IMG/VR virus record: IMGVR_UViG_3300037755_000473 | Coordinates: 1,788 to 65,787 of that record | Source of the DNA: a virus | Lineage: Duplodnaviria > Caudoviricetes | DNA: 64,000 nucleotides | Direction: 5' to 3' (one strand) | Shown here: positions 1 to 64,000 of the stretch, one piece after another | Numbering within the stretch: the stretch's first letter is position 1 | Layout of the letters: every line of letters begins with the position of its first letter | Notes under the pieces: model-generated | Told to the model about the DNA's origin: nothing | The model's database searches: none | What the model saw: the letters and a program-made list of their open reading frames with translations, nothing else | Position numbers and translations under genes: made by a program

Positions 1-246
1 CAGTGCCCACCTGCTGTCGATCCCGTGCGCGTTGAGCCTACGCCACTGCTCGTTGGTCATCGCGCTGGTAATCACGCACACGGCTTCGTAGGGAGGGCCA
101 GCCAAGGTAAGCAGGACCTCCAGCTCGTCGGTCGTCATAACCCTCTCCTCATTACACACTGTGTAAACTGCCGGCTCGATGATAACGGCGTCCCACAGTT
201 GGTTAATCTCGTCGTCGGTGTAGTGCTCGGGGATGTTCTTCCTCAC
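1..246 (-). CDS. Partial hypothetical protein running off the left edge; in-frame second start at 138 (MTTDELEVLL...MTNEQW)
   Basis: GTG at 246 with GGAGGA RBS overlaps the stop of 243..809; in-frame ATG at 138 has its own GAGGAG RBS; frame is open to position 1. Confidence 0.6.
   Translation of the reverse strand, partial: MRKNIPEHYTDDEINQLWDAVIIEPAVYTVCNEERVMTTDELEVLLTLAGPPYEAVCVITSAMTNEQWRRLNAHGIDSRWAL
152..166. promoter_or_regulatory. Palindromic operator-like site TTACACACTGTGTAA
   Basis: Exact copy of the recurrent palindrome, directly upstream of the RBS for the ATG at 138. Confidence 0.75.
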
Positions 247-809
247 TGCCGTTCCTCCGTCTTGGTTCGAGTGATGTGCTGGTAAATCGCAAACAATTTA
301 CGGGCCGCGGGATGCACCGGGTTCGACCCTTGGGGCCGCAGTGCCTTGGATATCTCGCGCCATTCGCCAGGCCAGTAGCACCATGCCGCGCGCGGGGCGA
401 TATCGTGCAAGGTGTTTATATGCGCCTCGAGAATGCGCGCGGTGTTGTGCTGACGCGCTGCTCGTAACACCTGTGCTCTGAGTTTCACAGCACGTATGTA
501 GAGCTTGAATGCCGGTCGGTCGCTGACCCATCTGGAATTATTTCCTGGTGCTCGATGGTCAAAACACCAGCTCCAAACACGTGGTCGATTGTGGTCGGCT
601 TCGAGTTGGTCGAGCAGGGCTTTGCGAGCAGCGCCTTTGACCCCTGCTGCAAACGGGTGCGTCGCGACGTATGCCTTGAGCAATCGGTTGCGCAGTTGGA
701 CGCGGCGATGGTACGCAGCGTCGTAGTTTCCGTTCGGCTTCATGACTAAGTGCCTCTTTGCCGCCGTTTGGCGGTCATCATGTCCTGACGCGTCCATCAT
801 GTCCCGCAC
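243..809 (-). CDS. Hypothetical early protein (188 aa)
   Basis: Long ORF, stop/start overlap with the downstream gene. Confidence 0.7.
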   Translation of the reverse strand: MRDMMDASGHDDRQTAAKRHLVMKPNGNYDAAYHRRVQLRNRLLKAYVATHPFAAGVKGAARKALLDQLEADHNRPRVWSWCFDHRAPGNNSRWVSDRPAFKLYIRAVKLRAQVLRAARQHNTARILEAHINTLHDIAPRAAWCYWPGEWREISKALRPQGSNPVHPAARKLFAIYQHITRTKTEERQ

Positions 810-1060
810 AAACGAGCATGATAGACGCTGTGCCGGTGTGCGTCGCGTGCTCGGCGTCTATCAAGCCCATCTATTTCTAGTCGTGGATATAGGTATGAAT
901 GACGGGGAAAGATGCCTGGTCATGTCCAAACCAACTTTCTATCGTAATATATTATCTATAGATATGTAGTAATGATAGACGTAGAGACCTGACCTCGCGC
1001 GAACCTCCATAATTCTCTGCCTCGATCACGTCCATCATGTCCAGCACGTCACTTGGGCAC

Positions 1061-1075
1061 TTACACACTGTGTAA
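1061..1075. promoter_or_regulatory. Palindromic operator-like site TTACACACTGTGTAA
   Basis: Exact copy in a probably non-coding region. Confidence 0.75.
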
Positions 1076-1189
1076 AGAGCCTGCCCGTACCGCGCTGATG
1101 ATAACGCCTTGTTCCAAACACGCGTCGCCCTGCGACGCGCGAGGCACATAGGCACAAGGTCTCATAACCACTCCGTGACGGGGTGCTTA

Positions 1190-1205
1190 TTACACACGTG
1201 TGTAA
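1190..1205. promoter_or_regulatory. 16-bp perfect palindrome variant TTACACACGTGTGTAA
   Basis: Same half-sites as the 15-bp motif with one extra central base. Confidence 0.7.
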
Positions 1206-1230
1206 ACCCGGTTTCCCTACTCGTGTAGGC

Positions 1231-1261
1231 AAAAAAGACCCCGGCTTTGTGGGCCGGGGTC
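1231..1261 (-). terminator. Rho-independent terminator after 1281..1865
   Basis: GACCCCGGC/GCCGGGGTC stem followed by T6 on the - strand. Confidence 0.85.
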
Positions 1262-1280
1262 GAACCGCTCCGAGATCGAA

Positions 1281-1865
1281 CTAGACCTTGATGCTATGCG
1301 CCGAGCACAGCTCGCGGAGCGCGTCGCGGAATTCGCGCTCGACCTTGGTCATCTTGAACACACGCTTTGCGAACGCGGCGATCTGCGCCTTCGCGTCACC
1401 GCGTGACAGCTTGTCGGGGCTCGCGGCCTTCGACTTACCGCGCGTCGCGTGTTGCTTCGCCGCGGCATTGGGAGCCATCTTGCGAAGCAAGCGAGACAAC
1501 GCGATGCCGTCATGCCACGTGCATTTGCCCGCGCGTTGCTGAAACGCTCGCATCGCCTCTTCGAGATTGGCGTAGTTCACGAGCACCGATTTGTACTCGC
1601 TGCATCGCACGCTAGCCGACGTTCCGGCTTTCGTGCGGTCGCCCTTCCATTGCATCGTCTCGCACAGCGTGTCGAGAGTCGCGTTCACGTCCTGCGCGGG
1701 GATCGCTTTGCCCTTGTACTGGGCTCTCGCGATTTTTACACACTGTGTTAACAGCGAGCCCGACGCGTTCACTTCGCGCAGTCCCTTCGCGATTGCGCCC
1801 GTGATTGCGGACACAGCGTTACGGTTGACTTTCGGTGCGATCACTTCAGTTGCTACGGTAGCCAT
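1281..1865 (-). CDS. Hypothetical protein (194 aa, Ala/Lys-rich)
   Basis: Long ORF followed by a terminator; first gene of the leftward block. Confidence 0.8.
   Translation of the reverse strand: MATVATEVIAPKVNRNAVSAITGAIAKGLREVNASGSLLTQCVKIARAQYKGKAIPAQDVNATLDTLCETMQWKGDRTKAGTSASVRCSEYKSVLVNYANLEEAMRAFQQRAGKCTWHDGIALSRLLRKMAPNAAAKQHATRGKSKAASPDKLSRGDAKAQIAAFAKRVFKMTKVEREFRDALRELCSAHSIKV
1736..1750. promoter_or_regulatory. Operator-like site with one mismatch (TTACACACTGTGTTA) inside a CDS
   Basis: 14 of 15 bases match the recurrent palindrome. Confidence 0.5.
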
Positions 1866-2046
1866 TGCGTTTCACCTTTGATGTGTTGAGAGGAACATCC
1901 TCACCATACAGCTGCTAGGAAAGCACGCGACAGGCGCGAGCACGCCGTCACCCCACCCCCGGTACCGGACCAAAGGGACCCGCCGTGCCGTCGTCTCTTA
2001 TCCCCTTCGTCAACATGTCCCCTATAATTTTCATTCGTGTGCGCTA

Positions 2047-2076
2047 TTGACACACGAATGCTTCGCCACTTATTCT
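2047..2076 (+). promoter_or_regulatory. Putative sigma70-type promoter for the rightward block
   Basis: TTGACA-N18-TATTCT upstream of the RBS and ATG at 2104, in the divergent intergenic region. Confidence 0.5.
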
Positions 2077-2103
2077 CGCGATACACCAAACCACGGAGGC
2101 ACC

Positions 2104-2727
2104 ATGACCCACGAAGACCGAGGCATCCATTGGCCGCGCGAGAACTTCCCGTCGAAAGACCGGCTCATTGAGCTGCCGCCACTCGCTCTCGCCAGCACGA
2201 TTCAACTCACGCAGGGCCGAGCTCGCGCCATCCAGGCAGGAGGTCACGTCGGCTTGTGGCCGCTCGAGCTCTCCAAGCACTTCGCCGAGGTCTACACCTT
2301 CGAGCCGCACCCCGACTTGTTTCTGTGCTTGGTGCGAAACGTCCCGAGCAACGTGATTCCGATCAATGCGGTATTGGGACGTACTCCCGGCACAGCACCG
2401 TTCCTCGCGCGCGGGGGCACGGGTGGAGTCAGCTGCGTTAGCCCCGCGGTCACAAAGGACACCATCAACGTCGCGCGGGTGGTGGTGGACGACCTGGCTC
2501 TGGACGCGTGTGACTTGATCGTCTTGGACATCGAAGGGTCGGAGCTTGAAGCCCTGCTCGGGGCAAAAAATACCATCGAGAAGTTCTCCCCCGTGCTCCA
2601 CCTTGAAGTGTGGAACTCGATGGAGAAAAACAAACTGGGTCGCACGGAGGACTTATTTGCTTTGCTAGATTTATGGGGGTATCGGCAAGTCGGCGAGACT
2701 GGAAAAGACCGAATCTACGTGCGATGA
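2104..2727 (+). CDS. FkbM-family SAM-dependent methyltransferase (copy 1)
   Basis: AIQAGGHVG, YTFEP and DLIVLDIEGSE motifs; GGAGG RBS before ATG 2104. Confidence 0.85.
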   Translation: MTHEDRGIHWPRENFPSKDRLIELPPLALASTIQLTQGRARAIQAGGHVGLWPLELSKHFAEVYTFEPHPDLFLCLVRNVPSNVIPINAVLGRTPGTAPFLARGGTGGVSCVSPAVTKDTINVARVVVDDLALDACDLIVLDIEGSELEALLGAKNTIEKFSPVLHLEVWNSMEKNKLGRTEDLFALLDLWGYRQVGETGKDRIYVR

Positions 2728-3026
2728 CCGACGAAGAATTCTTCACCGCGATCTATCTCGTCTGCGGGTCTCTCCCCTCGAAGCCCGAGAAGCAGAAGAT
2801 GGTTACTTCGATGTCGACGATGTATCGGCGCAAGCTGCCTAACAACATGGAAGAGACCTGGCTCGTCGCTGACGAAGCCGAGTATGAAGCGCAGATCGAT
2901 TTGCGTGTGTTGCACGATCCTGCGTACATGCGCTACTTCGACAAGGCGGCAGCGCTCGGTATTAGGGTCGGGGAGTTCGGCAAGTATCTAGCATGGGCCG
3001 AGGCGTACGAGGCACGACGACAGTGA
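2724..3026 (+). CDS. Hypothetical protein
   Basis: ATGA overlap with the upstream gene. Confidence 0.65.
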   Translation: MTDEEFFTAIYLVCGSLPSKPEKQKMVTSMSTMYRRKLPNNMEETWLVADEAEYEAQIDLRVLHDPAYMRYFDKAAALGIRVGEFGKYLAWAEAYEARRQ

Positions 3027-3346
3027 AAGACCCCGCGCACTACGTCCGTACCGTTGTCGAGCTCGACTTCGGGCGACCGCTTGACGAGTTGCTCGCGCTG
3101 GTCCTCCTGGCGTGTGGACGGCCCCCGCCGATGAAGCCGTACGGGCCGGTGGGGCACTGGAAGCAGGCGGCGTCGAACATCTTGTTGGACAGCGTACCGG
3201 GGGCACGACGGGCGGATGTCTCGCGGTATATACACAACGTCGTGCTGATCGCGTTGAACTGGGCGAGGGGTAAAGGGCTCGGCAGCACGAATCAGATCGA
3301 GAGCTATGCGCTCCAGATCAAGTCGGCACGGAAGGCTTGGACGTGA
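3023..3346 (+). CDS. Hypothetical protein
   Basis: GTGA overlap with the upstream gene. Confidence 0.6.
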   Translation: MKDPAHYVRTVVELDFGRPLDELLALVLLACGRPPPMKPYGPVGHWKQAASNILLDSVPGARRADVSRYIHNVVLIALNWARGKGLGSTNQIESYALQIKSARKAWT

Positions 3347-3543
3347 ACAACGACGAGATCGTGACGGCAATCGTGCTCGAGCTTGCGGAGCAGTTTCCGC
3401 ACGGGCGTGGCACGAACGTCTACTCCGACCGGCGCGTGATCTTGTTTGCGTTGAAAAAATACACCACGCCGTGGGTCCCGTCGGAGTATCTGATTCAGGA
3501 TTGCATGCGGGCGTTGCTCGCGCCAGATTTCGAATACCGTTGA
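3343..3543 (+). CDS. Small hypothetical protein
   Basis: GTGA overlap with the upstream gene. Confidence 0.55.
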   Translation: MNNDEIVTAIVLELAEQFPHGRGTNVYSDRRVILFALKKYTTPWVPSEYLIQDCMRALLAPDFEYR

Positions 3544-3589
3544 CAATCGTGTGCGTATACGACACATTCACCAAACTTGAGGGAGTGGC

Positions 3590-3961
3590 ATGAGCAAGTA
3601 CATCATTCGGCCGACGCGGAAAGGGTTCGGGGTTTATCACGGCAGGACCGTCTTCGGTCGCATGAAGCTGGTGCAAGAGCACGAGCGGTTGTGGGACGCC
3701 GAGCAGCAGACGCTGCACATGGTCACGCAGGATCATCATCGGGAGCTCGACTATCGCCGCGTTAGCAACCAAGTCATGTCGACCAACATGATGGAGCCGC
3801 GCAACGATGAGGAGCATATCTACACAGCTCTCCTGCCCGCGGGCAAAAAGCCGGCGAACGTTGACGAGTCGGAGGAGTTCGCGCCGCGGGCTCGTTCGCG
3901 CCGCGGTGCTCGCTCGATGACAAACGCGCGAGCCAATCGGCGCAATCCGACATCATCGTGA
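3590..3961 (+). CDS. Hypothetical protein whose 3' end runs across a junction into acquired DNA
   Basis: GGGAG RBS; the ORF crosses the 13-bp duplication at 3877-3906. Confidence 0.55.
   Translation: MSKYIIRPTRKGFGVYHGRTVFGRMKLVQEHERLWDAEQQTLHMVTQDHHRELDYRRVSNQVMSTNMMEPRNDEEHIYTALLPAGKKPANVDESEEFAPRARSRRGARSMTNARANRRNPTSS
3877..3906 (+). repeat. 13-bp direct repeat GTTCGCGCCGCGG x2 (3877-3889, 3894-3906), junction signature
   Basis: Read directly; coincides with the start of a 5'-truncated tail gene. Confidence 0.8.
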
Positions 3962-4125
3962 CGTATCTGCGCGCGGGCTCCATGTACTTCCGTCGCCAGC
4001 GCGACCGCTACGCGATCGAATACACGTTGACCGATGACATCGCCGCAAACCGCACGCTCGGGCAATTCGGCATGAACTTGAAATTGCGCTTGCAGTGGCA
4101 ACTCGTCTCGACGCAAGGAGCTTAG
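3895..4125 (+). pseudogene. 5'-truncated remnant of a phage tail-associated protein
   Basis: Frame reads PRCSLDDKRASQSAQSDIIVTYLRAGSMYFRRQRDRYAIEY...GMNLKLRLQW, resembling the C-terminus of a phage tail-module protein recalled from memory; no start codon for this part, in-frame TGA at 3862. Confidence 0.6.
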
Positions 4126-4129
4126 CGCC

Positions 4130-4936
4130 ATGACCGCCGCCTATCTTTTCTACGCACCGCAATTTCGCCCGTTGTCGCCGGCCGGCGCGATCATGCCGAA
4201 CTGCTATTTGCAGTTTTATCTAACCGGCACGACGACGCCGACCGACATTTACGCCGACGCGGGCCTCACGACGCCGCTCGCCAACCCGCTCGAGGCGAAC
4301 GCGGCCGGCGAGTTCGTCGAGATTTACCTCGATCCGCTCATTACGTACCGCGTGCAACTATTCACCGAGGACGACGTGTTGGTGCGCGATACGGATCCGC
4401 TCGCGCCGCCGCGTGACTATCCGCCGGGCACGATCGTTTGGTTTTACGGTGACGCAACCGCGCGCGATGCGGCGTACCCGCCGGACCTTTGGCAGGTGCT
4501 CGACGGCACGAACGGCACGCCCGACGCGCGCGATCGCTTTCCGATCTTCGCGGGTGGCACGTACGCGGCCGGCGATATGGGCGGCGCCGCGGGCGCGACG
4601 TCGGCCGCGGGCGCGCACGATCACGGCGGCGCGGTTTCAGCCGAGGTGTTGACGCTCGCGCAAACTCCGTTGCACGGGCACCGATTGCTCGATCGAGGCG
4701 CCGGATCCGGCATCGCCGACGCAACGGGCCTGACCTCGGTGCAAAGCATCGGGGGTATTCGCAACGTCGCCGGGGGCGCATACGTCGAGGACAACTCGCT
4801 AGGTACTCCGTTCGTCGAGCCCGCCGGTTCAGGCGATCCGCACACCCACGATATCGCCGCGGAGCTCGATCACGATCACACAGTGACGTTGACGCCGCCG
4901 TTTATTGCACTTTGGGCGATGATGCGCCGCGCATGA
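4130..4936 (+). CDS. Tail fibre/spike protein (tailspike-type N-terminal anchor plus collar-like C-terminal region)
   Basis: N-terminal GTTTPTDIYADAGLTTPLANPLEANAAG anchor motif; PPGTIVWF...DGTNGTPDARDRF collar motif; H-x-H motifs; terminal PPFIALWAMMR. Confidence 0.75.
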   Translation: MTAAYLFYAPQFRPLSPAGAIMPNCYLQFYLTGTTTPTDIYADAGLTTPLANPLEANAAGEFVEIYLDPLITYRVQLFTEDDVLVRDTDPLAPPRDYPPGTIVWFYGDATARDAAYPPDLWQVLDGTNGTPDARDRFPIFAGGTYAAGDMGGAAGATSAAGAHDHGGAVSAEVLTLAQTPLHGHRLLDRGAGSGIADATGLTSVQSIGGIRNVAGGAYVEDNSLGTPFVEPAGSGDPHTHDIAAELDHDHTVTLTPPFIALWAMMRRA

Positions 4937-5355
4937 ACTACCGCCCGCGCCATTTCCTGTTGCAAGAGCTCGTGCCGCGCGAAGTATTCGACGCGCGCGG
5001 CAACGGCGCGTGGGAGCTGCTCGACGCGCGCGCGCTCATAACCGCCGATGCATTGCGCGATAAGTTCGGCGTGTGCGTCGTCAACGATTGGCACGAGGAT
5101 GGGCGATTCAACGAGTCGGGCTTTCGCGACTCCGCGTCGTCGACGGGCGCGAAATATTCGCAGCACCGCTACGGCCGCGGGCTCGATTGCAAATTCGCCA
5201 AAGCGACGCCGCGCGAAGTGTTCGACTATCTGCGCGCGCACGCGGAGGATTTTCCGTACCTGACGACGCTCGAGGACGTGGAAGCCACGCCGACTTGGCT
5301 CCATTTCGACGTTCGGAACAACTTCACGCCGGGCATACGGATCGTCAAACCATGA
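4933..5355 (+). CDS. Endolysin, peptidase M15-type Zn peptidoglycan endopeptidase
   Basis: SGFR...YSQHRYGRGLD...WLHFDVR zinc-binding pattern; next to holin-like genes. Confidence 0.8.
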   Translation: MNYRPRHFLLQELVPREVFDARGNGAWELLDARALITADALRDKFGVCVVNDWHEDGRFNESGFRDSASSTGAKYSQHRYGRGLDCKFAKATPREVFDYLRAHAEDFPYLTTLEDVEATPTWLHFDVRNNFTPGIRIVKP

Positions 5356-5750
5356 TCGAGCTAGATCCCGTTTCGATCGGCTTCAAGGTGTGGACCACCG
5401 TCAAGCCGTGGCGTCGACTCAAACAAGCGCGCAACCGGCGGCGTGCGCGTCTTGGCAAACCGCCGCTGATCATCACAGAGGACGACGACAACATGTTACC
5501 CAAGGGCACCATGACCTATACGGGCGCCGCCGGCGCGATCATCACGCCGATCGTAACGACGGTGCTCACCGCAGCGGGTATCGGAGAATGCACGGCGGCC
5601 GAGCTCGCGGCGGATCCGTCGTGCGTCGGCGCCTCGCAGCTCGCCGGGGCGCTGATCACGGCTGGCTTTGCGATCATCGCCGTCCTTGGCAGGAAACGTG
5701 CAGCAAAAAACCACGCGGCCGAACTTGAGGCCGCTAAGGGACTGTCGTGA
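5352..5750 (+). CDS. Holin-like membrane protein with basic N-terminal extension
   Basis: Two hydrophobic segments; directly follows the endolysin. Confidence 0.55.
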   Translation: MIELDPVSIGFKVWTTVKPWRRLKQARNRRRARLGKPPLIITEDDDNMLPKGTMTYTGAAGAIITPIVTTVLTAAGIGECTAAELAADPSCVGASQLAGALITAGFAIIAVLGRKRAAKNHAAELEAAKGLS

Positions 5751-6112
5751 CGCTCAACGGCAAAACGAAAATCACGGTCTCAATCGGTGCCGTCATCGCT
5801 GCGATTGCCGCGGCGTGGAGCGGCCATGAGTGGCTAGAGAAGCATCTTGCGGCGCAGTTCGTTTCCCCGGCCTACGCTCAGGACTTGAAAGAGCAGCTCG
5901 ACCAGGTGAAAGGCGACACCAACGATCTTAAGTCGCAAGTGCAGGATATTCGGGCACAGCAGATTGCGGGCCTGAACCATCGGGCGCACATGTTGCGTCG
6001 TGCGATATTCGGTCCGGCCGAGCTGTCGGCCGAAGACATCAAACGCGCGGCAGCAGCACTCGATGCGCAGAACGTTCCGCAATCCGGTCGGAGCATTGGA
6101 GCCAGCCGATGA
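5747..6112 (+). CDS. TM-anchored coiled-coil lysis-cassette protein (spanin-like, tentative)
   Basis: N-terminal TM segment followed by a heptad-like region. Confidence 0.45.
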   Translation: MTLNGKTKITVSIGAVIAAIAAAWSGHEWLEKHLAAQFVSPAYAQDLKEQLDQVKGDTNDLKSQVQDIRAQQIAGLNHRAHMLRRAIFGPAELSAEDIKRAAAALDAQNVPQSGRSIGASR

Positions 6113-6390
6113 ACCACGAAGTCGAAGCGTTCGAAGGCGAGCTCCGTCAGCTGCGTGAGCGGGAGCTCAAGCTCGCCAAGGTCGTCAACGCCTGCGAGGA
6201 ATACCTGTTCCGCAACCCGCAGAATGCGTTCGAGACGGCCGATGCCGACGAGATGTGCATCCTGAACCTCAAGAGGCTCGTCGAGGACCCCGCGGTCGCG
6301 AACTGGATGGACCGCATGCGCCAGGCCGGGAAAGCGCCCGTACGGCGATTTACGGACGGCACACCGCCCTTCGGGAAGGAACCCTCATGA
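6109..6390 (+). CDS. Hypothetical protein
   Basis: ATGA overlap with the upstream gene. Confidence 0.65.
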   Translation: MNHEVEAFEGELRQLRERELKLAKVVNACEEYLFRNPQNAFETADADEMCILNLKRLVEDPAVANWMDRMRQAGKAPVRRFTDGTPPFGKEPS

Positions 6391-6737
6391 GCCTGAAGGC
6401 CGTCGTCCAACAGCTGCGCCAGCTCCCGTACACGGAGATGAAGGCGCTCGCGGAGATTGTCAGCGGGAAAATCCCCGACCGGCCGTCTGAGATCAACATT
6501 GCAGACGCGCTCTCTTCCCTGCCGCAGATCACGAACGAGGAGCTCGACAACGAGCAGAGATTTCTCGCCACCTTCTTCAACAAGAAGCGAACAATCTCGA
6601 TCCGAACCGCTAATGGTGCCCACGGCCCGTGGACGGTATCGTGCGAAGGCGGTGTCGTCATTACGAGCGCGACCCTGCGCGGAGCACTGTCGGAATTTTT
6701 GGATGCACAAGCGGCTTACGTCGCACTGAGGAAATAA
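6387..6737 (+). CDS. Hypothetical protein
   Basis: GGAAGGA RBS, ATGA overlap. Confidence 0.65.
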   Translation: MSLKAVVQQLRQLPYTEMKALAEIVSGKIPDRPSEINIADALSSLPQITNEELDNEQRFLATFFNKKRTISIRTANGAHGPWTVSCEGGVVITSATLRGALSEFLDAQAAYVALRK

Positions 6738-6738
6738 C

Positions 6739-7107
6739 ATGCGCGCAGCACTTCGAGTTTTGGATGCACACAAGGTCAATCCCGTGAACGACGGTATTGT
6801 GATCGGCGTCATGGACGGACCTGGGCACGGCGGCGCGTCACACGAGTACCGCATCACGTTGCCCGACGGGCGCAACACGTTCATCAACTTCCAGAACGGA
6901 CCGATTAAAGAATCGGGCGTGAATGGACTCACGCACGAAGTGCTGCTTGCGATTCTGCTGGATCGCCTTGAAGGATTTCAGGCAGGACAGTACGCGTGTT
7001 GGGAAAACGCGGACGCACTGATCGACTTGGGCCGCGCGTTGAAGGTTCTGAAATCGCGCACCGAGAATCGAATTGCACGAGGCGTCGAAGGCACGCACGA
7101 GGTTTAA
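6739..7107 (+). CDS. tad1: Tad1-like anti-Thoeris signalling-molecule sponge protein
   Basis: GGASHEY, INFQNG, LLDRLEGFQAG, ENADAL and NRIARGVEGT match the conserved Tad1 pattern (GGAYHEY, FQKG, DRLKSFQAG, ENACAL, DRIERNVLGT). Confidence 0.85.
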   Translation: MRAALRVLDAHKVNPVNDGIVIGVMDGPGHGGASHEYRITLPDGRNTFINFQNGPIKESGVNGLTHEVLLAILLDRLEGFQAGQYACWENADALIDLGRALKVLKSRTENRIARGVEGTHEV

Positions 7108-7108
7108 G

Positions 7109-7276
7109 ATGGCACGAGCACGAATAGACGGGCACCGGCACCACGTGATTCTCACGGACCCCCAGCACAAGGGGCTCGAGAAACTCGCGTCGTCGACCGG
7201 CCTCACAACGTCTGAGCTGCATCGTCGGGCAATCGACATGCTCATCGCCGCGCACAAGAAGGAAAAGGCGAAGTGA
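7109..7276 (+). CDS. Ribbon-helix-helix (CopG/Arc-like) DNA-binding protein
   Basis: HHVILTDPQHKGLEKLASSTGLTTSELHRRAIDML fits the beta-strand plus two helices pattern. Confidence 0.7.
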   Translation: MARARIDGHRHHVILTDPQHKGLEKLASSTGLTTSELHRRAIDMLIAAHKKEKAK

Positions 7277-7458
7277 TTTTCGAGACAGTGATCCTCGTCC
7301 CGACACGAGTCGAAATCCACGCAGACAACCGCATCATTGCGAGTGAAGAAGCTCGTGAGATTGCGCGTCGCTATCCGCTGATCGGCGAGCACTGCGCGAA
7401 GGTGTTGTCGGTCAACGTCAAGCCGGGACAGGACCCCCCGCCGAAACGAGCCGCATAA
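7273..7458 (+). CDS. Small hypothetical protein
   Basis: GTGA overlap with the upstream gene. Confidence 0.55.
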   Translation: MIFETVILVPTRVEIHADNRIIASEEAREIARRYPLIGEHCAKVLSVNVKPGQDPPPKRAA

Positions 7459-7485
7459 AAAAGCCCCGGCTGTTACACCGGGGCT
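7457..7485 (-). terminator. Terminator-like hairpin with its U-tract on the - strand
   Basis: AGCCCCGG/CCGGGGCT stem preceded by an A-tract on the + strand. Confidence 0.6.
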
Positions 7486-7541
7486 CGGAGGCTGACGACG
7501 AGCAAGTTCACGACTGCGGGATTTAGTATAGGTCCAGAGCG

Positions 7542-8180
7542 ATGAAGACACAACGTTTCCCCAAGATTATATGGCCGCAGCAGATTGCTCGTACCCATCT
7601 GCTTCGGTACACGTCAAACGTACGCGTGCTGCACAGGACAATCGAGCACTGCAAAAAGCGCGGGCTCGCTGTGCAAGCTGGCGGGCACTGCGGCGTGTGG
7701 CCGCGGTATCTGGCGGCCAGGTTCAAGCGAGTGGTCACGTTCGAGCCGCATCCCGAGCTGTTCCCCGTGCTGTGTCAGAACGTAGAGAACAGCAACGTGG
7801 TGGCGCACAACGTGGCGCTGGGAAACAGCATCGCTCCAGTCGAGTTCGTTCTACAGGGCGGCACGATGGGCGGTAGCCACGTCGATGCCGCAGCACTAAA
7901 GAAGGGGCGGAAGTTCGTCATGGTGGAGCAAGCGAAGCTCGACAGCTTCGAGCTATCGCCCGATCTGATCGTCTTGGACATCGAAGGCTCCGAGCTCGAC
8001 GCGCTCCTGGGGGCGGAGGATACGATTCGCCGCTGCCGCCCTGTGCTGCATCTTGAGCTGTGTGGGCACATCGAGCGGTACAAACGGGGCACGTCGGACA
8101 TGCTGCGGGATTTTTTGAATGGCTATGGATACCAAGAAGTCAGTCGCGCCAACAAAGACGCCATCTTCGTCTGTCGCTGA
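7542..8180 (+). CDS. FkbM-family methyltransferase (copy 2)
   Basis: AVQAGGHCG, VTFEP and DLIVLDIEGSE motifs. Confidence 0.85.
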   Translation: MKTQRFPKIIWPQQIARTHLLRYTSNVRVLHRTIEHCKKRGLAVQAGGHCGVWPRYLAARFKRVVTFEPHPELFPVLCQNVENSNVVAHNVALGNSIAPVEFVLQGGTMGGSHVDAAALKKGRKFVMVEQAKLDSFELSPDLIVLDIEGSELDALLGAEDTIRRCRPVLHLELCGHIERYKRGTSDMLRDFLNGYGYQEVSRANKDAIFVCR

Positions 8181-8367
8181 GGTCTTCTCCGGCGTGCCGA
8201 AGCCGGAGAAGATCATTGAGGCCGTGCGAAAATATGTCCGCGGCACCGGGAGGGAGAAGGAAGACGGCCGGTCGGGAATTCGTGCGGTGATTAACTTCTA
8301 CCGCGATTACCCCGAGCGTGCCAAAGTAGTCGAGTTTTTGAAACGTGTTTTGAAGGAAGTGAAGTGA
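8119..8367 (+). CDS. Hypothetical protein
   Basis: ORF fills the gap between methyltransferases and is coupled to 8364. Confidence 0.5.
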   Translation: MAMDTKKSVAPTKTPSSSVAEVFSGVPKPEKIIEAVRKYVRGTGREKEDGRSGIRAVINFYRDYPERAKVVEFLKRVLKEVK

Positions 8368-8924
8368 CGAAGTTGATCGAAGCGCTGGGATTGAAGTGGG
8401 GCGACGAGGCCGACGAAAAGGAAATGCAGCACAAACTCGCTGACCGGGCTGTGCAGATTCCACGCAAGGACGCCTTCATTCGAGAGTACCTCCCCGAGTA
8501 CATGACTGGCGGGCATCGCGTGCTGGACGTTTCGTGCGGCGCGGGAATTTTTTTGGAGGTCATGCGCTACTACGGTAACGAGATCATGGGCACCGACGTG
8601 AATCGGTTTTCGCTCATGAAAGCGAAACAGGTTCCGTTCATCCCGCACAACTCTCACTCCCTGCCGTTCCCATTCAAAGACGGGGAGTTCGATCTAGTTA
8701 CTTGCCTCGGGTCCTTCGGTCAGTACGCGCAGCAGAATAAAGTCTATGCACGCCCACTCAGCGAGATTTTCGCAGAGTTGTTCCGCCTCGCGTCGAAGAC
8801 GGTCTTCGTGAAGATGAATTCCGTCGAGACGGCGATGGAGCACGCGAAGGTGTTCAAAGGGTACCCGAAGGGGTGGGCTTTCTCTGTTCGTGACACGACG
8901 GTGTTCAAGTACGTGAGGAAATAA
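8364..8924 (+). CDS. Class I SAM-dependent methyltransferase
   Basis: RVLDVSCGAG motif I; LPFPFKDGEFDLVTC motif II. Confidence 0.85.
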   Translation: MTKLIEALGLKWGDEADEKEMQHKLADRAVQIPRKDAFIREYLPEYMTGGHRVLDVSCGAGIFLEVMRYYGNEIMGTDVNRFSLMKAKQVPFIPHNSHSLPFPFKDGEFDLVTCLGSFGQYAQQNKVYARPLSEIFAELFRLASKTVFVKMNSVETAMEHAKVFKGYPKGWAFSVRDTTVFKYVRK

Positions 8925-9637
8925 TGGACAAGCTACAGATCGTTTTTCCGTACTACGACAACGCCCAGATGCTCGAGAAGCACATCGAGGTTTGGAAGTC
9001 GTGGCCGCGGGATTTGCAGCGCAAGGTCAGAGTCGTCATCGTCGATGACGGCAGCGAGAAGCAGCCTGCGCTACCCGTGCTCCAGCCGCACGAGCTGCCG
9101 GTTGAGCTCATGTTGTTCCGCATCCTCATCAACATCCGCTGGAACCAGAACGGCGCACGCAACCTCGCGATGACACATGTTGATGACGGATGGGTGCTGT
9201 CGACCGACGCTGACCACGTGATTCCCGAGTCGCAGCTTCGCGCGTTGCTATCTCTGTCGCTCGATCCGAAAATGTACTATCGGCCGGGGCGGCGACAGTT
9301 CGGGCACGAGAAGACCGTCTATAAGCGCCACCCGAATTCGTACGTGCTCACGAAGGAGCTTTATTGGCGTATCGGCGGGTATGACGAGGACTTCGCCGGC
9401 TACTACGGGAGCGACTGCACGTTTCGCAACGCGCTGAAGTTTTTCAGCAAGGGGAAGGAGATCGATCCGTACCTCGTGGTGTACAACGAGAAGGACATCC
9501 CCGACGCCAACACGACGGAGTTCGACCGCAAGACCGGACCTTACTACGCGCCGAACGTCCCTGCCCTTGCCTTGAAGCGTCGTAGCATTTACAAACCCGA
9601 CAATCCGATTCGGTTTCCTTGGGAGCGGCAGATATGA
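8924..9637 (+). CDS. Glycosyltransferase, GT2/GT7-like (GT-A fold)
   Basis: VVIVDDGS, RNLAM, STDADH (DxD) and IGGYDEDFAGYYGSD motifs. Confidence 0.85.
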   Translation: MDKLQIVFPYYDNAQMLEKHIEVWKSWPRDLQRKVRVVIVDDGSEKQPALPVLQPHELPVELMLFRILINIRWNQNGARNLAMTHVDDGWVLSTDADHVIPESQLRALLSLSLDPKMYYRPGRRQFGHEKTVYKRHPNSYVLTKELYWRIGGYDEDFAGYYGSDCTFRNALKFFSKGKEIDPYLVVYNEKDIPDANTTEFDRKTGPYYAPNVPALALKRRSIYKPDNPIRFPWERQI

Positions 9638-10209
9638 AGCACGCAGAGCAAGTGCGTAATCGCTACGTCGGCAAGACGGCCGCGGAGTACGACGCCAAAC
9701 GCATGAGCGAAACGCGGTGGCCGCGCGAGCAGCACGCGGTTCGTAAGTACCTCGGTGTGTTGAAGCCCGCACCGGCCGTGCTCGACATCCCCGCGGGCAC
9801 CGGACGCTATGCGCAAATCTACGCCGAGCTCGGAGCGAAGGTGACGGCGACGGACACTTCGGGCGACATGCTGGCGCTCGCCCGCGAAGCGTTCAAGCGG
9901 CACAGCGTTCCGCACTCGCTCGTTGTCGGCGACATCTTGAAGCTCGAGCCGCCCGAGGTGAAGTACGACGTTGCTGTTTGCACACGCATGCTGAACCACT
10001 TCACCCGACGTGAGGCAAAGCTGGCGGTGAGCAATTTGCTCGCTTGCGCCAACGCAGTGATTCTCAGTGTGCGCGAGCCGCTGCCGGGGCACTCGGACCC
10101 GAACTGGCATCCGCTCGAGCAGCTCACGCGCGCTTCGTCCGACATCACGGTCATCAGCGAGCGAGCGGACAGCCGCTACATCATGGCGCTCGTCCGCTAT
10201 GAGAGTTGA
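9634..10209 (+). CDS. Class I SAM-dependent methyltransferase
   Basis: VLDIPAGTGRY, DTSGDML and YDVAVC motifs. Confidence 0.85.
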   Translation: MKHAEQVRNRYVGKTAAEYDAKRMSETRWPREQHAVRKYLGVLKPAPAVLDIPAGTGRYAQIYAELGAKVTATDTSGDMLALAREAFKRHSVPHSLVVGDILKLEPPEVKYDVAVCTRMLNHFTRREAKLAVSNLLACANAVILSVREPLPGHSDPNWHPLEQLTRASSDITVISERADSRYIMALVRYES

Positions 10210-10792
10210 GTTTTTCGGCCCGCCCGGTGTCGGCAAAAGCTACGCGCGGCGGCTGTTGCTCGAAGCGGATAGCAGGCTCGACCTTCACACCGCGTGCGGG
10301 TCCGTGAAGGTGCTCAAAGACCACACTGAGTTTTACAACAGCTGTGTCGTGGCACAGCGAATGTACCAAGAGCACTGTGTCGTCCCTAAACGCGGTGCGA
10401 CGGGACCGGCCAACTTCCGGATGCGTGCTGCGAGAGCTGCCGCCGCCGCTGTGAGCAACAACATCATCGTGTTCGACGAGTCTCTGCTGCAAGCGACGCT
10501 CTCGTTTTCGTACGCGTGTCGGCACAACGCAGAGAATGTCGCCGAGTTCTTCTCCTCCGTGCCGCTTCCCGACGTAGCAATTTTGTGTTACGCCCCGAGC
10601 GAATTAGTCGTAGCGCGTAACAGCGGACGCGCTCGTAACTGGGGTTCGTCGGCGCTTGATTGTCTTCCGAGCGTTGAGCTCATTAAGAACATGCTGACTG
10701 AGCGCAACGGGGTTTGGTTCACATTGAACACGCAGAAGAACGAGCGCGAAATTACGCTGCATCTAATCGAGGGGCTTAAATGCTTTCTGTAG
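10199..10792 (+). CDS. P-loop kinase (nucleotide/sugar kinase-like)
   Basis: N-terminal VEFFGPPGVGKS Walker A; IVFDE; PLPDVAIL as in NMP kinases. Confidence 0.7.
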   Translation: MRVEFFGPPGVGKSYARRLLLEADSRLDLHTACGSVKVLKDHTEFYNSCVVAQRMYQEHCVVPKRGATGPANFRMRAARAAAAAVSNNIIVFDESLLQATLSFSYACRHNAENVAEFFSSVPLPDVAILCYAPSELVVARNSGRARNWGSSALDCLPSVELIKNMLTERNGVWFTLNTQKNEREITLHLIEGLKCFL

Positions 10793-11493
10793 TCTGTTGG
10801 TTGTGGCCGCCACGAGAGAGATACCGCTCGCAGTTCAACGCGAGCCACGTCAACATCTTTCGCAACATGATCGAGCGGCATCTGCATATCCCTCACGAGG
10901 TGGTGTGCATTACGAACATACCGAAGAATATCGATCCGCGTGTGCGCATCGTTCCGTTATGGGATACGTGGGCCGAGGTTCCGTCGCCGCACGGAGGGCT
11001 CTCTCCAGCGTGCTATCGACGCCTGCCTGCGTTCGGCGAGCACATGCGCGAGATTCTCGGGCCGAGGTTTATTTCCTTCGACCTGGACCTCGTGATCGTG
11101 GACGACATCACTCCGCTGGCAACGCGCACCGAAGACTTCATCATCTGGGGCTCGAAGCTCCGCCGCACGCCGTACAACGGCTCGATGTGGATGATGAACG
11201 CAGGGGCGCGGAAACAGATTTATGAGGAATTCGACCCACTGAAGACGCCCGCGCTCACGCTGAAGGCGGGGTTCCACGGTAGCGATCAGGCGTGGATTTG
11301 CTACAGGCTCGGTCACACGGAAGCAACATGGACGCCGGAACACGATGGCGTGTATTCTTTCCGGACTGATGTCGCGTTGAAACGGTATCGACTGCCCCCG
11401 GATGCACGAATCGTGTTTTTCCAGGGACACCATGATCCGCAATCGCGTGTCGACAACTCTCGTGCTCCGTGGATCAAAGACCACTATAAATAA
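10780..11493 (+). CDS. Glycosyltransferase (GT8-like, DxD motif)
   Basis: FISFDLDLVIVDDITPL, YNGSMW and GSDQAWI motifs. Confidence 0.75.
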   Translation: MLSVVCWLWPPRERYRSQFNASHVNIFRNMIERHLHIPHEVVCITNIPKNIDPRVRIVPLWDTWAEVPSPHGGLSPACYRRLPAFGEHMREILGPRFISFDLDLVIVDDITPLATRTEDFIIWGSKLRRTPYNGSMWMMNAGARKQIYEEFDPLKTPALTLKAGFHGSDQAWICYRLGHTEATWTPEHDGVYSFRTDVALKRYRLPPDARIVFFQGHHDPQSRVDNSRAPWIKDHYK

Positions 11494-12911
11494 TGGCCGC
11501 AAAAGACGGTTCCAACGCGCTAGTCAATTTCAAGACGCCGCCTACGGTCGGCGAGTTCATGTTGGATACGTCGTTCGTCCGTCTCATCATGGGGCCGGTC
11601 GGAAGCGGCAAATCGGCTGGGTGCTTCATGGAGCTCCTGCGCCGTGCCTACTTACAAGAGCCCGACAACCAGGGCATTCGCCGCACACGTTTCGCGATTA
11701 TTCGAAATACGTTGCAGCAGCTGCGGCAAACCTGCTTAGCGGACATCCAGCTGTGGCTGAGCTCGATTGCGCACTTCAAGGTCACAGATCAGACGATCCA
11801 GATTCGTCTTGATATGAAGGACGGCACGCACGTAGAGAGCGACTGGATGTTGATCCCGCTCGACACGAAGCAGGACCAACAGCGTTTGCTGTCGTTGAAC
11901 TTGACGGGTGCGTGGGTTTCGGAGTTCCGAGAAATTCCGCTCGAAATCATCGACGCTCTTTCCGGCCGTCTCGGCCGCTATCCCTCCAAGGCCATTGCGA
12001 AGCCTAGCTGGTTCGGGATCATCGCCGAGTCGAACCCGCCCGACGAAGACTCGGAGTGGTACACGAAGCTCGAGCTCGAACTGCCGCCTGATTGGAAGTT
12101 CTTCAAGCAGCCTGGCGGGCTTAGCGACGACGCAGAGAACGTCGAAAACCTACCCGAGAATTACTATCCCAAGCTCGCTGCAAACAATAACGCCGACTGG
12201 GTGGACATCCACGTCCACGCGAAATACGGCAAGTCGCTCTCGGGGCAGGCCGTCTTCCGCGCCACGTTCAACGTGATTCGCCACGTCACGTACGAACCGA
12301 TCAAGACGGTCCCAGGTATGGCCATCATGGTCGGGCAGGACTTCGGTCGCACGCCGGCGAGCTTGATCGGGCAGATCGATAACCGCGGACGTTTGGTGAT
12401 CCTACGTGAAGCAGCGACGGCACAAGAAGACGCGATGGGTATCGAGAAATTCGGCAAAGAGATTTTGCGGCCGATGCTCTATCAGCATTACCCGAACACC
12501 GAGATTTTCATGGTTGCTGACCCGAGCGGCAAGGTGAAGACACAGGTGCGGGAAGAGTCACCGTTCGACATGTTGCACCGACTTGGCTTCATCGTTTATC
12601 CGGCGCAGACGAACGACATCGAGCCGCGACTGCGCGCGGTCGAGCAGCTGTTCCTACAGCACGACGGAATTCTGATTGACGGATCGAACTGCCCGCAGCT
12701 CGTGCAGGCGTTGAAGTCGTGGTATCGCTACAAACGAAAGCAAACCGGCACGCTCGACGAGACGCCGGAGAAGAACCACCCGTGGTCGGACCTCGCCGAC
12801 TGCTTGCAGTACATGGCGCTCGCCGTTCACGGCAACTACATCGGGAACCTGATTAGTCGGAAGCGAGCTCGCCCTCGAGGGCCGGCAGTGTCGGCAGCGA
12901 GTTGGACGTAG
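11493..12911 (+). CDS. terL: Terminase large subunit
   Basis: MGPVGSGKS Walker A, GAWVSEFRE, VGQDFGRTPA nuclease motif, C-terminal HPWSDLADCLQY. Confidence 0.92.
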   Translation: MAAKDGSNALVNFKTPPTVGEFMLDTSFVRLIMGPVGSGKSAGCFMELLRRAYLQEPDNQGIRRTRFAIIRNTLQQLRQTCLADIQLWLSSIAHFKVTDQTIQIRLDMKDGTHVESDWMLIPLDTKQDQQRLLSLNLTGAWVSEFREIPLEIIDALSGRLGRYPSKAIAKPSWFGIIAESNPPDEDSEWYTKLELELPPDWKFFKQPGGLSDDAENVENLPENYYPKLAANNNADWVDIHVHAKYGKSLSGQAVFRATFNVIRHVTYEPIKTVPGMAIMVGQDFGRTPASLIGQIDNRGRLVILREAATAQEDAMGIEKFGKEILRPMLYQHYPNTEIFMVADPSGKVKTQVREESPFDMLHRLGFIVYPAQTNDIEPRLRAVEQLFLQHDGILIDGSNCPQLVQALKSWYRYKRKQTGTLDETPEKNHPWSDLADCLQYMALAVHGNYIGNLISRKRARPRGPAVSAASWT

Positions 12912-13371
12912 TACCGTCGATTGTGACGCCGGCGCGTTCGCCGTTCTTCGTCTCGATGGTGATGTTGATGACGGCTCCGTGAGAGATACCGCTCGCGTTG
13001 CCAGCACTCTCCCCGCGCGAATTCGTCTTCCCTGCAAATACGCCCATCGCCTTGATGGCGTCCAAGCGCTGCTGCCGCGGCGACTCCTTATCGTGCGCAA
13101 CTTCGTACAGCACGGGTAGGGAGTCCTCGAGCATGATCTCGGCTTTCTTGGTGATCCGTTTGCCAGCGTTGAGGTCGCCTTTCCATTCGCCGATGGCCTC
13201 GGCGAGCATGCTGCGAAAGGCCGGCGACTTCTTCAGCCGATCCCATTGGGACTGGGAAATCTGATACTTGGAGCGAATCTCGGCAGCTGTTGCGAGTCCT
13301 GCTGCGAGCTCGGCGCAGATCGTCGCGCTGAGGTGCTCGATGTCTAGGGCGGTGACGAGTACGGCGGCCAT
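12853..13371 (-). CDS. Putative terminase small subunit-like protein, antisense to the structural operon
   Basis: Helix-turn-helix-like N-terminus, helical body, GAVINITIE beta-strand tail; located between terL and portal. Confidence 0.5.
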   Translation of the reverse strand: MAAVLVTALDIEHLSATICAELAAGLATAAEIRSKYQISQSQWDRLKKSPAFRSMLAEAIGEWKGDLNAGKRITKKAEIMLEDSLPVLYEVAHDKESPRQQRLDAIKAMGVFAGKTNSRGESAGNASGISHGAVINITIETKNGERAGVTIDGTTSNSLPTLPALEGELASD

Positions 13372-13422
13372 TTAGCAATCCGGTGGGGAACTGTTTGACA
13401 AGCCTACTATAAATCCAAGATT

Positions 13423-15591
13423 ATGCCTTGCATGGCAGCCCTAGCAAGCGCAATCCCACGTCCGCTACCTGGCGGTGGAATGCTCCGCGTCGTCTCTAAC
13501 CAGACGCTCGTCGAGCAGGAACGCAACGCCGCCGCAGTCGCCGAGCAAGAGCGACAAGCTCAAGAGGCTCCACTCAACCAACTTGCCGCGTACATTCGCG
13601 GGCGCATGTCCGAAATGCGTAATTTTCGGAACACCGAGGGCATCGGTGAGCGGTTGCTCGAAGGGCTTCGAACGTACAAGGGTATGTACGACCCGCAGAA
13701 ATTGGCGGAGATCAAGAAGTTCGGCGGTAGCGAAGTCTACGCGCGCGTCACCGCAACAAAATGTCGCGCAGCCACTGCTCTCCTCCGCGACGTGTTCCTC
13801 GGCTCCGAGCGACCGTGGGACCTCGACCCGACACCGAACCCCGAAATTCCGATGGACATCGAGGGCAACATCAGGACCCTCGTTGCGACCGAAGTAGCGA
13901 CGCTCGCTGCCACCGGTCAGCAGATCGACGACCAGATGATCGCGGATCGTGTTGGCATGCTGCGCAAGGCAGCAGAGCGCGCCGCGAAGAAGCAAGCAAT
14001 CGAGGAAGCCGACAAAGCCGGCGACGTGCTCGATGACTATCTGCTTGAAGGTAACTTTTACGAAGCGTTCGCAGAGTTCCTCGTCGACCTCCCGATTTTT
14101 CCTTACGCTGTGATGAAAGGTCCGGTCGTTCGCCGCGCTTCGAAGTTGAAGTGGGTGAACGGCAAAGCGACGACGGAGTACACGCCGAAGTTGTTCTGGG
14201 AGCGCGTGTCACCATTCGATCTTTATTGGTCGCCTGGTGCGGGCAAAGTTCAGCACGCCGACTTCATCGAACGCATTCGTCTCACGCGTGCCGAGATTCA
14301 GGCGCTGCGCGGTCTCCCCGGATATAACACCGAGAACATCGACGAGGTGCTTGGCCGCTTCTACAACACGGGGCTCCATGATTGGTGGGATACGGTCGAT
14401 ACCGAACGCGCGCAGCTCGAAGATCGCGAGCGCTGGGGTCGCACGACCACGCCGCTGATCGACTGCGCTGCGTACACCGGCTTCGTTTCCGGCAAGCTCC
14501 TGAAAGAGTGGGGCATGACTGACGCGCAGATCGACGACGAGCTCGGTGAGTATTTCGTCACGTGCTGGATGATCGATCGGTTCGTCATCAAAGCGCAGAT
14601 CAATCCGTCGCCTGACCAACGCGCTCCGTATTACATCAGCTCGTTCGAAAAGATTCCGGGTGCGCTCATCGGTTACGGCTTACCGGACTTGCTGGAAGAC
14701 GTGCAGCAAATCTGCAACGCGACCGTGCGCTCGCTGGTGAACAACCTGTCTATCGCTTCCGGCCCGCAAGTCGTCGTCAATGATGAAGTGCTGCAAGCAG
14801 GCGAAGACGACATGTTGTATCCGTGGAAGCGGTGGCATGTGTCGTACGACCCGATGGTGGCGAACAGCCACGAGCCGATTTCGTTCTTTCAGCCCGAGTC
14901 GAATGCCCCTGAGCTCATGGGCGTGTACGAGAAATGGGTCGTGATGGCTGACGAGATCAGCTCGATACCGCGGTACATGACGGGCAACGAGAAGGTCGGC
15001 GGCGCGGGCCGCACGGCTTCCGGTTTGGCAATGCTGATGTCGAACGCCTCGAAGACGCTTCAGAACGTCGCTGCGCAGATTGATCGTGACGTGCTCGAAC
15101 CGCTGCTGTTGCAGCTATTCAACATGGTCATGATTACGCGTCCTGGGGTGCTCAACGGTGACGAAACCGTTGTCGTGAAGGGCGTGAACCACGCCGTCAA
15201 GCGCGAGCAAGACCGCATGCGGCAGCTGGAATTCTTGCAGCTCACGGCCAACCCCATTGACATGTCGATCATCGGGCCGGAAGGTCGCTCCAATGTTCTG
15301 CGCTCTGTCGCGTCGAACCTCGGGCTCGAGCACGAGCGCGTGGTCCCCGATTCGGCAACGCTCGAGCAGCGCATGCAAGAGCAAGCGGCGATGCAGCAAC
15401 AGCAGATGGCGCAAGGCGATCCGAACGCTCAGCCTGGCGCTCAGCCTGGTGCGCAACCGGGCAACCCGCAGCAGATGCCGAAGCCGCAGCCCGGTCGTGC
15501 AATGCCGGAGCAAGTGCGAAAGCAGACTGGCGTCGAAAGCCAATTTACAAACCAAGCAACAGGCAGACCCGGAATGCGGGCAGGAGGCTAG
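13423..15591 (+). CDS. Portal protein (alternative start 13432)
   Basis: 722 aa after terL; FEKIPGALIGYG and DEISSIPRY segments typical of podovirus portals; Gln/Pro-rich tail. Confidence 0.85.
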   Translation: MPCMAALASAIPRPLPGGGMLRVVSNQTLVEQERNAAAVAEQERQAQEAPLNQLAAYIRGRMSEMRNFRNTEGIGERLLEGLRTYKGMYDPQKLAEIKKFGGSEVYARVTATKCRAATALLRDVFLGSERPWDLDPTPNPEIPMDIEGNIRTLVATEVATLAATGQQIDDQMIADRVGMLRKAAERAAKKQAIEEADKAGDVLDDYLLEGNFYEAFAEFLVDLPIFPYAVMKGPVVRRASKLKWVNGKATTEYTPKLFWERVSPFDLYWSPGAGKVQHADFIERIRLTRAEIQALRGLPGYNTENIDEVLGRFYNTGLHDWWDTVDTERAQLEDRERWGRTTTPLIDCAAYTGFVSGKLLKEWGMTDAQIDDELGEYFVTCWMIDRFVIKAQINPSPDQRAPYYISSFEKIPGALIGYGLPDLLEDVQQICNATVRSLVNNLSIASGPQVVVNDEVLQAGEDDMLYPWKRWHVSYDPMVANSHEPISFFQPESNAPELMGVYEKWVVMADEISSIPRYMTGNEKVGGAGRTASGLAMLMSNASKTLQNVAAQIDRDVLEPLLLQLFNMVMITRPGVLNGDETVVVKGVNHAVKREQDRMRQLEFLQLTANPIDMSIIGPEGRSNVLRSVASNLGLEHERVVPDSATLEQRMQEQAAMQQQQMAQGDPNAQPGAQPGAQPGNPQQMPKPQPGRAMPEQVRKQTGVESQFTNQATGRPGMRAGG

Positions 15592-15592
15592 C

Positions 15593-15943
15593 GTGAAGAG
15601 AGCAGCGATTTTGGTGGCGATGGTCGCAGCGTTGATGGCAGGGACGGCGTACGCGCTCGTGAAGACATTCACATGGGTCGCACCGACGGAGAACACCGAC
15701 GGCTCCGCGCTGCCGCCTGCGCAGATTACCGGGTTCAACTTCACCTGCACCGCCACCGGCCAGCCAACGGTGTCGTTCACCGCGGTGGGCTCCGCGCGCA
15801 CAATCCCGCGCGATCTTCCACCTGGCGATTGGGCGTGTAGTGCAACAGCTTCAGCGAACGGACAAACGTCCGCGCCGAGTAACGTCGTAAATTTCACAGT
15901 CCCGCAGCCGACACCCCGTCCTCCAGTTTTATCCGTCGATTGA
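15593..15943 (+). CDS. Secreted fibronectin-III/Ig-like protein with signal peptide
   Basis: GTG start with AGGAGG RBS; KRAAILVAMVAALMAGTAYA signal peptide; TFTWVAP...TDGS...SAPSNVV FN3-like pattern. Confidence 0.65.
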   Translation: MKRAAILVAMVAALMAGTAYALVKTFTWVAPTENTDGSALPPAQITGFNFTCTATGQPTVSFTAVGSARTIPRDLPPGDWACSATASANGQTSAPSNVVNFTVPQPTPRPPVLSVD

Positions 15944-15980
15944 TTCGGCGGTTGCGGGAATTTTTGAGGAGGCTGTTCTG

Positions 15981-16211
15981 ATGGTCATGAAAACGCGCTA
16001 CTACGCCGACGGCGGTAAGGTCTCTACCGATAAGCCGCCGCCCAAGCCGCGCCCCCCTGCGCCGAAGCCGCCGCCCAAGGGCGACACCGTGCAGAAGGAC
16101 CCGAAGGGCAGCACGACTGACACTCTTCGCAATCACCGGGCAAGACAGATGGAGGCGCTGGGCCTGAAAGACGGCGGCAAGGTGAAGCGCCGCAAGAAGA
16201 AGCGCTACTAG
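15981..16211 (+). CDS. Small basic Pro/Lys-rich protein
   Basis: GGAGG RBS; operon position. Confidence 0.6.
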   Translation: MVMKTRYYADGGKVSTDKPPPKPRPPAPKPPPKGDTVQKDPKGSTTDTLRNHRARQMEALGLKDGGKVKRRKKKRY

Positions 16212-16263
16212 CTCTTTGCCACACGATCTCGTAACATCTTCCACACACGTGTAGGAGACTCTC

Positions 16264-16479
16264 ATGAAGGGCAAGTTTTTAGGTGACACTAAGGGCAACC
16301 GTGACCTCCACTGCAACTTGTCTTCGGGCGAGAAGGGTGGAAGCGGCGAGTCGCACAGTGGCGGCCCGAGCGGCAAGTACTTGGGTCATACCAAGGGCAA
16401 CCGTGACCTACCGATCAACCGTACCGAGGGTGTCTCGGGCGGCAACGGCGGCGGCAAGCACAAGGCCGGCGGCAAGTAA
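16264..16479 (+). CDS. Small Gly/Lys-rich protein with a duplicated GK(F/Y)LG(D/H)TKGNRDL motif
   Basis: AGGAG RBS; internal repeat visible in DNA and protein. Confidence 0.65.
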   Translation: MKGKFLGDTKGNRDLHCNLSSGEKGGSGESHSGGPSGKYLGHTKGNRDLPINRTEGVSGGNGGGKHKAGGK

Positions 16480-16480
16480 C

Positions 16481-16675
16481 ATGGCGAAGCCAACCAACAA
16501 GGTTGTCGGAACGAAGAGGCTGTCCGGTATGGACGGCTTTCGGGATGTCATGATCCCCGGCGGGCACGCAACGCCCGAGCGCCGCGCGCAACGCGACTTC
16601 TCGAAGAAGGGCATCTCGGTGGATCAACCAGAAATGGATGACCACAAAGAGCGCGCGGCACGTTACGGGTTCTGA
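16481..16675 (+). CDS. Small hypothetical protein
   Basis: Starts 1 nt after the upstream stop. Confidence 0.6.
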   Translation: MAKPTNKVVGTKRLSGMDGFRDVMIPGGHATPERRAQRDFSKKGISVDQPEMDDHKERAARYGF

Positions 16676-16915
16676 GTGAAGCTCACGCCCGAAGCAGCGC
16701 AGGCGTTCACGAATTTGCGGGGCAACCGCGACTTCGAGCACGTCCTGAAGTGGTTCAAGGAATACGAGGCGAAAGAAACGCAGACGTGCATCACGACAGA
16801 GGGTCCACAACTTCATCGAGCTCAAGGCTCGGTGCAGGCTCTCCAAGAGATTGCGAAGGCGAACGCCGAAGCTCCAACCACTCTGACCAAGATCATCAAC
16901 AGTAACCAACGGTGA
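16676..16915 (+). CDS. Small head-module protein upstream of the scaffold gene
   Basis: Position; LHRAQGSVQALQEI helix. Confidence 0.65.
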   Translation: MKLTPEAAQAFTNLRGNRDFEHVLKWFKEYEAKETQTCITTEGPQLHRAQGSVQALQEIAKANAEAPTTLTKIINSNQR

Positions 16916-16922
16916 AATACGC

Positions 16923-17978
16923 ATGAGCGCTTCCCCCGCAGCAGTGAAGTCCAACCTTCCACGATCCGTTCGCGCGCAAGTCGAACGCGCCAATCAACTC
17001 GTCGCTGGGTTGACCGCGCCGCCTGCGCCGCCGCAAGCTGCTGCTCCAGCCCCCGCTCCTGCGCCTGCTCCCGCGCCCGCTGCTCCAGCTCCTGCCGCAG
17101 TGCAGCCGCCCGCCGACGACACGATGGAGCACAAGTATCGAGTTTTGCAGGGCAAGTACAACGCGGAAGTGCCGCGCCTGCAACGCCAGCTCAATGAGCA
17201 AGAGCAGCTCATTAGGGACATGCGTCAACAGCTGACGAATGCCCAGACCATGCTCGCCTCGCTTAGCACCGGTCAGCCCGCTCCAAATGCGCAGCCGCCT
17301 GCACAACCAGCTGCGCGCCGGGTTAAAGACGAGGAGATTCGCCAGTTCGGCCCCGACCTGTACGACTTCATCAAGCGGACCTCTCTTGAGGCCGTGGAAC
17401 CGGAGTTGACCAGGGTGGCTCAGCCGATCCAGCAGCGGCTCGCGAAGACGGAGCAAGCAGCCACAACGGCTGCCGCCACCGTCGCCGCGGATGCGGTGCA
17501 GAAGATGTACACGTTCCTCAACGATCACGTTCCGGACTGGACGCAGCTGAACGAGCTGCCCGAGTTCCTGGCCTGGCTCGCTGAGAAGGACGCCTATGCG
17601 GGCGCTCCGCGTGGACAGCTTTTGTCGCAGGCGTACCAAGCCAACGACGGCCCTCGCGTCGCGGCTTTTTTCCTTGGCTTCAAGAACGAAAACGCCGCTA
17701 TCACGCCGCAACCGGGCACTGCTCCGCCCGCCGCCGCACCTGCGCCGGCACCGGAAGCACAGTTGCTCCAGTTGGTGGCCCCCGGTACTCCGAAGGCCGG
17801 ACCTGCAAGTGGCGCTCCGAACGATGCCGGAAAGCGCATTTGGACCCGAGCCGATGTTCAGGCTCTGTACGCGAAAATCAACGAGTTCACGAAAAAGAAC
17901 AAACCCGTCCCTGTCGAGCTACGTCAGCTCGAGACGGACCTCGTTCGCGCGCAGGCTGAGCAGCGGATTCGGATGTAA
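16923..17978 (+). CDS. Capsid scaffolding protein
   Basis: Pro/Ala-rich linkers, coiled coil (YRVLQGKYNAEVPRL), directly upstream of the major capsid gene. Confidence 0.75.
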   Translation: MSASPAAVKSNLPRSVRAQVERANQLVAGLTAPPAPPQAAAPAPAPAPAPAPAAPAPAAVQPPADDTMEHKYRVLQGKYNAEVPRLQRQLNEQEQLIRDMRQQLTNAQTMLASLSTGQPAPNAQPPAQPAARRVKDEEIRQFGPDLYDFIKRTSLEAVEPELTRVAQPIQQRLAKTEQAATTAAATVAADAVQKMYTFLNDHVPDWTQLNELPEFLAWLAEKDAYAGAPRGQLLSQAYQANDGPRVAAFFLGFKNENAAITPQPGTAPPAAAPAPAPEAQLLQLVAPGTPKAGPASGAPNDAGKRIWTRADVQALYAKINEFTKKNKPVPVELRQLETDLVRAQAEQRIRM

Positions 17979-18015
17979 CGAATCGTGATCTGAAAATCAT
18001 CAGGAGTTCACTTCC

Positions 18016-19044
18016 ATGTCCTATCCTCAAATCGCTGCACCGGGTGCAGCAGTTACCTGGGGCGGCAACGCTCCGAACCCGGCCTACTCGGGCATCTTCA
18101 TTCCGGAGATTTGGTCCGGCAAGCTGATCGAGAAGTTCTACGCGGCAACCGTGCTCGGCGCAATCGCGAACACGGACTACGAGGGCGAGATCAAGAACCA
18201 GGGCGACTTGGTGAAGATTCGCACTCGGCCGACCATCGCGATTTCCGACTACTCGGCCAACGAGGAACTCGGTATCCAGCGCCCGTCGAGCAACCTCGTC
18301 GAGCTGCTGATCGACCAAGGCAAGTACTTCAACTTGGCCCTGGACGACGTGATGGAGATTCAGAGCGACATCGACCAGCTGTCGATCTGGGCGGAAGACG
18401 CTTCCGAGCAGATGAAGATCGCCGTCGACACGGACGTTCTGAACTACCTAGCCTCGCCGACGAATACCGACATCGCCGCCGTCAACCGCAGTTCGCAGAC
18501 TTCGGGTGCCATCTCGGGCGACATCGCGCTCGGCGGCTACGGTGAGCCGGTGTTCATCAACAAGCAGGGCTACGGTACCGAGGACGGCTCCGACGCGGAC
18601 AACTCCATGTCCATCGTCGACTATCTCGTGAACTGCGGCCAGGTGCTCGACGAGCAGAACATTCCGGAGACCGGCCGCTGGGTCGTGATTCCGGCGTGGG
18701 TTGCATCGCGCATCAAAAAGTCGGAGCTGAAGGACGCCTCGCTCTCGGGCGACGGTACGTCGATCCTTCGCAACGGCCGCTTGGGCATGATCGACCGCTT
18801 CACGCTCTATCTGAGCAACCTCCTGCTCCCGCAGGGTGGTTACGCAGACGAGTGGCCGATTCTGTTCGGCACGAGTGCGGCGCTCACGTTCGCCTCGCAG
18901 CTCACCAAGATGGAAACGCTCCGTTCCGAGCGCTCCTTCTCGCAGCTGGTTCGCGGCTTGCAGGTTTACGGCTTCAAGGTCGTGAACGGCGTCGCAATCG
19001 GTCGCGGTGTGGTTGGCAAGGGCGGCGTGCCCTCCGGCAGCTAA
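18016..19044 (+). CDS. Major capsid protein (HK97 fold)
   Basis: FIPEIWSGKLIEKFY...DYEGEIKNQGDLVKI pattern; strong RBS; followed by a terminator. Confidence 0.9.
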   Translation: MSYPQIAAPGAAVTWGGNAPNPAYSGIFIPEIWSGKLIEKFYAATVLGAIANTDYEGEIKNQGDLVKIRTRPTIAISDYSANEELGIQRPSSNLVELLIDQGKYFNLALDDVMEIQSDIDQLSIWAEDASEQMKIAVDTDVLNYLASPTNTDIAAVNRSSQTSGAISGDIALGGYGEPVFINKQGYGTEDGSDADNSMSIVDYLVNCGQVLDEQNIPETGRWVVIPAWVASRIKKSELKDASLSGDGTSILRNGRLGMIDRFTLYLSNLLLPQGGYADEWPILFGTSAALTFASQLTKMETLRSERSFSQLVRGLQVYGFKVVNGVAIGRGVVGKGGVPSGS

Positions 19045-19057
19045 CCCTAACGGGTGA

Positions 19058-19087
19058 GGGGGCGGGGTAATTCCCGCCCCCTTTCTT
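19058..19087 (+). terminator. Rho-independent terminator after the capsid gene
   Basis: GGGGGCGGG/CCCGCCCCC stem followed by TTTCTT. Confidence 0.8.
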
Positions 19088-19089
19088 AC

Positions 19090-19473
19090 ATGTCGACCTA
19101 CGCCGACCTCATTTCGGAAGCGCGTGACTTCACGCAAGATAACCTCGCGCCCTTCCGAAACGAGGACGAGTTCTACATCAAGCACGTCAATCGCGGGTTG
19201 CAGGAAGTCGGCCGGATGCGGCCGGACGCGTTCTACGAGCTGTTTGACGCGAACAACCTCAACGTGCCTGTTGTGGTCGACTCGGACGATCCGGACTCTC
19301 TCGAAGCGCCACAGGTGGCGACGACGGAGGAGTTCCAAATCGATATGATGTTCTACGCGCCGATGCTCGCGTACTTGATCGGTATCTCGGAAGTGCAAGA
19401 CGACGAGTTCACCGACGAGGGGCGCGCGGCGATGTTGCTTCAGCAGTTCCGCAACACGATCCTGGGGCTCTGA
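19090..19473 (+). CDS. Head-tail adaptor-like protein
   Basis: Position; LISEARD...RMRPDA pattern. Confidence 0.6.
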   Translation: MSTYADLISEARDFTQDNLAPFRNEDEFYIKHVNRGLQEVGRMRPDAFYELFDANNLNVPVVVDSDDPDSLEAPQVATTEEFQIDMMFYAPMLAYLIGISEVQDDEFTDEGRAAMLLQQFRNTILGL

Positions 19474-20180
19474 TGCCGGATTCAATCTTCATCGAAGGCA
19501 CAGGGTGTGAATGCGATGTCACACTCGACCGCTGGTTGAAGGACACGCTCCCGATGCTCCCCGGCGCAGTGCGCGGGGTGGCCGCGCGCGAGCTCGTCCT
19601 CGCCTGCCGTGAGTTCTTCGAGCGGTCGTATGCGTGGCAGACGGTGCTCGAGGATCAGAACGCGAAGGCTGGCCGCAAGCAGTACTGGCTGTCGCCCCTC
19701 GATCAATACACGAACGTCATCGGCGTGCTGGGTGTGGCCTACAAAGGCACCCCGCTTGCGCGCCTGCAAGCGCGTCCTCCGCGTCGTAGCGAGTCGGAAG
19801 CTACGAACACGCCGCGGGCGTACTACTCCCCCGATGCTCCCGACAGCATCGAGCTCTATCCTGACCTCGACCACGACGAAGATGCCGGCCTTGCCTTCCA
19901 CGTCGCTCTGACGCCGAAGGTCTCCGTCGAGCACCTGCCTCGCGTGGCCGAGATCAAATATTATGATGCGATCCTCGACGGCTTCCTCGCTCGGATGTTC
20001 ATGCACCCGAACAAGCCGTACTCCTCGCTGACGCTCGCCCAAGCCAAGCGAAAGAGTTTTAACTCGTGGATCGGTCGCTACGCCGGCCAGGCGAAGCAGG
20101 GCAACATCAACGCGCAGAACTGGGTTTACCCGCCCGGTTGGGGCGTGCGTAGGTACGGGGGCGGGTCGAGTGTCGGCTGA
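19473..20180 (+). CDS. Tail adaptor/tubular protein A-like
   Basis: Position; ACREFFERSYAWQ and ARMFMHPNKPYS segments. Confidence 0.6.
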   Translation: MPDSIFIEGTGCECDVTLDRWLKDTLPMLPGAVRGVAARELVLACREFFERSYAWQTVLEDQNAKAGRKQYWLSPLDQYTNVIGVLGVAYKGTPLARLQARPPRRSESEATNTPRAYYSPDAPDSIELYPDLDHDEDAGLAFHVALTPKVSVEHLPRVAEIKYYDAILDGFLARMFMHPNKPYSSLTLAQAKRKSFNSWIGRYAGQAKQGNINAQNWVYPPGWGVRRYGGGSSVG

Positions 20181-20800
20181 TGGCCGCTACACTTTATCCA
20201 ACAGCTCTCGCCGCGCTGCTCGCCGAGACTCTTGACTGGACTGCTGAAGAGATTCATGTCGTCCTGTTAGGGCCGAGCTTTGTCTTTGATCCTACGCTCG
20301 TGTATGCGAGCGAGTTGCCGTCCGCACACATCATCGCGATCAGCGAGCTCGGGCTGGCTAACCGTTCGTACGACGACGGTGTTGCTCGCGGCGACCCAGC
20401 CGCGTTTTTGCAGCTGCTGTCGAATCAAGAGATCACGCATGCTGTCGTGTTTCAGCATGTCGGCGACTTGCAGTATTCGCCGCTGATCGCGTACTACGAC
20501 GTAGACAACATCCTCGGAGCGCCGCTCCTGCCCCTCGGTTTGGACGTGTTTCTATACTCGCCTGTCGAGCCCGGTGGCTGGTTTCAGGTTATTGATTCGG
20601 ATTTGATCGGGCTCATCAACTCTGAGTTGCTCGGCAGCGGCGACCTAGCTATCGCCGAGCTGAGTGGCGGGCTATCGTTGGTGATGCCGACGCTTCAACT
20701 CGGCAACCGACTCAACGTCAATACGCATATTGTATGCGCGGGTCCGGACGAACCGGATGACTGCTGCGAGCCGGAAATCAGGAGCTCCCGATGCGACTAG
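20180..20800 (+). CDS. Putative tail structural protein
   Basis: Translationally coupled within the tail operon. Confidence 0.55.
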   Translation: MAATLYPTALAALLAETLDWTAEEIHVVLLGPSFVFDPTLVYASELPSAHIIAISELGLANRSYDDGVARGDPAAFLQLLSNQEITHAVVFQHVGDLQYSPLIAYYDVDNILGAPLLPLGLDVFLYSPVEPGGWFQVIDSDLIGLINSELLGSGDLAIAELSGGLSLVMPTLQLGNRLNVNTHIVCAGPDEPDDCCEPEIRSSRCD

Positions 20801-21111
20801 GGCGGTACACGAAGTTGGGCCGGATCGTGCAACAGCCGAACGAGAACATTCGGCGGTTGGCGAAGTACGACCGCTGGCTCGAGGAAGGTGAGCGGATTAC
20901 GAACGTGGAAGTGTCGGTGTTGCCGGTCACGTCGCCACCGTTCGTCATCAACAACATCGTCATCGGCCCTGATTCCGACCGTTTCGCGTACTACGCGAGC
21001 GGCGGCGTCGACGGTGAGGACTACACTGCAACTGTCACGATCACGACCAGCATCGCGCAGGTGCGCGAAGACGAATTGCTGTTCGGGGTGAAGGAGATCA
21101 GCCGTGGCTGA
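20791..21111 (+). CDS. Putative fibre-tail adaptor protein
   Basis: YDRWLEEGERI...GGVDGEDYTATVTITTS pattern of small beta-rich tail adaptors. Confidence 0.55.
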   Translation: MRLGRYTKLGRIVQQPNENIRRLAKYDRWLEEGERITNVEVSVLPVTSPPFVINNIVIGPDSDRFAYYASGGVDGEDYTATVTITTSIAQVREDELLFGVKEISRG

Positions 21112-22165
21112 GAAAGTCTTTTCGAACAACGCGAGCTCGCTGCTCGCCGCGAGCATCGACGACAACGACACCGTTGTTCAAGTCGATTCCGGCGCAGGCG
21201 CGCTCTTTCCTTCACCTGGCGCTGGGCAACACTTCGTAGCAGCGTTGGTAAACGCCAGCGGGGACCTCGAGATCGTCAACTGCACGAGCCGCACCGGCGA
21301 CCTCATTACAGTCGTGCGCGGACAAGAAGGCACGGCTGCACAAGCGTGGACAAACGGCGTTACGCGCTTCGAGCTTCGCCTCACTGCTGGCGTCATGGAC
21401 GACCTGTTGCAAAAGACCGGCGATGCAATGACCGGCGATTTGCTCATGGGGGGCAATGAGATTCAGGATGCGCGTCTCACCGAAGATACGGTGATGGTTG
21501 GCGGGCAGACTGTCGGCACTGCGATTCGTGGCGCTGAGGATGATGCTTCGAACGAGATTGCTGTTCCGGGTGACGGGTCAAGGGCGACGGCGGGCGGTTC
21601 TCCGCTCGTGACCTTGGCCGACAACTTGCTGACGTTGCTGCCTATCGGTTTCATCGGCATGTGGTACGGCTCGCTCGGCAGCTTGCCCGCTGGTTGGCAA
21701 AACTGCGACGGTACTAACGGCTCTCCCGATATGCGTGGGTTCTTCCCTCGCGGCGCTGGAGGCTCTCTAGCCCTCGGAGCCACCGGAGGTGCTGCTACAG
21801 CGTCTGGGAATACTGACGCCGCTGGCGGCCATAGCCACACGGTTACGGTCGACGGGCATGCTCTTACGACTGCTGAGCTCCCGGCTATTAGTCCGCGTGT
21901 GCTCGACCGCGGGGGTGGTTCCGGTGTTGCAGACGGTTCTGGGCTTACCGCTTGCCAAAGTCTCGCAGGCATTCGTAACGTCGCTGAAGGTAGCTACGTC
22001 ACGAACAATTCTCTCGGCACACCGTTTATCGAGCCGCTGGGTGGCGGCAATGCGCACGATCACTCTGCCGCTTCTAACGCCGTCGGCAATCACACGCACG
22101 GCCTCGGTAGCATCTCCACCATCCCGCCGTACAAGGCGGTGTACTTCATCATGAAGGTGTCGTGA
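21104..22165 (+). CDS. Tail fibre with collar domain
   Basis: FSNNASS anchor domain; PIGFIGMWYGSLGSLPAGWQNCDGTNGSPDMRG collar motif; HSH/HDH/HTH motifs. Confidence 0.8.
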   Translation: MAEKVFSNNASSLLAASIDDNDTVVQVDSGAGALFPSPGAGQHFVAALVNASGDLEIVNCTSRTGDLITVVRGQEGTAAQAWTNGVTRFELRLTAGVMDDLLQKTGDAMTGDLLMGGNEIQDARLTEDTVMVGGQTVGTAIRGAEDDASNEIAVPGDGSRATAGGSPLVTLADNLLTLLPIGFIGMWYGSLGSLPAGWQNCDGTNGSPDMRGFFPRGAGGSLALGATGGAATASGNTDAAGGHSHTVTVDGHALTTAELPAISPRVLDRGGGSGVADGSGLTACQSLAGIRNVAEGSYVTNNSLGTPFIEPLGGGNAHDHSAASNAVGNHTHGLGSISTIPPYKAVYFIMKVS

Positions 22166-22476
22166 TGTTTCTATTTGCAAACAACGCGTCCTCGTTCTTG
22201 ATGCAGGACATCACTGCTCTCGACACGGAGTTCGAGATCAACCCTGCTGATGGCGACAAGTTTCCCGAGCCCGGTTATGGGGAAGAGTTCGCGATTACGT
22301 TGCAGCATCCGCTTACGGGGGAGCGCGAGATCATGTACGTGCAGGAGCGCCTGTACGGAAACATCTTTACGGTGTTGCGGGGGCAAGAAGGCACGGTCGC
22401 GCAAGCGTTTCCAGTCAACACCATCGTTGCGCACAACCTCACCGCCGGTGTTCTTGAGTTCATTCGAGACCTATGA
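22162..22476 (+). CDS. Stand-alone tail-fibre anchor domain protein
   Basis: FANNASS...RGQEGT...LTAG, homologous to the N-termini of both neighbours. Confidence 0.7.
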   Translation: MMFLFANNASSFLMQDITALDTEFEINPADGDKFPEPGYGEEFAITLQHPLTGEREIMYVQERLYGNIFTVLRGQEGTVAQAFPVNTIVAHNLTAGVLEFIRDL

Positions 22477-23741
22477 GCGAACCACGCGAGTTCATGTTTG
22501 CAAATTTCGCCCGCTCTACGCTGGCGGCGGGAATCTCTGCGTCTGCAACATTGTTGCGCGTTCCCGAGAGCCAGGGCGATATTTTTCCTAACGTCGACCC
22601 GACCTATAGCGAAATCTTCGCTGCTGTTCTGACACACGGCTCGGCGTACGAGATTGTCTACGTCACGCAGAAAGCGGCCGACGTGTTTACTATCGAGCGC
22701 GGCAAAGAAGGCACGACCCCAACGGCGTTCCCCGAAGGCGCGCTTATCGTGCATACCGTCACGGCGGGGTTTTTCACGCAGCAGGCTAATGCGCCTGTTC
22801 AAGTCATTGCGCCTGTTCTTTCCGGTGAGCTCAGCATGTACGGCGCTGCGCTGTTGTCGTGGACGGTACCGTCGCAACCGATTAGCGGGTACGAACTTGA
22901 ACGTTCAGTTGATGGCGGGGCGTTTGCGCTCCTCGAGCAGCTCGGCGAGGTAAATGAATACGAGGACGCAACAGTTGTTTCGCCTAGTACGTACTCGTAC
23001 CGGATCAAAGCAATTAGCTCTATTGGTGACGAGTTCGATAGCGAGTATTCGAACGCCGTCGGCATCGACACGGCGTTTTTCGAAACATTCATGTTGATTC
23101 ACGTCGAAGGCGGACAGATTTACGAAGTCACTGGGTTCCCTGCGGTTACACCGGTCGGTGATGGCGAGGTATCTAGCGTGCAGTCGAGATTCGGCACGCA
23201 GTCGTACCATAACCCAGGCACTTCTAACCAAGGCACTGACTTCGTTAGAGTCGAAGGCGACGCCGATGATTTTGTGTTCCCAGGCGAGTTCACGTGGGAG
23301 GGGTGGTTCTACATAAACGCGTTCCACGACATCTTCGATAACTTTTTTGCGAACAACATCAACTTCCCTACCGCGGGGTTCATTCAGCTCGCTCGGTGGA
23401 ACAGTAACAGCTCGTTCTTGTTTAATAGCTCCGCTGGTAGCGCGGCCGGGGGTGACGTGATTCCAACGGGAGAATGGATTCATGTTGCAGTTACGCGCGA
23501 CGCCGCCGACGACATCCGTATCTTTATGAACGGTGTTTCGCAGATCGCACCCGTTAATCACCCTGGCACTATTGGCGGTGACGTTGATGGTGTTTCGTCG
23601 TTTGACGTTTGCCGCGGCCAAGCTTCCGATAACGCCGATCTTGACTGCTACTTCGAAGAAATTCGTGTCACGAAGGCGTGTCGGTACACTGCGAACTTCA
23701 CTCCACCGACTGAGCCCTTCCCGCCGTTCCCAGGAATCTAG
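22473..23741 (+). CDS. Tail fibre/receptor-binding protein (anchor, FN3-like, LamG/ConA-like)
   Basis: YELERSVDG FN3-like segment; FTWEGWFY...WIHVAVTR...EEIRVTK LamG motifs. Confidence 0.75.
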   Translation: MSEPREFMFANFARSTLAAGISASATLLRVPESQGDIFPNVDPTYSEIFAAVLTHGSAYEIVYVTQKAADVFTIERGKEGTTPTAFPEGALIVHTVTAGFFTQQANAPVQVIAPVLSGELSMYGAALLSWTVPSQPISGYELERSVDGGAFALLEQLGEVNEYEDATVVSPSTYSYRIKAISSIGDEFDSEYSNAVGIDTAFFETFMLIHVEGGQIYEVTGFPAVTPVGDGEVSSVQSRFGTQSYHNPGTSNQGTDFVRVEGDADDFVFPGEFTWEGWFYINAFHDIFDNFFANNINFPTAGFIQLARWNSNSSFLFNSSAGSAAGGDVIPTGEWIHVAVTRDAADDIRIFMNGVSQIAPVNHPGTIGGDVDGVSSFDVCRGQASDNADLDCYFEEIRVTKACRYTANFTPPTEPFPPFPGI

Positions 23742-23743
23742 CG

Positions 23744-25576
23744 ATGGCAGGTATCAAACTCGAAGGATTCCAGGGGCTCGTCCCGCGCACGAGTCCTCGT
23801 CTCCTGCCGGTTATGACGGCGACGACTGCGCGCAACACGAAGCTGCTGCAAGGCGAGCTTCGCGGATTTCGTGCGCTTCGAGAAGTTGCAGACCTGACCG
23901 ATCAGTATTTCGATGTGCAACGCGTGTTTCGCGTGCGGGATTCTGGGGGCTTTGGGTACGGTGATACGTGGCTCGCGTTCGATAGCAAGAACGTGGATGT
24001 GGTGCGTTCGCCCATCGTTAATGACCAATTCGACCGGTATTACTGGGCCGGCGACGGTCGTCCGCAGTACAACACGTCGTTCCGCATTTTTGAGGAAGAA
24101 GATTCGTACTTCCTCGGTATCCCGACGCCGACGGTGGCACCGACGGTTACGCCGCCAGTGGGCTCGGATTCTACGCGTGCGTACGTTTATACGTTCCTCA
24201 GTGCGTTCGGTGAAGAAGGCCCGCCGTCGCCTCCGACGCTTGCCACTGGAGATGGAGCGGGTACGTGGGCTCTCAGCGGCATGCAGACTGTGGTGCCGGA
24301 TGCAGCTGACCGCAACGTCACGCTGAAGCGTATCTATCGGACTGTTCCGGGTAATAGCTCCTCGACATTTTTCTTCGTTGCGGAGATTCCTGTCGGCGAT
24401 GCGACGTACAACGACAACGAGACCGATGACGTAGTTGCCGCGAACAACGTGCTTGAGTCGACGACATGGGAGCAGCCGCCGACTGATATCGAGGGGTGGG
24501 TCGTCATGCCTGGCGGCTATCTCGTCGCTTGGGCTGGCCGTCGTTTGTTGTTCTCCGAACCGTATCGCCCGCATGCGTGGCCGCCTGAGTACGAGCTCTC
24601 GACGGAGTTCCCGATCAAGGGGCTCGTTGTGTGGGGTACGACGCTCATCATCGGCACAGAGTCGCAGCCGTATATGGGGCAGGGGCAACACCCCGCTTCG
24701 TTCACCATGCAGAAGATGGATGCGGTCGAACCGTGTCTGTCTCGTCGCGGCATGGTCGCGACCGTCGCCGGCGCGTACTACCCCTCGATTAACGGCCTCG
24801 CGCTCGTCAACTCGAATGGCGTGCAGATCATTACGCAGGACATCCTCACGAAAGAGGAGTGGGCGCGTTACAACCCGAGCGACATCTTCGCTGCACAACT
24901 CGGCTTGCAGTACATCGCGTTCAACAGCGAGAGCTTCGGCTTCGTGTTCAACCCCACTGAGCCTGCTACGAAGCTCGTTGAGCTCGACCGTTTCGACAAC
25001 GTGTTGGGGATCGAGACTGATAAGTATTCGGGCAACGTGCTGATCCTGTCCCAAAACCGTGTGTGGGACTGGGACCCCGAAGATGCTGAGCGTTTGTTCT
25101 GGCGCTGGAAGTCGAAAGTGTTCCAGACGCAGAAGCCCGTGAACTTCGGTGCGGCACGAATCAACTTTGAAGCCGCAGAGAACGATGTCACCGACGACAT
25201 CCTCACCTACTATCTCCCGTATAACGAAGCGCGGTTTGCAGCAGCACCGCTGAACACTCTCGGCGGGCACTGCTTGTGCGGGCCGGCTCAAGGTGTCGGT
25301 TTGGTACCGGGGTGGACAGAGCCTGAGCTTCGCATGCCGCTCGGCGGCGACTTGCTCTACCCGATCAACTTCATGCTGTTCCAGCTGCCTGCTGTGCGAC
25401 TGATCGTCTACTGCGGCTCCCGCGGCGTGGTGCTCGACACAGTGGTCAATTCCGAACGCATCGTGCGCATCCCTGCCGGATTCAAATCGGACCTCTGGCA
25501 GTTCGAGCTGATCGGCAACACGAACGTCTATTCATTACAGGTGGCCGAGACAGCGAAAGGTCTCGCGACGGTGTAG
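23744..25576 (+). CDS. Tail tubular protein B/nozzle-like
   Basis: 610 aa beta-rich; YVYTFLSAFGEEGPPS and FSEPYRPHAWP motifs. Confidence 0.75.
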   Translation: MAGIKLEGFQGLVPRTSPRLLPVMTATTARNTKLLQGELRGFRALREVADLTDQYFDVQRVFRVRDSGGFGYGDTWLAFDSKNVDVVRSPIVNDQFDRYYWAGDGRPQYNTSFRIFEEEDSYFLGIPTPTVAPTVTPPVGSDSTRAYVYTFLSAFGEEGPPSPPTLATGDGAGTWALSGMQTVVPDAADRNVTLKRIYRTVPGNSSSTFFFVAEIPVGDATYNDNETDDVVAANNVLESTTWEQPPTDIEGWVVMPGGYLVAWAGRRLLFSEPYRPHAWPPEYELSTEFPIKGLVVWGTTLIIGTESQPYMGQGQHPASFTMQKMDAVEPCLSRRGMVATVAGAYYPSINGLALVNSNGVQIITQDILTKEEWARYNPSDIFAAQLGLQYIAFNSESFGFVFNPTEPATKLVELDRFDNVLGIETDKYSGNVLILSQNRVWDWDPEDAERLFWRWKSKVFQTQKPVNFGAARINFEAAENDVTDDILTYYLPYNEARFAAAPLNTLGGHCLCGPAQGVGLVPGWTEPELRMPLGGDLLYPINFMLFQLPAVRLIVYCGSRGVVLDTVVNSERIVRIPAGFKSDLWQFELIGNTNVYSLQVAETAKGLATV

Positions 25577-27951
25577 TGACCGACTCCAGCATCAAACCGA
25601 TTCGTACGTATCCTTCCCTGCCGGAACCGGGGAACGATCTTGCGTCGCACTCGAACATACTGCGTCAGGTCAAAGAGGGCATCCAGGTTCACGAACGACG
25701 CACGTCTAACTGGCGTGACAGCTTCGTGCGTCTTGGCGAGCTTGTCGACCTTGAAATTCTAAAGGTTGAAGGTGATCTGATTACGCTCGGCGACGCGGTT
25801 GGTTCGGGTCTTGAGCCTGGACCTGACGGCTATATCCTTGCGACCATCGCCGGCGAAATTGTGTGGGTGCCATTCGAAGGGTTGCCCGTCCCGAGCTTCG
25901 ATTACACGATGTTCAGTCCGGACGAAATTATCGAGGATGCAGAAACCGTCATCACGATTACCGGCACTGGGTTCACTGAGTTCAGCACTGCAACATTCGA
26001 TGGGGTAGAGGTACCGGTTAACTTCATCGACGAGAACGAAATTCAGATTACGGTTACTGCCCCCGATCAAGGCACGTTTGTGATTGAGGTTACGAATCCC
26101 GCCCCTGGCGGTGGATCGGATTCGGATTCAATCGACGTAGTGGGCAACCCCGTCCCGGTGCTCATTACGCTTGCCCCTGATTCGATTGTTGAAGGCGAGG
26201 CTACGTTTACCGTTACGATCACGGGGACTGGGTTTATTCCGACTTCTCAAGCGCGATGGGACGGCGCAGATCGCGATACTACTTACAACAGCCCGACTGA
26301 AATCGAAGTTGAGATTCTCGACTCCGACATCGCTACAGAGGGGACGTTCGATATCGATGTAATTAACCCCGCTCCCGGTGGCGGCGCGTCGAACGCGTTG
26401 GAGTTCGAAGTTGAAACAAGTGCTTCTTTGTGGACGCCGGATGAGATCGTAACGCAGTTGTGGTTCGATGCAGCCGATGCTGCGACTAAGACCATTACTT
26501 CTGGCCGCGTTTCGCAGTGGGATGACAAGAGCAGCTTCGCGCGTCACGTGTCGCAGAGCAATGCGACTAACCGCCCCGTAGACAACACTGTCACGTTGAA
26601 CAGTTTGCCCGTGATGAGCTTCGACAGTAGCGATCACCTAAATCGCACGAAGGCTGCCGGCTTAGCTGGTCTTGTACAAAACACAGGGCAGGTTTCTGTA
26701 TTCGCAGTGCGACGGTTTAATAACCTCGCCAACGGCACTTGTGTGGTGCTGACCGTTGGCACAGGTGACGCTTCAAGTGGAAGAATTTCGCAGTACTCAG
26801 TGACGAGCGTGGACGACCATGAGCGTTATGGTGGCATCCGTGTTGATGGTGGGGGGTTCGTCAACGAAACAGCGGGTTTGCTATCTGTGTCTACGTGGCA
26901 AGTGACAGCTGGCCTTTATAACGCCAAGGCGGCACTGCTTACTGCGCACCGGAACGGCTCTGTTGCTATCGCAGGATTTACATGGGGAACGGCGGGGCTC
27001 TTTTCAAACACTGAGCCGGACGGACCAGGAGATATAGGGCTTGCAGTTGGTGCATGGACGGACCCGTCTTCGGGTACGTTCGAGGGCGACATCGCGGAGC
27101 TAATTGTCACACACTACGCTGATACAGCCACACGCCAGCGTATCGAAGGATACCTTGCTTGGAAGTGGGGCTTGCAGGGCTCCCTCCCTGGCGGGCATCC
27201 GTATGAATCTGCTGCGCCCGTTGTTGTTGCGGGGGCTGATCCTTCGTTCGATAGCGTCAAGCTGTTGATGCACTGCGAAGGAACGAACGGTACAGAGGGG
27301 TACATCGATTCTGGGCATCGTGCTTACACGCTTGATTCTCAGGGTACGGCGACCCTGCATGAAACTGCGCAATTCAAGTTCGGTGCGAGCTCTATCCGAA
27401 TGCCTGATTCGTTTGGTTCGAACGACGGCATTCGTGTTTTGAACAGCAACGTCGGCATGGGGCTCACGAATCAGGATTTCACTATCGAGTTTTTTGTCAG
27501 GTTCAATAGCCTTGCAAACGCGCAGCAGTGCTTCATGTCGCAGTATTCCATCACTGACGGCAGTCGCGCGTGGTGGTTCCGTCGAAACACGGGCGACGTA
27601 CTGAACTTCGCGTACTCCAATACCGGCTTTGATGCAGCGTCTGTTGGTGTGAGTGAGGCTTGGACTCCTTCGACCGGCGTGTGGTACCACGTAGCTGTCT
27701 GTCGAGACGGGGCGAATTTGCGGATGTTTGTCGACGGTACGCAACTTGGGTCGACGCACAATATCAGTACGACGACTATCCATGACAGCGATGAGACGTG
27801 GCGTATCGGCGCGTTCTTTGCTGGTGGCAATGCTGGTATCGGTACAGCGCAGAACGTTCAAGGGTGGATGGACGAGATTCGAGTGACCATCGGCGCAGCA
27901 CGTTACACGTCGAACTTCACCCCACCTGCGGCAGCATTCCCTGATTTCTGA
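25576..27951 (+). CDS. Tail fibre/adhesin with two IPT/TIG repeats and two LamG-like domains
   Basis: Twice TITGTGF...NPAPGGG; RQRIEGYLAWKWG; YHVAVCRDG...MDEIRVT. Confidence 0.75.
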   Translation: MTDSSIKPIRTYPSLPEPGNDLASHSNILRQVKEGIQVHERRTSNWRDSFVRLGELVDLEILKVEGDLITLGDAVGSGLEPGPDGYILATIAGEIVWVPFEGLPVPSFDYTMFSPDEIIEDAETVITITGTGFTEFSTATFDGVEVPVNFIDENEIQITVTAPDQGTFVIEVTNPAPGGGSDSDSIDVVGNPVPVLITLAPDSIVEGEATFTVTITGTGFIPTSQARWDGADRDTTYNSPTEIEVEILDSDIATEGTFDIDVINPAPGGGASNALEFEVETSASLWTPDEIVTQLWFDAADAATKTITSGRVSQWDDKSSFARHVSQSNATNRPVDNTVTLNSLPVMSFDSSDHLNRTKAAGLAGLVQNTGQVSVFAVRRFNNLANGTCVVLTVGTGDASSGRISQYSVTSVDDHERYGGIRVDGGGFVNETAGLLSVSTWQVTAGLYNAKAALLTAHRNGSVAIAGFTWGTAGLFSNTEPDGPGDIGLAVGAWTDPSSGTFEGDIAELIVTHYADTATRQRIEGYLAWKWGLQGSLPGGHPYESAAPVVVAGADPSFDSVKLLMHCEGTNGTEGYIDSGHRAYTLDSQGTATLHETAQFKFGASSIRMPDSFGSNDGIRVLNSNVGMGLTNQDFTIEFFVRFNSLANAQQCFMSQYSITDGSRAWWFRRNTGDVLNFAYSNTGFDAASVGVSEAWTPSTGVWYHVAVCRDGANLRMFVDGTQLGSTHNISTTTIHDSDETWRIGAFFAGGNAGIGTAQNVQGWMDEIRVTIGAARYTSNFTPPAAAFPDF

Positions 27952-27960
27952 GGACATATA

Positions 27961-28358
27961 ATGGACACTGAAAAATTCAAAGCCGAAGTTCGTAGCGACG
28001 AAGGATGGGACGCGTTTTCGACACCATCGGCTATGGGTTTTTGATCGACCGTAAGAAGGGCGGCGGCCTGCCAAAACCTGTTGCAGAATTCTGGTTGGAC
28101 TATCTCGTCAACGAGCGTGTCGACCACATGCGCAAGCGTTGGCCGCCGTTCGACAAGCAGCACCCGATTGTCCAGAACGCGTTGCTGAACATGTCGTATC
28201 AGATGGGCGTGGGCGGCGTGTTGAACTTCAAGAAGATGATTTTGGCGCTCGAACGAGGGGATCGGGCTGAGGCGAAGGTCCAAGCCCTTGATTCCGAATG
28301 GGCTCGCCAAACACCCCAGCGCGCTCAACGAGTTGCAGCGGCCATCGGCGGGGGTTAG
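27961..28358 (+). pseudogene. T4-type (GH24-like) endolysin disrupted by a deletion and frameshift
   Basis: Frame from 27961 gives MDTEKFKAEVRSDEGW then stops at 28044; another frame gives TIGYG...LLNMSYQMG...DSEWARQTPQRA; E-to-T distance is 23 nt versus 45 nt in T4 lysozyme. Confidence 0.8.
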
Positions 28359-28359
28359 C

Positions 28360-28773
28360 ATGGAACCCGTTACAGCAGCTGTTCTGAAGTGGGCGGGCAA
28401 GAAAATTGCCGGTTGGTGGGTGAAGACGCGACCGCTATCGAAGGAAGCACGCGAAACCCGCCAGTTCAAACGCGATCAGAACAAGACGCTCAAGAAGCAA
28501 GGTCTTTCACGCAAGGAGAGGAAAATGAAGCTGCTCGAAATTCTTGCACAGTTCAGCGCCAATCGTCGCACGTCGACCAAGGCCGGTGTTGTCGGCCTTG
28601 TGCCGTTCGTGGCGATGCTGCCGTTCTACGATACCGTCAACGATTACATCGTTCGCGCGTGTCAGTCCGAGGAAGGTCCGACGTTGTTCTTGGTCGGCGG
28701 TGCGGTCGTATGGGCAACGATGCTCGTCACCGCGCGTTTGAGCAAGACGCCGGCGACTCCCGGCGCTCTGTAA
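28360..28773 (+). CDS. Holin-like membrane protein with basic N-terminal extension
   Basis: Two hydrophobic segments; follows the endolysin. Confidence 0.55.
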   Translation: MEPVTAAVLKWAGKKIAGWWVKTRPLSKEARETRQFKRDQNKTLKKQGLSRKERKMKLLEILAQFSANRRTSTKAGVVGLVPFVAMLPFYDTVNDYIVRACQSEEGPTLFLVGGAVVWATMLVTARLSKTPATPGAL

Positions 28774-29135
28774 TGGCGGGAGAAAAAAGAACTGTAGGTA
28801 TCTCGGTCATCGCGTCACTCGTCGCGATGGCCGCGGTCCTACTCCCTTCCGCTTGGTTTCTGGTGAAGCCGGCCCTCGCACAATCCGTAGCCGAGGAGCT
28901 TACGGGTGTCGTCGAGCAGACTGTGCAGAAGAAGCTCGCCCCGATGAACGCGGGGTTCAAGGCTCTGCTGCAACAGAACATCGACCGGCTTCGGCGCGAG
29001 ATTGCGATTCTTGAAAACAAGGCTCACGCGGGGCCGTTACCAGAACAAGATGCCCGCGACCTGATCGACAAACGCATCGAGCTCGACGGACAGATCGCCG
29101 CGATCACTAGCATTAGGCAGGCCGAACTACCGTGA
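28773..29135 (+). CDS. TM-anchored coiled-coil lysis-cassette protein
   Basis: N-terminal TM followed by a coiled coil. Confidence 0.5.
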   Translation: MAGEKRTVGISVIASLVAMAAVLLPSAWFLVKPALAQSVAEELTGVVEQTVQKKLAPMNAGFKALLQQNIDRLRREIAILENKAHAGPLPEQDARDLIDKRIELDGQIAAITSIRQAELP

Positions 29136-29686
29136 CCCCCGTTTACTACGCCTTCCCAGCCGAGAGCCATCTGATGAAGGGTGGCGATTTCGTTTTGGGG
29201 CTTGAGAAGATCGCGAACATGCGGGACGAGATTCGCGTGCTGCACGAGCAGCACTATCAGGAGACCGAGACCCTGTACATGCAGGAGCCGTTCGATCCAG
29301 ACTATCCGCGGTACATCGCGGGCGAGAAGAACGGTACGTTCGTAGCGTTCACCTGCCGCAATGCGGGCGGCGAGATGGTGGGCTACTTGCAGTATTACGT
29401 GTACCGCAGCATGCACTCGCAGAGTATGTTGCAAGCGCGTGAAGACGCGCTGTTCTTGACTAAGAAAGTTCGCGGCGTCGGCATTGCGCCGAAGCTGCTG
29501 AAGTACGCCGAACACTGCCTGGCGCAACTCGGTTGCACACACGTGGGTATGAGTAGCAAAGCACCGTGCGGTGGTCCTGACCTCGACGCCTTTCTGCGTC
29601 GGATGGACTACACCCCGGTTGCGATGTACTACGTGAAGAAACTTGGAGTTGCCGATGCGAAAGCCGATCCAGCAAAGGCTGCTTGA
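29132..29686 (+). CDS. GNAT-family acetyltransferase
   Basis: LFLTKKVRGVGIAPKLLKYAE acetyl-CoA-binding motif A; usual position before ejection proteins in podoviruses. Confidence 0.8.
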   Translation: MTPVYYAFPAESHLMKGGDFVLGLEKIANMRDEIRVLHEQHYQETETLYMQEPFDPDYPRYIAGEKNGTFVAFTCRNAGGEMVGYLQYYVYRSMHSQSMLQAREDALFLTKKVRGVGIAPKLLKYAEHCLAQLGCTHVGMSSKAPCGGPDLDAFLRRMDYTPVAMYYVKKLGVADAKADPAKAA

Positions 29687-30743
29687 ACGCCTAGAAGCCG
29701 GCAGGCTGATGTCCTGCTGCGACGACCCACCCGATCCGCCGGATTTGTCCGGGGCCATCGAGTCGTCCGAAGAAATCGCCCGGATGAGTCAGCAGACTGC
29801 GCAGGAGCAGCTTACGTGGGCGCGCGAACAAGACACGATGAATCGCGAGACGCTGAACCGCGTTCTCGATATTCAGCTCCCTGCCATGCAGGCGTCGGCC
29901 GACGCCGCGATTCGTGATCGTCAGCGGTACGAGACTAAGTTTCAGCCGCTCGAAGACAATCTGATTGAAGAGTTCCAAAGCTACGACACACCCGAGAAGC
30001 AGATCGCGGAACGCGGCAAGGCGATTGCCGATGTCAACACTGCGTTCGATTCGCAACGTCGTAACGCGCTTCAGCGGCTGGAGAGCTATGGTGTCGATCC
30101 ATCACAGACGCGCAATGCAGCGCTCGATATCGGTGTTCGCACTCAACAGGCTGCTGCGCAAGCCGCCGCCGCTACGAACGCTGGTCGCAATGTCGAAGCC
30201 ACTGGCCGCGCACTGCGGGCCGACGCCATCAACATCGGGAAGGGGCTGCCCTCTCAAGTTGCCCAGTCGTACGGCACGGCGCTTCAGGCTGGCCAGGGCG
30301 CTGTTGGCGGTAGTGTTGCGACAACTGGCGCAGGAGCCGGTGCGGCTACGTCGTCTCAGGGATTTACGGGACAGGCGCTGCAAGGCTACAACCAGTCGGC
30401 CGGCATCCAAGGCCAACAGTTCGGCGCGCAGATGCAAAACTGGCAAGCGGGGCAAGATCAGAAGATGGGGTACATCAACGCCGCCGCGGGCATCGCTGGT
30501 ATGGCCATCGCAGACGGCGGCAAGATTCCCCCGAAGCAAGCAATCCCGTTCATGCGAGACGGCATGATTCCCGACATGGGTATGGGCGATGGCTCCGGCA
30601 TCGACGACACAGTTCCAGCGATGGTGTCCGAGGGTGAGTTCGTGATTCCGGCCGATGTCGTGAAGAAGAAGGGGCTGGAGTTCTTCGAGAAGCTGCTCGA
30701 GAAGTATCACACCCCCGCCGCCGAGCAACGTCAGGCGGCGTAG
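29643..30743 (+). CDS. Internal virion/DNA ejection protein (true start may be 29655 or 29709)
   Basis: PPDPPDL N-terminus, Gln/Ala-rich helices, terminal VPAMVSEGEFVIPADVV motif. Confidence 0.7.
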   Translation: MELPMRKPIQQRLLERLEAGRLMSCCDDPPDPPDLSGAIESSEEIARMSQQTAQEQLTWAREQDTMNRETLNRVLDIQLPAMQASADAAIRDRQRYETKFQPLEDNLIEEFQSYDTPEKQIAERGKAIADVNTAFDSQRRNALQRLESYGVDPSQTRNAALDIGVRTQQAAAQAAAATNAGRNVEATGRALRADAINIGKGLPSQVAQSYGTALQAGQGAVGGSVATTGAGAGAATSSQGFTGQALQGYNQSAGIQGQQFGAQMQNWQAGQDQKMGYINAAAGIAGMAIADGGKIPPKQAIPFMRDGMIPDMGMGDGSGIDDTVPAMVSEGEFVIPADVVKKKGLEFFEKLLEKYHTPAAEQRQAA

Positions 30744-30752
30744 GAGATTTCA

Positions 30753-32534
30753 ATGCCCGTCGAATTAGACATTGCAGGCAACTTCGCTAAGGGACAGCAA
30801 GCGATCATTGATCGTCGCCGTGCGAAGCAGCTCGAGCGCGCACGCGACTACGAGCTCGCCTCTGCCGATGATTCGCTGGTTGGTCGTCGCAGCGGTGTGA
30901 ATCGCGAGCGCACGGCCGCGGGGCTCGATCCGTATCTGTTCCCTGATGTCGCTACGAACGGCGATCCGATGTTCGAGCGCCTCGTCGGTTGGTGGAAACA
31001 AAAGCGTGCGAACCGCGTGCTGCCTTCCAACATGATGCCGGAACAAGTGCAGTCGGTTGGCGACGAGATGAATCAGCTCGGGTTCGGGGATGACCCCGGC
31101 CTTGCTGCGGAGCTCGGCTATCGCGATGGCGGCAAAGTGAAGCGCGCCATCCCTCATTACGCCGAGGGCGGCAGCGTTGCGTCCGAAGAGGAGATGATTC
31201 GCCGGCGCGCGGCAGCGAATCGTGCGAGGAATCCAGCTCGCGTGACAAACGCCACGGAGACGGCCATTCCCCGCACGCCGCCTCGCCCCGGCTTACTTGC
31301 TCGTGGAGCAGGTGCTGTGCGAGGCGCTGTCAACACAGTCGGCAAGAAGATCGCCCCCATCGCGCTCGGCGCAACTGCGTACGAAACCGCCACCACGCCT
31401 ACGGAAGACTACCGGACGCGGTTCGGTATGGAGACGAAGGACCCGTCGTTCCTCGGCGACGTTGGTGTTCGCGCGCTCGGTGCAGCCTCCGACCTTGGCA
31501 ACGTGCTCACGGCTGGTTGGGCTGGTCAGCACTATCGTGACAAGCAGCAAGCGATTCCCACGGACGGCGGTGCGGAGCCGGCGCAGCCGGAAGCTCCGGC
31601 TGAGATTCCGAAGACGCCCGACGAAGCGATTGCCCAGCAAGCGATTGCCGAAGGCACGCAGATGGCGCAGGAAGCACAGCAAGCGAACGCGCCTCCCGGT
31701 GCAATCGATTTCTCGCAAGTCGACTTCGAGGCTGGCGACATCCCCAACATGCCTGTTCGAGATTGGGTGCAGTACCGAGCAGGTGCTGTGAGTGATCTCA
31801 TGATGCAGGGCATGAAGCCCGCCGAAGCGCACGCCGAAGTCACGCGTATGCAGCAGCAAGGATTCGTCGATTACGCTCAGCAGGCGCTGATGCACTTGCA
31901 GGGCGGCAATCCGAACGCTGCTGCGACGGCGCTGCGTGCTGCGTACCAGTACTTCCCGAACGGCACTGACGTGCAGCTCGGCGTGCAGCAAGGTAAGGAC
32001 GGTCAACCCGTGATCGTCGGCCAAGGTCGCGACGAAGAGACCGGTGAGCCGAAGGGCCAACCGATGATTATCAACGGCGAGCGTCTCGCGGTGATGATCG
32101 AGAATTTTTCCAACCCTGACGCGTTCCGCACGTGGACGAAGGACTGGCGTGATGAGCAGTTCAACCGACAGAAGTACGAGGAAGTCGAGAAGCCCGAAGC
32201 CGAATCGAACGCCCGCTACCGGGATCGAGCGGGTCGCGCGGCACTCGTTAATGCTGAGGCCGACCGAATCCGGGCCGGAGCTTCAGGCGCTGGCGGTCGG
32301 CGTCAGGTCGATCTTGATCGAGCAAACGCTGCGTTCACAGACGCAGTAGAGCTGATGGGGTACACCGACGAAGCCGGTGCCGATCAGATCATGAGCCTCA
32401 TGTCGCAAATCTACGCGCGCTCCTCGTGGCAGTATCCGGAGGTGATCGACTTCGTTCGCAAGGCGAAGCGTGAAGGTCGCCTCCCCGAAGTCATGGAAGC
32501 CTTGGGGTTGGGAACGCCAGCACTAGAGGAATGA
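30753..32534 (+). CDS. Internal virion protein
   Basis: Ala/Gln-rich; repeats the DGGKV/YAEGG motif; lies between ejection genes. Confidence 0.65.
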   Translation: MPVELDIAGNFAKGQQAIIDRRRAKQLERARDYELASADDSLVGRRSGVNRERTAAGLDPYLFPDVATNGDPMFERLVGWWKQKRANRVLPSNMMPEQVQSVGDEMNQLGFGDDPGLAAELGYRDGGKVKRAIPHYAEGGSVASEEEMIRRRAAANRARNPARVTNATETAIPRTPPRPGLLARGAGAVRGAVNTVGKKIAPIALGATAYETATTPTEDYRTRFGMETKDPSFLGDVGVRALGAASDLGNVLTAGWAGQHYRDKQQAIPTDGGAEPAQPEAPAEIPKTPDEAIAQQAIAEGTQMAQEAQQANAPPGAIDFSQVDFEAGDIPNMPVRDWVQYRAGAVSDLMMQGMKPAEAHAEVTRMQQQGFVDYAQQALMHLQGGNPNAAATALRAAYQYFPNGTDVQLGVQQGKDGQPVIVGQGRDEETGEPKGQPMIINGERLAVMIENFSNPDAFRTWTKDWRDEQFNRQKYEEVEKPEAESNARYRDRAGRAALVNAEADRIRAGASGAGGRRQVDLDRANAAFTDAVELMGYTDEAGADQIMSLMSQIYARSSWQYPEVIDFVRKAKREGRLPEVMEALGLGTPALEE

Positions 32535-32535
32535 G

Positions 32536-35500
32536 ATGGCTCGCTCGTTTGAAGAACAATACGAGGAGCTGTTCGGCAAGAAGCTCACGTATGACCCTAT
32601 CGACATTAACGCGGACGACGACGTTCCGAGCCCTCGTCTCGATCTCACGGATGACATCGACCCGACCAGCAGCGATCCCGTAGACCCGTTCCAGTCGACG
32701 CTCGACAATCTCCGCAACGATCTCTATCGCAAGCCGCCTGCTGCTCCGCCCGAGGATAACGCCTTCGGTGAGGACACACTGCGCGCACTATGGGCCGGCA
32801 CTGCACAAACGGGCGCGATGGCTGCCGGTGGACTTGAGTACGGAGCTCGCCAAGCGCGTCGGAAAGTTGATGGTGTCGGCGGTGAAGTGCTCGACGACAT
32901 TACGGCGGGTCTCGCTGATCTTCGTCAGCAGATGTCGGGTAAAGCGCAAGACTGGCTCGAAGGTATGTCGCCCGAGTCCGTCGACCGTATGCAGCGGCAC
33001 ATTCTGTCGCTCGATCCGAATCAGTCGGTGTGGCGCGGCGGTCCAGGCGAAGTGCTCGACTCGCTTTCGTTGAAAGTCACGCAAGCGCTCCCCGCGACCG
33101 TGCTCACCCTCCTGCCGGCAGCGCGGTGGTTCCGTGGCGGCATGACTCCTGCGGCTGTCACCTACATCGGTGCGTCCGAAGGTGGTCTCTCGCTCGGTGG
33201 AATTGCAAACGGCATCGCCGAAGAAATCGAGCAGATGACTCCGGAGCAACTGACTCAGGAGTCCGAGCGTTACCGACAGCTGATGCAAGAGACCGGCGAC
33301 CAAGAGGTTGCGCGACAGCAGCTGATTGCAGAAGCGCAGGGCAACGCGCCGTTGATCGGCGGCCTGGTTATCGGCGCGATCTCGAGCACGGCGGGCCGCT
33401 ATTTGGAACCGGTGTTCCAAAAAGGCGCTGGGCTTGCGTCGCGCACCGGGACGGGTGCGGGGCTCGAGGCGATCCAAGAGGCTCCCCAATCCGGTGTGGA
33501 GCAGTACGTCCAGAACGTCGCGGCTCAGATGTTCGACGCAGACCGCAGCGAGTTCGAAGGCGTCGCCGAAGCGGCAGCCGAGGGCGCGGTCGTCGGCGGC
33601 ATCACAGGCGGCGGTTTCTCCGCGGCGTTCGGCGGTGGTCGTCCAGACGCCCCGCCTGTAAGTCCTACTTCGGAGGACACTGGTGTCCCCCCTAGCGGCC
33701 CCGAGAGCTTCGAGCGCGTGTTCGGCCGCGGGCGGGAAGAGGAGACGTTCGAGCAGGCGTTCGGCGTTGAGAGGGTGGATGCCACCGGCATCACGGCCGA
33801 GATGCGTGCTGCCTTCGAAGAGGGTGGCCAGCAGCGCCTGTATCTGCCCGAGCAAGGCGAGATGGAAGCGATGGGCCGGCAGCAGGGCATGCCGGGGCTC
33901 GAGCAGCCGCCCATTACGCGCGGCCACGTCCCGCGCACGAACAACGTCCCGGCGCTGACCGCGGGGCAGCAGCAGTTACCGCTTCGCCAGCGGGTTCGCG
34001 GCGGGTTTGCACCGATCCAACCCGAGGGTCCATCGCCGGTCGACTATTCGCCCGACATGAGCTCGCCCGCTGGCGTACCGCGAGACCCCCGCCAGGGCGA
34101 CATGTTCGCTCCTACGACGGGGATGCCCGACAGCCCGAGCGCCGAGCCGCTTCAGGACATCCTCGCCCAGCTCGATGAAATGGACCGTCCCGAGGCCACG
34201 GAGCGCGAGGCGGTCTATCTATCGGCCGACAACCTCGCGTCGCTAGAGAGCGCAGGAGAGCTCCCTGCCATTCTCGAGCGCGGAGTGCCCCTAGCGAACT
34301 TCGACGGTAAGGGCGGGCTCCTGATCGCCCGTGACCGCGCTGTAGCGGATTCCCTCGTCGAGCTGCGCAATCAGGGCGGCGACATGCAGGAGCTGTTGGG
34401 TACGGCGACGGGGGCGGGTGTCGGCAAGCCGATGGCCGGTCAGATCGCTGTGCAGCGTCGGCAGAACGGCGCGGTCGTGCAAGAGAGCCTGGTCGCCAAC
34501 GACGCCGAAGCTGATGCCTTGGTGAGCGAGTGGGGAACCAAGTTCCCGAACGACGACGTGGAGGTGCTCACGGCTCAGGCCGCCATCGGCCGCCGCGGTC
34601 GCCTTTTGCAGCAGGAGCAGGGAAAGCGTGTCACAAAGGCACGTGACGCAGCGCGTCAGCGTGACATCGAACAAACTTCCCAGCAGGTGCGGCAAGCCAC
34701 GGCCATTACGCCCGATGAGGGTCCGTCGGCGTTGCTGTCCTCCAGGGGCACCGCCCGCCGTGTTGCAGCAGGTGCTACGAGCCCTACGAAGGCCGCGGCT
34801 CGGATGTTGGGGCAAGCCACCCGCGAGTCGGTGAAGCCCGAGCGCCGGCGAATCGGCGGATTCTATCCGCCAGAAGCCTTGGACTTCGCTGATCCGCGCG
34901 AGGCGACGCGTTATGAGAAACGCTTCAGTGAACTGGCCGACCGCGAGATCGAGCTCGAGCTCGCTGGTCGTGAGCTCGATAAGATCACGTCCCGCAAGTT
35001 CAGCGAGCGTGCGCGAGAAGGCCGCGCCGAACGCAAGGAGCGGTTCAAGCAGTTCAAGGAGAAGAACGCCGCCGACGTGACGCCCTTGCTCAAGCAGCGC
35101 GAGGAAGCGCAAGCACGTCGTGCGAAGGTGCTCGATGAGCTTGCGGAAGTGCGTACGCGTGCAAAGCCAATTCGTCGCGCGGTTCACCTCGTCGCTGCCG
35201 CTCGTCGGCTTGCTCCCGAAGCCGTCAAGAAAGTGCAGAGCGAGTCGGACCGCAAAGCCGTGCGCGAGTCCGAGGACGATATCTCGAAGCCCGAGATCGA
35301 AGTCGATACGGCCGAGTTCGGCAAGCTGACCGACGCACAGATCGACGACTTGAAGGGCGACAAGCTCCGCGAGACGTTCGACAAAGCTGCGTCGTGGCTC
35401 AGCGGTCGCGTGCCGGAAGGTGTCGAGATCACGATGGGCTTCACGCCGGCCACTGAAGGCAACCAAATGGCGTTCGCGCAGAAAGAAGCGGGCAAGCGCG

Positions 35501-38500
35501 AGTATCAGCGCATCCGCGGCGCGGAGTTGCTAGAGACGTTGCAGAAGCGTCATCCGTCCGACAGCTTGAAGCGCAAGCTCGTCCGTCGTGTGAAGAACAT
35601 GATCGTCGGGCAAGAGTTCGGCGGTCGCACGCAGAGCAAACCGATCACTGCGAAGTCGGCCCCGATGAAGGGTCGTCCCGATGTTCACCGTCGCCGCGGC
35701 AAGTTCGAGACGCAAGTGCTCGCGTCCGATGTGCTACCACAGGATGAGCCGCGTGGTGATCGCATCAAGCGTGAAGCCCGTGCGAAGCGTGTGCGTGAGC
35801 AACTGGACAAAACCAACCGTCGTGCGTTCGAGCACCTCGACAAGTTGTCCAGCGGCAAGTTCGCCGAGCTCGCGAAGCAGGAAGACGGCGGTGAGTTGAC
35901 CGACGCAGCACGCGACCTGATCCACGGCCGTGCGTACTTCCGTGTGCTCATCAACTTCGGCGAAGCGATGGTGCGCTCGGGTAACAAGTCCGAAGCGATC
36001 ATCGCCGAGATGGAGAAGGTCAACGAGTTCCTGCGCAACGCTGTTGGCATGCCAGCGAAGGATTTCGCGCGCGTCATGGGCGGTCTCCTCCGTGCCGAAT
36101 CCCACCAGCAGGCAGAGGAGCTGCGCAACTTCGGTGACTATAAAGAGAAGCTCGCCGATCCGAAGAAGCGCGAGAAGGCCAACGCCGACATTTTGGACGA
36201 GCTGCTCGCTGACTCGGCACGAATCGCTCGCTTGGCACGCGTGCGGCAGAACCCGTACTACCGCTCGATTGTCGAGCCGCTGATCCTGAAGTTTACGGAC
36301 GCGACGTTCCGTGACGGATGGCCGAGCTATAAGCCGACGCAGGATGAGATGACCAAGCTCCACTGGGTCATGAACAACTGGCGCAACCCAGCCAAGCTGC
36401 GTGCGGAATACTACACGCCGATCCGCAGGTTCTTCACCAACGCCGGCATGCAGTGGACGCCGACGAAGAAGCTGAAGGACGGCACGTACACGGGCGGCGA
36501 GCTCGTGGTTCCGTACGACAAGTCGAAGTATTTCGGTCGCGGCGAACCGCACTATAAGTATTCGCCGTCCGACCGCGCGCTGCGTCCGCTGTTCGTCAAG
36601 AAGTTCGGCGTCGTCGATGACCTCGGCACGGGGTTGTCGTTCCAATCGAAGCAGTCGTACGTCGCTCCGCGTGCGCCGCTGCCTCCGCCGTCGCGTCGTA
36701 CGGAGACGTTAGGCAAGTTGCTGCAAGCCAACCGCGTGATCGCCAAGTTCCGCGAGATCATCAAGAAGCCGAAGACCACGGTCGCCGGCATGATCCGTAC
36801 CGAGGAACGCTTGGTGCGCGCGTTCAAAGAGCTAGGCATGTGGACGCAGGACGGCGCAACGAGCGGCAAGGTACAGTTCCAAGCCGGCCCGCGAATCTAT
36901 CGCATGGTCGGCCCGCGGCTCACGTCGAAGGAGCTGTCGAAAGAAGAAGGCCGCAAGCTGTTGCTTCAGCAGATGAAGCGCCAGCCTGTCACCGACGATG
37001 TGTATCTCGATCATGCGAACGTGCGTGATCGTGAACAGCGTCCGCTGCAAGCCGAGAGCGAACTGTTCCTCGAGCGCACTGCCGATCCTGGCCCTGCGAT
37101 TGCTGAGTTCCGTAAGGTTGCACTCAGGATCAATGAAATTCTTGACGACGGACACCGCGTACACACGCTCGGTGAACTGCTCCCGTTGATTCTCGATGCG
37201 GTGCCCGAGCACCACATGTTCCACAACCTGGCGAACAAGCTCATGAACGCTGGGATCGCGGACACGCCGATTTCGTGGGACTACCGCGGCCAGCTCACCC
37301 GCACGCGCAACGGCAAAGAGGAGAAGTCCCTCGGTGCTGCGAAGTGGGAAGACGACCCGAGCTCGCCGACTGGGCGGCTGCGCTACATCATCTTGAACCG
37401 CACCGACATCAACAAGCGGCGTGAGCCCGGTGCGGCGTTGCTGCACGTGCTGCTACACGAAGCCACGCACATCGCGACTTCCGGTGCGTTGGATCGCAAC
37501 GACTCCGTGCGCCAAGCGTTCACGACGTTGAAGCTGATGGCCGCGCGGTTCTTGCACAACGAAGGTGGAAAGGCGTGGGAGGATTTGCCCTACGGTCTCC
37601 ACGACGACCACGCTCCCGACGAGTTCGTTGCCGAAGCGTATTCGAATCCGCGATTCCAGGCGCTGCTGAAGCGTATCCCGTTCGACTACTCGAAGACGCT
37701 CTGGGGGCGGTTCGTCGAGCTCGTGAAGGACATCCTCGGTATGTCGGCAGATCGCCCCGAGCCGCGCAACGCGTTCGAAGCGGTCATGTCACTCGAGAAT
37801 CATATCTTCACCGGGCAGGATCGAATCTTCGGTGGTATCGCTGCGCGAGCAAAGACGGCGTACCTGTCGTCGGACAACATCCTCGAAGGCATCGAGAACA
37901 CGGGCAACGTGTTCAAACGTGCGTGGGACCGTGCTCGCAGCCCGAACGCGCCGCTCATCATGATGACGATGCGCCAACTGCACAAAGAGTTCCGTCGTCA
38001 CTTCAGCGGCCCGACTGGCGGCAAGAATTCGTTTGACCGCTACCACGAGAACTGGGAGCTGCGGAACGCCGAGAACAGCCGCCTCATGGAGATCGGCGAA
38101 GCCGTGTCGCGTGATTGGTCGGCTGCCGCAGAACACACGAACGAGGCAGACGCCTTGGAGTTTTCCCGCGTGCTCACCGAGAGCACTCTGGGCGGCATCC
38201 ACCCAGACCGTTCTGTCACAGCAGCTGGGAACGAACACCTCAAACTCGACGCAGCCAAGTCCCGTCACAGTGAACTAGCCGCGCGCTTCAACAAGCTCCC
38301 TGCCGTATGGAAGGTGCTTTATAAGCGTGTGCAGAAGTACTACACCGAGACGCTCGAGCAAGAGACTAACCTCCTGATGCTCAACGCGCTTCGCGGCACG
38401 TTGGCGTCTGGTGATAACGCGATCATGTCGCGCTCGGACTTCGACAAGAAGTACACCGAGGAGTCGGTCAAGGCCAAGCGGCTCGACACCAAGGAAGGTT

Positions 38501-40923
38501 TGGAGCGCGAGTTCGGCACGCTCGACAAGGCGATGCTGCGCACGTTGCAGGAGATCGCGTCGATCCCCACTAAACGCGAAGGTCCGTACTTCCCGCTCAT
38601 GCGTTACGGCAACTACGTCGTGTACGCACAGAAGCCGGGGGAGACGAAGACGTTCGCCGACAGCAAGGGCGCGTACGCATATCGAACACAGCGTCTCGCC
38701 GAAGACCCGACGCTCGACGTTGGCGTTCGTAAGAACGGCGAGCAGTACAGCGTGCATGTCGTCGAACGTGATTTCCGAACTGCCGAGACGCAGACGGAAG
38801 CTAACGAGATTCGCGAGGAGATGATCGAGCTCTACGGCCAGCAGGCCGTTAGCGACGTGCAGCTGAAGGACAGCTTCAAGGCAGAGGAGACGATTCAATC
38901 GGGGTCGGCACTCTCGGGCATCTTGTCCAACTTGAAGGGCAACACGGCTGCGCAGAACGCGATCAAGAACTATTGGTTGCGCTCGCTCGCCGACCGCTCG
39001 TTCCGCAAGCACCAAATTCGTCGCAAGAACCGCCGCGGTGTCGACTTCGACTTGCAGCATCGCTCGTTCACCAACTACGTGAAGCAGGCGAGCTACTACA
39101 TTTCGCAGCTCAAATACGGCTGGCGGATGGCCGACGCGTATCGCGACCTTCAGAAGTTCGTGCGTGAGTTCCGCGGCACGGGCGAGGTCACGAACGTGCG
39201 GCTCGGGCAAATTCGCGACGAGCTGCGCAAGCGCGACGAGATGACGCACAACCTGGACGAGATGCCGAAGGCGATCCGCACCGCCACCGAGATGGGGCAG
39301 CTGTTCATGCTGTTTGGCCCGTCGTACTGGCTCATCAACGCGACGCAGCCGTACCTCGTCACGATGCCCTGGCTGTCTGCGCGCTACGGCATCGGTGGTG
39401 CAACCGCTGCGCTCGCGAACGCCCAGCGCCAGATCATTCATCCGATCCTCCGTGCCGGCCGTGACTCGTTCGGTGGTGCGAAGGCATACTTCTCCAAGGT
39501 CGCTGCCGAGAAGGCGTTCAACGTCCTCGAGCAAGTGAAGGCAACCATCAAAGAGCGCGGTGGGGATCGTGCGAACGCATACATCGACATGCTGGAGCAG
39601 CTTCGCCAGCAAAGCGTCATCGACTTGTCGTGGATCGCAGAGCTGCGCGATATCTCCGAAGGTCGCTCCACGAGCCGCTATCAGCGCTTCATGGATTCGA
39701 CGCGCGTCATGGCGCATCTTACCGAGGTCAACAACCGCATCGTCACGGCACTCGCTGCATACGACTTGCGGTACAGCGAGGTCATGGCTCGCCAAGGTGC
39801 TACGCACGAGCTCGCTCACTCCGCTGCCGTCCAGACTGCCAAGGACGCCGTAGCGGAAACGCAGTTCGATTATTCGAGCTCGAACAAAGCGCGACTGTTC
39901 AGCCCTGGCGGCCCGTTCAAGCAGATGGCTCCGCTGATCTTCCAGTTTCTCCAGTACTCGCAGCACATGTACGCAATGATGATCTCGAACTTTGCGACAG
40001 CTGTGCGGAGAGGGGACATGGATCGCCTGGTCGCGGCTAAGACGCTCGCCGGTTTGTTTGCCACACATGCTGCGGTAGCCGGTGTGCTGGGCATCGCGCT
40101 CCAACCGCTGAAGTGGGCCATCGGCATGTTGCTATGGGCGTTCGGAGACGACGATGAGCCGTACACCGTCCCTAATGCGCTCTCGGGCGAGAACTTCGAC
40201 CGCTGGGCACGTGAGGGGTTGGCCGGCATCTTCGGCAACGAGCTCGGCTCTGTGGTCGCGCAGGGGCTGCCTGAGATGGCAGGCGTGCGCCTCACGGACC
40301 GCATGGCGCTAGGCACGGTGTATTTTCTCGACCTGAAGACGGACACCGCGGAGTCGACCATCGGCTCGGTGGCGCAGGGCTTCATGGGTCCGGTGCTCGG
40401 CTACAGCTTTACTGCCACGCGCGCCTCGCAGTTCGTCATGGAGGGGGAATTCGGACGCGCACTCGAGACGCTTGCTCCGAAGTCCATGCGAGACGCGGCG
40501 CGTGCGTGGCGCTTTAACCAGGAAGGCGTCGTGAACAACGCCGGCGATACCGTCATCAAAGCGGACGACCTGTCGCCGTTCCAGGTGTTCATGCAGGCGA
40601 TGGGGTTTCGGCCGTCGGAGATTGCGGACTTCTACTCTAAGCAATCGTATGTCAAAGAGAAGGAAGCGATGGGCGTCGACAAACGCAACTCGTTGCTAGC
40701 ACGCTTCCGGAAAGCCGAGACCATCGACGAGCGCACTGCGGTGTTGCGTGAAGTCGCCGAGTTCAACCGATTGTTCCCTGCACATGTTGTGACACGCTCG
40801 TCGCTGCTGCGTGCGCTTGCCGGCAAAGCCGAACGCGAAGCAGGTTACGACCAGTCTGGTGTGGCGCTCCGTGGTCGCAGTAGAATCTACGCTGACGAGG
40901 GCGAGTTCTACGACACGGAGTGA
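32536..40923 (+). CDS. Large polyvalent internal virion protein (2795 aa) with a zincin metallopeptidase and an LPD38-like C-terminus
   Basis: VLLHEATH...DEFVAEAYSNPRFQALLK zincin motif; C-terminal hydrophobic helical region of polyvalent-protein type. Confidence 0.75.
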   Translation: MARSFEEQYEELFGKKLTYDPIDINADDDVPSPRLDLTDDIDPTSSDPVDPFQSTLDNLRNDLYRKPPAAPPEDNAFGEDTLRALWAGTAQTGAMAAGGLEYGARQARRKVDGVGGEVLDDITAGLADLRQQMSGKAQDWLEGMSPESVDRMQRHILSLDPNQSVWRGGPGEVLDSLSLKVTQALPATVLTLLPAARWFRGGMTPAAVTYIGASEGGLSLGGIANGIAEEIEQMTPEQLTQESERYRQLMQETGDQEVARQQLIAEAQGNAPLIGGLVIGAISSTAGRYLEPVFQKGAGLASRTGTGAGLEAIQEAPQSGVEQYVQNVAAQMFDADRSEFEGVAEAAAEGAVVGGITGGGFSAAFGGGRPDAPPVSPTSEDTGVPPSGPESFERVFGRGREEETFEQAFGVERVDATGITAEMRAAFEEGGQQRLYLPEQGEMEAMGRQQGMPGLEQPPITRGHVPRTNNVPALTAGQQQLPLRQRVRGGFAPIQPEGPSPVDYSPDMSSPAGVPRDPRQGDMFAPTTGMPDSPSAEPLQDILAQLDEMDRPEATEREAVYLSADNLASLESAGELPAILERGVPLANFDGKGGLLIARDRAVADSLVELRNQGGDMQELLGTATGAGVGKPMAGQIAVQRRQNGAVVQESLVANDAEADALVSEWGTKFPNDDVEVLTAQAAIGRRGRLLQQEQGKRVTKARDAARQRDIEQTSQQVRQATAITPDEGPSALLSSRGTARRVAAGATSPTKAAARMLGQATRESVKPERRRIGGFYPPEALDFADPREATRYEKRFSELADREIELELAGRELDKITSRKFSERAREGRAERKERFKQFKEKNAADVTPLLKQREEAQARRAKVLDELAEVRTRAKPIRRAVHLVAAARRLAPEAVKKVQSESDRKAVRESEDDISKPEIEVDTAEFGKLTDAQIDDLKGDKLRETFDKAASWLSGRVPEGVEITMGFTPATEGNQMAFAQKEAGKREYQRIRGAELLETLQKRHPSDSLKRKLVRRVKNMIVGQEFGGRTQSKPITAKSAPMKGRPDVHRRRGKFETQVLASDVLPQDEPRGDRIKREARAKRVREQLDKTNRRAFEHLDKLSSGKFAELAKQEDGGELTDAARDLIHGRAYFRVLINFGEAMVRSGNKSEAIIAEMEKVNEFLRNAVGMPAKDFARVMGGLLRAESHQQAEELRNFGDYKEKLADPKKREKANADILDELLADSARIARLARVRQNPYYRSIVEPLILKFTDATFRDGWPSYKPTQDEMTKLHWVMNNWRNPAKLRAEYYTPIRRFFTNAGMQWTPTKKLKDGTYTGGELVVPYDKSKYFGRGEPHYKYSPSDRALRPLFVKKFGVVDDLGTGLSFQSKQSYVAPRAPLPPPSRRTETLGKLLQANRVIAKFREIIKKPKTTVAGMIRTEERLVRAFKELGMWTQDGATSGKVQFQAGPRIYRMVGPRLTSKELSKEEGRKLLLQQMKRQPVTDDVYLDHANVRDREQRPLQAESELFLERTADPGPAIAEFRKVALRINEILDDGHRVHTLGELLPLILDAVPEHHMFHNLANKLMNAGIADTPISWDYRGQLTRTRNGKEEKSLGAAKWEDDPSSPTGRLRYIILNRTDINKRREPGAALLHVLLHEATHIATSGALDRNDSVRQAFTTLKLMAARFLHNEGGKAWEDLPYGLHDDHAPDEFVAEAYSNPRFQALLKRIPFDYSKTLWGRFVELVKDILGMSADRPEPRNAFEAVMSLENHIFTGQDRIFGGIAARAKTAYLSSDNILEGIENTGNVFKRAWDRARSPNAPLIMMTMRQLHKEFRRHFSGPTGGKNSFDRYHENWELRNAENSRLMEIGEAVSRDWSAAAEHTNEADALEFSRVLTESTLGGIHPDRSVTAAGNEHLKLDAAKSRHSELAARFNKLPAVWKVLYKRVQKYYTETLEQETNLLMLNALRGTLASGDNAIMSRSDFDKKYTEESVKAKRLDTKEGLEREFGTLDKAMLRTLQEIASIPTKREGPYFPLMRYGNYVVYAQKPGETKTFADSKGAYAYRTQRLAEDPTLDVGVRKNGEQYSVHVVERDFRTAETQTEANEIREEMIELYGQQAVSDVQLKDSFKAEETIQSGSALSGILSNLKGNTAAQNAIKNYWLRSLADRSFRKHQIRRKNRRGVDFDLQHRSFTNYVKQASYYISQLKYGWRMADAYRDLQKFVREFRGTGEVTNVRLGQIRDELRKRDEMTHNLDEMPKAIRTATEMGQLFMLFGPSYWLINATQPYLVTMPWLSARYGIGGATAALANAQRQIIHPILRAGRDSFGGAKAYFSKVAAEKAFNVLEQVKATIKERGGDRANAYIDMLEQLRQQSVIDLSWIAELRDISEGRSTSRYQRFMDSTRVMAHLTEVNNRIVTALAAYDLRYSEVMARQGATHELAHSAAVQTAKDAVAETQFDYSSSNKARLFSPGGPFKQMAPLIFQFLQYSQHMYAMMISNFATAVRRGDMDRLVAAKTLAGLFATHAAVAGVLGIALQPLKWAIGMLLWAFGDDDEPYTVPNALSGENFDRWAREGLAGIFGNELGSVVAQGLPEMAGVRLTDRMALGTVYFLDLKTDTAESTIGSVAQGFMGPVLGYSFTATRASQFVMEGEFGRALETLAPKSMRDAARAWRFNQEGVVNNAGDTVIKADDLSPFQVFMQAMGFRPSEIADFYSKQSYVKEKEAMGVDKRNSLLARFRKAETIDERTAVLREVAEFNRLFPAHVVTRSSLLRALAGKAEREAGYDQSGVALRGRSRIYADEGEFYDTE

Positions 40924-41279
40924 AAGTGAAAAAAGCATTGGACGTTCAGGTTGGCGGCAACCACTACAAGACGAGAAAGATTCAACCAGTCCAGTTCAGC
41001 CACGCCAACGGGCTCGGATTCATTGAAGGGACTATCGTCAAATACATCACACGATTCCGTGAAAAGAACGGCGTCGAAGATTTGCTGAAGATCAAGCACT
41101 ACGTCGATCTGTTGATCGAGTTGGAGTACCCCGAATGGGAGCCAGGGAAAGAAGCGCGGCGTACTACAAAAAGTACCACGCGTCGCCGCAAGCGAAGAAA
41201 GACCGCGCAGCGCGCAACAAGGCGCGTCGTGAAGCCGAAGATAAAGGCCAAGTCCACAAGGGCGACGGCAAAGAAGTAG
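40920..41279 (+). CDS. DUF3310-family protein (putative nucleotide kinase-like)
   Basis: QVGGNHYK...IQP...GFIEGTIVKYITRFREKNGVEDLLK motif. Confidence 0.85.
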   Translation: MKVKKALDVQVGGNHYKTRKIQPVQFSHANGLGFIEGTIVKYITRFREKNGVEDLLKIKHYVDLLIELEYPEWEPGKEARRTTKSTTRRRKRRKTAQRATRRVVKPKIKAKSTRATAKK

Positions 41280-41401
41280 ATCACATCCGCGCGCTCAGCG
41301 CGGGGGGTGGCTACAGCAAGGGCAACACGCGGGTCATTTCGCGGAAGAAGAACCGGTCGTATCCGCGGGATCGGAACAACCGTCCAACCGGGCGCGCATA
41401 G
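41135..41401 (+). CDS. Small HNH endonuclease
   Basis: KGDGKEVDHIRALSAGG...NTRVISRKKNRS HNH motif. Confidence 0.8.
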   Translation: MGARERSAAYYKKYHASPQAKKDRAARNKARREAEDKGQVHKGDGKEVDHIRALSAGGGYSKGNTRVISRKKNRSYPRDRNNRPTGRA

Positions 41402-41849
41402 GCGGGTTGTTCGCCATCATCGCGTTGTCGAGTAGCGACCGCTGCATGTAGCTCATCGCGTCGAGTCGGTGATCCTGCATCTGCGAACGGATGCGGATCG
41501 CCGTTCCTGACTTCTCCGAATCGAAGCCCTTCTTGTCGCAAGCGATCAGCTTGTCGAGTAGCTCGTAGTCGTCTTTCACACCGTCAGCGAACACATCGCT
41601 GATGATCCTGCGCAACGATACGTTCGGATGCTTCGCCGAGATATCGCTAAGGTGCTGCACGATCAGCGCCTTGGTTAGCGGGTCGATCTTCTCGGGCTTG
41701 CTCATCGCATCCATCATGCTGATGCTGTCCTTCATCTGATCCAGCATTGTCTTCGCCCACTGGTCGTGGGGGAACTGGATCGGCTTGAGAGGCTCGAGGT
41801 CTGGGCTCAGGTATTTTTTGATCGATGCAATGCGATCACGGAGTGTCAT
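41334..41849 (-). CDS. Hypothetical protein
   Basis: Coupled to the end of the primase-helicase gene. Confidence 0.55.
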   Translation of the reverse strand: MTLRDRIASIKKYLSPDLEPLKPIQFPHDQWAKTMLDQMKDSISMMDAMSKPEKIDPLTKALIVQHLSDISAKHPNVSLRRIISDVFADGVKDDYELLDKLIACDKKGFDSEKSGTAIRIRSQMQDHRLDAMSYMQRSLLDNAMMANNPPMRARLDGCSDPADTTGSSSAK

Positions 41850-44682
41850 CGAGAACTTCCTCTAGTGAAATGCTCGGCGTGATCGGGAATTCGATCAGCC
41901 GCTGCCGGGTCGGGATTTCGTACGACGTGCCGCAACCGAGCAGAGCCTTCGTCTCTTTACCACCGAGCTCGATCATCATCGTGCTGAGCAACGACTGCGG
42001 CATGCCGCGGCTCTCCATCCAGCGGAGGAAATCGCTGCGAGCGAAACGTACGCGCTTATCGTCACGCGACATGTGGACGATGATCTTGTTCGACTTCGGA
42101 GGCCCGCCGATGATCTCCGGCATGTAGTGGCGCATGTTCTGACGCGGCAGGGGGTAAGAGCCGACGTGCAGCATTTTGTCTTGGTGCTGCTGGATATAGG
42201 TGCCAAGAATCTCGGACGGGTCCGAGCTCGACATGCTCGACTCGGTGCGCCCGCGCAGCCGCGTCATGTTGTTCACCAAGTAGCTGGTGAGCGTGCGGAT
42301 GTCGGTGTCCATGAGCTTCAGCTCTTTCGCGATCTGCGCGCCGACGATCATCGCCGCCATCATCGCGAGCCAAAAGCGCTCGCTCGGTCTTTCCTTCGCT
42401 GCCTCACCGAGCTTCACACGCATGCGCTGAACGCGACTGCGAACGAAGTCGACATTGGTTGCGAGATATTCTGCGTACACACGACCGGCGTGACCGTAGT
42501 TCAGGTTGATCGATTCGAACATGATCGCGACTTCGGCGCGCGATGCCGCCGACTTATAGGGCTCGATGACGATCTCAAACGTCCTTGCTACGCCTGCGTC
42601 GCTTCCGATTGCGAACGACCCCATCGCGTCGAACACGCTGTCGTTCCCCGCCACGATCAGCATCGTCTCCCACGTGTGAATCTCGCGGAGGCTTGCGCTT
42701 TGATCGAGGCGTGTCTTCTCCTTGCCCTGCGTGACTTGGAACGCCAGCGTGAGGAACCCCTGGATTGCTTCCTTTCCGCGGAGCTCGTCCCAATACGCCG
42801 GCAAATTGTGCAGAAAGCCCAGCTTGCGGGCGACTGACTTCGGTGTGTCGTCTATCGCGTTGATCCCGTGAGTCGGTGAGCCCCATACCGCTTGGGACGC
42901 TTTCAACGCGCTGCTTTTTCCGACGCCGCTCTCCCGAGAAACAATCGACAGGATGCCGCCAGATACACCAGAAAAATGCAGGATGGGTGCAGCGAATGCG
43001 CTGGAGACCAGCGCTGTGAACGCCGGATTGTTTTGCTCCGCAATGAATGCAGCAACCTTCTTCCAAGGCTCGAGGTCTCCGCTGGGCTCGTAGTGTCGAG
43101 CGACTGCTGCGAACTCCTTCGCTGTCCGCACATCGTTGCGCACGCGACCGTCAGCATAGAACGTGGTGGGTCCCGTCGAGAAGCCCTCGTACACCTTATC
43201 CTTCACAACCCAGCCGAGTTGCTCCGTGACTTCGGCAACGTGCTTCGCATCTTGTAGTGTCTTCAGCCAGCTCGCCATAAGTTCCTTGAATGCTATCGCT
43301 TCTTTGCCGCGGAAGGCGACACCGTGTAGGGCCATGTGCTCGACAAGTTTGTTCTGGTTGCCGAGTGCTTCACCTGGGATTGTAAGGTCTGCCACAACGC
43401 CCGGTACATCAAGTCGGTGTTCGACTTGGTTCGTGGCGAAACTGCGAGTCGTGCGAAAACTGTCGAAGGCATAGCTGATGACCTTGATCCACTTTTTCTC
43501 TTGCTGATTGGTTTCGGGGTTCTGCACGATCATGAATCGCTCGGTGAACTTCCCGTTCTCCGACGTGCGCCAACCGAACGGATGCCCGCCGACCTTCGTC
43601 GTTTCCTCCGTGCCGACTTGCACGGGTGTCTTGATGAAGCCGTAGCGCGGGCACTTCTTACAGAGGTCGACGTGATAACTCTCGAACGTCGAGCAGAGGG
43701 TGGGTCCAGCCGTGTTCTCCAACCGCTGGTGCCACTTCTCGTTAGTGGCGTTGGCGTCATAGCCGGGGTGTCCATCGGACACGGCATGAACCCATAGATC
43801 GGCGTCCTCGCAGAATTTGAGGAGCTGAAGCATCGCGACCCACTCGGGCTCCGATGCCTCCTTGCCGTGCGTGTCTGCAATGTGCTTCGCGACAGCGCAG
43901 TGCTTCTGAATTGTTTCGAAGCTCGCCGGAGGCAGCTTGACCGAGCCTTTCCCTACACCACCGGTAAACTCATCGTAGATGCCGGTTCCAAGTTTTGAGA
44001 CCGGCGTCGCAGCGGTTGTTCCATACACCTGTAGCAAGGGCTCGAGGACGGCTGGGTCGAATAGCTCGGGCCGGGAGTACACCACCTTTACCCGCTTCGG
44101 GTTGGCAGGGTCCTTCCAGTTGACCGTCCCAGGCGGTCTCAGCACGCGGCAGGAGTCCGCGGTGCAAGTCGGATCGATCCGTAGCCCCCTCTCGAGCGCG
44201 GCGTTCTTGAGCGATTGAGCGAGCCCCTGCCACCGAGCCACGGGGATCGCTTCAATCAGCGGCCAGTAGGCGTGGATGCCGTTCCCTGAGTGGACGAGGA
44301 TCGAGGGGGCGGGCATGCCCGTCTCGTTGCAAAACGCCTGTAATGCAACTACGACACCCTTAGCGTCGGGGTACCCGTCCTTGAAATCGATGTCGAACCA
44401 GAGCGCCTTGAGCGCGTCGACGTTGGTGCCCACCCGGAGCTGCTTCTTCGACGGGTCCTTGGGCTTGGGATGAAAGCCCTGCTTCCACGATGCAAGGGCG
44501 AAGTACGTATCCTTCTTCGACAGCGCCAAGTCAACGATGGCACGAGCGAGCTCGATGGGGCCGTTCCCCAAAGCATGGTGGAAGGTTGCGAAGGTCCGCT
44601 TGTCGGCGGTGACTTCGACCTTCTTGGCGGCGACGAGGAGCCCATCAGGGACCACCGCCTCGAGAAATTCGAGCAGCTTCAT
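41836..44682 (-). CDS. DNA primase-helicase (RepB/AEP-like primase, DUF927, SF3-like helicase)
   Basis: DIDFK and SGNGIHAYW primase motifs, RVLRPPGTVNWK, Cys cluster, ESGVGKSS Walker A, YWDE. Confidence 0.85.
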   Translation of the reverse strand: MKLLEFLEAVVPDGLLVAAKKVEVTADKRTFATFHHALGNGPIELARAIVDLALSKKDTYFALASWKQGFHPKPKDPSKKQLRVGTNVDALKALWFDIDFKDGYPDAKGVVVALQAFCNETGMPAPSILVHSGNGIHAYWPLIEAIPVARWQGLAQSLKNAALERGLRIDPTCTADSCRVLRPPGTVNWKDPANPKRVKVVYSRPELFDPAVLEPLLQVYGTTAATPVSKLGTGIYDEFTGGVGKGSVKLPPASFETIQKHCAVAKHIADTHGKEASEPEWVAMLQLLKFCEDADLWVHAVSDGHPGYDANATNEKWHQRLENTAGPTLCSTFESYHVDLCKKCPRYGFIKTPVQVGTEETTKVGGHPFGWRTSENGKFTERFMIVQNPETNQQEKKWIKVISYAFDSFRTTRSFATNQVEHRLDVPGVVADLTIPGEALGNQNKLVEHMALHGVAFRGKEAIAFKELMASWLKTLQDAKHVAEVTEQLGWVVKDKVYEGFSTGPTTFYADGRVRNDVRTAKEFAAVARHYEPSGDLEPWKKVAAFIAEQNNPAFTALVSSAFAAPILHFSGVSGGILSIVSRESGVGKSSALKASQAVWGSPTHGINAIDDTPKSVARKLGFLHNLPAYWDELRGKEAIQGFLTLAFQVTQGKEKTRLDQSASLREIHTWETMLIVAGNDSVFDAMGSFAIGSDAGVARTFEIVIEPYKSAASRAEVAIMFESINLNYGHAGRVYAEYLATNVDFVRSRVQRMRVKLGEAAKERPSERFWLAMMAAMIVGAQIAKELKLMDTDIRTLTSYLVNNMTRLRGRTESSMSSSDPSEILGTYIQQHQDKMLHVGSYPLPRQNMRHYMPEIIGGPPKSNKIIVHMSRDDKRVRFARSDFLRWMESRGMPQSLLSTMMIELGGKETKALLGCGTSYEIPTRQRLIEFPITPSISLEEVLDDTP

Positions 44683-44728
44683 GGAGAGACGCGCCGGCCG
44701 GAGAAGACCGGCGCGTGTTCCCTAGATG

Positions 44729-45934
44729 CTAATCGAGCAGCGAGTCGAGCATGTCCTCGAACGACTTGGCCTCTTCGCCGCCGCTCGGGTTCTCGACGTG
44801 ATCTGCGGCTTCTTCGACGGGCGCGGCGGCTTGAGGCTTCGGCTTCGCAGCGGGTTTCGCTGCTGCCGGCTTTGGGGCCGCTGCTGGTTTCGCCGCTGCG
44901 GGCTTCGCAGCTGCGGGCTTGGGTTTCGCAGTCGGCTGCGGCGGCGCGATCTCGTCGCTCTCATCCGCTTGCGTTGCGGTCGACGCCGGTGCGATACCGT
45001 CATCGGCCGAGTGCGCCTCTTCCTCCTCCACTGGCGAAGGACGAGCCGCGGGCTTCGGCTTAGACGCAGCAGGAGCCGGCTTCGTCGTCTTGGTGGCCGT
45101 AGGTGTTTCGGCAAGCGCAGCTGCCCCTTCACCCCCTGCTTCCACTTCAACTTCGTCGCCGGTAGTTCCCGCTGCGCTGTACTCGGTGACTTCGGCGAGG
45201 ATGCGTTTGATGTCTTCGCTCTCGCGGAGGCCCATGACGATCTGCGCTTGATCGTCGTTCAAGAACTGCGAACCGCGGAACGTGAGCTTCGGGTACGACA
45301 CCGTGGTGTCGAAGCCGACCTTGATAAATACCGCGAACGGCGGCACGCCCTTTGGTTGCAGAACCTTCTCGATGAAGTCTTTCAGCGGATTCAGCGACGC
45401 GGGCGGCACGCGTAGGAGCAACAGCGTTGCTTCCTTCACCTTGCCCGTGTCGTCGGTCTCGCCGGCTGCTTGCGCTTCGAGCTCGTGACGGAACGCGACG
45501 GCCATGCGGCGGTGATCCGCACAAGCGCGCGTCTTCGCGCCGCTCGGCGTGACCTTGCTGCCCCACTGGTTGTTGGGGCACGTTGCGCACACCTTGCTGA
45601 TCGGATTCTGCACGCCCGCATCGGGCTTGATGCCGTTACCGGACCAGCAGCGCGGTGCCGCGTTGTCGCCTTCGCTATACGAACTCTCGTAGAAAATCTT
45701 CGCGAGTACCGGGTTCGAGCGCACCATCACGACTTCGATGCTCTGCACCGCTTCTTGCTCGTCGTTCAGGTACACCTGCTCGTCGCCGCCCTTCTTGACG
45801 CGCCACGTGCGACCGCGGAATGAAATGACGGGGAAGCCGCTGACTACTCCACCCTTGTATTCGTCGAACTCTTCCGTGCCAACACCCTGGAATACGGCAG
45901 GGAGGTTGGGATTCACTTTCGTCAATGCGCCCAT
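44729..45934 (-). CDS. Putative ssDNA-binding/annealing protein with Pro/Ala/Lys-rich linker and acidic C-terminus
   Basis: KIFYESSY...APRCWS...CATCPNNQWGS...RACADHRRMAV; ends FEDMLDSLLD. Confidence 0.65.
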   Translation of the reverse strand: MGALTKVNPNLPAVFQGVGTEEFDEYKGGVVSGFPVISFRGRTWRVKKGGDEQVYLNDEQEAVQSIEVVMVRSNPVLAKIFYESSYSEGDNAAPRCWSGNGIKPDAGVQNPISKVCATCPNNQWGSKVTPSGAKTRACADHRRMAVAFRHELEAQAAGETDDTGKVKEATLLLLRVPPASLNPLKDFIEKVLQPKGVPPFAVFIKVGFDTTVSYPKLTFRGSQFLNDDQAQIVMGLRESEDIKRILAEVTEYSAAGTTGDEVEVEAGGEGAAALAETPTATKTTKPAPAASKPKPAARPSPVEEEEAHSADDGIAPASTATQADESDEIAPPQPTAKPKPAAAKPAAAKPAAAPKPAAAKPAAKPKPQAAAPVEEAADHVENPSGGEEAKSFEDMLDSLLD

Positions 45935-45955
45935 GATCGTGTTGTCTCCTAGTGA

Positions 45956-46363
45956 TTACTCTTTGTCGCCCTTGCGTCGCACGCCAACCGTGACGACTGA
46001 GGTCAGTTTGACGCCGGGAACTTCAACGCCCTTCTCAACCGCCTCGCGACAAGTTTTCTTGTTCGCACGGATGTCGGCGAGCGCCCACGCGTCGTTGGAT
46101 TCCATGAATGCTTTGAACGCTTCACGGTCTTCGACGGTCGCCGAGTGTGACGTGTTGCGGTAAGCAGTGCCGATACCTTTCGCTGCAAGGTTATCGAGCT
46201 TGTTGGTGTTCAGGTGATCGAGCAGCATCGATTCGAGTTTCTTCATCCCGGCCTTCGGGCGCTCGAGACTTTTCTCGAACTCATCTGTCGCCAGTTTGAT
46301 GTGATCGCGAAGTTTGATGTACATCGCAATCATGTCGGCCGGAGCCATGTCGTCGGCAGCCAT
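45956..46363 (-). CDS. Conserved replication-module protein
   Basis: YIKLRD coiled coil; position between helicase and SSB-like gene. Confidence 0.65.
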   Translation of the reverse strand: MAADDMAPADMIAMYIKLRDHIKLATDEFEKSLERPKAGMKKLESMLLDHLNTNKLDNLAAKGIGTAYRNTSHSATVEDREAFKAFMESNDAWALADIRANKKTCREAVEKGVEVPGVKLTSVVTVGVRRKGDKE

Positions 46364-46372
46364 CGTCGTCTC

Positions 46373-47920
46373 CTAGTTTTCGGTTTCGAACATTTCGAGG
46401 AGAGCGCCCTGAAGGGTCTTCTTCTCCTGCAATCGCTTGTACATCTTGGTCTCAATCGGCGTCCCTGACAAGTGGACAATGAACTGCTTCCGCTGCTGTC
46501 CGGGGCGCGTAATTCTCGCGTTCGCCTGCTCGTAAGTTTCGAGTGAAGTCGTCGGCGTATACCACACGATTGTGTTGCTCTCGGTGAGCGTCAATCCGTG
46601 CGACATGCACTTCGGGTGGGCTACCAGCACGCGTGGGGAACTGCTGGTTTGGAACTCGCTGAAGATGTGATCGCGGATCGTCTTGCTGACGCTGCCTGTA
46701 ACCAGCGCCGAGTCGACGCCGGCCATCGCGATTATTTTTTGCAAAGCGTGTGCTGCATGGATGAATTCTACGAACACGATCACTTTGCCCGCGGATTCCT
46801 CAATCACTTCGAGCAGGGCTTCGACTCGAGCGCGGTTGTCGAGCACGACCACGCTCTTGTCACGCGTGTATACCCAGCCTCCGGCGATCTGGAGTAGCTT
46901 GCTGAACAGCACGCCCTCATTTGCCGCCGTGACTTCGCCCTCGGCGAACGACATGGTGAGGACCTTGACGAGCTTCTTGTAGACCTTCTCCTGCTCGGTC
47001 GTCATACCGACCTTGCGGGCGAGGTAGCTAACCGGGGGCAGCTCAATGCAGTCGTCGCGGGTGAAGCGGACCCCCGGCTGCATGGCCTCGAACACGGTGT
47101 CATTCGCGTCGGGCTTGGCAACCCACTTGAACGGCGTGATCTGGCGCATGGTCTTCAGCTGGAAGTCACGAGCATACGGCGGCGCGCGGCTCGGGGTGAG
47201 CATCTGGACTTGCGCCCAGGCGTCGAGCGGCTCGTTAGGGGTGGGCGAACCTGTCATGCCCCACGCGTAGGGAGCACGCTTGACGATGCTGTTCAGAGCC
47301 TTCCATCGGTCGTTGATGTTCCGGAACACCGCGAGCTCGTCGATGATAACCGCGCCAAACTTTTTCGCGACTAGGTGCCGGAAGATAGCGGTTTTCGGGC
47401 CGTCGTGATTGATGACGTAGATATCGTGCTTCTCGTTCAGGACGGCTAAACGTTTTTCGGCAGAGCCGTGCAACACACCAACGGACAAGTGTGGAAAGTA
47501 TTGAAAAATCTCCCGGTCCCACACCTGCGAGAGAGTCGAGAGTGGCGCGACGATGAGAGCGCAAGTAATGTCCCCCTCTTGCAGCAGGTAGTCGATTGCG
47601 AACAGAGCTGCGCGAGTCTTCCCCGTGCCCATTTCGGAGAGCACGTACGCGCGTTTGTTCATCGTGAGCAGCGCGGCCGTCGTCTTCTGCGTCTTGAATG
47701 GCGTGTCTTTGTTCCAGTCGTAGTGGCACGCGATGGGTGCGGGCACCATGAAGCCCAAGTTCCGACAGAGCCTCGTCACGTCGTGCCGATGTGGCAGCAC
47801 GATGTACTTGCCCGTTTTCTTCTCGGTGATACGCGACTGCGGGACAAGGTTCTGCAACCGCTCATCGAACGGAAGCGCGATCTCCTTGGTGTCTTTTAGG
47901 ACAGCAGCCCGAGCAACCAT
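46373..47920 (-). CDS. SNF2-family helicase
   Basis: EMGTGKT, IIDE, MTGSP, SHGLTLT and QANARITRPGQ motifs. Confidence 0.9.
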   Translation of the reverse strand: MVARAAVLKDTKEIALPFDERLQNLVPQSRITEKKTGKYIVLPHRHDVTRLCRNLGFMVPAPIACHYDWNKDTPFKTQKTTAALLTMNKRAYVLSEMGTGKTRAALFAIDYLLQEGDITCALIVAPLSTLSQVWDREIFQYFPHLSVGVLHGSAEKRLAVLNEKHDIYVINHDGPKTAIFRHLVAKKFGAVIIDELAVFRNINDRWKALNSIVKRAPYAWGMTGSPTPNEPLDAWAQVQMLTPSRAPPYARDFQLKTMRQITPFKWVAKPDANDTVFEAMQPGVRFTRDDCIELPPVSYLARKVGMTTEQEKVYKKLVKVLTMSFAEGEVTAANEGVLFSKLLQIAGGWVYTRDKSVVVLDNRARVEALLEVIEESAGKVIVFVEFIHAAHALQKIIAMAGVDSALVTGSVSKTIRDHIFSEFQTSSSPRVLVAHPKCMSHGLTLTESNTIVWYTPTTSLETYEQANARITRPGQQRKQFIVHLSGTPIETKMYKRLQEKKTLQGALLEMFETEN

Positions 47921-48222
47921 ACTTCCAACTCAGTCATTCCCGAATAGTTGCCGGCCTCGTCGACCGACTCACCAATCACGATGACGCGGCCCCCCGCGTC
48001 CTCGATCTCTTTCTTCGTCAGCTCCTGCCGCGGCGTCAGATGCTTGCCAGGGGCTTTGCATTCGACCGCGAGATAAAGTCCTCGCATGCAGCAGATCATG
48101 TCGAGCGACGGCGTACCCATTCCGTTCTGCACAGGGCTGTGCCAATAGCACCCGTACTTCTTCAGCAAGGCCCGCACCTGGGCCTTCACTTTGCCCTCGG
48201 GTGTGTTGGCCTTGCCGCTCAT
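47896..48222 (-). CDS. VRR-NUC domain nuclease
   Basis: PEGKVK...GTPSLD...AVECKAPGKHLTPRQE. Confidence 0.85.
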   Translation of the reverse strand: MSGKANTPEGKVKAQVRALLKKYGCYWHSPVQNGMGTPSLDMICCMRGLYLAVECKAPGKHLTPRQELTKKEIEDAGGRVIVIGESVDEAGNYSGMTELEVWLLGLLS

Positions 48223-48467
48223 TGAATCTTCGACCCCGGTGGTAGTTGAATCACCGTCCGATTTTTCTTGTTCTGCTCGATGGCAACCGCGGCTTCTTCG
48301 GCCATGCGTTTCAGCTTCTCGTTCGAGTCACCGACGACGAGGATGATGTGCCCCTTGTCGCCCACGTCCTTCATGTCGCAATGCAGCGGGTGTCCCTGTT
48401 TGAGCATTTCGAGCTCGGCGGGGATCAGCCCGATGGTGAGCATGCGACCGATCTTCATCTTGACCAT
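48219..48467 (-). CDS. Hypothetical protein
   Basis: Coupled ORF. Confidence 0.6.
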   Translation of the reverse strand: MVKMKIGRMLTIGLIPAELEMLKQGHPLHCDMKDVGDKGHIILVVGDSNEKLKRMAEEAAVAIEQNKKNRTVIQLPPGSKIQ

Positions 48468-48760
48468 TAGTCAGCCTCCACAGGCGGCAAGTCGTACACC
48501 AAAATGCACTGCGCCACGAACTCCTTCCAGTCGCGGCGAAAGTCGACAGCGTGTCCGTTCTTGAAATGGATACGCACAAATAACGTGGTCGAGAACAAGT
48601 CCTCGGACCCGTATGATTGTATAGTCTTCTTGATCTTGTCAGGCAAGCGGGCGACGCAAATAGTTGCGAGCTGGTCGGCCTCGGTGACGGGCGAACGCTG
48701 GCCTGAACGTCTGCTCATGATCTTCGTCGTCTCGAAACTGAATGGGTGTTGGTCACTCAT
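48467..48760 (-). CDS. Hypothetical protein
   Basis: ATGA overlap at 48757-48760. Confidence 0.55.
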   Translation of the reverse strand: MSDQHPFSFETTKIMSRRSGQRSPVTEADQLATICVARLPDKIKKTIQSYGSEDLFSTTLFVRIHFKNGHAVDFRRDWKEFVAQCILVYDLPPVEAD

Positions 48761-49011
48761 GGGTGCAGCATCAAACACTTCGCGATGAACGTGTCTTCGA
48801 CGTTCACGCCACTTGCTCCGAACTCTGCGTACGCCTTCGTCAAGATCGCGAGGTCGCCCGTTACCGTGGTCCCGTTTGCCAGCGTGACGATGGCGTACGT
48901 CGCGTCGCGCCGGTCACTCCTGCCAATCTTGATGTCCCGGTACACCACCCCATGCTTCCTCAGCAGCTGCGCGACCTTCCGGATCGCCCGCTGATTCTCG
49001 GCCAGGGTCAC
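48757..49011 (-). CDS. Hypothetical protein
   Basis: GTGA overlap with the nuclease gene. Confidence 0.6.
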   Translation of the reverse strand: MTLAENQRAIRKVAQLLRKHGVVYRDIKIGRSDRRDATYAIVTLANGTTVTGDLAILTKAYAEFGASGVNVEDTFIAKCLMLHP

Positions 49012-49661
49012 GGATGATGTGGGCACTGCTTGACCGGACACCACTTACAAAGCGGGTTCGGCTCCGCGGGAAACGTCGTAGTTTTTGCAGCCTCGAGAAT
49101 CGCTTCGATCCTCGGTTGAAAATCGGACCACACATCAGCCATGTGCTCCTTCTTCATCGTGAGTGGCGGTGACACTTCCTGACTCTTCGTCCAGATATAG
49201 GTCGCGGTGAAGTCTTCGATCTCGGGCATGAACTGTGACAGCACAGCTGCCGCGAGCTTCATCTGATCCCAATCCTCGCGTCGCTTGCCCGTCTTGTAGT
49301 CGACGATCAGCGCGTGCGTTCCGTTGACGACGAGCAGATCGATGATGACGCGGACCCACACCGCTTTGCCGAACCACGTCGTCGGCGCGTAGTTGCTGGT
49401 CAGCGCCAGCTGTAGCTCGCCGCGCTTCTCACCGTCTGCGTCGGCAAACTTCTTCGCCATCTTTTCGAGATAGCGCAGCTCGATGGGGAGCGGCACGGCG
49501 TAGATGACACGCTTCTTCAGCGAGTCGTGGATGAGCTTGCCCTCGCCGGCAAACTGCGAATCGTCGTCCTTCACATCCTTCGCGACTTTGATGTGGAAGT
49601 ACTTCTTGCGGCACAGCTCGAACATGACGAGCGCCGTGTACGACCAAGCGAAGTTAGCCAT
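49008..49661 (-). CDS. PD-(D/E)XK Cas4-like exonuclease
   Basis: WSY...FELCRKKY, IIDLL, IVDYKTGK, Q motif and C-terminal CKWCPVKQCPH. Confidence 0.88.
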   Translation of the reverse strand: MANFAWSYTALVMFELCRKKYFHIKVAKDVKDDDSQFAGEGKLIHDSLKKRVIYAVPLPIELRYLEKMAKKFADADGEKRGELQLALTSNYAPTTWFGKAVWVRVIIDLLVVNGTHALIVDYKTGKRREDWDQMKLAAAVLSQFMPEIEDFTATYIWTKSQEVSPPLTMKKEHMADVWSDFQPRIEAILEAAKTTTFPAEPNPLCKWCPVKQCPHHP

Positions 49662-50172
49662 TGTTGTGGGCTCCGAGATTGATGAACCGGTAGAACTCGT
49701 ATGCTACCGCTTCTGCCCACGTGAAGTAGCCTGGGCGGTGCGCGCTGGTGTACAGCTCGTCGCCCGTATTCGGGTCATCGGTGTTGTCGAGCTCGCCGAG
49801 GTCGCGCATCTGTTTGTTGTGAACGGATTGCACGCCGATCATTTCGGGCTTTGGGGTGTAGTGACCCTCGTCGAGCGGCGCGTAGCGTGCGCTGATCTCG
49901 TTGTACGCCCACGTGCGGTGACGGTGCCACTGGCCACGGATGAAGATCGGGCACTTGATCTCGAACGTGAACGTGACGGCCTCGAACGGCGACGTGTGCT
50001 TGTTCCGCCAGAGGTACTTGATGAGCTTGTGGTCTTTATCTTCGTCTTCGCCTGCCCGCCAGTCGGCGTCGTACGATACGCGGGCCGAGCGCACGATGGT
50101 GAGGTCGTTGCCCATGTGGTCGACCAAGCGAACGAATCCGCCGTCATGCAGAACTTCAATTCTGTCGGTCAC
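49654..50172 (-). CDS. thyX: Flavin-dependent thymidylate synthase ThyX, C-terminally truncated
   Basis: SARVSY, HTSPFE and RHRTWAYNEISARY signature; C-terminal ThyX segment absent. Confidence 0.75.
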   Translation of the reverse strand: MTDRIEVLHDGGFVRLVDHMGNDLTIVRSARVSYDADWRAGEDEDKDHKLIKYLWRNKHTSPFEAVTFTFEIKCPIFIRGQWHRHRTWAYNEISARYAPLDEGHYTPKPEMIGVQSVHNKQMRDLGELDNTDDPNTGDELYTSAHRPGYFTWAEAVAYEFYRFINLGAHNNG

Positions 50173-52076
50173 TTCGCGTCTCCATAGGTTTCACCGAAGC
50201 CTGTCTCAACACCAATCGGGAGGTCGGGGCACCAGAGCGGCCGGCGCACCATGATCCCTTCTATGTCAGCTGCGATCTGCGGCGCGTCCTTCGCGAGCAC
50301 GACGAAGATCAGCTCGTCATGAGCCTGCATCGAAGTGGGGAGCTTTAGCTCCTTCCGGATCGCCCGCATCGCGTCCTTCGCGATGATCTGCGTCAGGGCT
50401 TGAGTCACGTTCTCCACGACCTTGCCGCCCCAAATCGTCTTCGTCATCCCGCCGAAGTCGTACACCCAGCCCTTGTACTTCTCGCCCTCCAACCAGCGCA
50501 GGTTGTTGTAGACGATGTTCATCCCGTTCGGCAGCTCGATCTTGTTGTGCATCGCCATGCACGGGCCGATCCTTCGCTTGCCGCCGTGCGCCATGATTTC
50601 GAGAGCGTCGTCGCAGAAATCCCATAGCCCCGGAATCTCCTTGTACATGCCGCGGTAGGTGTCGACCCACATCGCAGCGGTCGCCTCATCGATCTTGAGC
50701 TTCTCCGTCGACGTGCGCAGTGACGCCTTGAGCTTCTTCGGACCCATGCCGTATCCAAGGCCCAGGATGCACGTCTTGCCGACGAACCGCTGAAGCTCAT
50801 CCTTCTTTGTAATGGGCTTGCGGAACAACGTGCTCGCGAACTCGGAGTAAATGTCCTTCTCGAGCGCGAACGCATCGACGAGGATTTTGCAGCCGCTCTC
50901 CCAAGCGTTGGTGCGAGCTTCGATCTGCTTGAAGTCGGCAGTTAGAATGACGTGGTGCTTCGGCGCGCGGATCGCGAAGCGAATCTGCCGGCGATCCAGC
51001 GGGTGCTCCATCACGCCCTTAGCGTTCGCGACTTGCGGCTGGTCGGTGCGCCGCATCTTGTAATTGACGCGGTTGAAGTTCTGCACGTTGATTGACTGCG
51101 TGCCGCCGTAGCGCCCGGTGAGCGCAGCGTAGTACTTCAGAGGCACGCGGAATTTCTTGTACTTGCGCGCGATGTCGAGCAGCCGTTCCGAGCGAGCTTC
51201 CACCATCGTGGATTTTTCACTCTGTCTCGCCGCCATTATCGGCGCTAGGATCGGGTGATCCGAGTACTCTTCCACGAGGTCGAGCCACTGTGGGTCGTTC
51301 TTCGCGAACGCATAGGTCTCTTTGCCCGTCGTGGGGGAAATCTTCAGCGGAAGGTCAACGCCGTGACTTTCCAGCAGCGCGGCGAACTTCTGATTGCTCA
51401 TCAGGTCGGCGCGTTGAAATGCCGCCGGGAGTTTTGCGATCAGCGCGTTCTTGTCTCCACGCACCTTCGTCAAAATCTCTCCGAGCAGCGTTGCGTCGAG
51501 CTCAAGCTGCGGCTCGAAGTACATGCGCAGCGTCAGGTCGATGATCTCGAACTCTTCCCGTGGCAAGTCCTTCTTGAGAGTTTGGAACGTGAGATACGTC
51601 CCCTCGGTGTCGTCGATGCTGTAGTTCGCATAGGCTTGCAGCTCGTCGGGTGATAACGACTCCCGCGTCCTGCCAAGCATCTGCGCTACGTAGCTGCCCT
51701 TCTTCACCGTGAGCTTTAGGTAGTCGAGGATCGAGCCGAGCGACATGCTGCGCAGATAGGGCTTGAGCAACGCCTGCGCCATGCACATTGTGTCCATGAG
51801 GATGGGCGGGCGGATGCCGAAATGGTACTGGTTGATGAGCTGGTCGAACATCGTGTTCTGACACAGCAGCGCTGATTGGTGGACCTTGTTGTCGTAGAGA
51901 AACTGCTTGGTCGACTTCATCGTGCCGCTGTGCCAGATAGTCGGCTGAGCGTTGCGCTTCAGCGTTACCAGCATGACGTGGAAACGAGGACCAGCGACGT
52001 AATCCTCGGTCGAGAGCTTCCTGAGACTGAACTCTTTGTCGTAGTACGTCTCGTAGTCGAGCGTGATTAGGTCCAC
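50169..52076 (-). CDS. Family A DNA polymerase with 3'-5' exonuclease
   Basis: LDYET exo I, ADFKQIEAR motif A, GKTCILGLGYG motif B, AHDE motif C. Confidence 0.92.
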   Translation of the reverse strand: MDLITLDYETYYDKEFSLRKLSTEDYVAGPRFHVMLVTLKRNAQPTIWHSGTMKSTKQFLYDNKVHQSALLCQNTMFDQLINQYHFGIRPPILMDTMCMAQALLKPYLRSMSLGSILDYLKLTVKKGSYVAQMLGRTRESLSPDELQAYANYSIDDTEGTYLTFQTLKKDLPREEFEIIDLTLRMYFEPQLELDATLLGEILTKVRGDKNALIAKLPAAFQRADLMSNQKFAALLESHGVDLPLKISPTTGKETYAFAKNDPQWLDLVEEYSDHPILAPIMAARQSEKSTMVEARSERLLDIARKYKKFRVPLKYYAALTGRYGGTQSINVQNFNRVNYKMRRTDQPQVANAKGVMEHPLDRRQIRFAIRAPKHHVILTADFKQIEARTNAWESGCKILVDAFALEKDIYSEFASTLFRKPITKKDELQRFVGKTCILGLGYGMGPKKLKASLRTSTEKLKIDEATAAMWVDTYRGMYKEIPGLWDFCDDALEIMAHGGKRRIGPCMAMHNKIELPNGMNIVYNNLRWLEGEKYKGWVYDFGGMTKTIWGGKVVENVTQALTQIIAKDAMRAIRKELKLPTSMQAHDELIFVVLAKDAPQIAADIEGIMVRRPLWCPDLPIGVETGFGETYGDAK

Positions 52077-52077
52077 G

Positions 52078-52761
52078 CTACACCGGCCACTTATTCGGAT
52101 CAGGCAACGGGCCAGCGCGCACAGCTGCGTTCACGCGACGGTTGGCATCGTCAACGTAGCGCGCGACGAACTCTTCGAGGAACTGGCTCTGCGTGTTGCT
52201 CATGCCACCACCGACCCCCTGTGCTGCCATGCGCGGATCGTAGTGCCCCATCCCCTTCCCGAGCTGGCCGAACGACGGAGCTTTGCGCATTGCTTGTTCC
52301 CGCTTGCCCGAATCGAACTCTGCGTACTCGTCGATGAACACACCGTCCGCGCTACGACCACGGAGCTTCGGCTTGCGCGGAACGATCTGCTCGAAGCCGC
52401 ATCCGTGGCATTCCACGGTGATGATGCCGTACTTGTTCACCTGCATCGGGTCGTCGTCGTGAACCGTGACGTGCATCTTGTAGGCCAGCAGCTTACCGTG
52501 CCGCTTCTCTTTGACACACACTCGGCAAAAGATATGACCCCCACCGCCCTCGATTTCGGTCGAGTGCCGGAGGTAGTGGACGTTGGGGATGACCCACGGC
52601 CGCTCGAAGTTCTCTTGCCACGTCTGTTGGGAATAGACAGACACCGCAGCAGTGGGCTCCTTGCGGATGCACTGCTCGGTGATGGCGGCGCGCGTTGCCT
52701 CGTTGTCGATGCTCAGAGGAGCTTGTTCGCGTTCGACGCGGCTAGAAATGCTGCGTTCCAC
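52078..52761 (-). CDS. Hypothetical protein with two CxxC motifs
   Basis: GTG 52761 with GGAGG RBS; CRVC and CHGC. Confidence 0.55.
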   Translation of the reverse strand: MERSISSRVEREQAPLSIDNEATRAAITEQCIRKEPTAAVSVYSQQTWQENFERPWVIPNVHYLRHSTEIEGGGGHIFCRVCVKEKRHGKLLAYKMHVTVHDDDPMQVNKYGIITVECHGCGFEQIVPRKPKLRGRSADGVFIDEYAEFDSGKREQAMRKAPSFGQLGKGMGHYDPRMAAQGVGGGMSNTQSQFLEEFVARYVDDANRRVNAAVRAGPLPDPNKWPV

Positions 52762-53192
52762 CGTAGGACCTCCCAATGCTCTTTGTTCATGAGGGGCATG
52801 TTCGGGTGCGACGTGATCGACTGCATCTTGGGGTGCAGCTCGTCCATCATCGTGTTGAACAGACGCTGCGCACCGCGCTTCCAGCGGGTCCAAGTCTTCT
52901 TATTGACGCCGTGCGGATTCGCGACCGGCCTGCCAGGGGTAACGCGCGGTCTGTCGGTGAGCGCATGCACGGCGACTCGAATCGCGTAGTCGCCTAGCTT
53001 GCTGATCGCGTCGCGGCGCTTCGCCATCGAGCCCGACTCGCCGCTCGGAGCCTCGTAGTGATAACGCCCCCTGACCAGCTTGATCTGCCCCATGTACCTC
53101 GTACCGGGCGCTCCGATTGCGCGACCGTAGTAGATCGGCTTCCAGCCGTTGGGTTGCGCGTCACCGATGATCGTGGTTGATTTCAGGCCCAT
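52713..53192 (-). CDS. Hypothetical protein
   Basis: ATG 53192 with GGAGAGG RBS. Confidence 0.65.
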   Translation of the reverse strand: MGLKSTTIIGDAQPNGWKPIYYGRAIGAPGTRYMGQIKLVRGRYHYEAPSGESGSMAKRRDAISKLGDYAIRVAVHALTDRPRVTPGRPVANPHGVNKKTWTRWKRGAQRLFNTMMDELHPKMQSITSHPNMPLMNKEHWEVLRWNAAFLAASNANKLL

Positions 53193-53243
53193 CTTCCTCT
53201 CCTGCCAAATAAGGGGGCACGTCCTTGTGCCGCTGACGATGAC

Positions 53244-53318
53244 TGGTAGCGGGGGTGGGACTCGAACCCACAACACTCGGATTATGACTCCGACGTTCTA
53301 CCATTGAACTACCCCGCA
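53244..53318 (-). tRNA. tRNA with CAT anticodon, fMet-like, CCA encoded
   Basis: Full cloverleaf: TGCGGGG/CCCCGCT acceptor with 1:72 mismatch, GTTC D-stem, TCGGA-GTCATAA-TCCGA anticodon arm, GTGGG-TTCGAGT-CCCAC T-arm, ACCA end. Confidence 0.9.
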
Positions 53319-53320
53319 AC

Positions 53321-53414
53321 AAAAAACTCGCCTAGCCAGAACCGGATTCGAACCGGCAAACCTTCCACCTTCAGAGGGGGCTGCACTACCGTTGTGCTAC
53401 AGGGATCGGCGAGT
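53321..53414 (-). ncRNA. tRNA-like RNA (degenerate Gln-CTG) with an extended terminal stem and 3' U-tract, no CCA
   Basis: Intact D-arm and TTCGAAT T-arm, mismatched anticodon and acceptor stems, ACTCGCC/GGCGAGT closing helix followed by T-tract. Confidence 0.65.
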
Positions 53415-53421
53415 TAAACCA

Positions 53422-53449
53422 AATGTAGCACACGATTCGAAAAAATCAA
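53422..53449 (-). promoter_or_regulatory. Sigma70-type promoter for the tRNA-like RNA and tRNA
   Basis: TTGATT-N16-TACATT with an extended -10 TG; predicted start near 53415. Confidence 0.6.
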
Positions 53450-53464
53450 CTAGCTCGTGAGGAC

Positions 53465-53490
53465 AAAAAATACCGCCCCGAAGGGCGGTA
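53465..53490 (-). terminator. Rho-independent terminator
   Basis: TACCGCCC-TTCG-GGGCGGTA followed by T6. Confidence 0.92.
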
Positions 53491-53640
53491 CTTCTAGGAG
53501 GCGACGTGATTCGAGTGTACGTCCAGTCACAGGCCGAAGCCCAGCAAGCGAGGCACTCACTTCATCACGTCTTTGTACCGGTAAAGGAACCCGGCGACTA
53601 CGACTCTCCCTGCACCATAGCTATGGCCCTCGCCGCTGTC
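53491..53640 (-). ncRNA. Candidate structured ncRNA
   Basis: No credible ORF; nested helices CGGCGA/TCGCCG, GACGTGAT/ATCACGTC, GAGTG/CACTC and a GGGC-TTCG-GCCT hairpin; bounded by an operator site and a terminator. Confidence 0.5.
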
Positions 53641-53643
53641 GGT

Positions 53644-53658
53644 TTACACAGTGTGTAA
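53644..53658. promoter_or_regulatory. Palindromic operator-like site TTACACAGTGTGTAA
   Basis: Exact copy right after the stop of 53660..54391. Confidence 0.75.
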
Positions 53659-53659
53659 C

Positions 53660-54391
53660 TTACCCCAGGAGCGTGACTTCTGGAAAGGGGGGCATCTTCG
53701 ACCAGTCCTGTTGCGGCAGGATGAGCGCTTCTGCAAGCGCGTCGTTGAACCACTCCAACGACTCGGGCCGATACTTCTCCTTGAGCTTGCGCTCGTCGGG
53801 ATGCAGCAGCTCCCATCCATCCTCGTAGACCCCATCAGGGTAGGGCGACCTCACCTTTTTCCCCAATCGTGTGTCAAGCACATGCTCGGGCATGAACCCC
53901 ATGAGCTCGGGCCACACGCGTTCGATTTGCCCTGGTGTCGAGCAGAGCCGCGTGAGCGACGCCACTCGTTCCTTGACAGCCTTGTACTCCCAGCGATAGG
54001 ACTCGCTGCGAATCACCCAGTTGTGGATTTTCTCTCGCACATCGTAGGGCAAGTTCTCCCAGTCGATGCGGATCGAAACCAGCTTGGCGTCTGGCAACGT
54101 GAGTGTGATGCTGAACTCCGCTTCCGCGTTGTCGATGAAGATGCGGCTCGTGTAGCTCATGGCATCGCGGAACTTCTTGTTACGCTCCAACACCTGCCAC
54201 GCATCCCATTCGGATTCCATCATCGAGTACCGATAGACCTCTTGGATCGGGTCTTTGAAGATATCGAACTGATTAAGGTACTTCCAGCGATTCTCCATGA
54301 GCCTTACGACACGCTCGTGGATAGTGCGCCCTACTTCGTCCTGTCTGCTTCCTCCGCCTCCTCGTTTACTGAACCGATCCCCGCGGCTCAT
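53660..54391 (-). CDS. Hypothetical protein with a WPE motif (Nmad5-like, tentative)
   Basis: CSTPGQIERVWPELMGFMPE; ATGA overlap with the upstream gene. Confidence 0.65.
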   Translation of the reverse strand: MSRGDRFSKRGGGGSRQDEVGRTIHERVVRLMENRWKYLNQFDIFKDPIQEVYRYSMMESEWDAWQVLERNKKFRDAMSYTSRIFIDNAEAEFSITLTLPDAKLVSIRIDWENLPYDVREKIHNWVIRSESYRWEYKAVKERVASLTRLCSTPGQIERVWPELMGFMPEHVLDTRLGKKVRSPYPDGVYEDGWELLHPDERKLKEKYRPESLEWFNDALAEALILPQQDWSKMPPFPEVTLLG

Positions 54392-55146
54392 GACACACCT
54401 TCGGGGAACTTGACCCACGCAACCAGATCAACATCTGACAGCAAACTGCACGTCGCCAGCATGTCAGTGATCTCGTCTCGGTTGCGCTTGATCGGTAGCG
54501 TCTTGACTGTGCGCACGTTGATCTTCTCCACGTGCCTGCTAACGTTCGCCGGCATTTCACCGATGAACGGCAGCAGCTCGGGCCACAGCGCCTTGATGTG
54601 CTCCGGATGCTTCGCTTCCTGAATGAACCCCCGCAGCTGCTCCAACACGCCTTCGATTTTGTCGTGAATCTCGAGCGCGTCGTTGATCCAGTGGTTGACC
54701 AAATCGAAGTGCGGGTTGCTCTTGGCGTACAGCAACGTCTCCGATATGTCCGTAGGGGCCGGCACTGGCTGATCGTTCTTTACCCAGAACGTCTCGTGCG
54801 TGAAATCGCGCCCCTCCACATGGAAGTGTGCAACCGGTTCGACATTCAAGGCTTTCGCGAGGTTCTGCCAGCGTGCATCGTCTGCCGTGCGCTCAAGGAA
54901 CAACTCCAACGGGTACACCGTCTCGAAGAAGTCCCGCGGCTTCAAGGGAAACAGCCGCACCTGCCTGTAGCGAATGACGAGCTTTTTCAAGTGTGTCGTC
55001 ATAAGTGAAACGGGGGTCCCAGGACCCCCGCCACCGTACATCGCTCCAAGTGCCGCCGACTTCCCCATCTGCCGCGCCATTGCTTGGTGCGTAGCGGTGA
55101 AGCGTTTGGGCGGCTTAGGCGTCGTCATCTTCGTCATCCTCCTCAT
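54388..55146 (-). CDS. Hypothetical protein with a WPE motif (Nmad5-like, tentative)
   Basis: AKHPEHIKALWPELLPFIGE. Confidence 0.65.
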   Translation of the reverse strand: MRRMTKMTTPKPPKRFTATHQAMARQMGKSAALGAMYGGGGPGTPVSLMTTHLKKLVIRYRQVRLFPLKPRDFFETVYPLELFLERTADDARWQNLAKALNVEPVAHFHVEGRDFTHETFWVKNDQPVPAPTDISETLLYAKSNPHFDLVNHWINDALEIHDKIEGVLEQLRGFIQEAKHPEHIKALWPELLPFIGEMPANVSRHVEKINVRTVKTLPIKRNRDEITDMLATCSLLSDVDLVAWVKFPEGVS

Positions 55147-56320
55147 CCTCGTCGGAATCGTAGGCGTTGATGTCGATGTCGATCAGATCGCCCCACGGTG
55201 CCTTCGCGTTCTTCGTCGTGCTGCACCAAATGACCGGGTATTCCGGAGCTTCGTTCGGGAACGCTCCGTACATGTCGGTGAAGTACAGCAGCGTCGCCGG
55301 CTCGGCATCCTCCTTCGTGACCCAATCGAACACCGGGATGAAGGACGTACCGCCACCACCTTTCAGCGGCGGCATGTTGTCCAGCAACGAGTCGCCATCC
55401 ATCAGCTCGGTCACGTCATGCACGTCGGCGTCGCACGCGATCACCGTGCAGCGAATCGGCTTCGCCGTGTCGAGGATGTTTTGCAGCTCGCTCATGAACG
55501 CCGTCAGCTCTTTCTCTTGGATCGAGCCTGACGTGTCCACTGCCACCACGATGTGCCCCGCGCAGTACCCGGTAAAACTAGGCATCACGACGCCTTGGTT
55601 GATGAGCCGCCGCTTGTTCGGCTTCGCCCACGTCGTGTCGTCACGGCTTGCCGACCGAGTGACCATGTGCCGCAGCTTCTCCTGCCACGGCACACGCGGG
55701 TTGAGCAGCTTGTCGACGAACCGCTCCAGTTGCTCCGGCAACTTGCCCATCGCCTTCGCTGCATTTGCAGCAGACTTGGCAGCACGCTTCCATTCGGCAG
55801 CGTTCGCTTTGTCGGGCGCGAGGATGTGCTGATCGAAGCCGCCGTCCTTCGATGGCGGATTCTTCATGACCTCTCGGTACACATCGTCCACGAGCATGTC
55901 GCTGTTGTACTGCGGGTTCAGCAGGCCCATGCTCGGCATCTTGCCGATCTTCGACTTCACCAACATGTCGTTGATGACGTAATCGCCCGCGTAGTTCCAC
56001 GCACGAGCGTTGAAGGGTTTCCCTTCGAAGCCCGCGTCGTGATAACGCTTCCCCCGCCCCATGTGCTGCCACATGGCGTGACCGACCTCGTGGCAGATCA
56101 CGAACACCGCCTCGGGCAGCGGCATCTTGTCGAGGAAATCCTCGTCGATATAGATCGTCTTGCCATCCGTGGCAGCCGTCTCCTGACCCGGTGGCCAGAT
56201 ATTCATGAACTTCCCGACCTTCATGTCCATCATGTCGAGAAGCAAGCTCGCGAAGAACGGCACGTGCAGCAGCATCGCCGTCTTGACCTCCGTGATCTTT
56301 CGGTTCTCTTGAGTCGTCAT
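55115..56320 (-). CDS. DUF2201-type metallopeptidase plus VWA domain protein
   Basis: TAATDGKTIY, CHEVGH (HExxH), VDTSGS MIDAS, GGGGTSF, YFTDMYG; acidic tail. Confidence 0.88.
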   Translation of the reverse strand: MTTQENRKITEVKTAMLLHVPFFASLLLDMMDMKVGKFMNIWPPGQETAATDGKTIYIDEDFLDKMPLPEAVFVICHEVGHAMWQHMGRGKRYHDAGFEGKPFNARAWNYAGDYVINDMLVKSKIGKMPSMGLLNPQYNSDMLVDDVYREVMKNPPSKDGGFDQHILAPDKANAAEWKRAAKSAANAAKAMGKLPEQLERFVDKLLNPRVPWQEKLRHMVTRSASRDDTTWAKPNKRRLINQGVVMPSFTGYCAGHIVVAVDTSGSIQEKELTAFMSELQNILDTAKPIRCTVIACDADVHDVTELMDGDSLLDNMPPLKGGGGTSFIPVFDWVTKEDAEPATLLYFTDMYGAFPNEAPEYPVIWCSTTKNAKAPWGDLIDIDINAYDSDEDEEDDEDDDA

Positions 56321-56333
56321 CGTCAGAGTCTCC

Positions 56334-56348
56334 TTACACAGTGTGTAA
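56334..56348. promoter_or_regulatory. Palindromic operator-like site abutting the RBS of the VWA gene
   Basis: Exact copy TTACACAGTGTGTAA adjacent to GGAGA. Confidence 0.75.
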
Positions 56349-56349
56349 A

Positions 56350-56901
56350 TTACATCAATGCCTTGAACGGAAGCAGGACCTCGGGACCGGATTCGAACCA
56401 CGCCACGACGCGTTGCCGCTTTGCCAGCGTCTTCTTCATTTCCGCATCCACGAACAGCCGCACTTCTTTATAGCGTGCGCTATCGTCGCCCTCTTTCCAC
56501 GCAGCGGAGCTGTTGATCTTCAACCAGCCGTCCACCGAGTCGAACCGCATGTGTTGCGACTGCACCTTGCCAGTCACTCCGCACAGCGCCTGCAACGAAC
56601 GCCCGAATTCGCTCCGCTCGGGGCTCAGTCGGCCTAGCGACTGCGGGTCCATGTAAAGCTCCATGTACTGTCGGCAAATGTAGCCGACCTTCACGTGCTC
56701 CACTGGACACGCTCGCAGCACCATCTGAGTCCAAACAAATACGTTGCCGTTTCGAGCGACAGCGTACCCGCGCAGGATATTGGCCTTAACCTTGCGCTTG
56801 AGCTCATCAGGCAGGAGGCCGAACCGGAAACGCGTTGCACCTACGTATTGCATCGCCGCGTCGAGCTTGACCTTGTGGTTTTCGCTCCGTCGCCGGTTCA
56901 A
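56350..56901 (-). CDS. Hypothetical protein in the MoxR cassette
   Basis: 183-aa ORF filling the gap. Confidence 0.65.
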   Translation of the reverse strand: MNRRRSENHKVKLDAAMQYVGATRFRFGLLPDELKRKVKANILRGYAVARNGNVFVWTQMVLRACPVEHVKVGYICRQYMELYMDPQSLGRLSPERSEFGRSLQALCGVTGKVQSQHMRFDSVDGWLKINSSAAWKEGDDSARYKEVRLFVDAEMKKTLAKRQRVVAWFESGPEVLLPFKALM

Positions 56902-56951
56902 CTTCCACAGCTAGACATAGCGGTTCCAAGCCGCATCTGCCGTCTCTGGCT

Positions 56952-58337
56952 TCACGGCTTCTCGTCCATCATTTCGAGCGCGCCCTTCGCGTACTTGGCA
57001 AGCGTCTTGCGAAGGTGCTCGTCCTTGCGAATGTCGACGGCCTCGTGCATCGTCAGGTGCTTCTCGATGTAGAAGCGCACGCTCTCGATACGCTGATCGC
57101 CGATGACGTTCAGGTGCTTCAAGAGCTTGGCCTGCTCCCGAAGGTTCTCCACCATCGTCGTGTGAAACAGCGCGTCGGGATTGCCTAGACGCTCAGCAGC
57201 GTGCGACACGATCTCGTGCAGCCGCACCCATGCGTCCTGCATCGCGTTCTCCAACATGACGTTGGTCTTGCGCTGCATCGCGTCCGCGAGCTTATCGACC
57301 TGGGCCTGTGCGAGCCCCTTGAAGTCGTCTCCCAACGGGATGGGCATGAAGTCGAACGACAGATCGAAGTGCTGCCCAATCGACGAGCTGTGCGGATACT
57401 CGGCCTGGTTGAACCGCGTACCCAGCTTCGTCTTGGCGAGGTTCACCAAGCCTGGGTAGGCAGGGATGAAGTCGGCGAGCGCCTGCTTCATTTCCTGCTT
57501 CGCGTGTGCCATCGCCGTCGTGTACTCCATGAACAGCGTGTTCGGGAGCAGCCGTGCCCCCGTGCGCTTCCCGCTCTCAGCAGCCGACACCGTGCTCCAC
57601 GGGAGCGTCATGTCGTAGTGCTTCGCACGAGCAATGTCGAGCGCCTTGTGGATGCGCTTCAACTTCTCGTCTGCACCCACGAGCAGCCGCTTGTGTGTGT
57701 CGAACGCTTCGGAGTCTGCGCCGGACGCAGTAGCCGCATCCTTCGACGCCTGGCGATCCTTCACCTTGGCGTGCCAACGCTTCGTCTGCAACGACACCAG
57801 CGTGCCGAAGTTCCGAATGTCGATGGCCTCCGCGATCTCGTCGTTGGTGAACGTCGGGATGTGAATCTGCGGACCCGACGCCTTGGCTGGCATGGTTGCC
57901 ACACCTGGGCTCAGCTCGGCCTCGGCTTCCTCTGCCGTGCCTGACAGCTCCCCCTGCACTTGTGATAACGACCCCCCCTCTTCGGCCATGAGCCCCCGCA
58001 GGATGTCCTCATCCGACGCGTCGCCTTCCGGCTCCACATGCGTGTGGGAAGCCTGAACCGGGCTTTCCTCTTCAGCGCCGGCCTCGAGCTCGTCTAAAAC
58101 GTCGTCAGCTGCGCCGTTGACGATCCTGTCCAGAGCAGCCATCGGATCGTCATCGTCGTCCACGGCGGGTTTGGCGGCGCGAGGGCGCTCCTCGTACACC
58201 TCCGCCTCCATCGCTTCCTCCGCCTGGATATCGGGCGGGTCAGCGTCGGTAGGTGCGCTCTCCACGGGCTCGTCCAGCAACCCTGCAAGTAGGTCTTGCA
58301 GATCGCCGTCGAGACCGCTCTCACTTTCCTTCGTCAT
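56952..58337 (-). CDS. DUF3150-like protein with a long acidic N-terminal extension
   Basis: HYDMTLPW...GARLLP...F..YP.L...LGTRFNQAEYP...F.F.PIP pattern; first ~150 aa Asp/Glu-rich. Confidence 0.65.
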   Translation of the reverse strand: MTKESESGLDGDLQDLLAGLLDEPVESAPTDADPPDIQAEEAMEAEVYEERPRAAKPAVDDDDDPMAALDRIVNGAADDVLDELEAGAEEESPVQASHTHVEPEGDASDEDILRGLMAEEGGSLSQVQGELSGTAEEAEAELSPGVATMPAKASGPQIHIPTFTNDEIAEAIDIRNFGTLVSLQTKRWHAKVKDRQASKDAATASGADSEAFDTHKRLLVGADEKLKRIHKALDIARAKHYDMTLPWSTVSAAESGKRTGARLLPNTLFMEYTTAMAHAKQEMKQALADFIPAYPGLVNLAKTKLGTRFNQAEYPHSSSIGQHFDLSFDFMPIPLGDDFKGLAQAQVDKLADAMQRKTNVMLENAMQDAWVRLHEIVSHAAERLGNPDALFHTTMVENLREQAKLLKHLNVIGDQRIESVRFYIEKHLTMHEAVDIRKDEHLRKTLAKYAKGALEMMDEKP

Positions 58338-58365
58338 CGTCAGTCTCCTGCCACGTGTGTGGCGA

Positions 58366-59472
58366 TTAGTTGTTCCGGTCGAGGAGGTTGGCGTTCATCA
58401 CCAACTCTTTGTTCTCGCGGAGCCACTCAGCAAAGCCCTTGCTCTGCACGAGCGCGCCCGACCGGGTGAGCGCCGACTTGAGACCAGCCACCTGGAACTC
58501 TTTCGGCATGCGCTTGAGATACTCGAACGCCGGCTTCGCCGTGTCCTTGTCGACGCGGTACGAAACCATCTGCATCGTCGCGTACTGCGCGTCGGGCCGG
58601 TCACTCTCGGGCAGCCGGCACTTCTTCGGGTCCTTGACGATATCTTCGAACGCCGGGATTTGCTGCGCGACTCGCAAGAAGCTCACGAACTGCGCGGCCA
58701 CGCCCTCGCCGATAGTACCGGCAGCGGCCTCGGTGAACAGCTCGATGGGCATCGTGTCGATCAGATACGACAGCTTCACGAGCGAGCGCGGAGTGCAGAA
58801 CGGCCCGCCCTTCTGCGGGACCTCATTCGTGAACACGACGCCCGGATTCACCTTGGCGAACGCGACCGCCGTCCAATGGATCGCCTTCTTCTCGGCCCAC
58901 GCAACCCAAGCGTCCAGCTCGGGAGTGATCGTGATGAGCATGCGGCGATTGGAAACGAACGCCAGCTCACGTTGCACACCGCTGCGGTCGCTCTCGCGGT
59001 TGCTCGCGGCGACGACCATCCACCCCGGTGGCAGCGACGACTCGCCGACACGCCCGTTGAGCAGCAGCTCGGCAGCGGGCTTCTGAACGTCATGGGACGC
59101 CTGTCGGAACTCGTCCAAGAACAGGATGCCGTGCGCCGGATCGTGTGAGCCAGGGACCCACGGTGCCCGCGTGAACTGCATGATCGCGTTGCCGTCGCTA
59201 TCCTTGCTCGGCACTGCGAAACCACGCACGTCCGGAGCTTCGACGGTCGAGAGGAAGAACGTCTTGCACGCGACCTCCTGCCCGATGAAGTCCCGGTGCG
59301 GCTTGCCAGGGCCGTTGCAATTCGGGTTGCCCAACTCTTCGGCAACCTGCGCAACGCAGTCCGACTTGCCGATGCCGGGGCCGGATTGCAACTCGATGCT
59401 CATGCGAACGCCCGTCTTGAGCTGTTGGTTGAACACGGTCTTGATGAGGGTCTTTGCTTGCTGAATGTTCAT
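58366..59472 (-). CDS. MoxR-like AAA+ ATPase
   Basis: GPGIGKS Walker A, ILFLDEF Walker B, VAASNR sensor I, FCTPRS. Confidence 0.88.
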   Translation of the reverse strand: MNIQQAKTLIKTVFNQQLKTGVRMSIELQSGPGIGKSDCVAQVAEELGNPNCNGPGKPHRDFIGQEVACKTFFLSTVEAPDVRGFAVPSKDSDGNAIMQFTRAPWVPGSHDPAHGILFLDEFRQASHDVQKPAAELLLNGRVGESSLPPGWMVVAASNRESDRSGVQRELAFVSNRRMLITITPELDAWVAWAEKKAIHWTAVAFAKVNPGVVFTNEVPQKGGPFCTPRSLVKLSYLIDTMPIELFTEAAAGTIGEGVAAQFVSFLRVAQQIPAFEDIVKDPKKCRLPESDRPDAQYATMQMVSYRVDKDTAKPAFEYLKRMPKEFQVAGLKSALTRSGALVQSKGFAEWLRENKELVMNANLLDRNN

Positions 59473-59534
59473 CGTCAGATATCCTTCCTATAGGATTGTG
59501 GAATTGATTGTGCAGTCGAAAACAAACTAGATCA

Positions 59535-60086
59535 CTATTTTTTCTTGGCCTTCTTCTCCTTCGGTAGATCGAACATGATTGACAAAGCGCGATGCGCAGC
59601 CGTGAGACCGTTGGTCATCATCAGCCGCTGGTACATCGACAGCTCTCGATACGCCGGCAGTGCGTAGATGCGTGCTGTGCAGGACTTCGCCATGCGTAGC
59701 CAGGCCGCGGCTTCGAGCATGTCGTCATCCGTTTCGTAGTCGCGTCGCAACAGCAATGTCACTTCGCACGTGTCGTTGTACGTCTCCTTCGGCAAGTTCA
59801 CGAATGGCGTCTTGGTCGTGTTCATGCAGAACGACGCCATCGGTTCGAGCCGTTTCCAGTCACGCTCGTCAATCGGGCCAGCGAAGATGAAGTCCGCTGA
59901 TCCGATATAGCTCGCTCGTGACTGGTCGGGGAACAGATTTGGCACGTTGAGTATCTCCTTGGCAATGCTAGAGGGAATGTACGCGGGTCTACCCCAATCG
60001 AACTTCCCGTTGATCCGCTGGTCGATCTCGTCGATCAGCATCTTCTGTATTCGCGGTGTGAACGCGTTCATCGGGATCATGGTCAC
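59535..60086 (-). CDS. Hypothetical protein
   Basis: GTG 60086 with AGGAGG RBS next to an operator site. Confidence 0.7.
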   Translation of the reverse strand: MTMIPMNAFTPRIQKMLIDEIDQRINGKFDWGRPAYIPSSIAKEILNVPNLFPDQSRASYIGSADFIFAGPIDERDWKRLEPMASFCMNTTKTPFVNLPKETYNDTCEVTLLLRRDYETDDDMLEAAAWLRMAKSCTARIYALPAYRELSMYQRLMMTNGLTAAHRALSIMFDLPKEKKAKKK

Positions 60087-60099
60087 GACAAGCCTCCTT

Positions 60100-60114
60100 T
60101 TACACACTGTGTAA
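60100..60114. promoter_or_regulatory. Palindromic operator-like site
   Basis: Exact copy immediately upstream of the AGGAGG RBS. Confidence 0.75.
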
Positions 60115-60137
60115 TAAACCAGAATCGTGTGCGTTTT

Positions 60138-60407
60138 TCAACGCCGGCGTGCGTGTTTCTGTCGATAGGTCCACCGGTGCGCGACGCGGCAGTGCTCTTT
60201 GCCACAGTATCCGCAAACCCGTATCCATCGACTTTGCGAAAAATGCGCATACAGCAGACAGCCCGCGGTGATAACGGCCGCCGTGGTCCAGCCGACCCAC
60301 CACCAAGGCGACGGCAGCCATGACACAGCCGTGGTGACAGCCAGCATGACGACGAGCCAGATCGTTGAGAAACGCACGCCCGCGATGCGCATAAAGTCCC
60401 TCGTCAT
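60138..60407 (-). CDS. Small membrane protein with a C-terminal Cys cluster
   Basis: Two TM segments and CGYCGKEHC. Confidence 0.55.
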   Translation of the reverse strand: MTRDFMRIAGVRFSTIWLVVMLAVTTAVSWLPSPWWWVGWTTAAVITAGCLLYAHFSQSRWIRVCGYCGKEHCRVAHRWTYRQKHARRR

Positions 60408-60673
60408 AACGGGTCCCTCAGTGACTTATCGTGCCAGCCGTCGCACGCGTCGATCCACCGCATCCAATCGGCCATCGACCACGGCGCGTGCGCTACATCA
60501 GGAACGCGGACGCTATACTTGCCATCCACGAACGCGATCCTTCGCGCTTCTTTCCGTGCCCACTTGGCAAACTCGTCAGGAGATTTGACACCCCCGGTGA
60601 GCGCAGCCATGAACTCTTCGTCCGACATACCGGGGCCGCTTGCGCCGCTAGTCGGGAGCTTCGGATCACCCAT
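60404..60673 (-). CDS. Hypothetical protein
   Basis: RBS GAGGAGG; coupled to the downstream gene. Confidence 0.55.
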   Translation of the reverse strand: MGDPKLPTSGASGPGMSDEEFMAALTGGVKSPDEFAKWARKEARRIAFVDGKYSVRVPDVAHAPWSMADWMRWIDACDGWHDKSLRDPL

Positions 60674-60709
60674 TCTTCGTACCTCCTCTTGTTGCGTTGT
60701 TGAATGTGG

Positions 60710-61081
60710 TCAAGTGCCTTGTCGGGGTAGCTTTCTAATCCTCTGCCGTTCAGCCTTTGCCGCAGCAGTTCGGCGTAGTTCGGTCTCACGTGTATCCTCC
60801 TTCCTATATACAACCATCGCGTCGCTGTAGCGCATGGCGACCTTCTCCATGACCTCACTGATGCGCTCGACGTGCCGCGCGTGTGACAAAGGCGCAGCAA
60901 TCAGTGCAATGACCTCGAGCGCGTACTGCCCGAACGCCGCAAGTCCCTGCACGTAGTCCACGAGTGCATTAGGATCAGCGAGCCGCTCCTTGTAGAGCTT
61001 GATGAGGTTGCCATTTTCATGCAGCTGTTGCCGGGCACGCTTCAGCTTGCGTTTGCTACTGTTGCTCATTTTTCTACCCAT
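60710..61081 (-). CDS. Hypothetical protein (start uncertain)
   Basis: Helical ORF in the early region. Confidence 0.5.
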   Translation of the reverse strand: MGRKMSNSSKRKLKRARQQLHENGNLIKLYKERLADPNALVDYVQGLAAFGQYALEVIALIAAPLSHARHVERISEVMEKVAMRYSDAMVVYRKEDTRETELRRTAAAKAERQRIRKLPRQGT

Positions 61082-61094
61082 TTGTGTGCGTCGT

Positions 61095-61280
61095 TCATGA
61101 TAACGACCCTTCGAGTTTGCCCACCATGATGAGCTTTTGGTTGATGACGACCGCATACCATTGGTCCCACTCCAACTGTGCTGTGAAGTGAAGGATGACC
61201 TCGGGCAGCGGCATCTTAAGGGCGCTAATGTCCGCGCCGTCGTGCGTGCGGATGAGCGTTACTTCATCGCTTTCGAGCAT
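61095..61280 (-). CDS. Small hypothetical protein
   Basis: Overlap-coupled ORF. Confidence 0.5.
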   Translation of the reverse strand: MLESDEVTLIRTHDGADISALKMPLPEVILHFTAQLEWDQWYAVVINQKLIMVGKLEGSLS

Positions 61281-61536
61281 TGAAGTACTTCCGTAGCGGC
61301 TCGACGCTATCGGCTTGCAACGCTTCGTTCATGACACGCAGCAAATCGTTCTGCTTTCGCAGCTCGATACGCGCCGCCTTGATTGCTTCGAGCATTGGCA
61401 GCTGATTAAGCGTGTAGTACACCGCAACAGCGCCAAGCAACGCAGACACCACGTTGTCCTCGGTCGGCTCGATCATCGCGCCTGACCACACCACGCCGCA
61501 GCCGACGTAGATGGCAATCGCAAATAGAATGTTCAT
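61264..61536 (-). CDS. Small membrane protein
   Basis: Two TM segments; GGAGA RBS next to an operator site. Confidence 0.65.
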   Translation of the reverse strand: MNILFAIAIYVGCGVVWSGAMIEPTEDNVVSALLGAVAVYYTLNQLPMLEAIKAARIELRKQNDLLRVMNEALQADSVEPLRKYFNARKR

Positions 61537-61545
61537 CGTCTCTCC

Positions 61546-61560
61546 TTACACACTGTGTAA
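61546..61560. promoter_or_regulatory. Palindromic operator-like site
   Basis: Exact copy between a terminator and an RBS. Confidence 0.75.
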
Positions 61561-61585
61561 AACAGGGGCGCTCTGACCGCCCCGT
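61559..61585 (-). terminator. Terminator, copy 1 of an identical 27-bp repeat
   Basis: GGGGCG-GTCAGAG-CGCCCC-TGTTTT on the - strand; identical to 62215-62241. Confidence 0.75.
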
Positions 61586-61590
61586 CGTAG

Positions 61591-62190
61591 TTACTGCAAA
61601 CCGAGAATCGCGTTCAGCTCCGACGACTGGATCACGAGCGCAGTGCCAATCGGCTCAGGCTTGAAGAAACCCTCGGGCATGAGCGCGAGGACCTCGGGCC
61701 ATCGTTCGATCAGCTGGTCGCACGTTCTGCATTGGCTCAGGAAGCCATCGACCTTGCGTTGCAGCTCGTTGCGCTTCGAACGCCACTGCTCGCTGATGAA
61801 CTCGTCCTCTGCCAGTATGCGCGACTTCGGGCTGTCGAGCTTCGGGTTGCGCGTCTCGTAGTGATGCGCGTGGATAAAGAGCTTCGGCTCTGAGAAGTGC
61901 AGCAAGACGGACTCGTGCCCGTCGTTGCGCATTGACTTGATGTGAACGCGCTGGTTGATCGCATTCGGAAGCCAGCCCAAGGGCAGCTTCTTCATGCGAG
62001 ACCGCTCTGCCGCCGTGTATATCTCGTTGTACACCGCATCGTGGAGCTTCTTCTGCTCCTTCGACCCGCGTACCATCCACGGCCGCTTCTTCGCAGCAGT
62101 GCGACAGTCCTCGTCGAACTTGTTGAGCGCAGCCATCATGATTTCGCTGCGCACATCGTTGTTGAGCTTTCGGTATTGCTTGCTAGCCAT
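61591..62190 (-). CDS. Nmad5-like (nucleotide modification-associated domain 5) protein
   Basis: KLNNDVRSEIM N-terminus and CRTCDQLIERWPEVLALMP...ELNAILGL C-terminus typical of Nmad5. Confidence 0.7.
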   Translation of the reverse strand: MASKQYRKLNNDVRSEIMMAALNKFDEDCRTAAKKRPWMVRGSKEQKKLHDAVYNEIYTAAERSRMKKLPLGWLPNAINQRVHIKSMRNDGHESVLLHFSEPKLFIHAHHYETRNPKLDSPKSRILAEDEFISEQWRSKRNELQRKVDGFLSQCRTCDQLIERWPEVLALMPEGFFKPEPIGTALVIQSSELNAILGLQ

Positions 62191-62214
62191 TGTCGTTTCC
62201 TCTACGTGTGTTGA

Positions 62215-62241
62215 AAAACAGGGGCGCTCTGACCGCCCCGT
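62215..62241 (-). terminator. Terminator, copy 2 of an identical 27-bp repeat
   Basis: Identical to 61559-61585. Confidence 0.75.
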
Positions 62242-62247
62242 GGTGAA

Positions 62248-63123
62248 CTACTTGCTCTGCGCCGCGCTGAACGCGCGGTTCAGTTCCTCCTTCGTGGCGT
62301 ATTCCGGCGTGCCCACTTGCGTGATGGGCTCGCGTGACGCCAGGCTCGAAGAGATCAGCGCGCGTTCGAGAGCGCCGCCGCACTTCTCCAGTTGCAGTGC
62401 ATACGCCTGCTCCAAGCGGACCTTGAGGTACGCGTTGGCCAAGTCCATGCAACGGGCGAAGTCAGCAGCTCGCAGTTCCTCGTCGAGCACCGCAGCCAAG
62501 CACTCTTCGTTGTACTTGTTGCGGCCTGTGCGCTCGATCACTGCCACACGCCATCCAGCGGTCTGCCCTTTGCGGCACGTGCTGGAATCGACGGGCGCAG
62601 CCGTGGTGCTGCCCAACCCGAGCGCGAGGGCCGTCGTGTCGTTCTGGTACGACGTGCTGAGCGAATTGCCATCGTTGCTCGCGGTGCTGGCGTTGGTCAG
62701 CTCATTCGCATTGGTATTGCGCGAGTCGTTGCCGAGCGTGTTGGTGTTGCGAACGTCGCCTGTCTCGACGTTGGTGCCTTGCACTTGGTGGGCCGATGAT
62801 AACGACCCGCTGCTCGCACCGCTGTGACTACCGGATACCGCATTGCCCCCGTGCGCGTTGCCGCCGAGACCGACTGCCGTCGCGTTCGAGTGCGCATTGC
62901 CACCCTTACCGATAGCTGTCGCATCACCGCCTTCACCGATACCCACGCCCACGCCAACACCGAGACCGAGCGCGTTCGCATCGCTCGAGCTCGAGATGTC
63001 GTCGTTGTTCGACGGCGGGTTGTGCGGCGGTGTGGCAAACGCAATCGAAGGGATCAATGCGAGGGAGAGATAGATAGCTTTCATCGTCAGATACTCCTGT
63101 TGTTTAGAGGCGAGAGATTGCAT
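62248..63123 (-). CDS. Secreted Gly/Asn/Ser-rich low-complexity protein with a Cys-containing C-terminal domain (alternative start 63084)
   Basis: MKAIYLSLALIPSIAFA signal peptide; GGNA repeats; four Cys in the C-terminal third. Confidence 0.7.
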   Translation of the reverse strand: MQSLASKQQEYLTMKAIYLSLALIPSIAFATPPHNPPSNNDDISSSSDANALGLGVGVGVGIGEGGDATAIGKGGNAHSNATAVGLGGNAHGGNAVSGSHSGASSGSLSSAHQVQGTNVETGDVRNTNTLGNDSRNTNANELTNASTASNDGNSLSTSYQNDTTALALGLGSTTAAPVDSSTCRKGQTAGWRVAVIERTGRNKYNEECLAAVLDEELRAADFARCMDLANAYLKVRLEQAYALQLEKCGGALERALISSSLASREPITQVGTPEYATKEELNRAFSAAQSK

Positions 63124-63150
63124 GCTGCGGTGCCTCCTTGCCGCAGCACG

Positions 63151-63165
63151 TTACACAGTGTGTAA
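63151..63165. promoter_or_regulatory. Palindromic operator-like site
   Basis: Exact copy between genes, next to a hairpin containing the RBS. Confidence 0.75.
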
Positions 63166-63167
63166 AC

Positions 63168-63467
63168 CTAGATGACTTGTGCCTTGTCGTCGTACCAGCA
63201 ATACCCCTTGCGTGGCTGAACGACGCGCACCCTCGGGCGATAGTCATGATTCAGAATGCGAAGAATCTGTGCCATTGACACGCGCGTGAAGTAAGTCCAG
63301 TCCACGCCGAAATTCCAGCGCGGTTTGTCATTGCGCTCAGCAACGAACGGCTTCGACCGAAAGACCTTCCACTGCTCCTCGGTCATGAATGATTTAGCGA
63401 TTGCCACACGTGATTGGTACTTATTCCGAACCACCGTGATCGCTGTGTTGAATTCTTCTTCGGTCAT
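63168..63467 (-). CDS. Hypothetical protein, MTxEQ family paralog
   Basis: MTEEQWKVFRSKPFVAERN. Confidence 0.65.
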   Translation of the reverse strand: MTEEEFNTAITVVRNKYQSRVAIAKSFMTEEQWKVFRSKPFVAERNDKPRWNFGVDWTYFTRVSMAQILRILNHDYRPRVRVVQPRKGYCWYDDKAQVI

Positions 63468-63688
63468 TTCCGTGGCTCCCCCGGATACATGATTCGCCAC
63501 GCCTGCTCGATATACATGCGCTGCCAAAACCCCATGTTGCGCTTCTTGGCGTTGCGCTCATCGACAAACGGCTTCGACTTGAGCACGGCTTGCTGCTCGT
63601 CAGTCATCCAGCCGCGGAGCATTTCAGATCGGCTGCGCTGCCCCGTGTCTGCCCACTTGATTAGGAAACGGAACTCCCGCAGCGTCAT
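63464..63688 (-). CDS. Hypothetical protein, MTxEQ family paralog
   Basis: MTDEQQAVLKSKPFVDERN. Confidence 0.65.
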   Translation of the reverse strand: MTLREFRFLIKWADTGQRSRSEMLRGWMTDEQQAVLKSKPFVDERNAKKRNMGFWQRMYIEQAWRIMYPGEPRK

Positions 63689-64000
63689 CGCGGCAACCTC
63701 AGTTGTGACGCGTTGTGGATCGCACGCGCCCATGCTTCTTTCCAGGCAGCGTGCCCCTTCTTGTCGGGGCCAAGCGTTCGCTCTTGCAGCACGCCGACCG
63801 GATAGTCTTTGTGCCGTTGCGGCTTAGGCCATAGGTGGTTGAGCGTAGCTACTAGCTCCTGCACTTGCGCAGGGGGAAGCTCCACCATGAATAGATGCAG
63901 CGGGTTCTCCTCGTTGTTGCTCGTGCGCCCTGCACGCACAACGGTGTTGAACGATGGAACATAGATCAGCTCCACCAGCGCCCGCGCCTCGTCCAATGAT
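63685..64000 (-). CDS. Partial hypothetical protein (5' end outside the window)
   Basis: Open frame from the right edge, stop overlapping the next start. Confidence 0.55.
   Translation of the reverse strand, partial: SLDEARALVELIYVPSFNTVVRAGRTSNNEENPLHLFMVELPPAQVQELVATLNHLWPKPQRHKDYPVGVLQERTLGPDKKGHAAWKEAWARAIHNASQLRLPR

Follow-up and report, generated by a model that had tools for sequence, protein, structure and literature searches.

A foreign tail-fibre and lysis block in a sediment phage genome with a broken resident lysozyme

A 65.8-kb phage genome from a sediment metagenome contains a block of about 2 kb with tail-fibre and lysis-type genes that is foreign in composition and absent from the genome's relatives. 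We consider it probable that this block is the horizontally acquired end of a late operon from an unrelated P22-like lineage and that it now supplies lysis after decay of the resident GH24-type lysozyme. Coordinates refer to the window, that is, the whole 64-kb stretch of DNA that was analysed, and the block and the resident lysis cassette lie on its plus strand. The block comprises, in this order, a start-less remnant of a small tail-fibre gene, a tail fibre, an M15/LAS peptidase, a holin-like gene with two transmembrane domains (TMDs), and a gene encoding a transmembrane domain plus coiled coil. The latter four (4130-6112) are as first described, intact, and translationally coupled, by ATGA/GTGA overlaps, to one another and to the resident gene at 6109. 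A scan for promoters and terminators inside the block returned nothing above shuffled sequences.

The decayed first gene, the left edge and the fibre

The first gene of the block is represented by the start-less 3' part of a small tail-fibre gene of about 200 codons (3892-4125; 77 codons and a stop). Its frame (SLDDKR...YFRRQRDRY) is open back to a stop at 3862-3864 and holds no start before the GTG at 3958, in agreement with the start-less remnant noted in the preliminary description. In sequence the product corresponds to the last 50-78 residues of a family of ~200-aa proteins annotated 'tail fiber protein' (phrog_4950, E 1e-10), and it scores 102 bits against a purpose-built family HMM (positions 119-196 of 198), with 65% identity to P0089 and 59% to the full-length gene of contig L251. 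Its C-terminal ~70 residues are 39-51% identical to the phrog_4950 small tail fibre of Xanthomonas phage CP2-like phages; there, however, the likeness ends. Rather than a full-length ORF of ~190-205 aa, family positions 119-196 occupy one frame and positions 112-121 another, so that the 3' part stands alone in its frame, without a start and behind a frame-breaking insertion.

Where does the foreign DNA begin? The preliminary description let the block start at a tandem 13-bp duplication. The duplication is present, as exactly two copies of GTTCGCGCCGCGG (3877-3889 and 3894-3906, with GCTC between them) and none on the other strand of the window, and if a 1-nt indel is allowed the similarity extends to 18 of 19 nt. 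By itself it is merely mildly unusual: two exact direct repeats of at least 13 nt within 40 nt occur in the 64 kb, this being one, and 11.5% of Markov-1 simulated genomes hold at least one such repeat. Judging from the reading frames, it is not the breakpoint. Codons 3815-3844 (HIYTALLPAG), upstream of the repeat and in a different frame, already align in register with the family motif preceding S-x-x-PRC, at positions 112-121 of the small tail-fibre family. They are followed by a 47-nt segment (3845-3891) that contains the first GTTCGCGCCGCGG copy and is flanked by an 8-nt direct repeat, CCGCGGGC (3837-3844 and 3884-3891). Without this segment the frame is re-established, the spacing equals that of the family exactly, and the HMM score is at its highest (109.7 bits, against 102.3 for the native sequence and 96.9 after a 17-nt deletion); a second HMM, built from 66 sequences, gives 99.4, 94.2 and 92.5 bits, respectively. 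The remainder of the segment has no match elsewhere in the genome. Because family homology extends upstream of the repeat and the 47-nt deletion fits so well, GTTCGCGCCGCGG would be part of a lesion inside a decayed gene, and the true left junction would lie at or upstream of ~3815. The gene may have arrived truncated or may have decayed later, losing its start, probably suffering an internal deletion, and receiving the 47-nt insertion with the 13-mer.

Conceivably, the 13-mer could instead be a simple slippage duplication (18 nt in frame followed by loss of one T, or 17 nt) inside one chimeric ORF at 3590-4125, in which case it would be no scar of recombination and would not belong to a 47-nt insertion. 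The near-identity of the two units would fit such an origin, and removing 17 nt joins both frames into a single 172-aa ORF, but that reconstruction has the lowest score with either HMM, under the native sequence as well as the 47-nt deletion, and leaves between the LPAG and PRC motifs an 11-residue insertion that is present in no family member. We therefore regard slippage as rather unlikely. A related candidate, a single gene frameshifted by a 17-nt tandem duplication, was rejected because its N-terminal ORF lacks significant family homology and its reconstruction scores lowest. That ORF, in frame 2, runs for 85 codons up to the lesion (3590-3844) and is host-genome-like in composition (CpG o/e 1.17). 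It found only itself among 5.8 billion proteins, and tblastn gave no match in 50,697 phage records or in viral contigs. Its residues 56-76 weakly resemble positions 6-26 of the small tail-fibre family, an N-terminal homology that is not significant (hhalign probability 0.14%).

The tail fibre that follows (4130-4936; 268 aa) is intact. It had been credited with a different type of anchor, and its N-terminal 95 residues are indeed found nowhere else in this genome, whereas its C-terminal 173 residues share 46.6% identity with the resident fibre (21104-22165). Its 87 full-length relatives (best identity 69%) are found on P22-like contigs. The predicted protein is a donor-type N-terminal (anchor) domain joined to a distal half related to that of the resident fibre.

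The acquired peptidase and the resident lysozyme

A 140-aa zinc peptidase, the candidate endolysin, is encoded at 4933-5355; its start overlaps the fibre stop (ATGA) and its end overlaps the start of the two-TMD gene. The preliminary description named it an M15 endolysin. This assignment is upheld by a match to phrog_894 'endolysin' (E 2e-18), by the zinc-binding H-x(6)-D...H triad, with H78, D85 and H124 invariant and D126 nearly so among 72 aligned relatives, and by the fold, with the reservation that the score against Pfam Peptidase_M15_3 (PF08291) is 14.8 bits and thus below the curated cut-off of 23.2. In a wide structure search, the AF2 model (pLDDT 97.4) matched 1lbu best among solved structures (Z 10.9, rmsd 3.2, 117 of 140 residues aligned), followed by VldE, ShhN, Ply500, LysB4, VanY, LdcB, MepA and VanX; on the basis of this model, the peptidase has the Hedgehog/DD-peptidase fold. 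Foldseek of the same model gave E-values above 0.01 throughout. Peptidase_M15_3 is matched by 37 of the 72 relatives (E<=0.01; best 1.4e-7). Since the peptidase itself falls below the cut-off and about half of its relatives lie above the E limit, we take it to belong to a divergent sister subfamily within the clan, ~140 aa in length and with 1515 representatives.

Ply500 and LysB4 are L-alanoyl-D-glutamate peptidases, the phage T5 endolysin is likewise LAS-type, and 1LBU is the Streptomyces albus DD-peptidase. With these M15/LAS enzymes the peptidase shares the fold (Z 5.5 to Ply500, 5.2 to LysB4 and 3.7 to the T5 enzyme, besides 1lbu) and the triad, and here, too, a small single-domain enzyme adjoins a holin-like gene. 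It differs from them in its separate subfamily, and searches of PDB sequences with the peptidase and its profile returned nothing meaningful. It has neither a signal nor a SAR sequence, and in the syntenic contig L251 its slot is taken by an Amidase_2 lysin. Its gene context is that of an endolysin, a predicted murein hydrolase in a lysis cassette beside a holin-like gene. We envision that the peptidase, once expressed, would accumulate in the cytoplasm, be released via the adjacent holin and cut peptide bonds of the murein.

The putative holin (5352-5750; 132 aa) has, by hydropathy, a charged N-terminal part, two C-terminal TMDs (57-80 and 91-115) and a basic C-terminal tail. It is holin-like in its small size, its TMDs, its charged C-terminus and its place beside the candidate endolysin; it matches no described holin family in Pfam, PHROG or NCBIfam, and shows weak Atlas similarity to holin clusters at 0.85. 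The last protein of the block (5747-6112; 121 aa) is i-spanin-like, with a TMD at residues 7-27 and an otherwise helical and charged sequence. It matches no named family, is weakly similar to the resident protein at 28770-29135, and ends with a stop codon overlapping the start codon of the family-core gene at 6109-6390. A pattern search for the lipoprotein partner, an o-spanin, detected no ORF with a lipobox, neither in 5300-6450 and 28300-29300 nor in the rest of the genome. Because the composition of this last gene is host-like and its similarity to a 141-aa protein of contig L090 (49% identity) is limited to the first 51 residues, the right boundary of the block is uncertain and may lie at ~5.7 or 6.1 kb.

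A second lysis cassette resides at 27961-29135. Its lysozyme gene (27961-28358), identified through PHROG lysozyme families and aligned to the endolysin of Xanthomonas phage XAJ2, is 22 nt short in the stretch between its catalytic Glu (DEG) and TIGYG. These two elements consequently lie in different frames, the catalytic-Asp region is gone, and a contiguous Glu...Asp...Thr arrangement is lost; the native lysozyme is thus broken in the sequence of the record, as had been noticed earlier. Its companions (28360-29135) are apparently intact and consist of a 137-aa two-TMD protein (28360-28773) and a 121-aa TM plus coiled-coil protein (28770-29135), a homologue of which adjoins the GH108 lysin of relative G001. 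GH108 occupies the lysin slot in all five complete relatives, being the sole recognisable lysin of each, and it was not found in this genome; by this comparison, GH24 is not the family's usual enzyme. Pfam scans of the genome with Phage_lysozyme, SLT, Amidase_2, M23 and GH108 returned nothing, but the loose first-look filter also missed the broken lysozyme, which makes this negative a weak one. The acquired peptidase is the sole intact peptidoglycan hydrolase found in the genome, and most likely carries out lysis now.

The preliminary description saw here the replacement of a muramidase by an endopeptidase, caught in progress, with the block rescuing lysis. A broken lysozyme and a foreign peptidase in one genome agree with a replacement. 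A rescue is unlikely, because a phage whose lysozyme had broken first would have been left with no endolysin and could not then have survived. In the most plausible sequence of events, acquisition would have created redundancy, under which the 22-nt deletion could have inactivated the GH24 enzyme in the family's canonical lysin slot.

Alternatively, the block may be foreign and yet a mere passenger, comparable to a moron: lysis would then depend on something else or the record would represent a defective genotype, the lysozyme lesion would be an artefact of assembly or consensus or an unrecognised lysin would exist, and the M15 cassette would be redundant or silent. The visible decay of the first gene does imply that selection does not act on all of the block, Pfam genome scans are insensitive, and the comparison of continuity described below covered 2500-7500, with the lysozyme lesion outside. 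We nevertheless judge such a passenger unlikely. Sequencing errors do not typically delete 22 nt. The four genes after the remnant are undamaged and linked by start/stop overlaps up to a conserved resident gene, the region is covered by a single contig at a mean word depth of 25.8, and the five complete relatives each have exactly one recognisable lysin, in the very slot that is broken here.

Origin of the block

Acquisition from outside, the reading that we prefer, agrees with the composition of the block. The interval 3.85-5.7 kb is the strongest compositional outlier genome-wide, and 1.8-kb segments starting at 3301-4501 rank top in CpG o/e (z 3.8), in CGCG+GCGC (z 4.6) and in tetranucleotide profile (z 5.6). 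An enrichment in CGCG/GCGC that had first been noticed by eye is borne out by the counts, with 58.1 against 21.7 per kb and a CpG o/e of 1.69 versus 1.32. In tetranucleotide usage, the block correlates at 0.936 with the other genes of contig L090 and at 0.803 with its own genome.

The relatives of the recipient lack it. About 135 TerL-related loci (67 viral and 68 metagenome) and the five complete relatives contain neither the remnant nor the fibre's N-terminal domain, and none of them has the peptidase, holin-like or TM coiled-coil gene. Relatives covering the insertion site have TerL identities of at most 72%, and no relative with TerL above 89% spans the locus. Genes 6109, 6387 and 7073 on the flank and the methyltransferase/glycosyltransferase cluster are conserved among relatives, and the interval from the early leftward genes to the 7073 homologue is hypervariable (~1 to 7 kb). 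Rhizobium phages RHph_TM3_14A and kin (TerL 48%) were considered as further relatives and proved not syntenic, and megablast of 2900-7200 against 50,697 phage records gave no match. An apparent 49-nt repeat between two FkbM paralogues was set aside as merely a conserved motif (86% identity).

The best matches instead come from a different phage clade: the gene order of the block closes the late operon of unrelated P22-like contigs. In L090, the fibre, peptidase, holin-like and TM coiled-coil genes are contiguous (69, 71, 71 and 49% amino-acid identity, respectively), and the module forms an operon end adjoining a serine recombinase. L179 likewise has the peptidase immediately behind the fibre, and in L181 a 149-aa gene separates the two. 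In L251, a MAG contig, a full-length 202-aa small tail-fibre family gene is followed by the fibre, the Amidase_2 lysin, a small TM protein, a TM coiled-coil protein and a lipoprotein-like protein. Only there does the small tail-fibre family gene stand beside a window-type fibre; among 80 IMG/VR loci with that family gene, none has a window-type fibre, peptidase or holin alongside. No donor of high nucleotide identity was found, the best match to any donor-type contig being L090 with 71% nt identity to 4141-5662, and for this reason we infer the transfer and do not trace it.

How might the block have arrived? The earlier proposal of a non-homologous capture of another phage's late-operon end is well supported by the composition, by the lack of the block in relatives and by the synteny with donor-type contigs. 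The donor would have belonged to a more GC- and CpG-rich, P22-like and probably temperate podovirus lineage. Donor-type genomes run from the small tail-fibre gene through fibre, endolysin, holin and TM coiled-coil gene, with a lipoprotein gene in addition. Insertion would have occurred by illegitimate recombination into the hypervariable accessory region that heads the rightward operon and precedes the methyltransferase/glycosyltransferase cluster and terL, with the inserted DNA extending from ~3.82 or 3.88 to ~5.7 or 6.1 kb.

It is improbable that the block is ancestral, was lost by the sampled relatives and owes its odd composition to the amino-acid content of its proteins. The relatives covering the site are distant and the locus is hypervariable in all, but CpG o/e and tetranucleotide usage shift jointly over four unrelated genes and lie nearer to donor-type contigs than to the own genome, the module sits naturally at the operon end in several P22-like contigs and here ahead of terL, and the genome holds the second, resident lysis cassette. 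A chimera, in which the assembler spliced in DNA of a co-occurring phage, is highly improbable. In its favour, the record is a metagenome-assembled genome and the distal domain of the captured fibre is related to that of the resident one. At just 47% protein identity, however, these fibres are too dissimilar to confuse an assembler, a chimera would require two precise joins with 2 kb between them, and at its right end the block meets a resident gene in an ATGA overlap of stop and start. Furthermore, an independent 19.6-kb Logan contig from a sediment run, assembled probably from the same reads as the record, covers 2500-7500, and hence both 3877-3906 and ~6100, with 0 differences and at a single word depth.

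Precedents and implications

Swapping of lysis genes between phages is already known, and this genome is a clear natural example of it. Exchange of a lysis module has been shown experimentally in Lactococcus phage P335, where a phage with a crippled endolysin gained part of a structural gene, a holin and an endolysin from a prophage (Oechslin et al., PLoS Biol 2022; PMC9371310). In both cases part of a virion gene (neck passage in P335) travels with a whole lysis cassette that brings a different type of endolysin. In P335, however, homologous recombination at the orthologous locus replaced the old genes, whereas here the locus is different, flanking homology is lacking, and the old cassette is kept with a pseudogenised lysin; moreover, hosts here are probably Gram-negative, and our reading is of the genes alone. 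In the Hendrix/Hatfull model of phage genome mosaicism, 'morons' insert at operon boundaries, classic morons being single genes with their own promoter and terminator. The block resembles them in its foreign composition, its insertion between conserved modules, its hypervariable site and its illegitimate junctions with truncated genes, but differs in being a five-gene piece of a late operon that is translationally coupled into the resident operon.

We speculate, while thinking it doubtful, that tail fibre and lysis genes are passed on together, as a single 'exit-and-entry' unit, from one podovirus lineage to another that is unrelated, that the captured fibre is used in the virion, and that the genome represents a rare natural intermediate of endolysin turnover (from GH108 to GH24, now dead, and on to M15). 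No new kind of system is revealed. Non-orthologous endolysin replacement is usually inferred from finished genomes or forced in the laboratory, whereas here both states are kept, a dead old enzyme in the canonical slot and a new cassette at an ectopic one, together with insertion scars and a co-transferred fibre gene. The genome may thus serve as a useful case of lysis being rewired through illegitimate recombination at an accessory hot spot, and it draws attention to a large subfamily of 140-aa LAS peptidases (~1500 representative clusters) that is structurally confident and unstudied.

Origin of the block

Three independent lines of sequence evidence, namely composition, distribution among relatives and synteny in donor-type contigs, argue that the genes at 3892-6112 are foreign to this genome. 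The observation in the preliminary description is confirmed and every element named there is present, its core interpretation, the capture of another phage's late-operon end, is supported on the same three counts, and the left junction and the order of events are corrected below. Behind a tandem 13-bp direct repeat (3877-3889 and 3894-3906), a frame that is open from 3865 only, and lacks a start, codes for the C-terminal portion of a ~200-aa 'tail fiber protein' family (phrog_4950, E 1e-10), so that the start-less tail-gene remnant (3892-4125) is upheld. There follow, on the plus strand, an intact fibre gene (4130-4936, 268 aa), a peptidase gene (4933-5355, 140 aa), a holin-like gene (5352-5750, 132 aa, two transmembrane domains) and a gene for a TM coiled-coil protein (5747-6112, 121 aa, N-terminal transmembrane domain plus coiled coil). 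Overlapping stop and start codons join these four, and the last stop overlaps the start of the gene at 6109-6390.

The record is a single virus sequence of 65,787 bp, probably of sediment metagenome origin and classified as linear and 100% complete, of which the window covers bases 1788-65787. Its rightward gene set runs from about 2047 to 41279 and comprises accessory genes, a methyltransferase/glycosyltransferase cluster, terL at 11493, portal, capsid and internal virion protein genes, a gene for a 2795-aa protein and three fibres with a common N-terminal anchor; replication and early genes point leftward. The anchor-bearing genes are successive (21104-23741; ~100-aa anchor, phrog_8469/6427) and encode a 353-aa fibre, a 104-aa anchor-only ORF and a 422-aa protein with a Laminin_G_3 domain. 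The N-terminal domain of the block's fibre has no counterpart elsewhere in the genome, which bears out the earlier remark on a different anchor type.

Between ~3850 and ~5700, CGCG and GCGC together occur 58 times per kb versus 22 elsewhere, in agreement with the richness first seen by eye, and CpG observed/expected is 1.69 versus 1.32. In 1.8-kb windows the block is the genome maximum for CpG observed/expected (z 3.8), CGCG+GCGC (z 4.6) and tetranucleotide distance (z 5.6, the strongest outlier in the genome). Its tetranucleotide vector correlates at 0.936 with the other genes of L090, a donor-type contig, versus 0.803 with the remainder of its own genome.

A TerL search returned 67 viral and 68 metagenome loci, representing a 58-65-kb phage family; the closest loci covering more than a few kb share 64-79% TerL identity. 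Neither these loci nor five complete relatives (G001-G005) contain homologues of the remnant, the peptidase, the holin-like or the TM coiled-coil protein, or of the fibre's N-terminal domain. The right-hand neighbours (genes at 6109, 6387 and 7073, and the methyltransferase/glycosyltransferase cluster) are conserved among them. The insertion site is an accessory, moron-like hot spot, because relatives (including L013, L015, L051 and L054) have anything from about 1 to 7 kb between the last leftward early gene and the homologue of 7073, and the equivalent interval of G001 (L072, 3590-4562) holds unrelated small membrane, secreted and lipoprotein genes. Three co-oriented ORFs of 138, 117 and 68 aa with coding-like GC3 (2610-3543) have no relatives in PHROGs, TerL-related loci or donor-type contigs. 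FkbM-type methyltransferase paralogues flank the variable region (2047-2727 and 7542-8180) and have only a 49-nt conserved motif in common (86% identity); a Methyltransf_21 gene 25-27% identical to both lies just after the lysis genes of the donor-type contig L181 (10583-11434). At 6739-7107, a 122-aa protein matches phrog_2428 (function unknown, E 1e-29) and has a 52%-identical homologue in viral contig L141.

Where might the block have come from? Full-length relatives of the fibre number 87 (up to 69% identity) and lie on ~31-41-kb contigs that carry P22-type coat, gp4, gp7 and gp10 genes. In L090 (41 kb, GC 64%), the end of the late operon consists of a fibre gene and genes for 140-aa, 131-aa and 141-aa proteins, followed by a convergent serine recombinase; the four match the window's genes in order at 69, 71, 71 and 49% identity (the last over the first 51 aa only), and nucleotide identity is 71% over 4141-5662. 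The peptidase directly follows the fibre in L179, and a 149-aa gene separates the two in L181. In L251 (a MAG contig, GC 66%), the small tail-fibre family is represented by a full-length gene of 202 aa immediately upstream of the fibre homologue (56%); downstream of the latter lie genes for an Amidase_2 lysin (Pfam E 2e-20), a TM protein of 77 aa, a TM coiled-coil protein of 93 aa and a lipoprotein-like protein. Given this shared synteny, the window's order of small fibre gene, fibre, lysin, holin-like gene and TM coiled coil is the usual operon end of the donor phage type, among whose members the lysin type differs. Upstream of the fibre, donor-type contigs also carry a gene in which the fibre's own N-terminal domain (~80 aa) occurs twice (L090 8759-9988; L092 8943-10004; L180 4250-5146; L181 5491-8004), with Gly_rich_2 in L090 and L181 and TIG plus Laminin_G_3 in L181 only.

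A chimeric splice is argued against by a 19.6-kb Logan contig that spans 2500-7500 without differences or gaps and at one word depth. This continuity is at the level of contigs rather than raw reads; the only run with the stretch is probably the source sample, so that the contig is not independent of the record's reads.

Junctions and the decayed first gene

The 13-bp repeat had been taken as the block's start, a placement that we abandon. It occurs in exactly two copies (period 17 nt). The window has only two close direct repeats of at least 13 nt, and about one in nine simulated genomes has one; the second is AAGCCGCCGCCCAAG at 16032 and 16065 (period 33, 16032-16082). The remnant's family is found in 122 phage records, mostly ~43-kb phages of Xanthomonas, Stenotrophomonas and Pseudomonas, and the remnant has six metagenome relatives of 195-315 aa (identity up to 65%). 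In a codon-level comparison with family members, which share the motif ...(F)VT(SQ)LPAG-S-I-T-PRC-(S/M)LDDKR, frame 2 at 3815-3844 reads ...HIYTALLPAG and frame 1 from 3892 reads SFAPRCSLDDKR. Joining 3844 to 3892 drops 47 nt, restores the frame and aligns the invariant T, L, G, R, L, D, D, K and R exactly. This reconstruction scores 109.7 bits with a 7-sequence HMM and 99.4 bits with a 66-sequence HMM, the native frame 102.3 and 94.2 bits.

A 17-nt duplication that broke a single gene was first suspected, as a 17-nt deletion fuses the frames. It is disfavoured because the 85-codon upstream ORF thereby joined has no relatives and no significant profile match, and the product scores 96.9 and 92.5 bits. 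An 8-nt repeat, CCGCGGGC, flanks the 47 nt, within which the first copy of the 13-mer lies; they may have arisen by slippage or template switching, with neighbouring sequence being copied, or as filler DNA at a break. In the upstream ORF, residues 56-76 fall on family positions 6-26 (...EPRN...) with both HMMs and hhalign, at E-values of only 0.02-0.4; were this match real, a further internal deletion of ~85 codons would follow. We therefore read the module's first gene as a pseudogene that has decayed through several lesions, one of which includes the 13-mer, and place the true left junction at or left of ~3815. The compositional step at ~3850 is compatible with this placement, the distance being short.

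On the right, nucleotide similarity to L090 stops at 5662, the holin-like proteins diverge past residue 120, the TM coiled-coil proteins are alignable in their first 51 residues only, and composition is host-like again from ~5.7 kb. With less confidence, we count the TM coiled-coil gene in the module and set its end at 6112, because the gene has the same position and architecture in L090 and L251.

The peptidase and the resident lysozyme

The peptidase probably is an endolysin, and it occupies the position of the lysin slot of L251. Its own score lies under the Pfam Peptidase_M15_3 threshold; M15_3 is matched by 37 of 72 relatives (M15_4 by 11). The family counts 1515 representatives at E<=1e-3, mostly ~140 aa; among 72 aligned relatives H78, D85 and H124 are invariant and D126 nearly so. 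AlphaFold models the protein very confidently (pLDDT 97.4); the best solved match is the Streptomyces albus zinc DD-peptidase (1LBU; Z 10.9, rmsd 3.2 A, 117 residues), ahead of other LAS-fold proteins, among them the endolysins Ply500, LysB4 and T5. Because the peptidase has no N-terminal hydrophobic segment, its export would need a holin.

That the resident lysozyme gene (27961-28358) is broken is upheld for this sequence. The ORF at 27961 begins MDTEKFKAEVRSDEG and stops after 27 codons, and the remaining GH24 lysozyme (...FDTIGYGFLIDRKKGGG...) lies in another frame; DEG and TIG are 13 residues apart in the endolysin of Xanthomonas phage XAJ2 versus only 17 nt here, so that 22 nt are missing, the catalytic Asp region included. 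The next two genes, for a 137-aa two-TMD protein and a 121-aa TM coiled-coil protein, seem intact; the latter is weakly similar to its captured counterpart (28% identity, E 3e-4) and has a homologue adjoining the lysin of G001. To judge from the relatives, the broken gene is itself a non-orthologous occupant, because the late-operon lysin slot holds a GH108 lysin in all five complete relatives (G001, 31589-32137; also G002-G005) and none was found in this genome. Within the phage family, at least one change of lysin type has occurred in this slot. Scans of low sensitivity found no other peptidoglycan hydrolase in the genome.

Expression and order of events

The module points the same way as the rightward operon, to which it is translationally coupled. 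A scan placed the only promoter-like site at 2047-2076 and found no plus-strand terminator-like site within the block; expression together with the rightward genes is likely on this reading. We envision the peptidase and the adjacent holin-like protein as a sufficient lysis pair. The captured fibre may be unable to dock, because its N-terminal domain has no counterpart in the genome and the small fibre gene found ahead of it in the donors is dead here; its intactness may only be a sign of recent arrival.

The block had been proposed as one that may rescue lysis. To our knowledge, a phage without any endolysin is unable to spread, so capture would have preceded, or coincided with, loss of the lysozyme. 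Replacement through redundancy and later decay of the old gene is more parsimonious than breakage followed by rescue.

That phages exchange lysis genes in mosaic fashion is well established, and the block is a fresh example of such swapping between phages. Experimentally, a lactococcal phage whose endolysin was crippled acquired from a prophage part of a structural gene together with the holin and another endolysin, and different endolysin types proved interchangeable at low cost within one host (Oechslin et al., PMC9371310). In contrast to that case, the insertion here is ectopic and non-homologous, the old cassette is kept with its lysin pseudogenised, and fibre genes are co-transferred.

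Downstream of the block, between two plus-strand genes, the minus strand carries a strong terminator-like hairpin at 7461-7486 (10 pairs, 7 GC, T-run), the best such site in 1800-7600.

Follow-up and report, generated by a model that had tools for sequence, protein, structure and literature searches.

Organization of the locus

Directly upstream of terL, the large terminase gene, an uncultured phage (complete genome, 66 kb, ~60% GC) whose nearest cultured relatives have Rhizobium as host carries six enzyme genes and one small open reading frame, and the question raised by this locus is what such a set of methyltransferases, glycosyltransferases and a kinase would decorate. A preliminary description had placed the cluster at 7542–11493 of the window (the whole 64-kb stretch of DNA that was analysed), and every gene it named was recovered there: seven genes on the + strand, running without a gap into terL (11493..12911, + strand; phrog_2, E = 6e-25), a core gene whose product shares 48% identity with TerL of Rhizobium phage RHph_TM3_14A. 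The portal gene (SU10_portal) is found at 13423..15591. From the first gene, FkbM, through to terL, the overlaps are in order 62, 4, 1, 4, 11, 13 and 1 nt, the last being that between the stop of the final glycosyltransferase gene and the start of terL. Because every junction overlaps, the genes form a single translationally coupled unit with terL, and this physical chaining, judged from gene overlap, makes late expression likely.

No promoter was found for the cassette. The 83-bp gap upstream of FkbM contains a hairpin (7461–7486) whose T-run is on the minus strand only, and which does not form a canonical + strand terminator. Each of the seven cluster proteins is basic (pI 8.5–10), and no transmembrane segments were detected in any cassette enzyme.

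Methyltransferases and the GT2-family glycosyltransferase

The first gene (7542..8180, + strand, 212 aa) encodes an FkbM-family SAM methyltransferase, with scores exceeding the curated HMM cut-offs (PF05050, E = 2.9e-17, 63.8 bits against 22.7; TIGR01444, 66.3 bits against 37.7) and a match to phrog_8156 (E = 1.7e-31). The second FkbM methyltransferase gene that had been noticed outside the cassette (2047/2104–2727, + strand) is real (PF05050, E = 8.5e-11), and the two paralogues are 45% identical. The small open reading frame that follows (8119..8367, + strand, 82 aa) gave no family or Atlas match. Although it had been listed within the cluster, homologues lie directly 5′ of terL in cassette-less relatives such as L019, L023, L024, L038, L040 and L053, and it is a conserved, non-enzymatic core gene outside the pathway, which marks where the main cassette slot begins on its upstream side. 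FkbM, placed upstream of this core gene, occupies a second insertion slot, and the 62-nt overlap between the two is kept in relative L073.

Two further genes, MT2 (8364..8924, + strand, 186 aa) and MT3 (9634..10209, + strand, 191 aa), encode class-I SAM methyltransferases by both HMM score and motif I. For MT2, matches were to Methyltransf_11 (E = 7e-8, 33.4 bits against a cut-off of 21.2) and Methyltransf_23 (E = 1.4e-7), with motif I reading VLDVSCGAG, followed by GTD with its acidic residue at the end of strand 2; homologues are present in relatives L004 and L073. For MT3, which likely starts at ATG 9634 rather than TTG 9619, the match was to Methyltransf_25 (E = 7e-16, 59.1 bits against 27), with motif I reading VLDIPAGTG and then ATD.

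Between them lies a gene for a soluble GT2-family (GT-A) glycosyltransferase (8924..9637, + strand, 237 aa), assigned by PF00535 (E = 1e-9, 39.0 bits against 23.3) and by the motifs DDGS (41–44), D95-A-D97 and GGYDEDF. Its counterparts in relatives belong to either of two allele classes, with identities of about 50% and about 32%. An ArnC/GtrB-type polyprenol-phosphate transferase was considered and rejected: no C-terminal transmembrane helices are present in the 237 residues, the 19-residue Kyte–Doolittle mean peaks at 0.95, and the score with the ArnC model is 25.6 bits against a cut-off of 529. Missing catalytic residues had been named as grounds for abandoning the proposed pathway; the motifs are intact in the cluster enzymes.

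The GT8-like anchor gene

The last gene before terL (10780..11493, + strand, 237 aa), referred to here as GT8l, encodes a GT8-fold, retaining-type GT-A glycosyltransferase. It matches phrog_1962 (E = 9e-11), and no Pfam family was found at E ≤ 0.01, nor any PDB sequence below E = 0.49; it does not match the family sequence model of GT8 (Glyco_transf_8) and is assigned by fold and motifs. With the AlphaFold2 model (pLDDT 92) as query, the top Foldseek match was LgtC (1g9r, E = 2e-8, TM 0.66), then glycogenin-2 (4ueg), GT6 and GlyE, a member of the pneumococcal serine-rich-repeat protein pathway. The GT-A fold and the conserved DxD and D-Q motifs are shared with LgtC, glycogenin and GlyE; across 24 homologues, D101, D103, S168 and D169 are invariant and Q170 nearly so. 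GT8l differs from these GT8 enzymes in having no Pfam match and in being shorter, and its family consensus does not keep a histidine as the third ligand of the metal.

Homologues lacking any Pfam domain numbered more than 1,231, mostly from short or phage-sized contigs, and the genomes of 185,579 species yielded a single relative, on a MAG contig. Three phage types unrelated to one another carry members of the family inside their head-morphogenesis modules. In the present clade the gene stands before terL, and in EBPR siphovirus 3 it precedes the portal gene (gp4 = PF04860, E = 7e-80) by two genes. In "Tetraselmis viridis virus S20", a GT-D/MT/GT2/FkbM/GT8l cassette, with the family member as its final gene, separates the capsid genes from head closure. 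Among the closest viral folds in BFVD are proteins in which GT8l is joined to Maf/MptE-like domains; GT-D and Maf enzymes act in protein glycosylation. Identity of GT8l rises with that of terL (Spearman 0.73, p = 0.002), and GT2 identity shows no such tracking (Spearman 0.28). The cassette has GT8l as its anchor.

The methyltransferase–kinase pair

The kinase gene (10199..10792, + strand, 197 aa) likely starts at ATG 10199 rather than GTG 10067. Its product carries a Walker A motif (GPPGVGKS), an acidic motif (D93-E94) and an RNSGR lid with R140 and R144, and G7, G12, K13 and R147 are invariant over 45 distant relatives. The AlphaFold2 model (pLDDT 81) was compared using VIA-align and Foldseek, and the best fold match was to TMP kinases (VIA-align Z = 13.0 to 5x7j, rmsd 3.5 over 165 residues). 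Walker A, acidic motif, lid arginines and fold together identify a P-loop protein of the NMP/dNMP-kinase-like type. In Pfam, the window protein matches AAA_33 only (19.4 bits against a cut-off of 27), and the 86 relatives collected by profile search match generic kinase families only. Thymidylate kinase proper (PF02223) was rejected for the window kinase, which has no match to this model; 12 of the 45 distant relatives match it weakly.

An assignment to the 5-hydroxymethyluracil DNA kinases (5-HMUDK) of thymidine-hypermodifying phages of the M6, ViI and SP10 types was likewise rejected. No match to the kinase was obtained at E ≤ 1 by tblastn against 50,697 GenBank phage records, a set that may or may not include M6, ViI and SP10 and a search that leaves room for remote P-loop homology; PHROG gave no match either, and no Thymidylat_synt-like gene was detected at E ≤ 1. 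For MT3, the same records gave no match at E ≤ 1e-3, and PHROG gave none.

MT3 is immediately upstream of the kinase, with an identical 11-nt overlap, in all five phage contigs. Distant cellular relatives of the kinase lay within polysaccharide loci (capsule, EPS, LPS) in each of the five contexts read, and one of these loci also carries FkbM, GT2 and GT9 genes. The kinase belongs to an uncharacterised family associated with glycan loci.

Variation of the cassette among relatives

In about half of the phages with a terL 60–90% identical to the present one, the cassette is absent. The preliminary description had expected a cluster conserved in the clade, and this does not hold, although gene order is kept exactly in one other contig, L073 (FkbM–small–MT–GT2–MT–kinase–GT8l–(68 aa)–terL). 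There the flanks are 80–88% identical and the enzymes 36–51%, and the cassette enzymes other than GT8l look like swapped alleles. Cassettes of other relatives encode GT-D fold glycosyltransferases, a sulfotransferase, CmcI/TylF-type sugar O-methyltransferases, and a Polysacc_synt_2 dehydratase or an epimerase, both nucleotide-sugar enzymes. We read the locus as a swappable accessory cassette, probably for glycan decoration, at a hot spot flanked by conserved small genes and by terL.

Target of the cassette

The reading that we favour, with a probability of about 0.5, is a late-expressed pathway that adds a methylated, phosphorylated glycan to virion proteins; a decorated sugar chain made by the cassette would probably cover the virus particle. 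In such a pathway, the cassette would be transcribed and translated together with the packaging and head genes, with GT8l evolving along with the head module. A host nucleotide-sugar would supply the first sugar, which GT8l would transfer to an acceptor in the cytoplasm, most probably a virion protein, and the soluble GT2 would extend the glycan. O-Methylation by FkbM and the class-I methyltransferases would follow, and the MT3–kinase pair would phosphorylate a sugar hydroxyl, possibly also methylating a hydroxyl or the phosphate, to give a WbdD-like cap from non-homologous enzymes. If so, related phages would differ in the methylated, anionic glycan that coats them. The order of these steps, the virion acceptor and the methyl phosphate are what we infer; that the acceptor is cytoplasmic is suggested by a cassette with no transmembrane enzyme, flippase or polyprenol-phosphate enzyme.

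What had been proposed earlier, a late pathway for a methylated and possibly phosphorylated glycan, is partly supported, by the coherent gene set, the intact motifs, the chaining to terL and the kinase relatives in polysaccharide loci; conservation of the cluster and a pathway role of the small open reading frame are dropped, and the DNA option is disfavoured. The remark that the sequence does not reveal the substrate was correct.

Against a virion target, the C-terminal extension of the major capsid protein is just 6 residues long, a Ser/Thr-rich tail is missing, and the protein shows no clear sequence difference between cassette-bearing and cassette-less relatives. As further counter-points, the head-module positions might simply be tolerated sites of moron insertion, and the best structural matches of the kinase are nucleotide kinases.

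The same enzymes could instead remodel the host LPS core, O-antigen, EPS or a capsule precursor at the cytoplasmic face during infection, where receptor masking could stop progeny or competing phages from adsorbing to infected cells and debris; we regard this as possible but unlikely. The fold of GT8l is closest to the LOS galactosyltransferase LgtC and GT2 is weakly similar to ArnC and EpsD, yet the cassette includes no transmembrane segments, flippase, ligase or polyprenol-phosphate glycosyltransferase. The cellular kinase relatives in capsule, EPS and LPS-core loci, one accompanied by FkbM, GT2 and GT9, would suit a host glycan, as would a cassette that varies among relatives in the way that O-antigen loci do; coupling to terL, however, implies late production and a short time for exporting a modified glycan. 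No integrase was found in the genome, which makes classical lysogenic seroconversion unlikely, and this, like the recurrence of the GT8l family inside head modules of unrelated phages, argues for virion proteins rather than the host envelope.

The preliminary description had also offered DNA at packaging as a target, with a glycan or phospho-glycan that would act against restriction, and this we consider improbable. The cassette does adjoin terL, its proteins are basic, the kinase fold is TMP-kinase-like, and glycosylation of 5hmC by phage GT-A enzymes is known, some of them encoded near terminase genes (bioRxiv 10.1101/2023.12.21.572611). The genome also contains an Nmad5 gene (61591–62190), and in M6-like phages Nmad5 lies within a thymidine-hypermodification cassette that includes a nucleotide kinase (PMC9476957); here, however, Nmad5 has no aGPT-Pplase-like neighbour. 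A six-frame search of the complete record gave no match at E ≤ 1 to Thymidylat_synt (PF00303), Tet_JBP (PF12851) or C5 DNA_methylase (PF00145), and with no 5mYOX/TET, C5-methyltransferase or ThyS-like hydroxymethylase the locus does not qualify as a phage DNA sugar-hypermodification cluster. The lack of GenBank phage matches to the kinase and MT3, the polysaccharide loci of the cellular kinase relatives, and the nucleotide-sugar dehydratases, sulfotransferases and GT-D enzymes of the pan-cassette also count against DNA.

Least probable is that the products are soluble small molecules, built or tailored by these enzymes with no macromolecule decorated, for example a sugar carrying methyl or phosphate groups, a nucleoside or a glycosylated cofactor-like compound: natural-product tailoring commonly uses FkbM and class-I methyltransferases, GT2 and MT3 weakly match the mycofactocin enzymes MftF and MftM, and the kinase fold is also found in kinases of nucleosides and small molecules, among them AbmG, gluconate kinase and shikimate kinase, but the NCBIfam scores are far under their cut-offs, the cluster has no scaffold-forming enzyme, and a recurrent head-module position with GT8l/terL co-evolution is ill-suited to a free metabolite.

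Comparison with known systems

Phage DNA glycosylation clusters combine MT/5mYOX or ThyS with a glycosyltransferase (Pyle et al., bioRxiv 10.1101/2023.12.21.572611). Like the present cassette, they rely on GT-A enzymes, in some cases close to terminase and accompanied by further enzymes of sugar modification; unlike them, the complete genome examined here lacks the partner by which they are defined, the one that produces the 5hmC or 5hmU handle.

The combination of methyltransferases and a kinase had been called unusual chemistry, but it has a precedent in WbdD of E. coli O9a, a bifunctional kinase–methyltransferase that adds a methyl phosphate cap to O-polysaccharide (PMC3482155). In both cases, a SAM methyltransferase is obligatorily paired with a kinase among glycosyltransferases, here as the MT3–kinase gene pair. 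The WbdD kinase has a eukaryotic-protein-kinase fold and is fused to the methyltransferase and a coiled coil, whereas the phage encodes its TMP-kinase-like P-loop kinase as a protein on its own. A PDB sequence search with MT3 returned no WbdD chain among its matches and no specific similarity. A WbdD-type terminator was rejected, with the methyltransferase–kinase pairing the only feature common to both, and a methyl-phosphate product of the phage pair is conjecture.

Sugar-decorating cassettes as a kind are already known in a few phages. In mycobacteriophages, the products of glycosyltransferase and O-methyltransferase genes place a glycan on proteins of the capsid and tail tube (Freeman 2023, as summarised in PMC11600133); the genes are of the cluster O/Corndog-type, with an O-methyltransferase and tandem glycosyltransferases, and of the Che8-type. 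Soluble phage glycosyltransferases are grouped there with an O-methyltransferase, and the genes are dispensable and patchy among related phages, as in the present locus. No mycobacteriophage match was obtained by tblastn with GT2, FkbM or GT8l, and this want of detectable homology to mycobacteriophage glycosylation genes is a further counter-point to a virion target. The present cassette, with its putative virion target, differs from the mycobacteriophage system in standing before terL and in its extra P-loop kinase and three methyltransferases, and it belongs to a phage of ~60% GC whose closest cultured relatives infect Rhizobium.

Organization of the enzyme cassette and its phage

Seven plus-strand open reading frames span positions 7542-11493 and run straight into the large terminase gene (terL), as the preliminary description had stated. 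In order, these encode an FkbM methyltransferase (7542-8180; PF05050, E = 2.9e-17), an 82-aa product of a small ORF that is conserved in relatives (8119-8367), a class-I SAM methyltransferase termed MT2 (8364-8924; Methyltransf_11, E = 7e-8), a GT2 glycosyltransferase (8924-9637; PF00535, E = 1e-9), a second class-I methyltransferase termed MT3 (9634-10209; Methyltransf_25, E = 7e-16), a P-loop protein, the kinase (10199-10792; Walker A GPPGVGKS), and a GT8-like glycosyltransferase (10780-11493; phrog_1962, E = 9e-11), with terL following on the same strand (11493-12911; phrog_2, E = 6e-25). Every junction from FkbM through terL overlaps, by 62, 4, 1, 4, 11, 13, and 1 nt, respectively. Motifs were found intact, namely SAM motif I, the GT2 DDGS and DAD, the Walker A with lid arginines, and the GT8-type DxD and D-Q; membrane segments were found in none of the cassette proteins. 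When MT2 and MT3 were searched by sequence against solved structures, generic class-I methyltransferases alone were returned. The second FkbM gene, placed further upstream in the same description, lies at 2047-2727 and encodes a paralogue 45% identical to the FkbM at 7542.

The 83-bp gap upstream of the cassette contains a 10-bp GC-rich hairpin (7461-7486) with its T-run on the minus strand, leaving a plus-strand terminator before the cassette unsupported; no minus-strand gene lies close by on its right. No sigma-70-like promoter was found in this gap.

The source record is 65,787 bp long with a CheckV completeness of 100%; the window covers its bases 1788-65787. The same 20-bp sequence stands at both ends (1-20 and 65768-65787 of the record), which probably reflects a circular or circularly permuted assembly; IMG/VR lists the record as linear. 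Encoded on the plus strand are a portal of the SU10 type, tail fibres, internal virion proteins, and one virion protein of 2,795 aa; the replication module occupies the minus strand and comprises a DUF927 primase-helicase, SNF2 helicase, PolA, and a MoxR/VWA pair. Tyrosine integrase genes were not detected in the genome, and no GenBank phage matched at the DNA level. Among cultured phages, the Rhizobium phages typified by RHph_TM3_14A come closest (terL 48% identical); they lack a comparable cluster. Between terL and the portal gene lies a conserved minus-strand gene of 172 aa (12853-13371; phrog_36773, function unassigned there), which shares 59 nt with the 3' end of terL and is present in nearly all relatives. 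A minus-strand gene at 56952-58337 encodes a 461-aa protein with a weak match to the TelK 'stirrup' (E = 0.0012, below cut-off), for which a protelomerase-like function would be possible, if unsupported.

Variability of the cassette among related phages

A terL-based scan yielded 67 related IMG/VR loci, onto which the cluster genes were mapped. Synteny with terL was borne out in part: the exact order is kept in the related contig L073, but many relatives, with terL 61-69% identical, lack any enzyme. Here terL is directly preceded by a conserved gene of 67 aa (7073-7276 in the window), a conserved gene of 61 aa (7273-7458), and the small ORF. The small ORF is taken as a core gene because it lies directly before terL where no enzymes are inserted (L019, L023, L024, L038, L040, and L053). 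It has no match in PHROG, Pfam, or Atlas; judging from position alone, it may be packaging-related, perhaps TerS-like.

Enzymes fill two insertion slots, one on either side of the small ORF. Every cassette-bearing relative with enough contig sequence upstream of terL has the GT8-like gene, placed last or nearly last ahead of terL; in some, it is accompanied only by a CmcI/TylF-type O-methyltransferase, or only by an epimerase. The remaining cassette is a shifting set of GT2 (two allele classes), FkbM, GT-D fold glycosyltransferases (also GT2-fused), PF17784 sulfotransferase, Polysacc_synt_2 4,6-dehydratase, a UDP-glucose-dehydrogenase fragment, NAD-epimerase, and Methyltransf_24 sugar O-methyltransferases. 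Across relatives, this gene pool is glycan-building machinery. The PF17784 sulfotransferases lie inside the cassettes of L011 (1576-2157), L020, and L037 (cluster 8). Anionic decoration may be a recurring theme, with sulfate in relatives and phosphate in the window phage. In a sub-clade comprising L042-L047, a 545-697-aa protein with no Pfam match is encoded between the GT8-like gene and terL (e.g. L045:5911-8004).

The gene order of L073 is FkbM, small ORF, methyltransferase, GT2, methyltransferase, kinase, GT8-like, a 68-aa gene, terL, reverse gene, and portal. Identity between the window and L073 is 88% for terL, 83% for the portal, and 80% for the GT8-like enzyme, against 48% for FkbM, 56% for the small ORF, 45% for MT2, 51% for GT2, 41% for MT3, and 36% for the kinase. 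Because identity drops left of the kinase/GT8-like junction (10792/10780 in the window; L073:6212-6225), from 79-88% on its right to 36-56% on its left, a sharp breakpoint is placed there, which suggests that cassette alleles may have been swapped by recombination. Over 15 loci, which are not independent, the identity of the GT8-like proteins rises with that of terL (Spearman 0.73, p = 0.002), and the identity of GT2 does not (Spearman 0.28). We read the GT8-like gene as a putative conserved anchor tied to the head module, beside which the elaborating enzymes would be exchanged as divergent alleles.

The GT8-like glycosyltransferase family

Nothing usable was obtained for the GT8-like enzyme by sequence search against solved structures. 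An AF2 model built from 24 homologues (pLDDT 92) was closest to LgtC (E = 2e-8, TM 0.66), followed by glycogenin-2, GT6 ABO transferases, GlyE, and LARGE1; the nearest predicted viral structures are GT8-like proteins of uncultured phages, some with fused Maf/MptE-like domains. More than 1,231 proteins belong to the family; a Pfam domain is absent from all of them, and nearly every one is encoded on a short or phage-sized contig. A pattern scan of 185,579 prokaryote species, with one genome per species, returned just one relative; the MAG contig in question bears a further cassette (GT8-like/methyltransferase/GT8-like/GT2). The family also turns up in head modules of two siphophages unrelated to the window phage. 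EBPR siphovirus 3 has its copy two genes ahead of the portal gene, and in 'Tetraselmis viridis virus S20' the copy ends a GT-D/methyltransferase/GT2/FkbM/x/GT8-like cassette that separates the capsid genes from head closure. Together with the locus, these more than 1,200 genes suggest that glycan cassettes of this sort are widespread among uncultured phages infecting other hosts and that they diversify through allele swapping beside packaging genes.

The P-loop kinase and its pairing with MT3

The kinase, like the GT8-like enzyme, lacks a Pfam family; its model (pLDDT 81) adopts an NMP/dNMP-kinase fold. TMP kinases were the best fold match (Z = 13.0, rmsd 3.5 over 165 residues), and sequence search against solved structures gave nothing usable. 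Only four other homologues were retrieved by a word-indexed search of 5.8 billion proteins, and 86 relatives by an exhaustive profile search; these match generic kinase models only (AAA_33, AAA_18, Thymidylate_kin, and dNK). A sulfotransferase identity, an idea arising from the PF17784 genes of relatives, was rejected: the Walker A is classical, 0 of 45 family members match a sulfotransferase model, and the fold matches, those from Foldseek included, are kinases.

Neither the kinase nor MT3 has a homologue in the 67 IMG/VR loci or in 50,697 GenBank phages. Three phage contigs besides L073 keep the methyltransferase-kinase order; where these extend further, the next gene encodes ~239 aa, and in L075 it was confirmed as GT8-like. 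The kinase start overlaps the methyltransferase stop by 11 nt in all five phage contigs (the window, L073, and these three); in a sixth, a methyltransferase comes after the kinase.

Five more distant, cellular relatives of the kinase (~250 aa, E about 1e-7 to 1e-6) were looked up, none with a curated name, and all five lie in polysaccharide loci: one with Wza/Wzc/Wzx and GT4s; one with GT2s, PMT_2, Wzx, and methyltransferases; one with Wzc, an ABC transporter, and dTDP-sugar genes; one with KpsC/S-like genes, NeuB, and a CMP-sugar synthetase; and one with GT9, GT2, FkbM, GT4, Wzy_C, and a sulfotransferase. For this reason, the family is tied to glycan assembly and not to nucleotide metabolism. 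Recurring in the capsule, EPS, and LPS loci of bacteria, and tightly methyltransferase-paired in phages, this uncharacterised family is a specific candidate for a new activity that phosphorylates or caps glycans.

Target of the glycan

We read the locus as a variable late-operon cassette for glycan decoration, most likely of the virion (probability about 0.5); it contains a rare but conserved kinase-methyltransferase sub-module. Counted for a virion target are the soluble enzymes, a cassette with no flippase or polyprenol-phosphate step, the coupling to terL, the lack of an integrase, and the GT8-like family in head modules of two unrelated siphophages. Remodelling of host glycans is a real rival, since the families in play are LgtC-like or associated with LPS or capsule. 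Hypermodification of DNA lacks its usual prerequisite, with no ThyA-like, TET/JBP, or C5-methyltransferase gene at E ≤ 1 in the genome and a lone Nmad5 gene with no aGPT-Pplase neighbour. That minus-strand gene lies at 61591-62190 (PF18757, E = 4e-13); a thymidine-hypermodification pathway around it was discarded, its neighbours matching neither aGPT-Pplase nor kinase, and the other members of the thymidine-hypermodification set carried by phages of the M6/SN1 type are missing. The preliminary interpretation, a methylated, possibly phosphorylated glycan on virion, host surface, or DNA, is partly supported: the glycan-decoration gene set stands, the DNA route is disfavoured, and the cassette is variable, not uniform, in the clade.

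For decoration of the virion, an acceptor was sought in the capsid. No acceptor signature was found there, and C-termini did not differ clearly between cassette-bearing and cassette-less relatives. The major capsid protein (18016-19044) ends with a 6-residue extension, GVPSGS, which most relatives lack. Gene content was compared between two complete cassette-bearing genomes and three cassette-less ones, plus loci, a comparison confounded by phylogeny. Two small genes (206 and 106 aa; 20180-21111) and a full-length tail fibre (21104-22165), together at 20180-22165, are present in cassette-bearing G001, G002, L037, and L046 and absent from cassette-less G003-G005, L050, and L053; they are also absent from cassette-bearing L022 and L033, so co-occurrence with large cassettes is not strict. 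As a lead only, these could be acceptors or mere lineage signal.

Comparison with known systems

The E. coli O9a enzyme WbdD phosphorylates, then methylates, the terminal sugar (PMC3482155). The MT3-kinase pair resembles it in the obligatory kinase-methyltransferase pairing only; the kinase fold differs, and MT3 has no specific similarity to WbdD. By analogy, the pair might act like WbdD, a possibility on the unlikely side. A fuller scheme, which we consider improbable, would have the GT8-like enzyme as the priming glycosyltransferase for a conserved virion protein, co-evolving with the head module, with the upstream enzymes swapped like O-antigen alleles to diversify the virion glycan and MT3-kinase as a new, non-homologous WbdD analogue adding a methylated-phosphate cap. 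If true, it would reveal a previously uncharacterised glycan-kinase family common to phages and bacterial capsule/LPS loci.

To our knowledge, experiments have demonstrated that phages glycosylate their virions with enzymes of their own in only a few actinobacteriophages, and in these the modification lowers recognition by antibodies. The precedent for a virion target is mycobacteriophage virion glycosylation (Freeman et al. 2023, cited through PMC11600133). Functional precedent for such cassettes is already known in mycobacteriophages.
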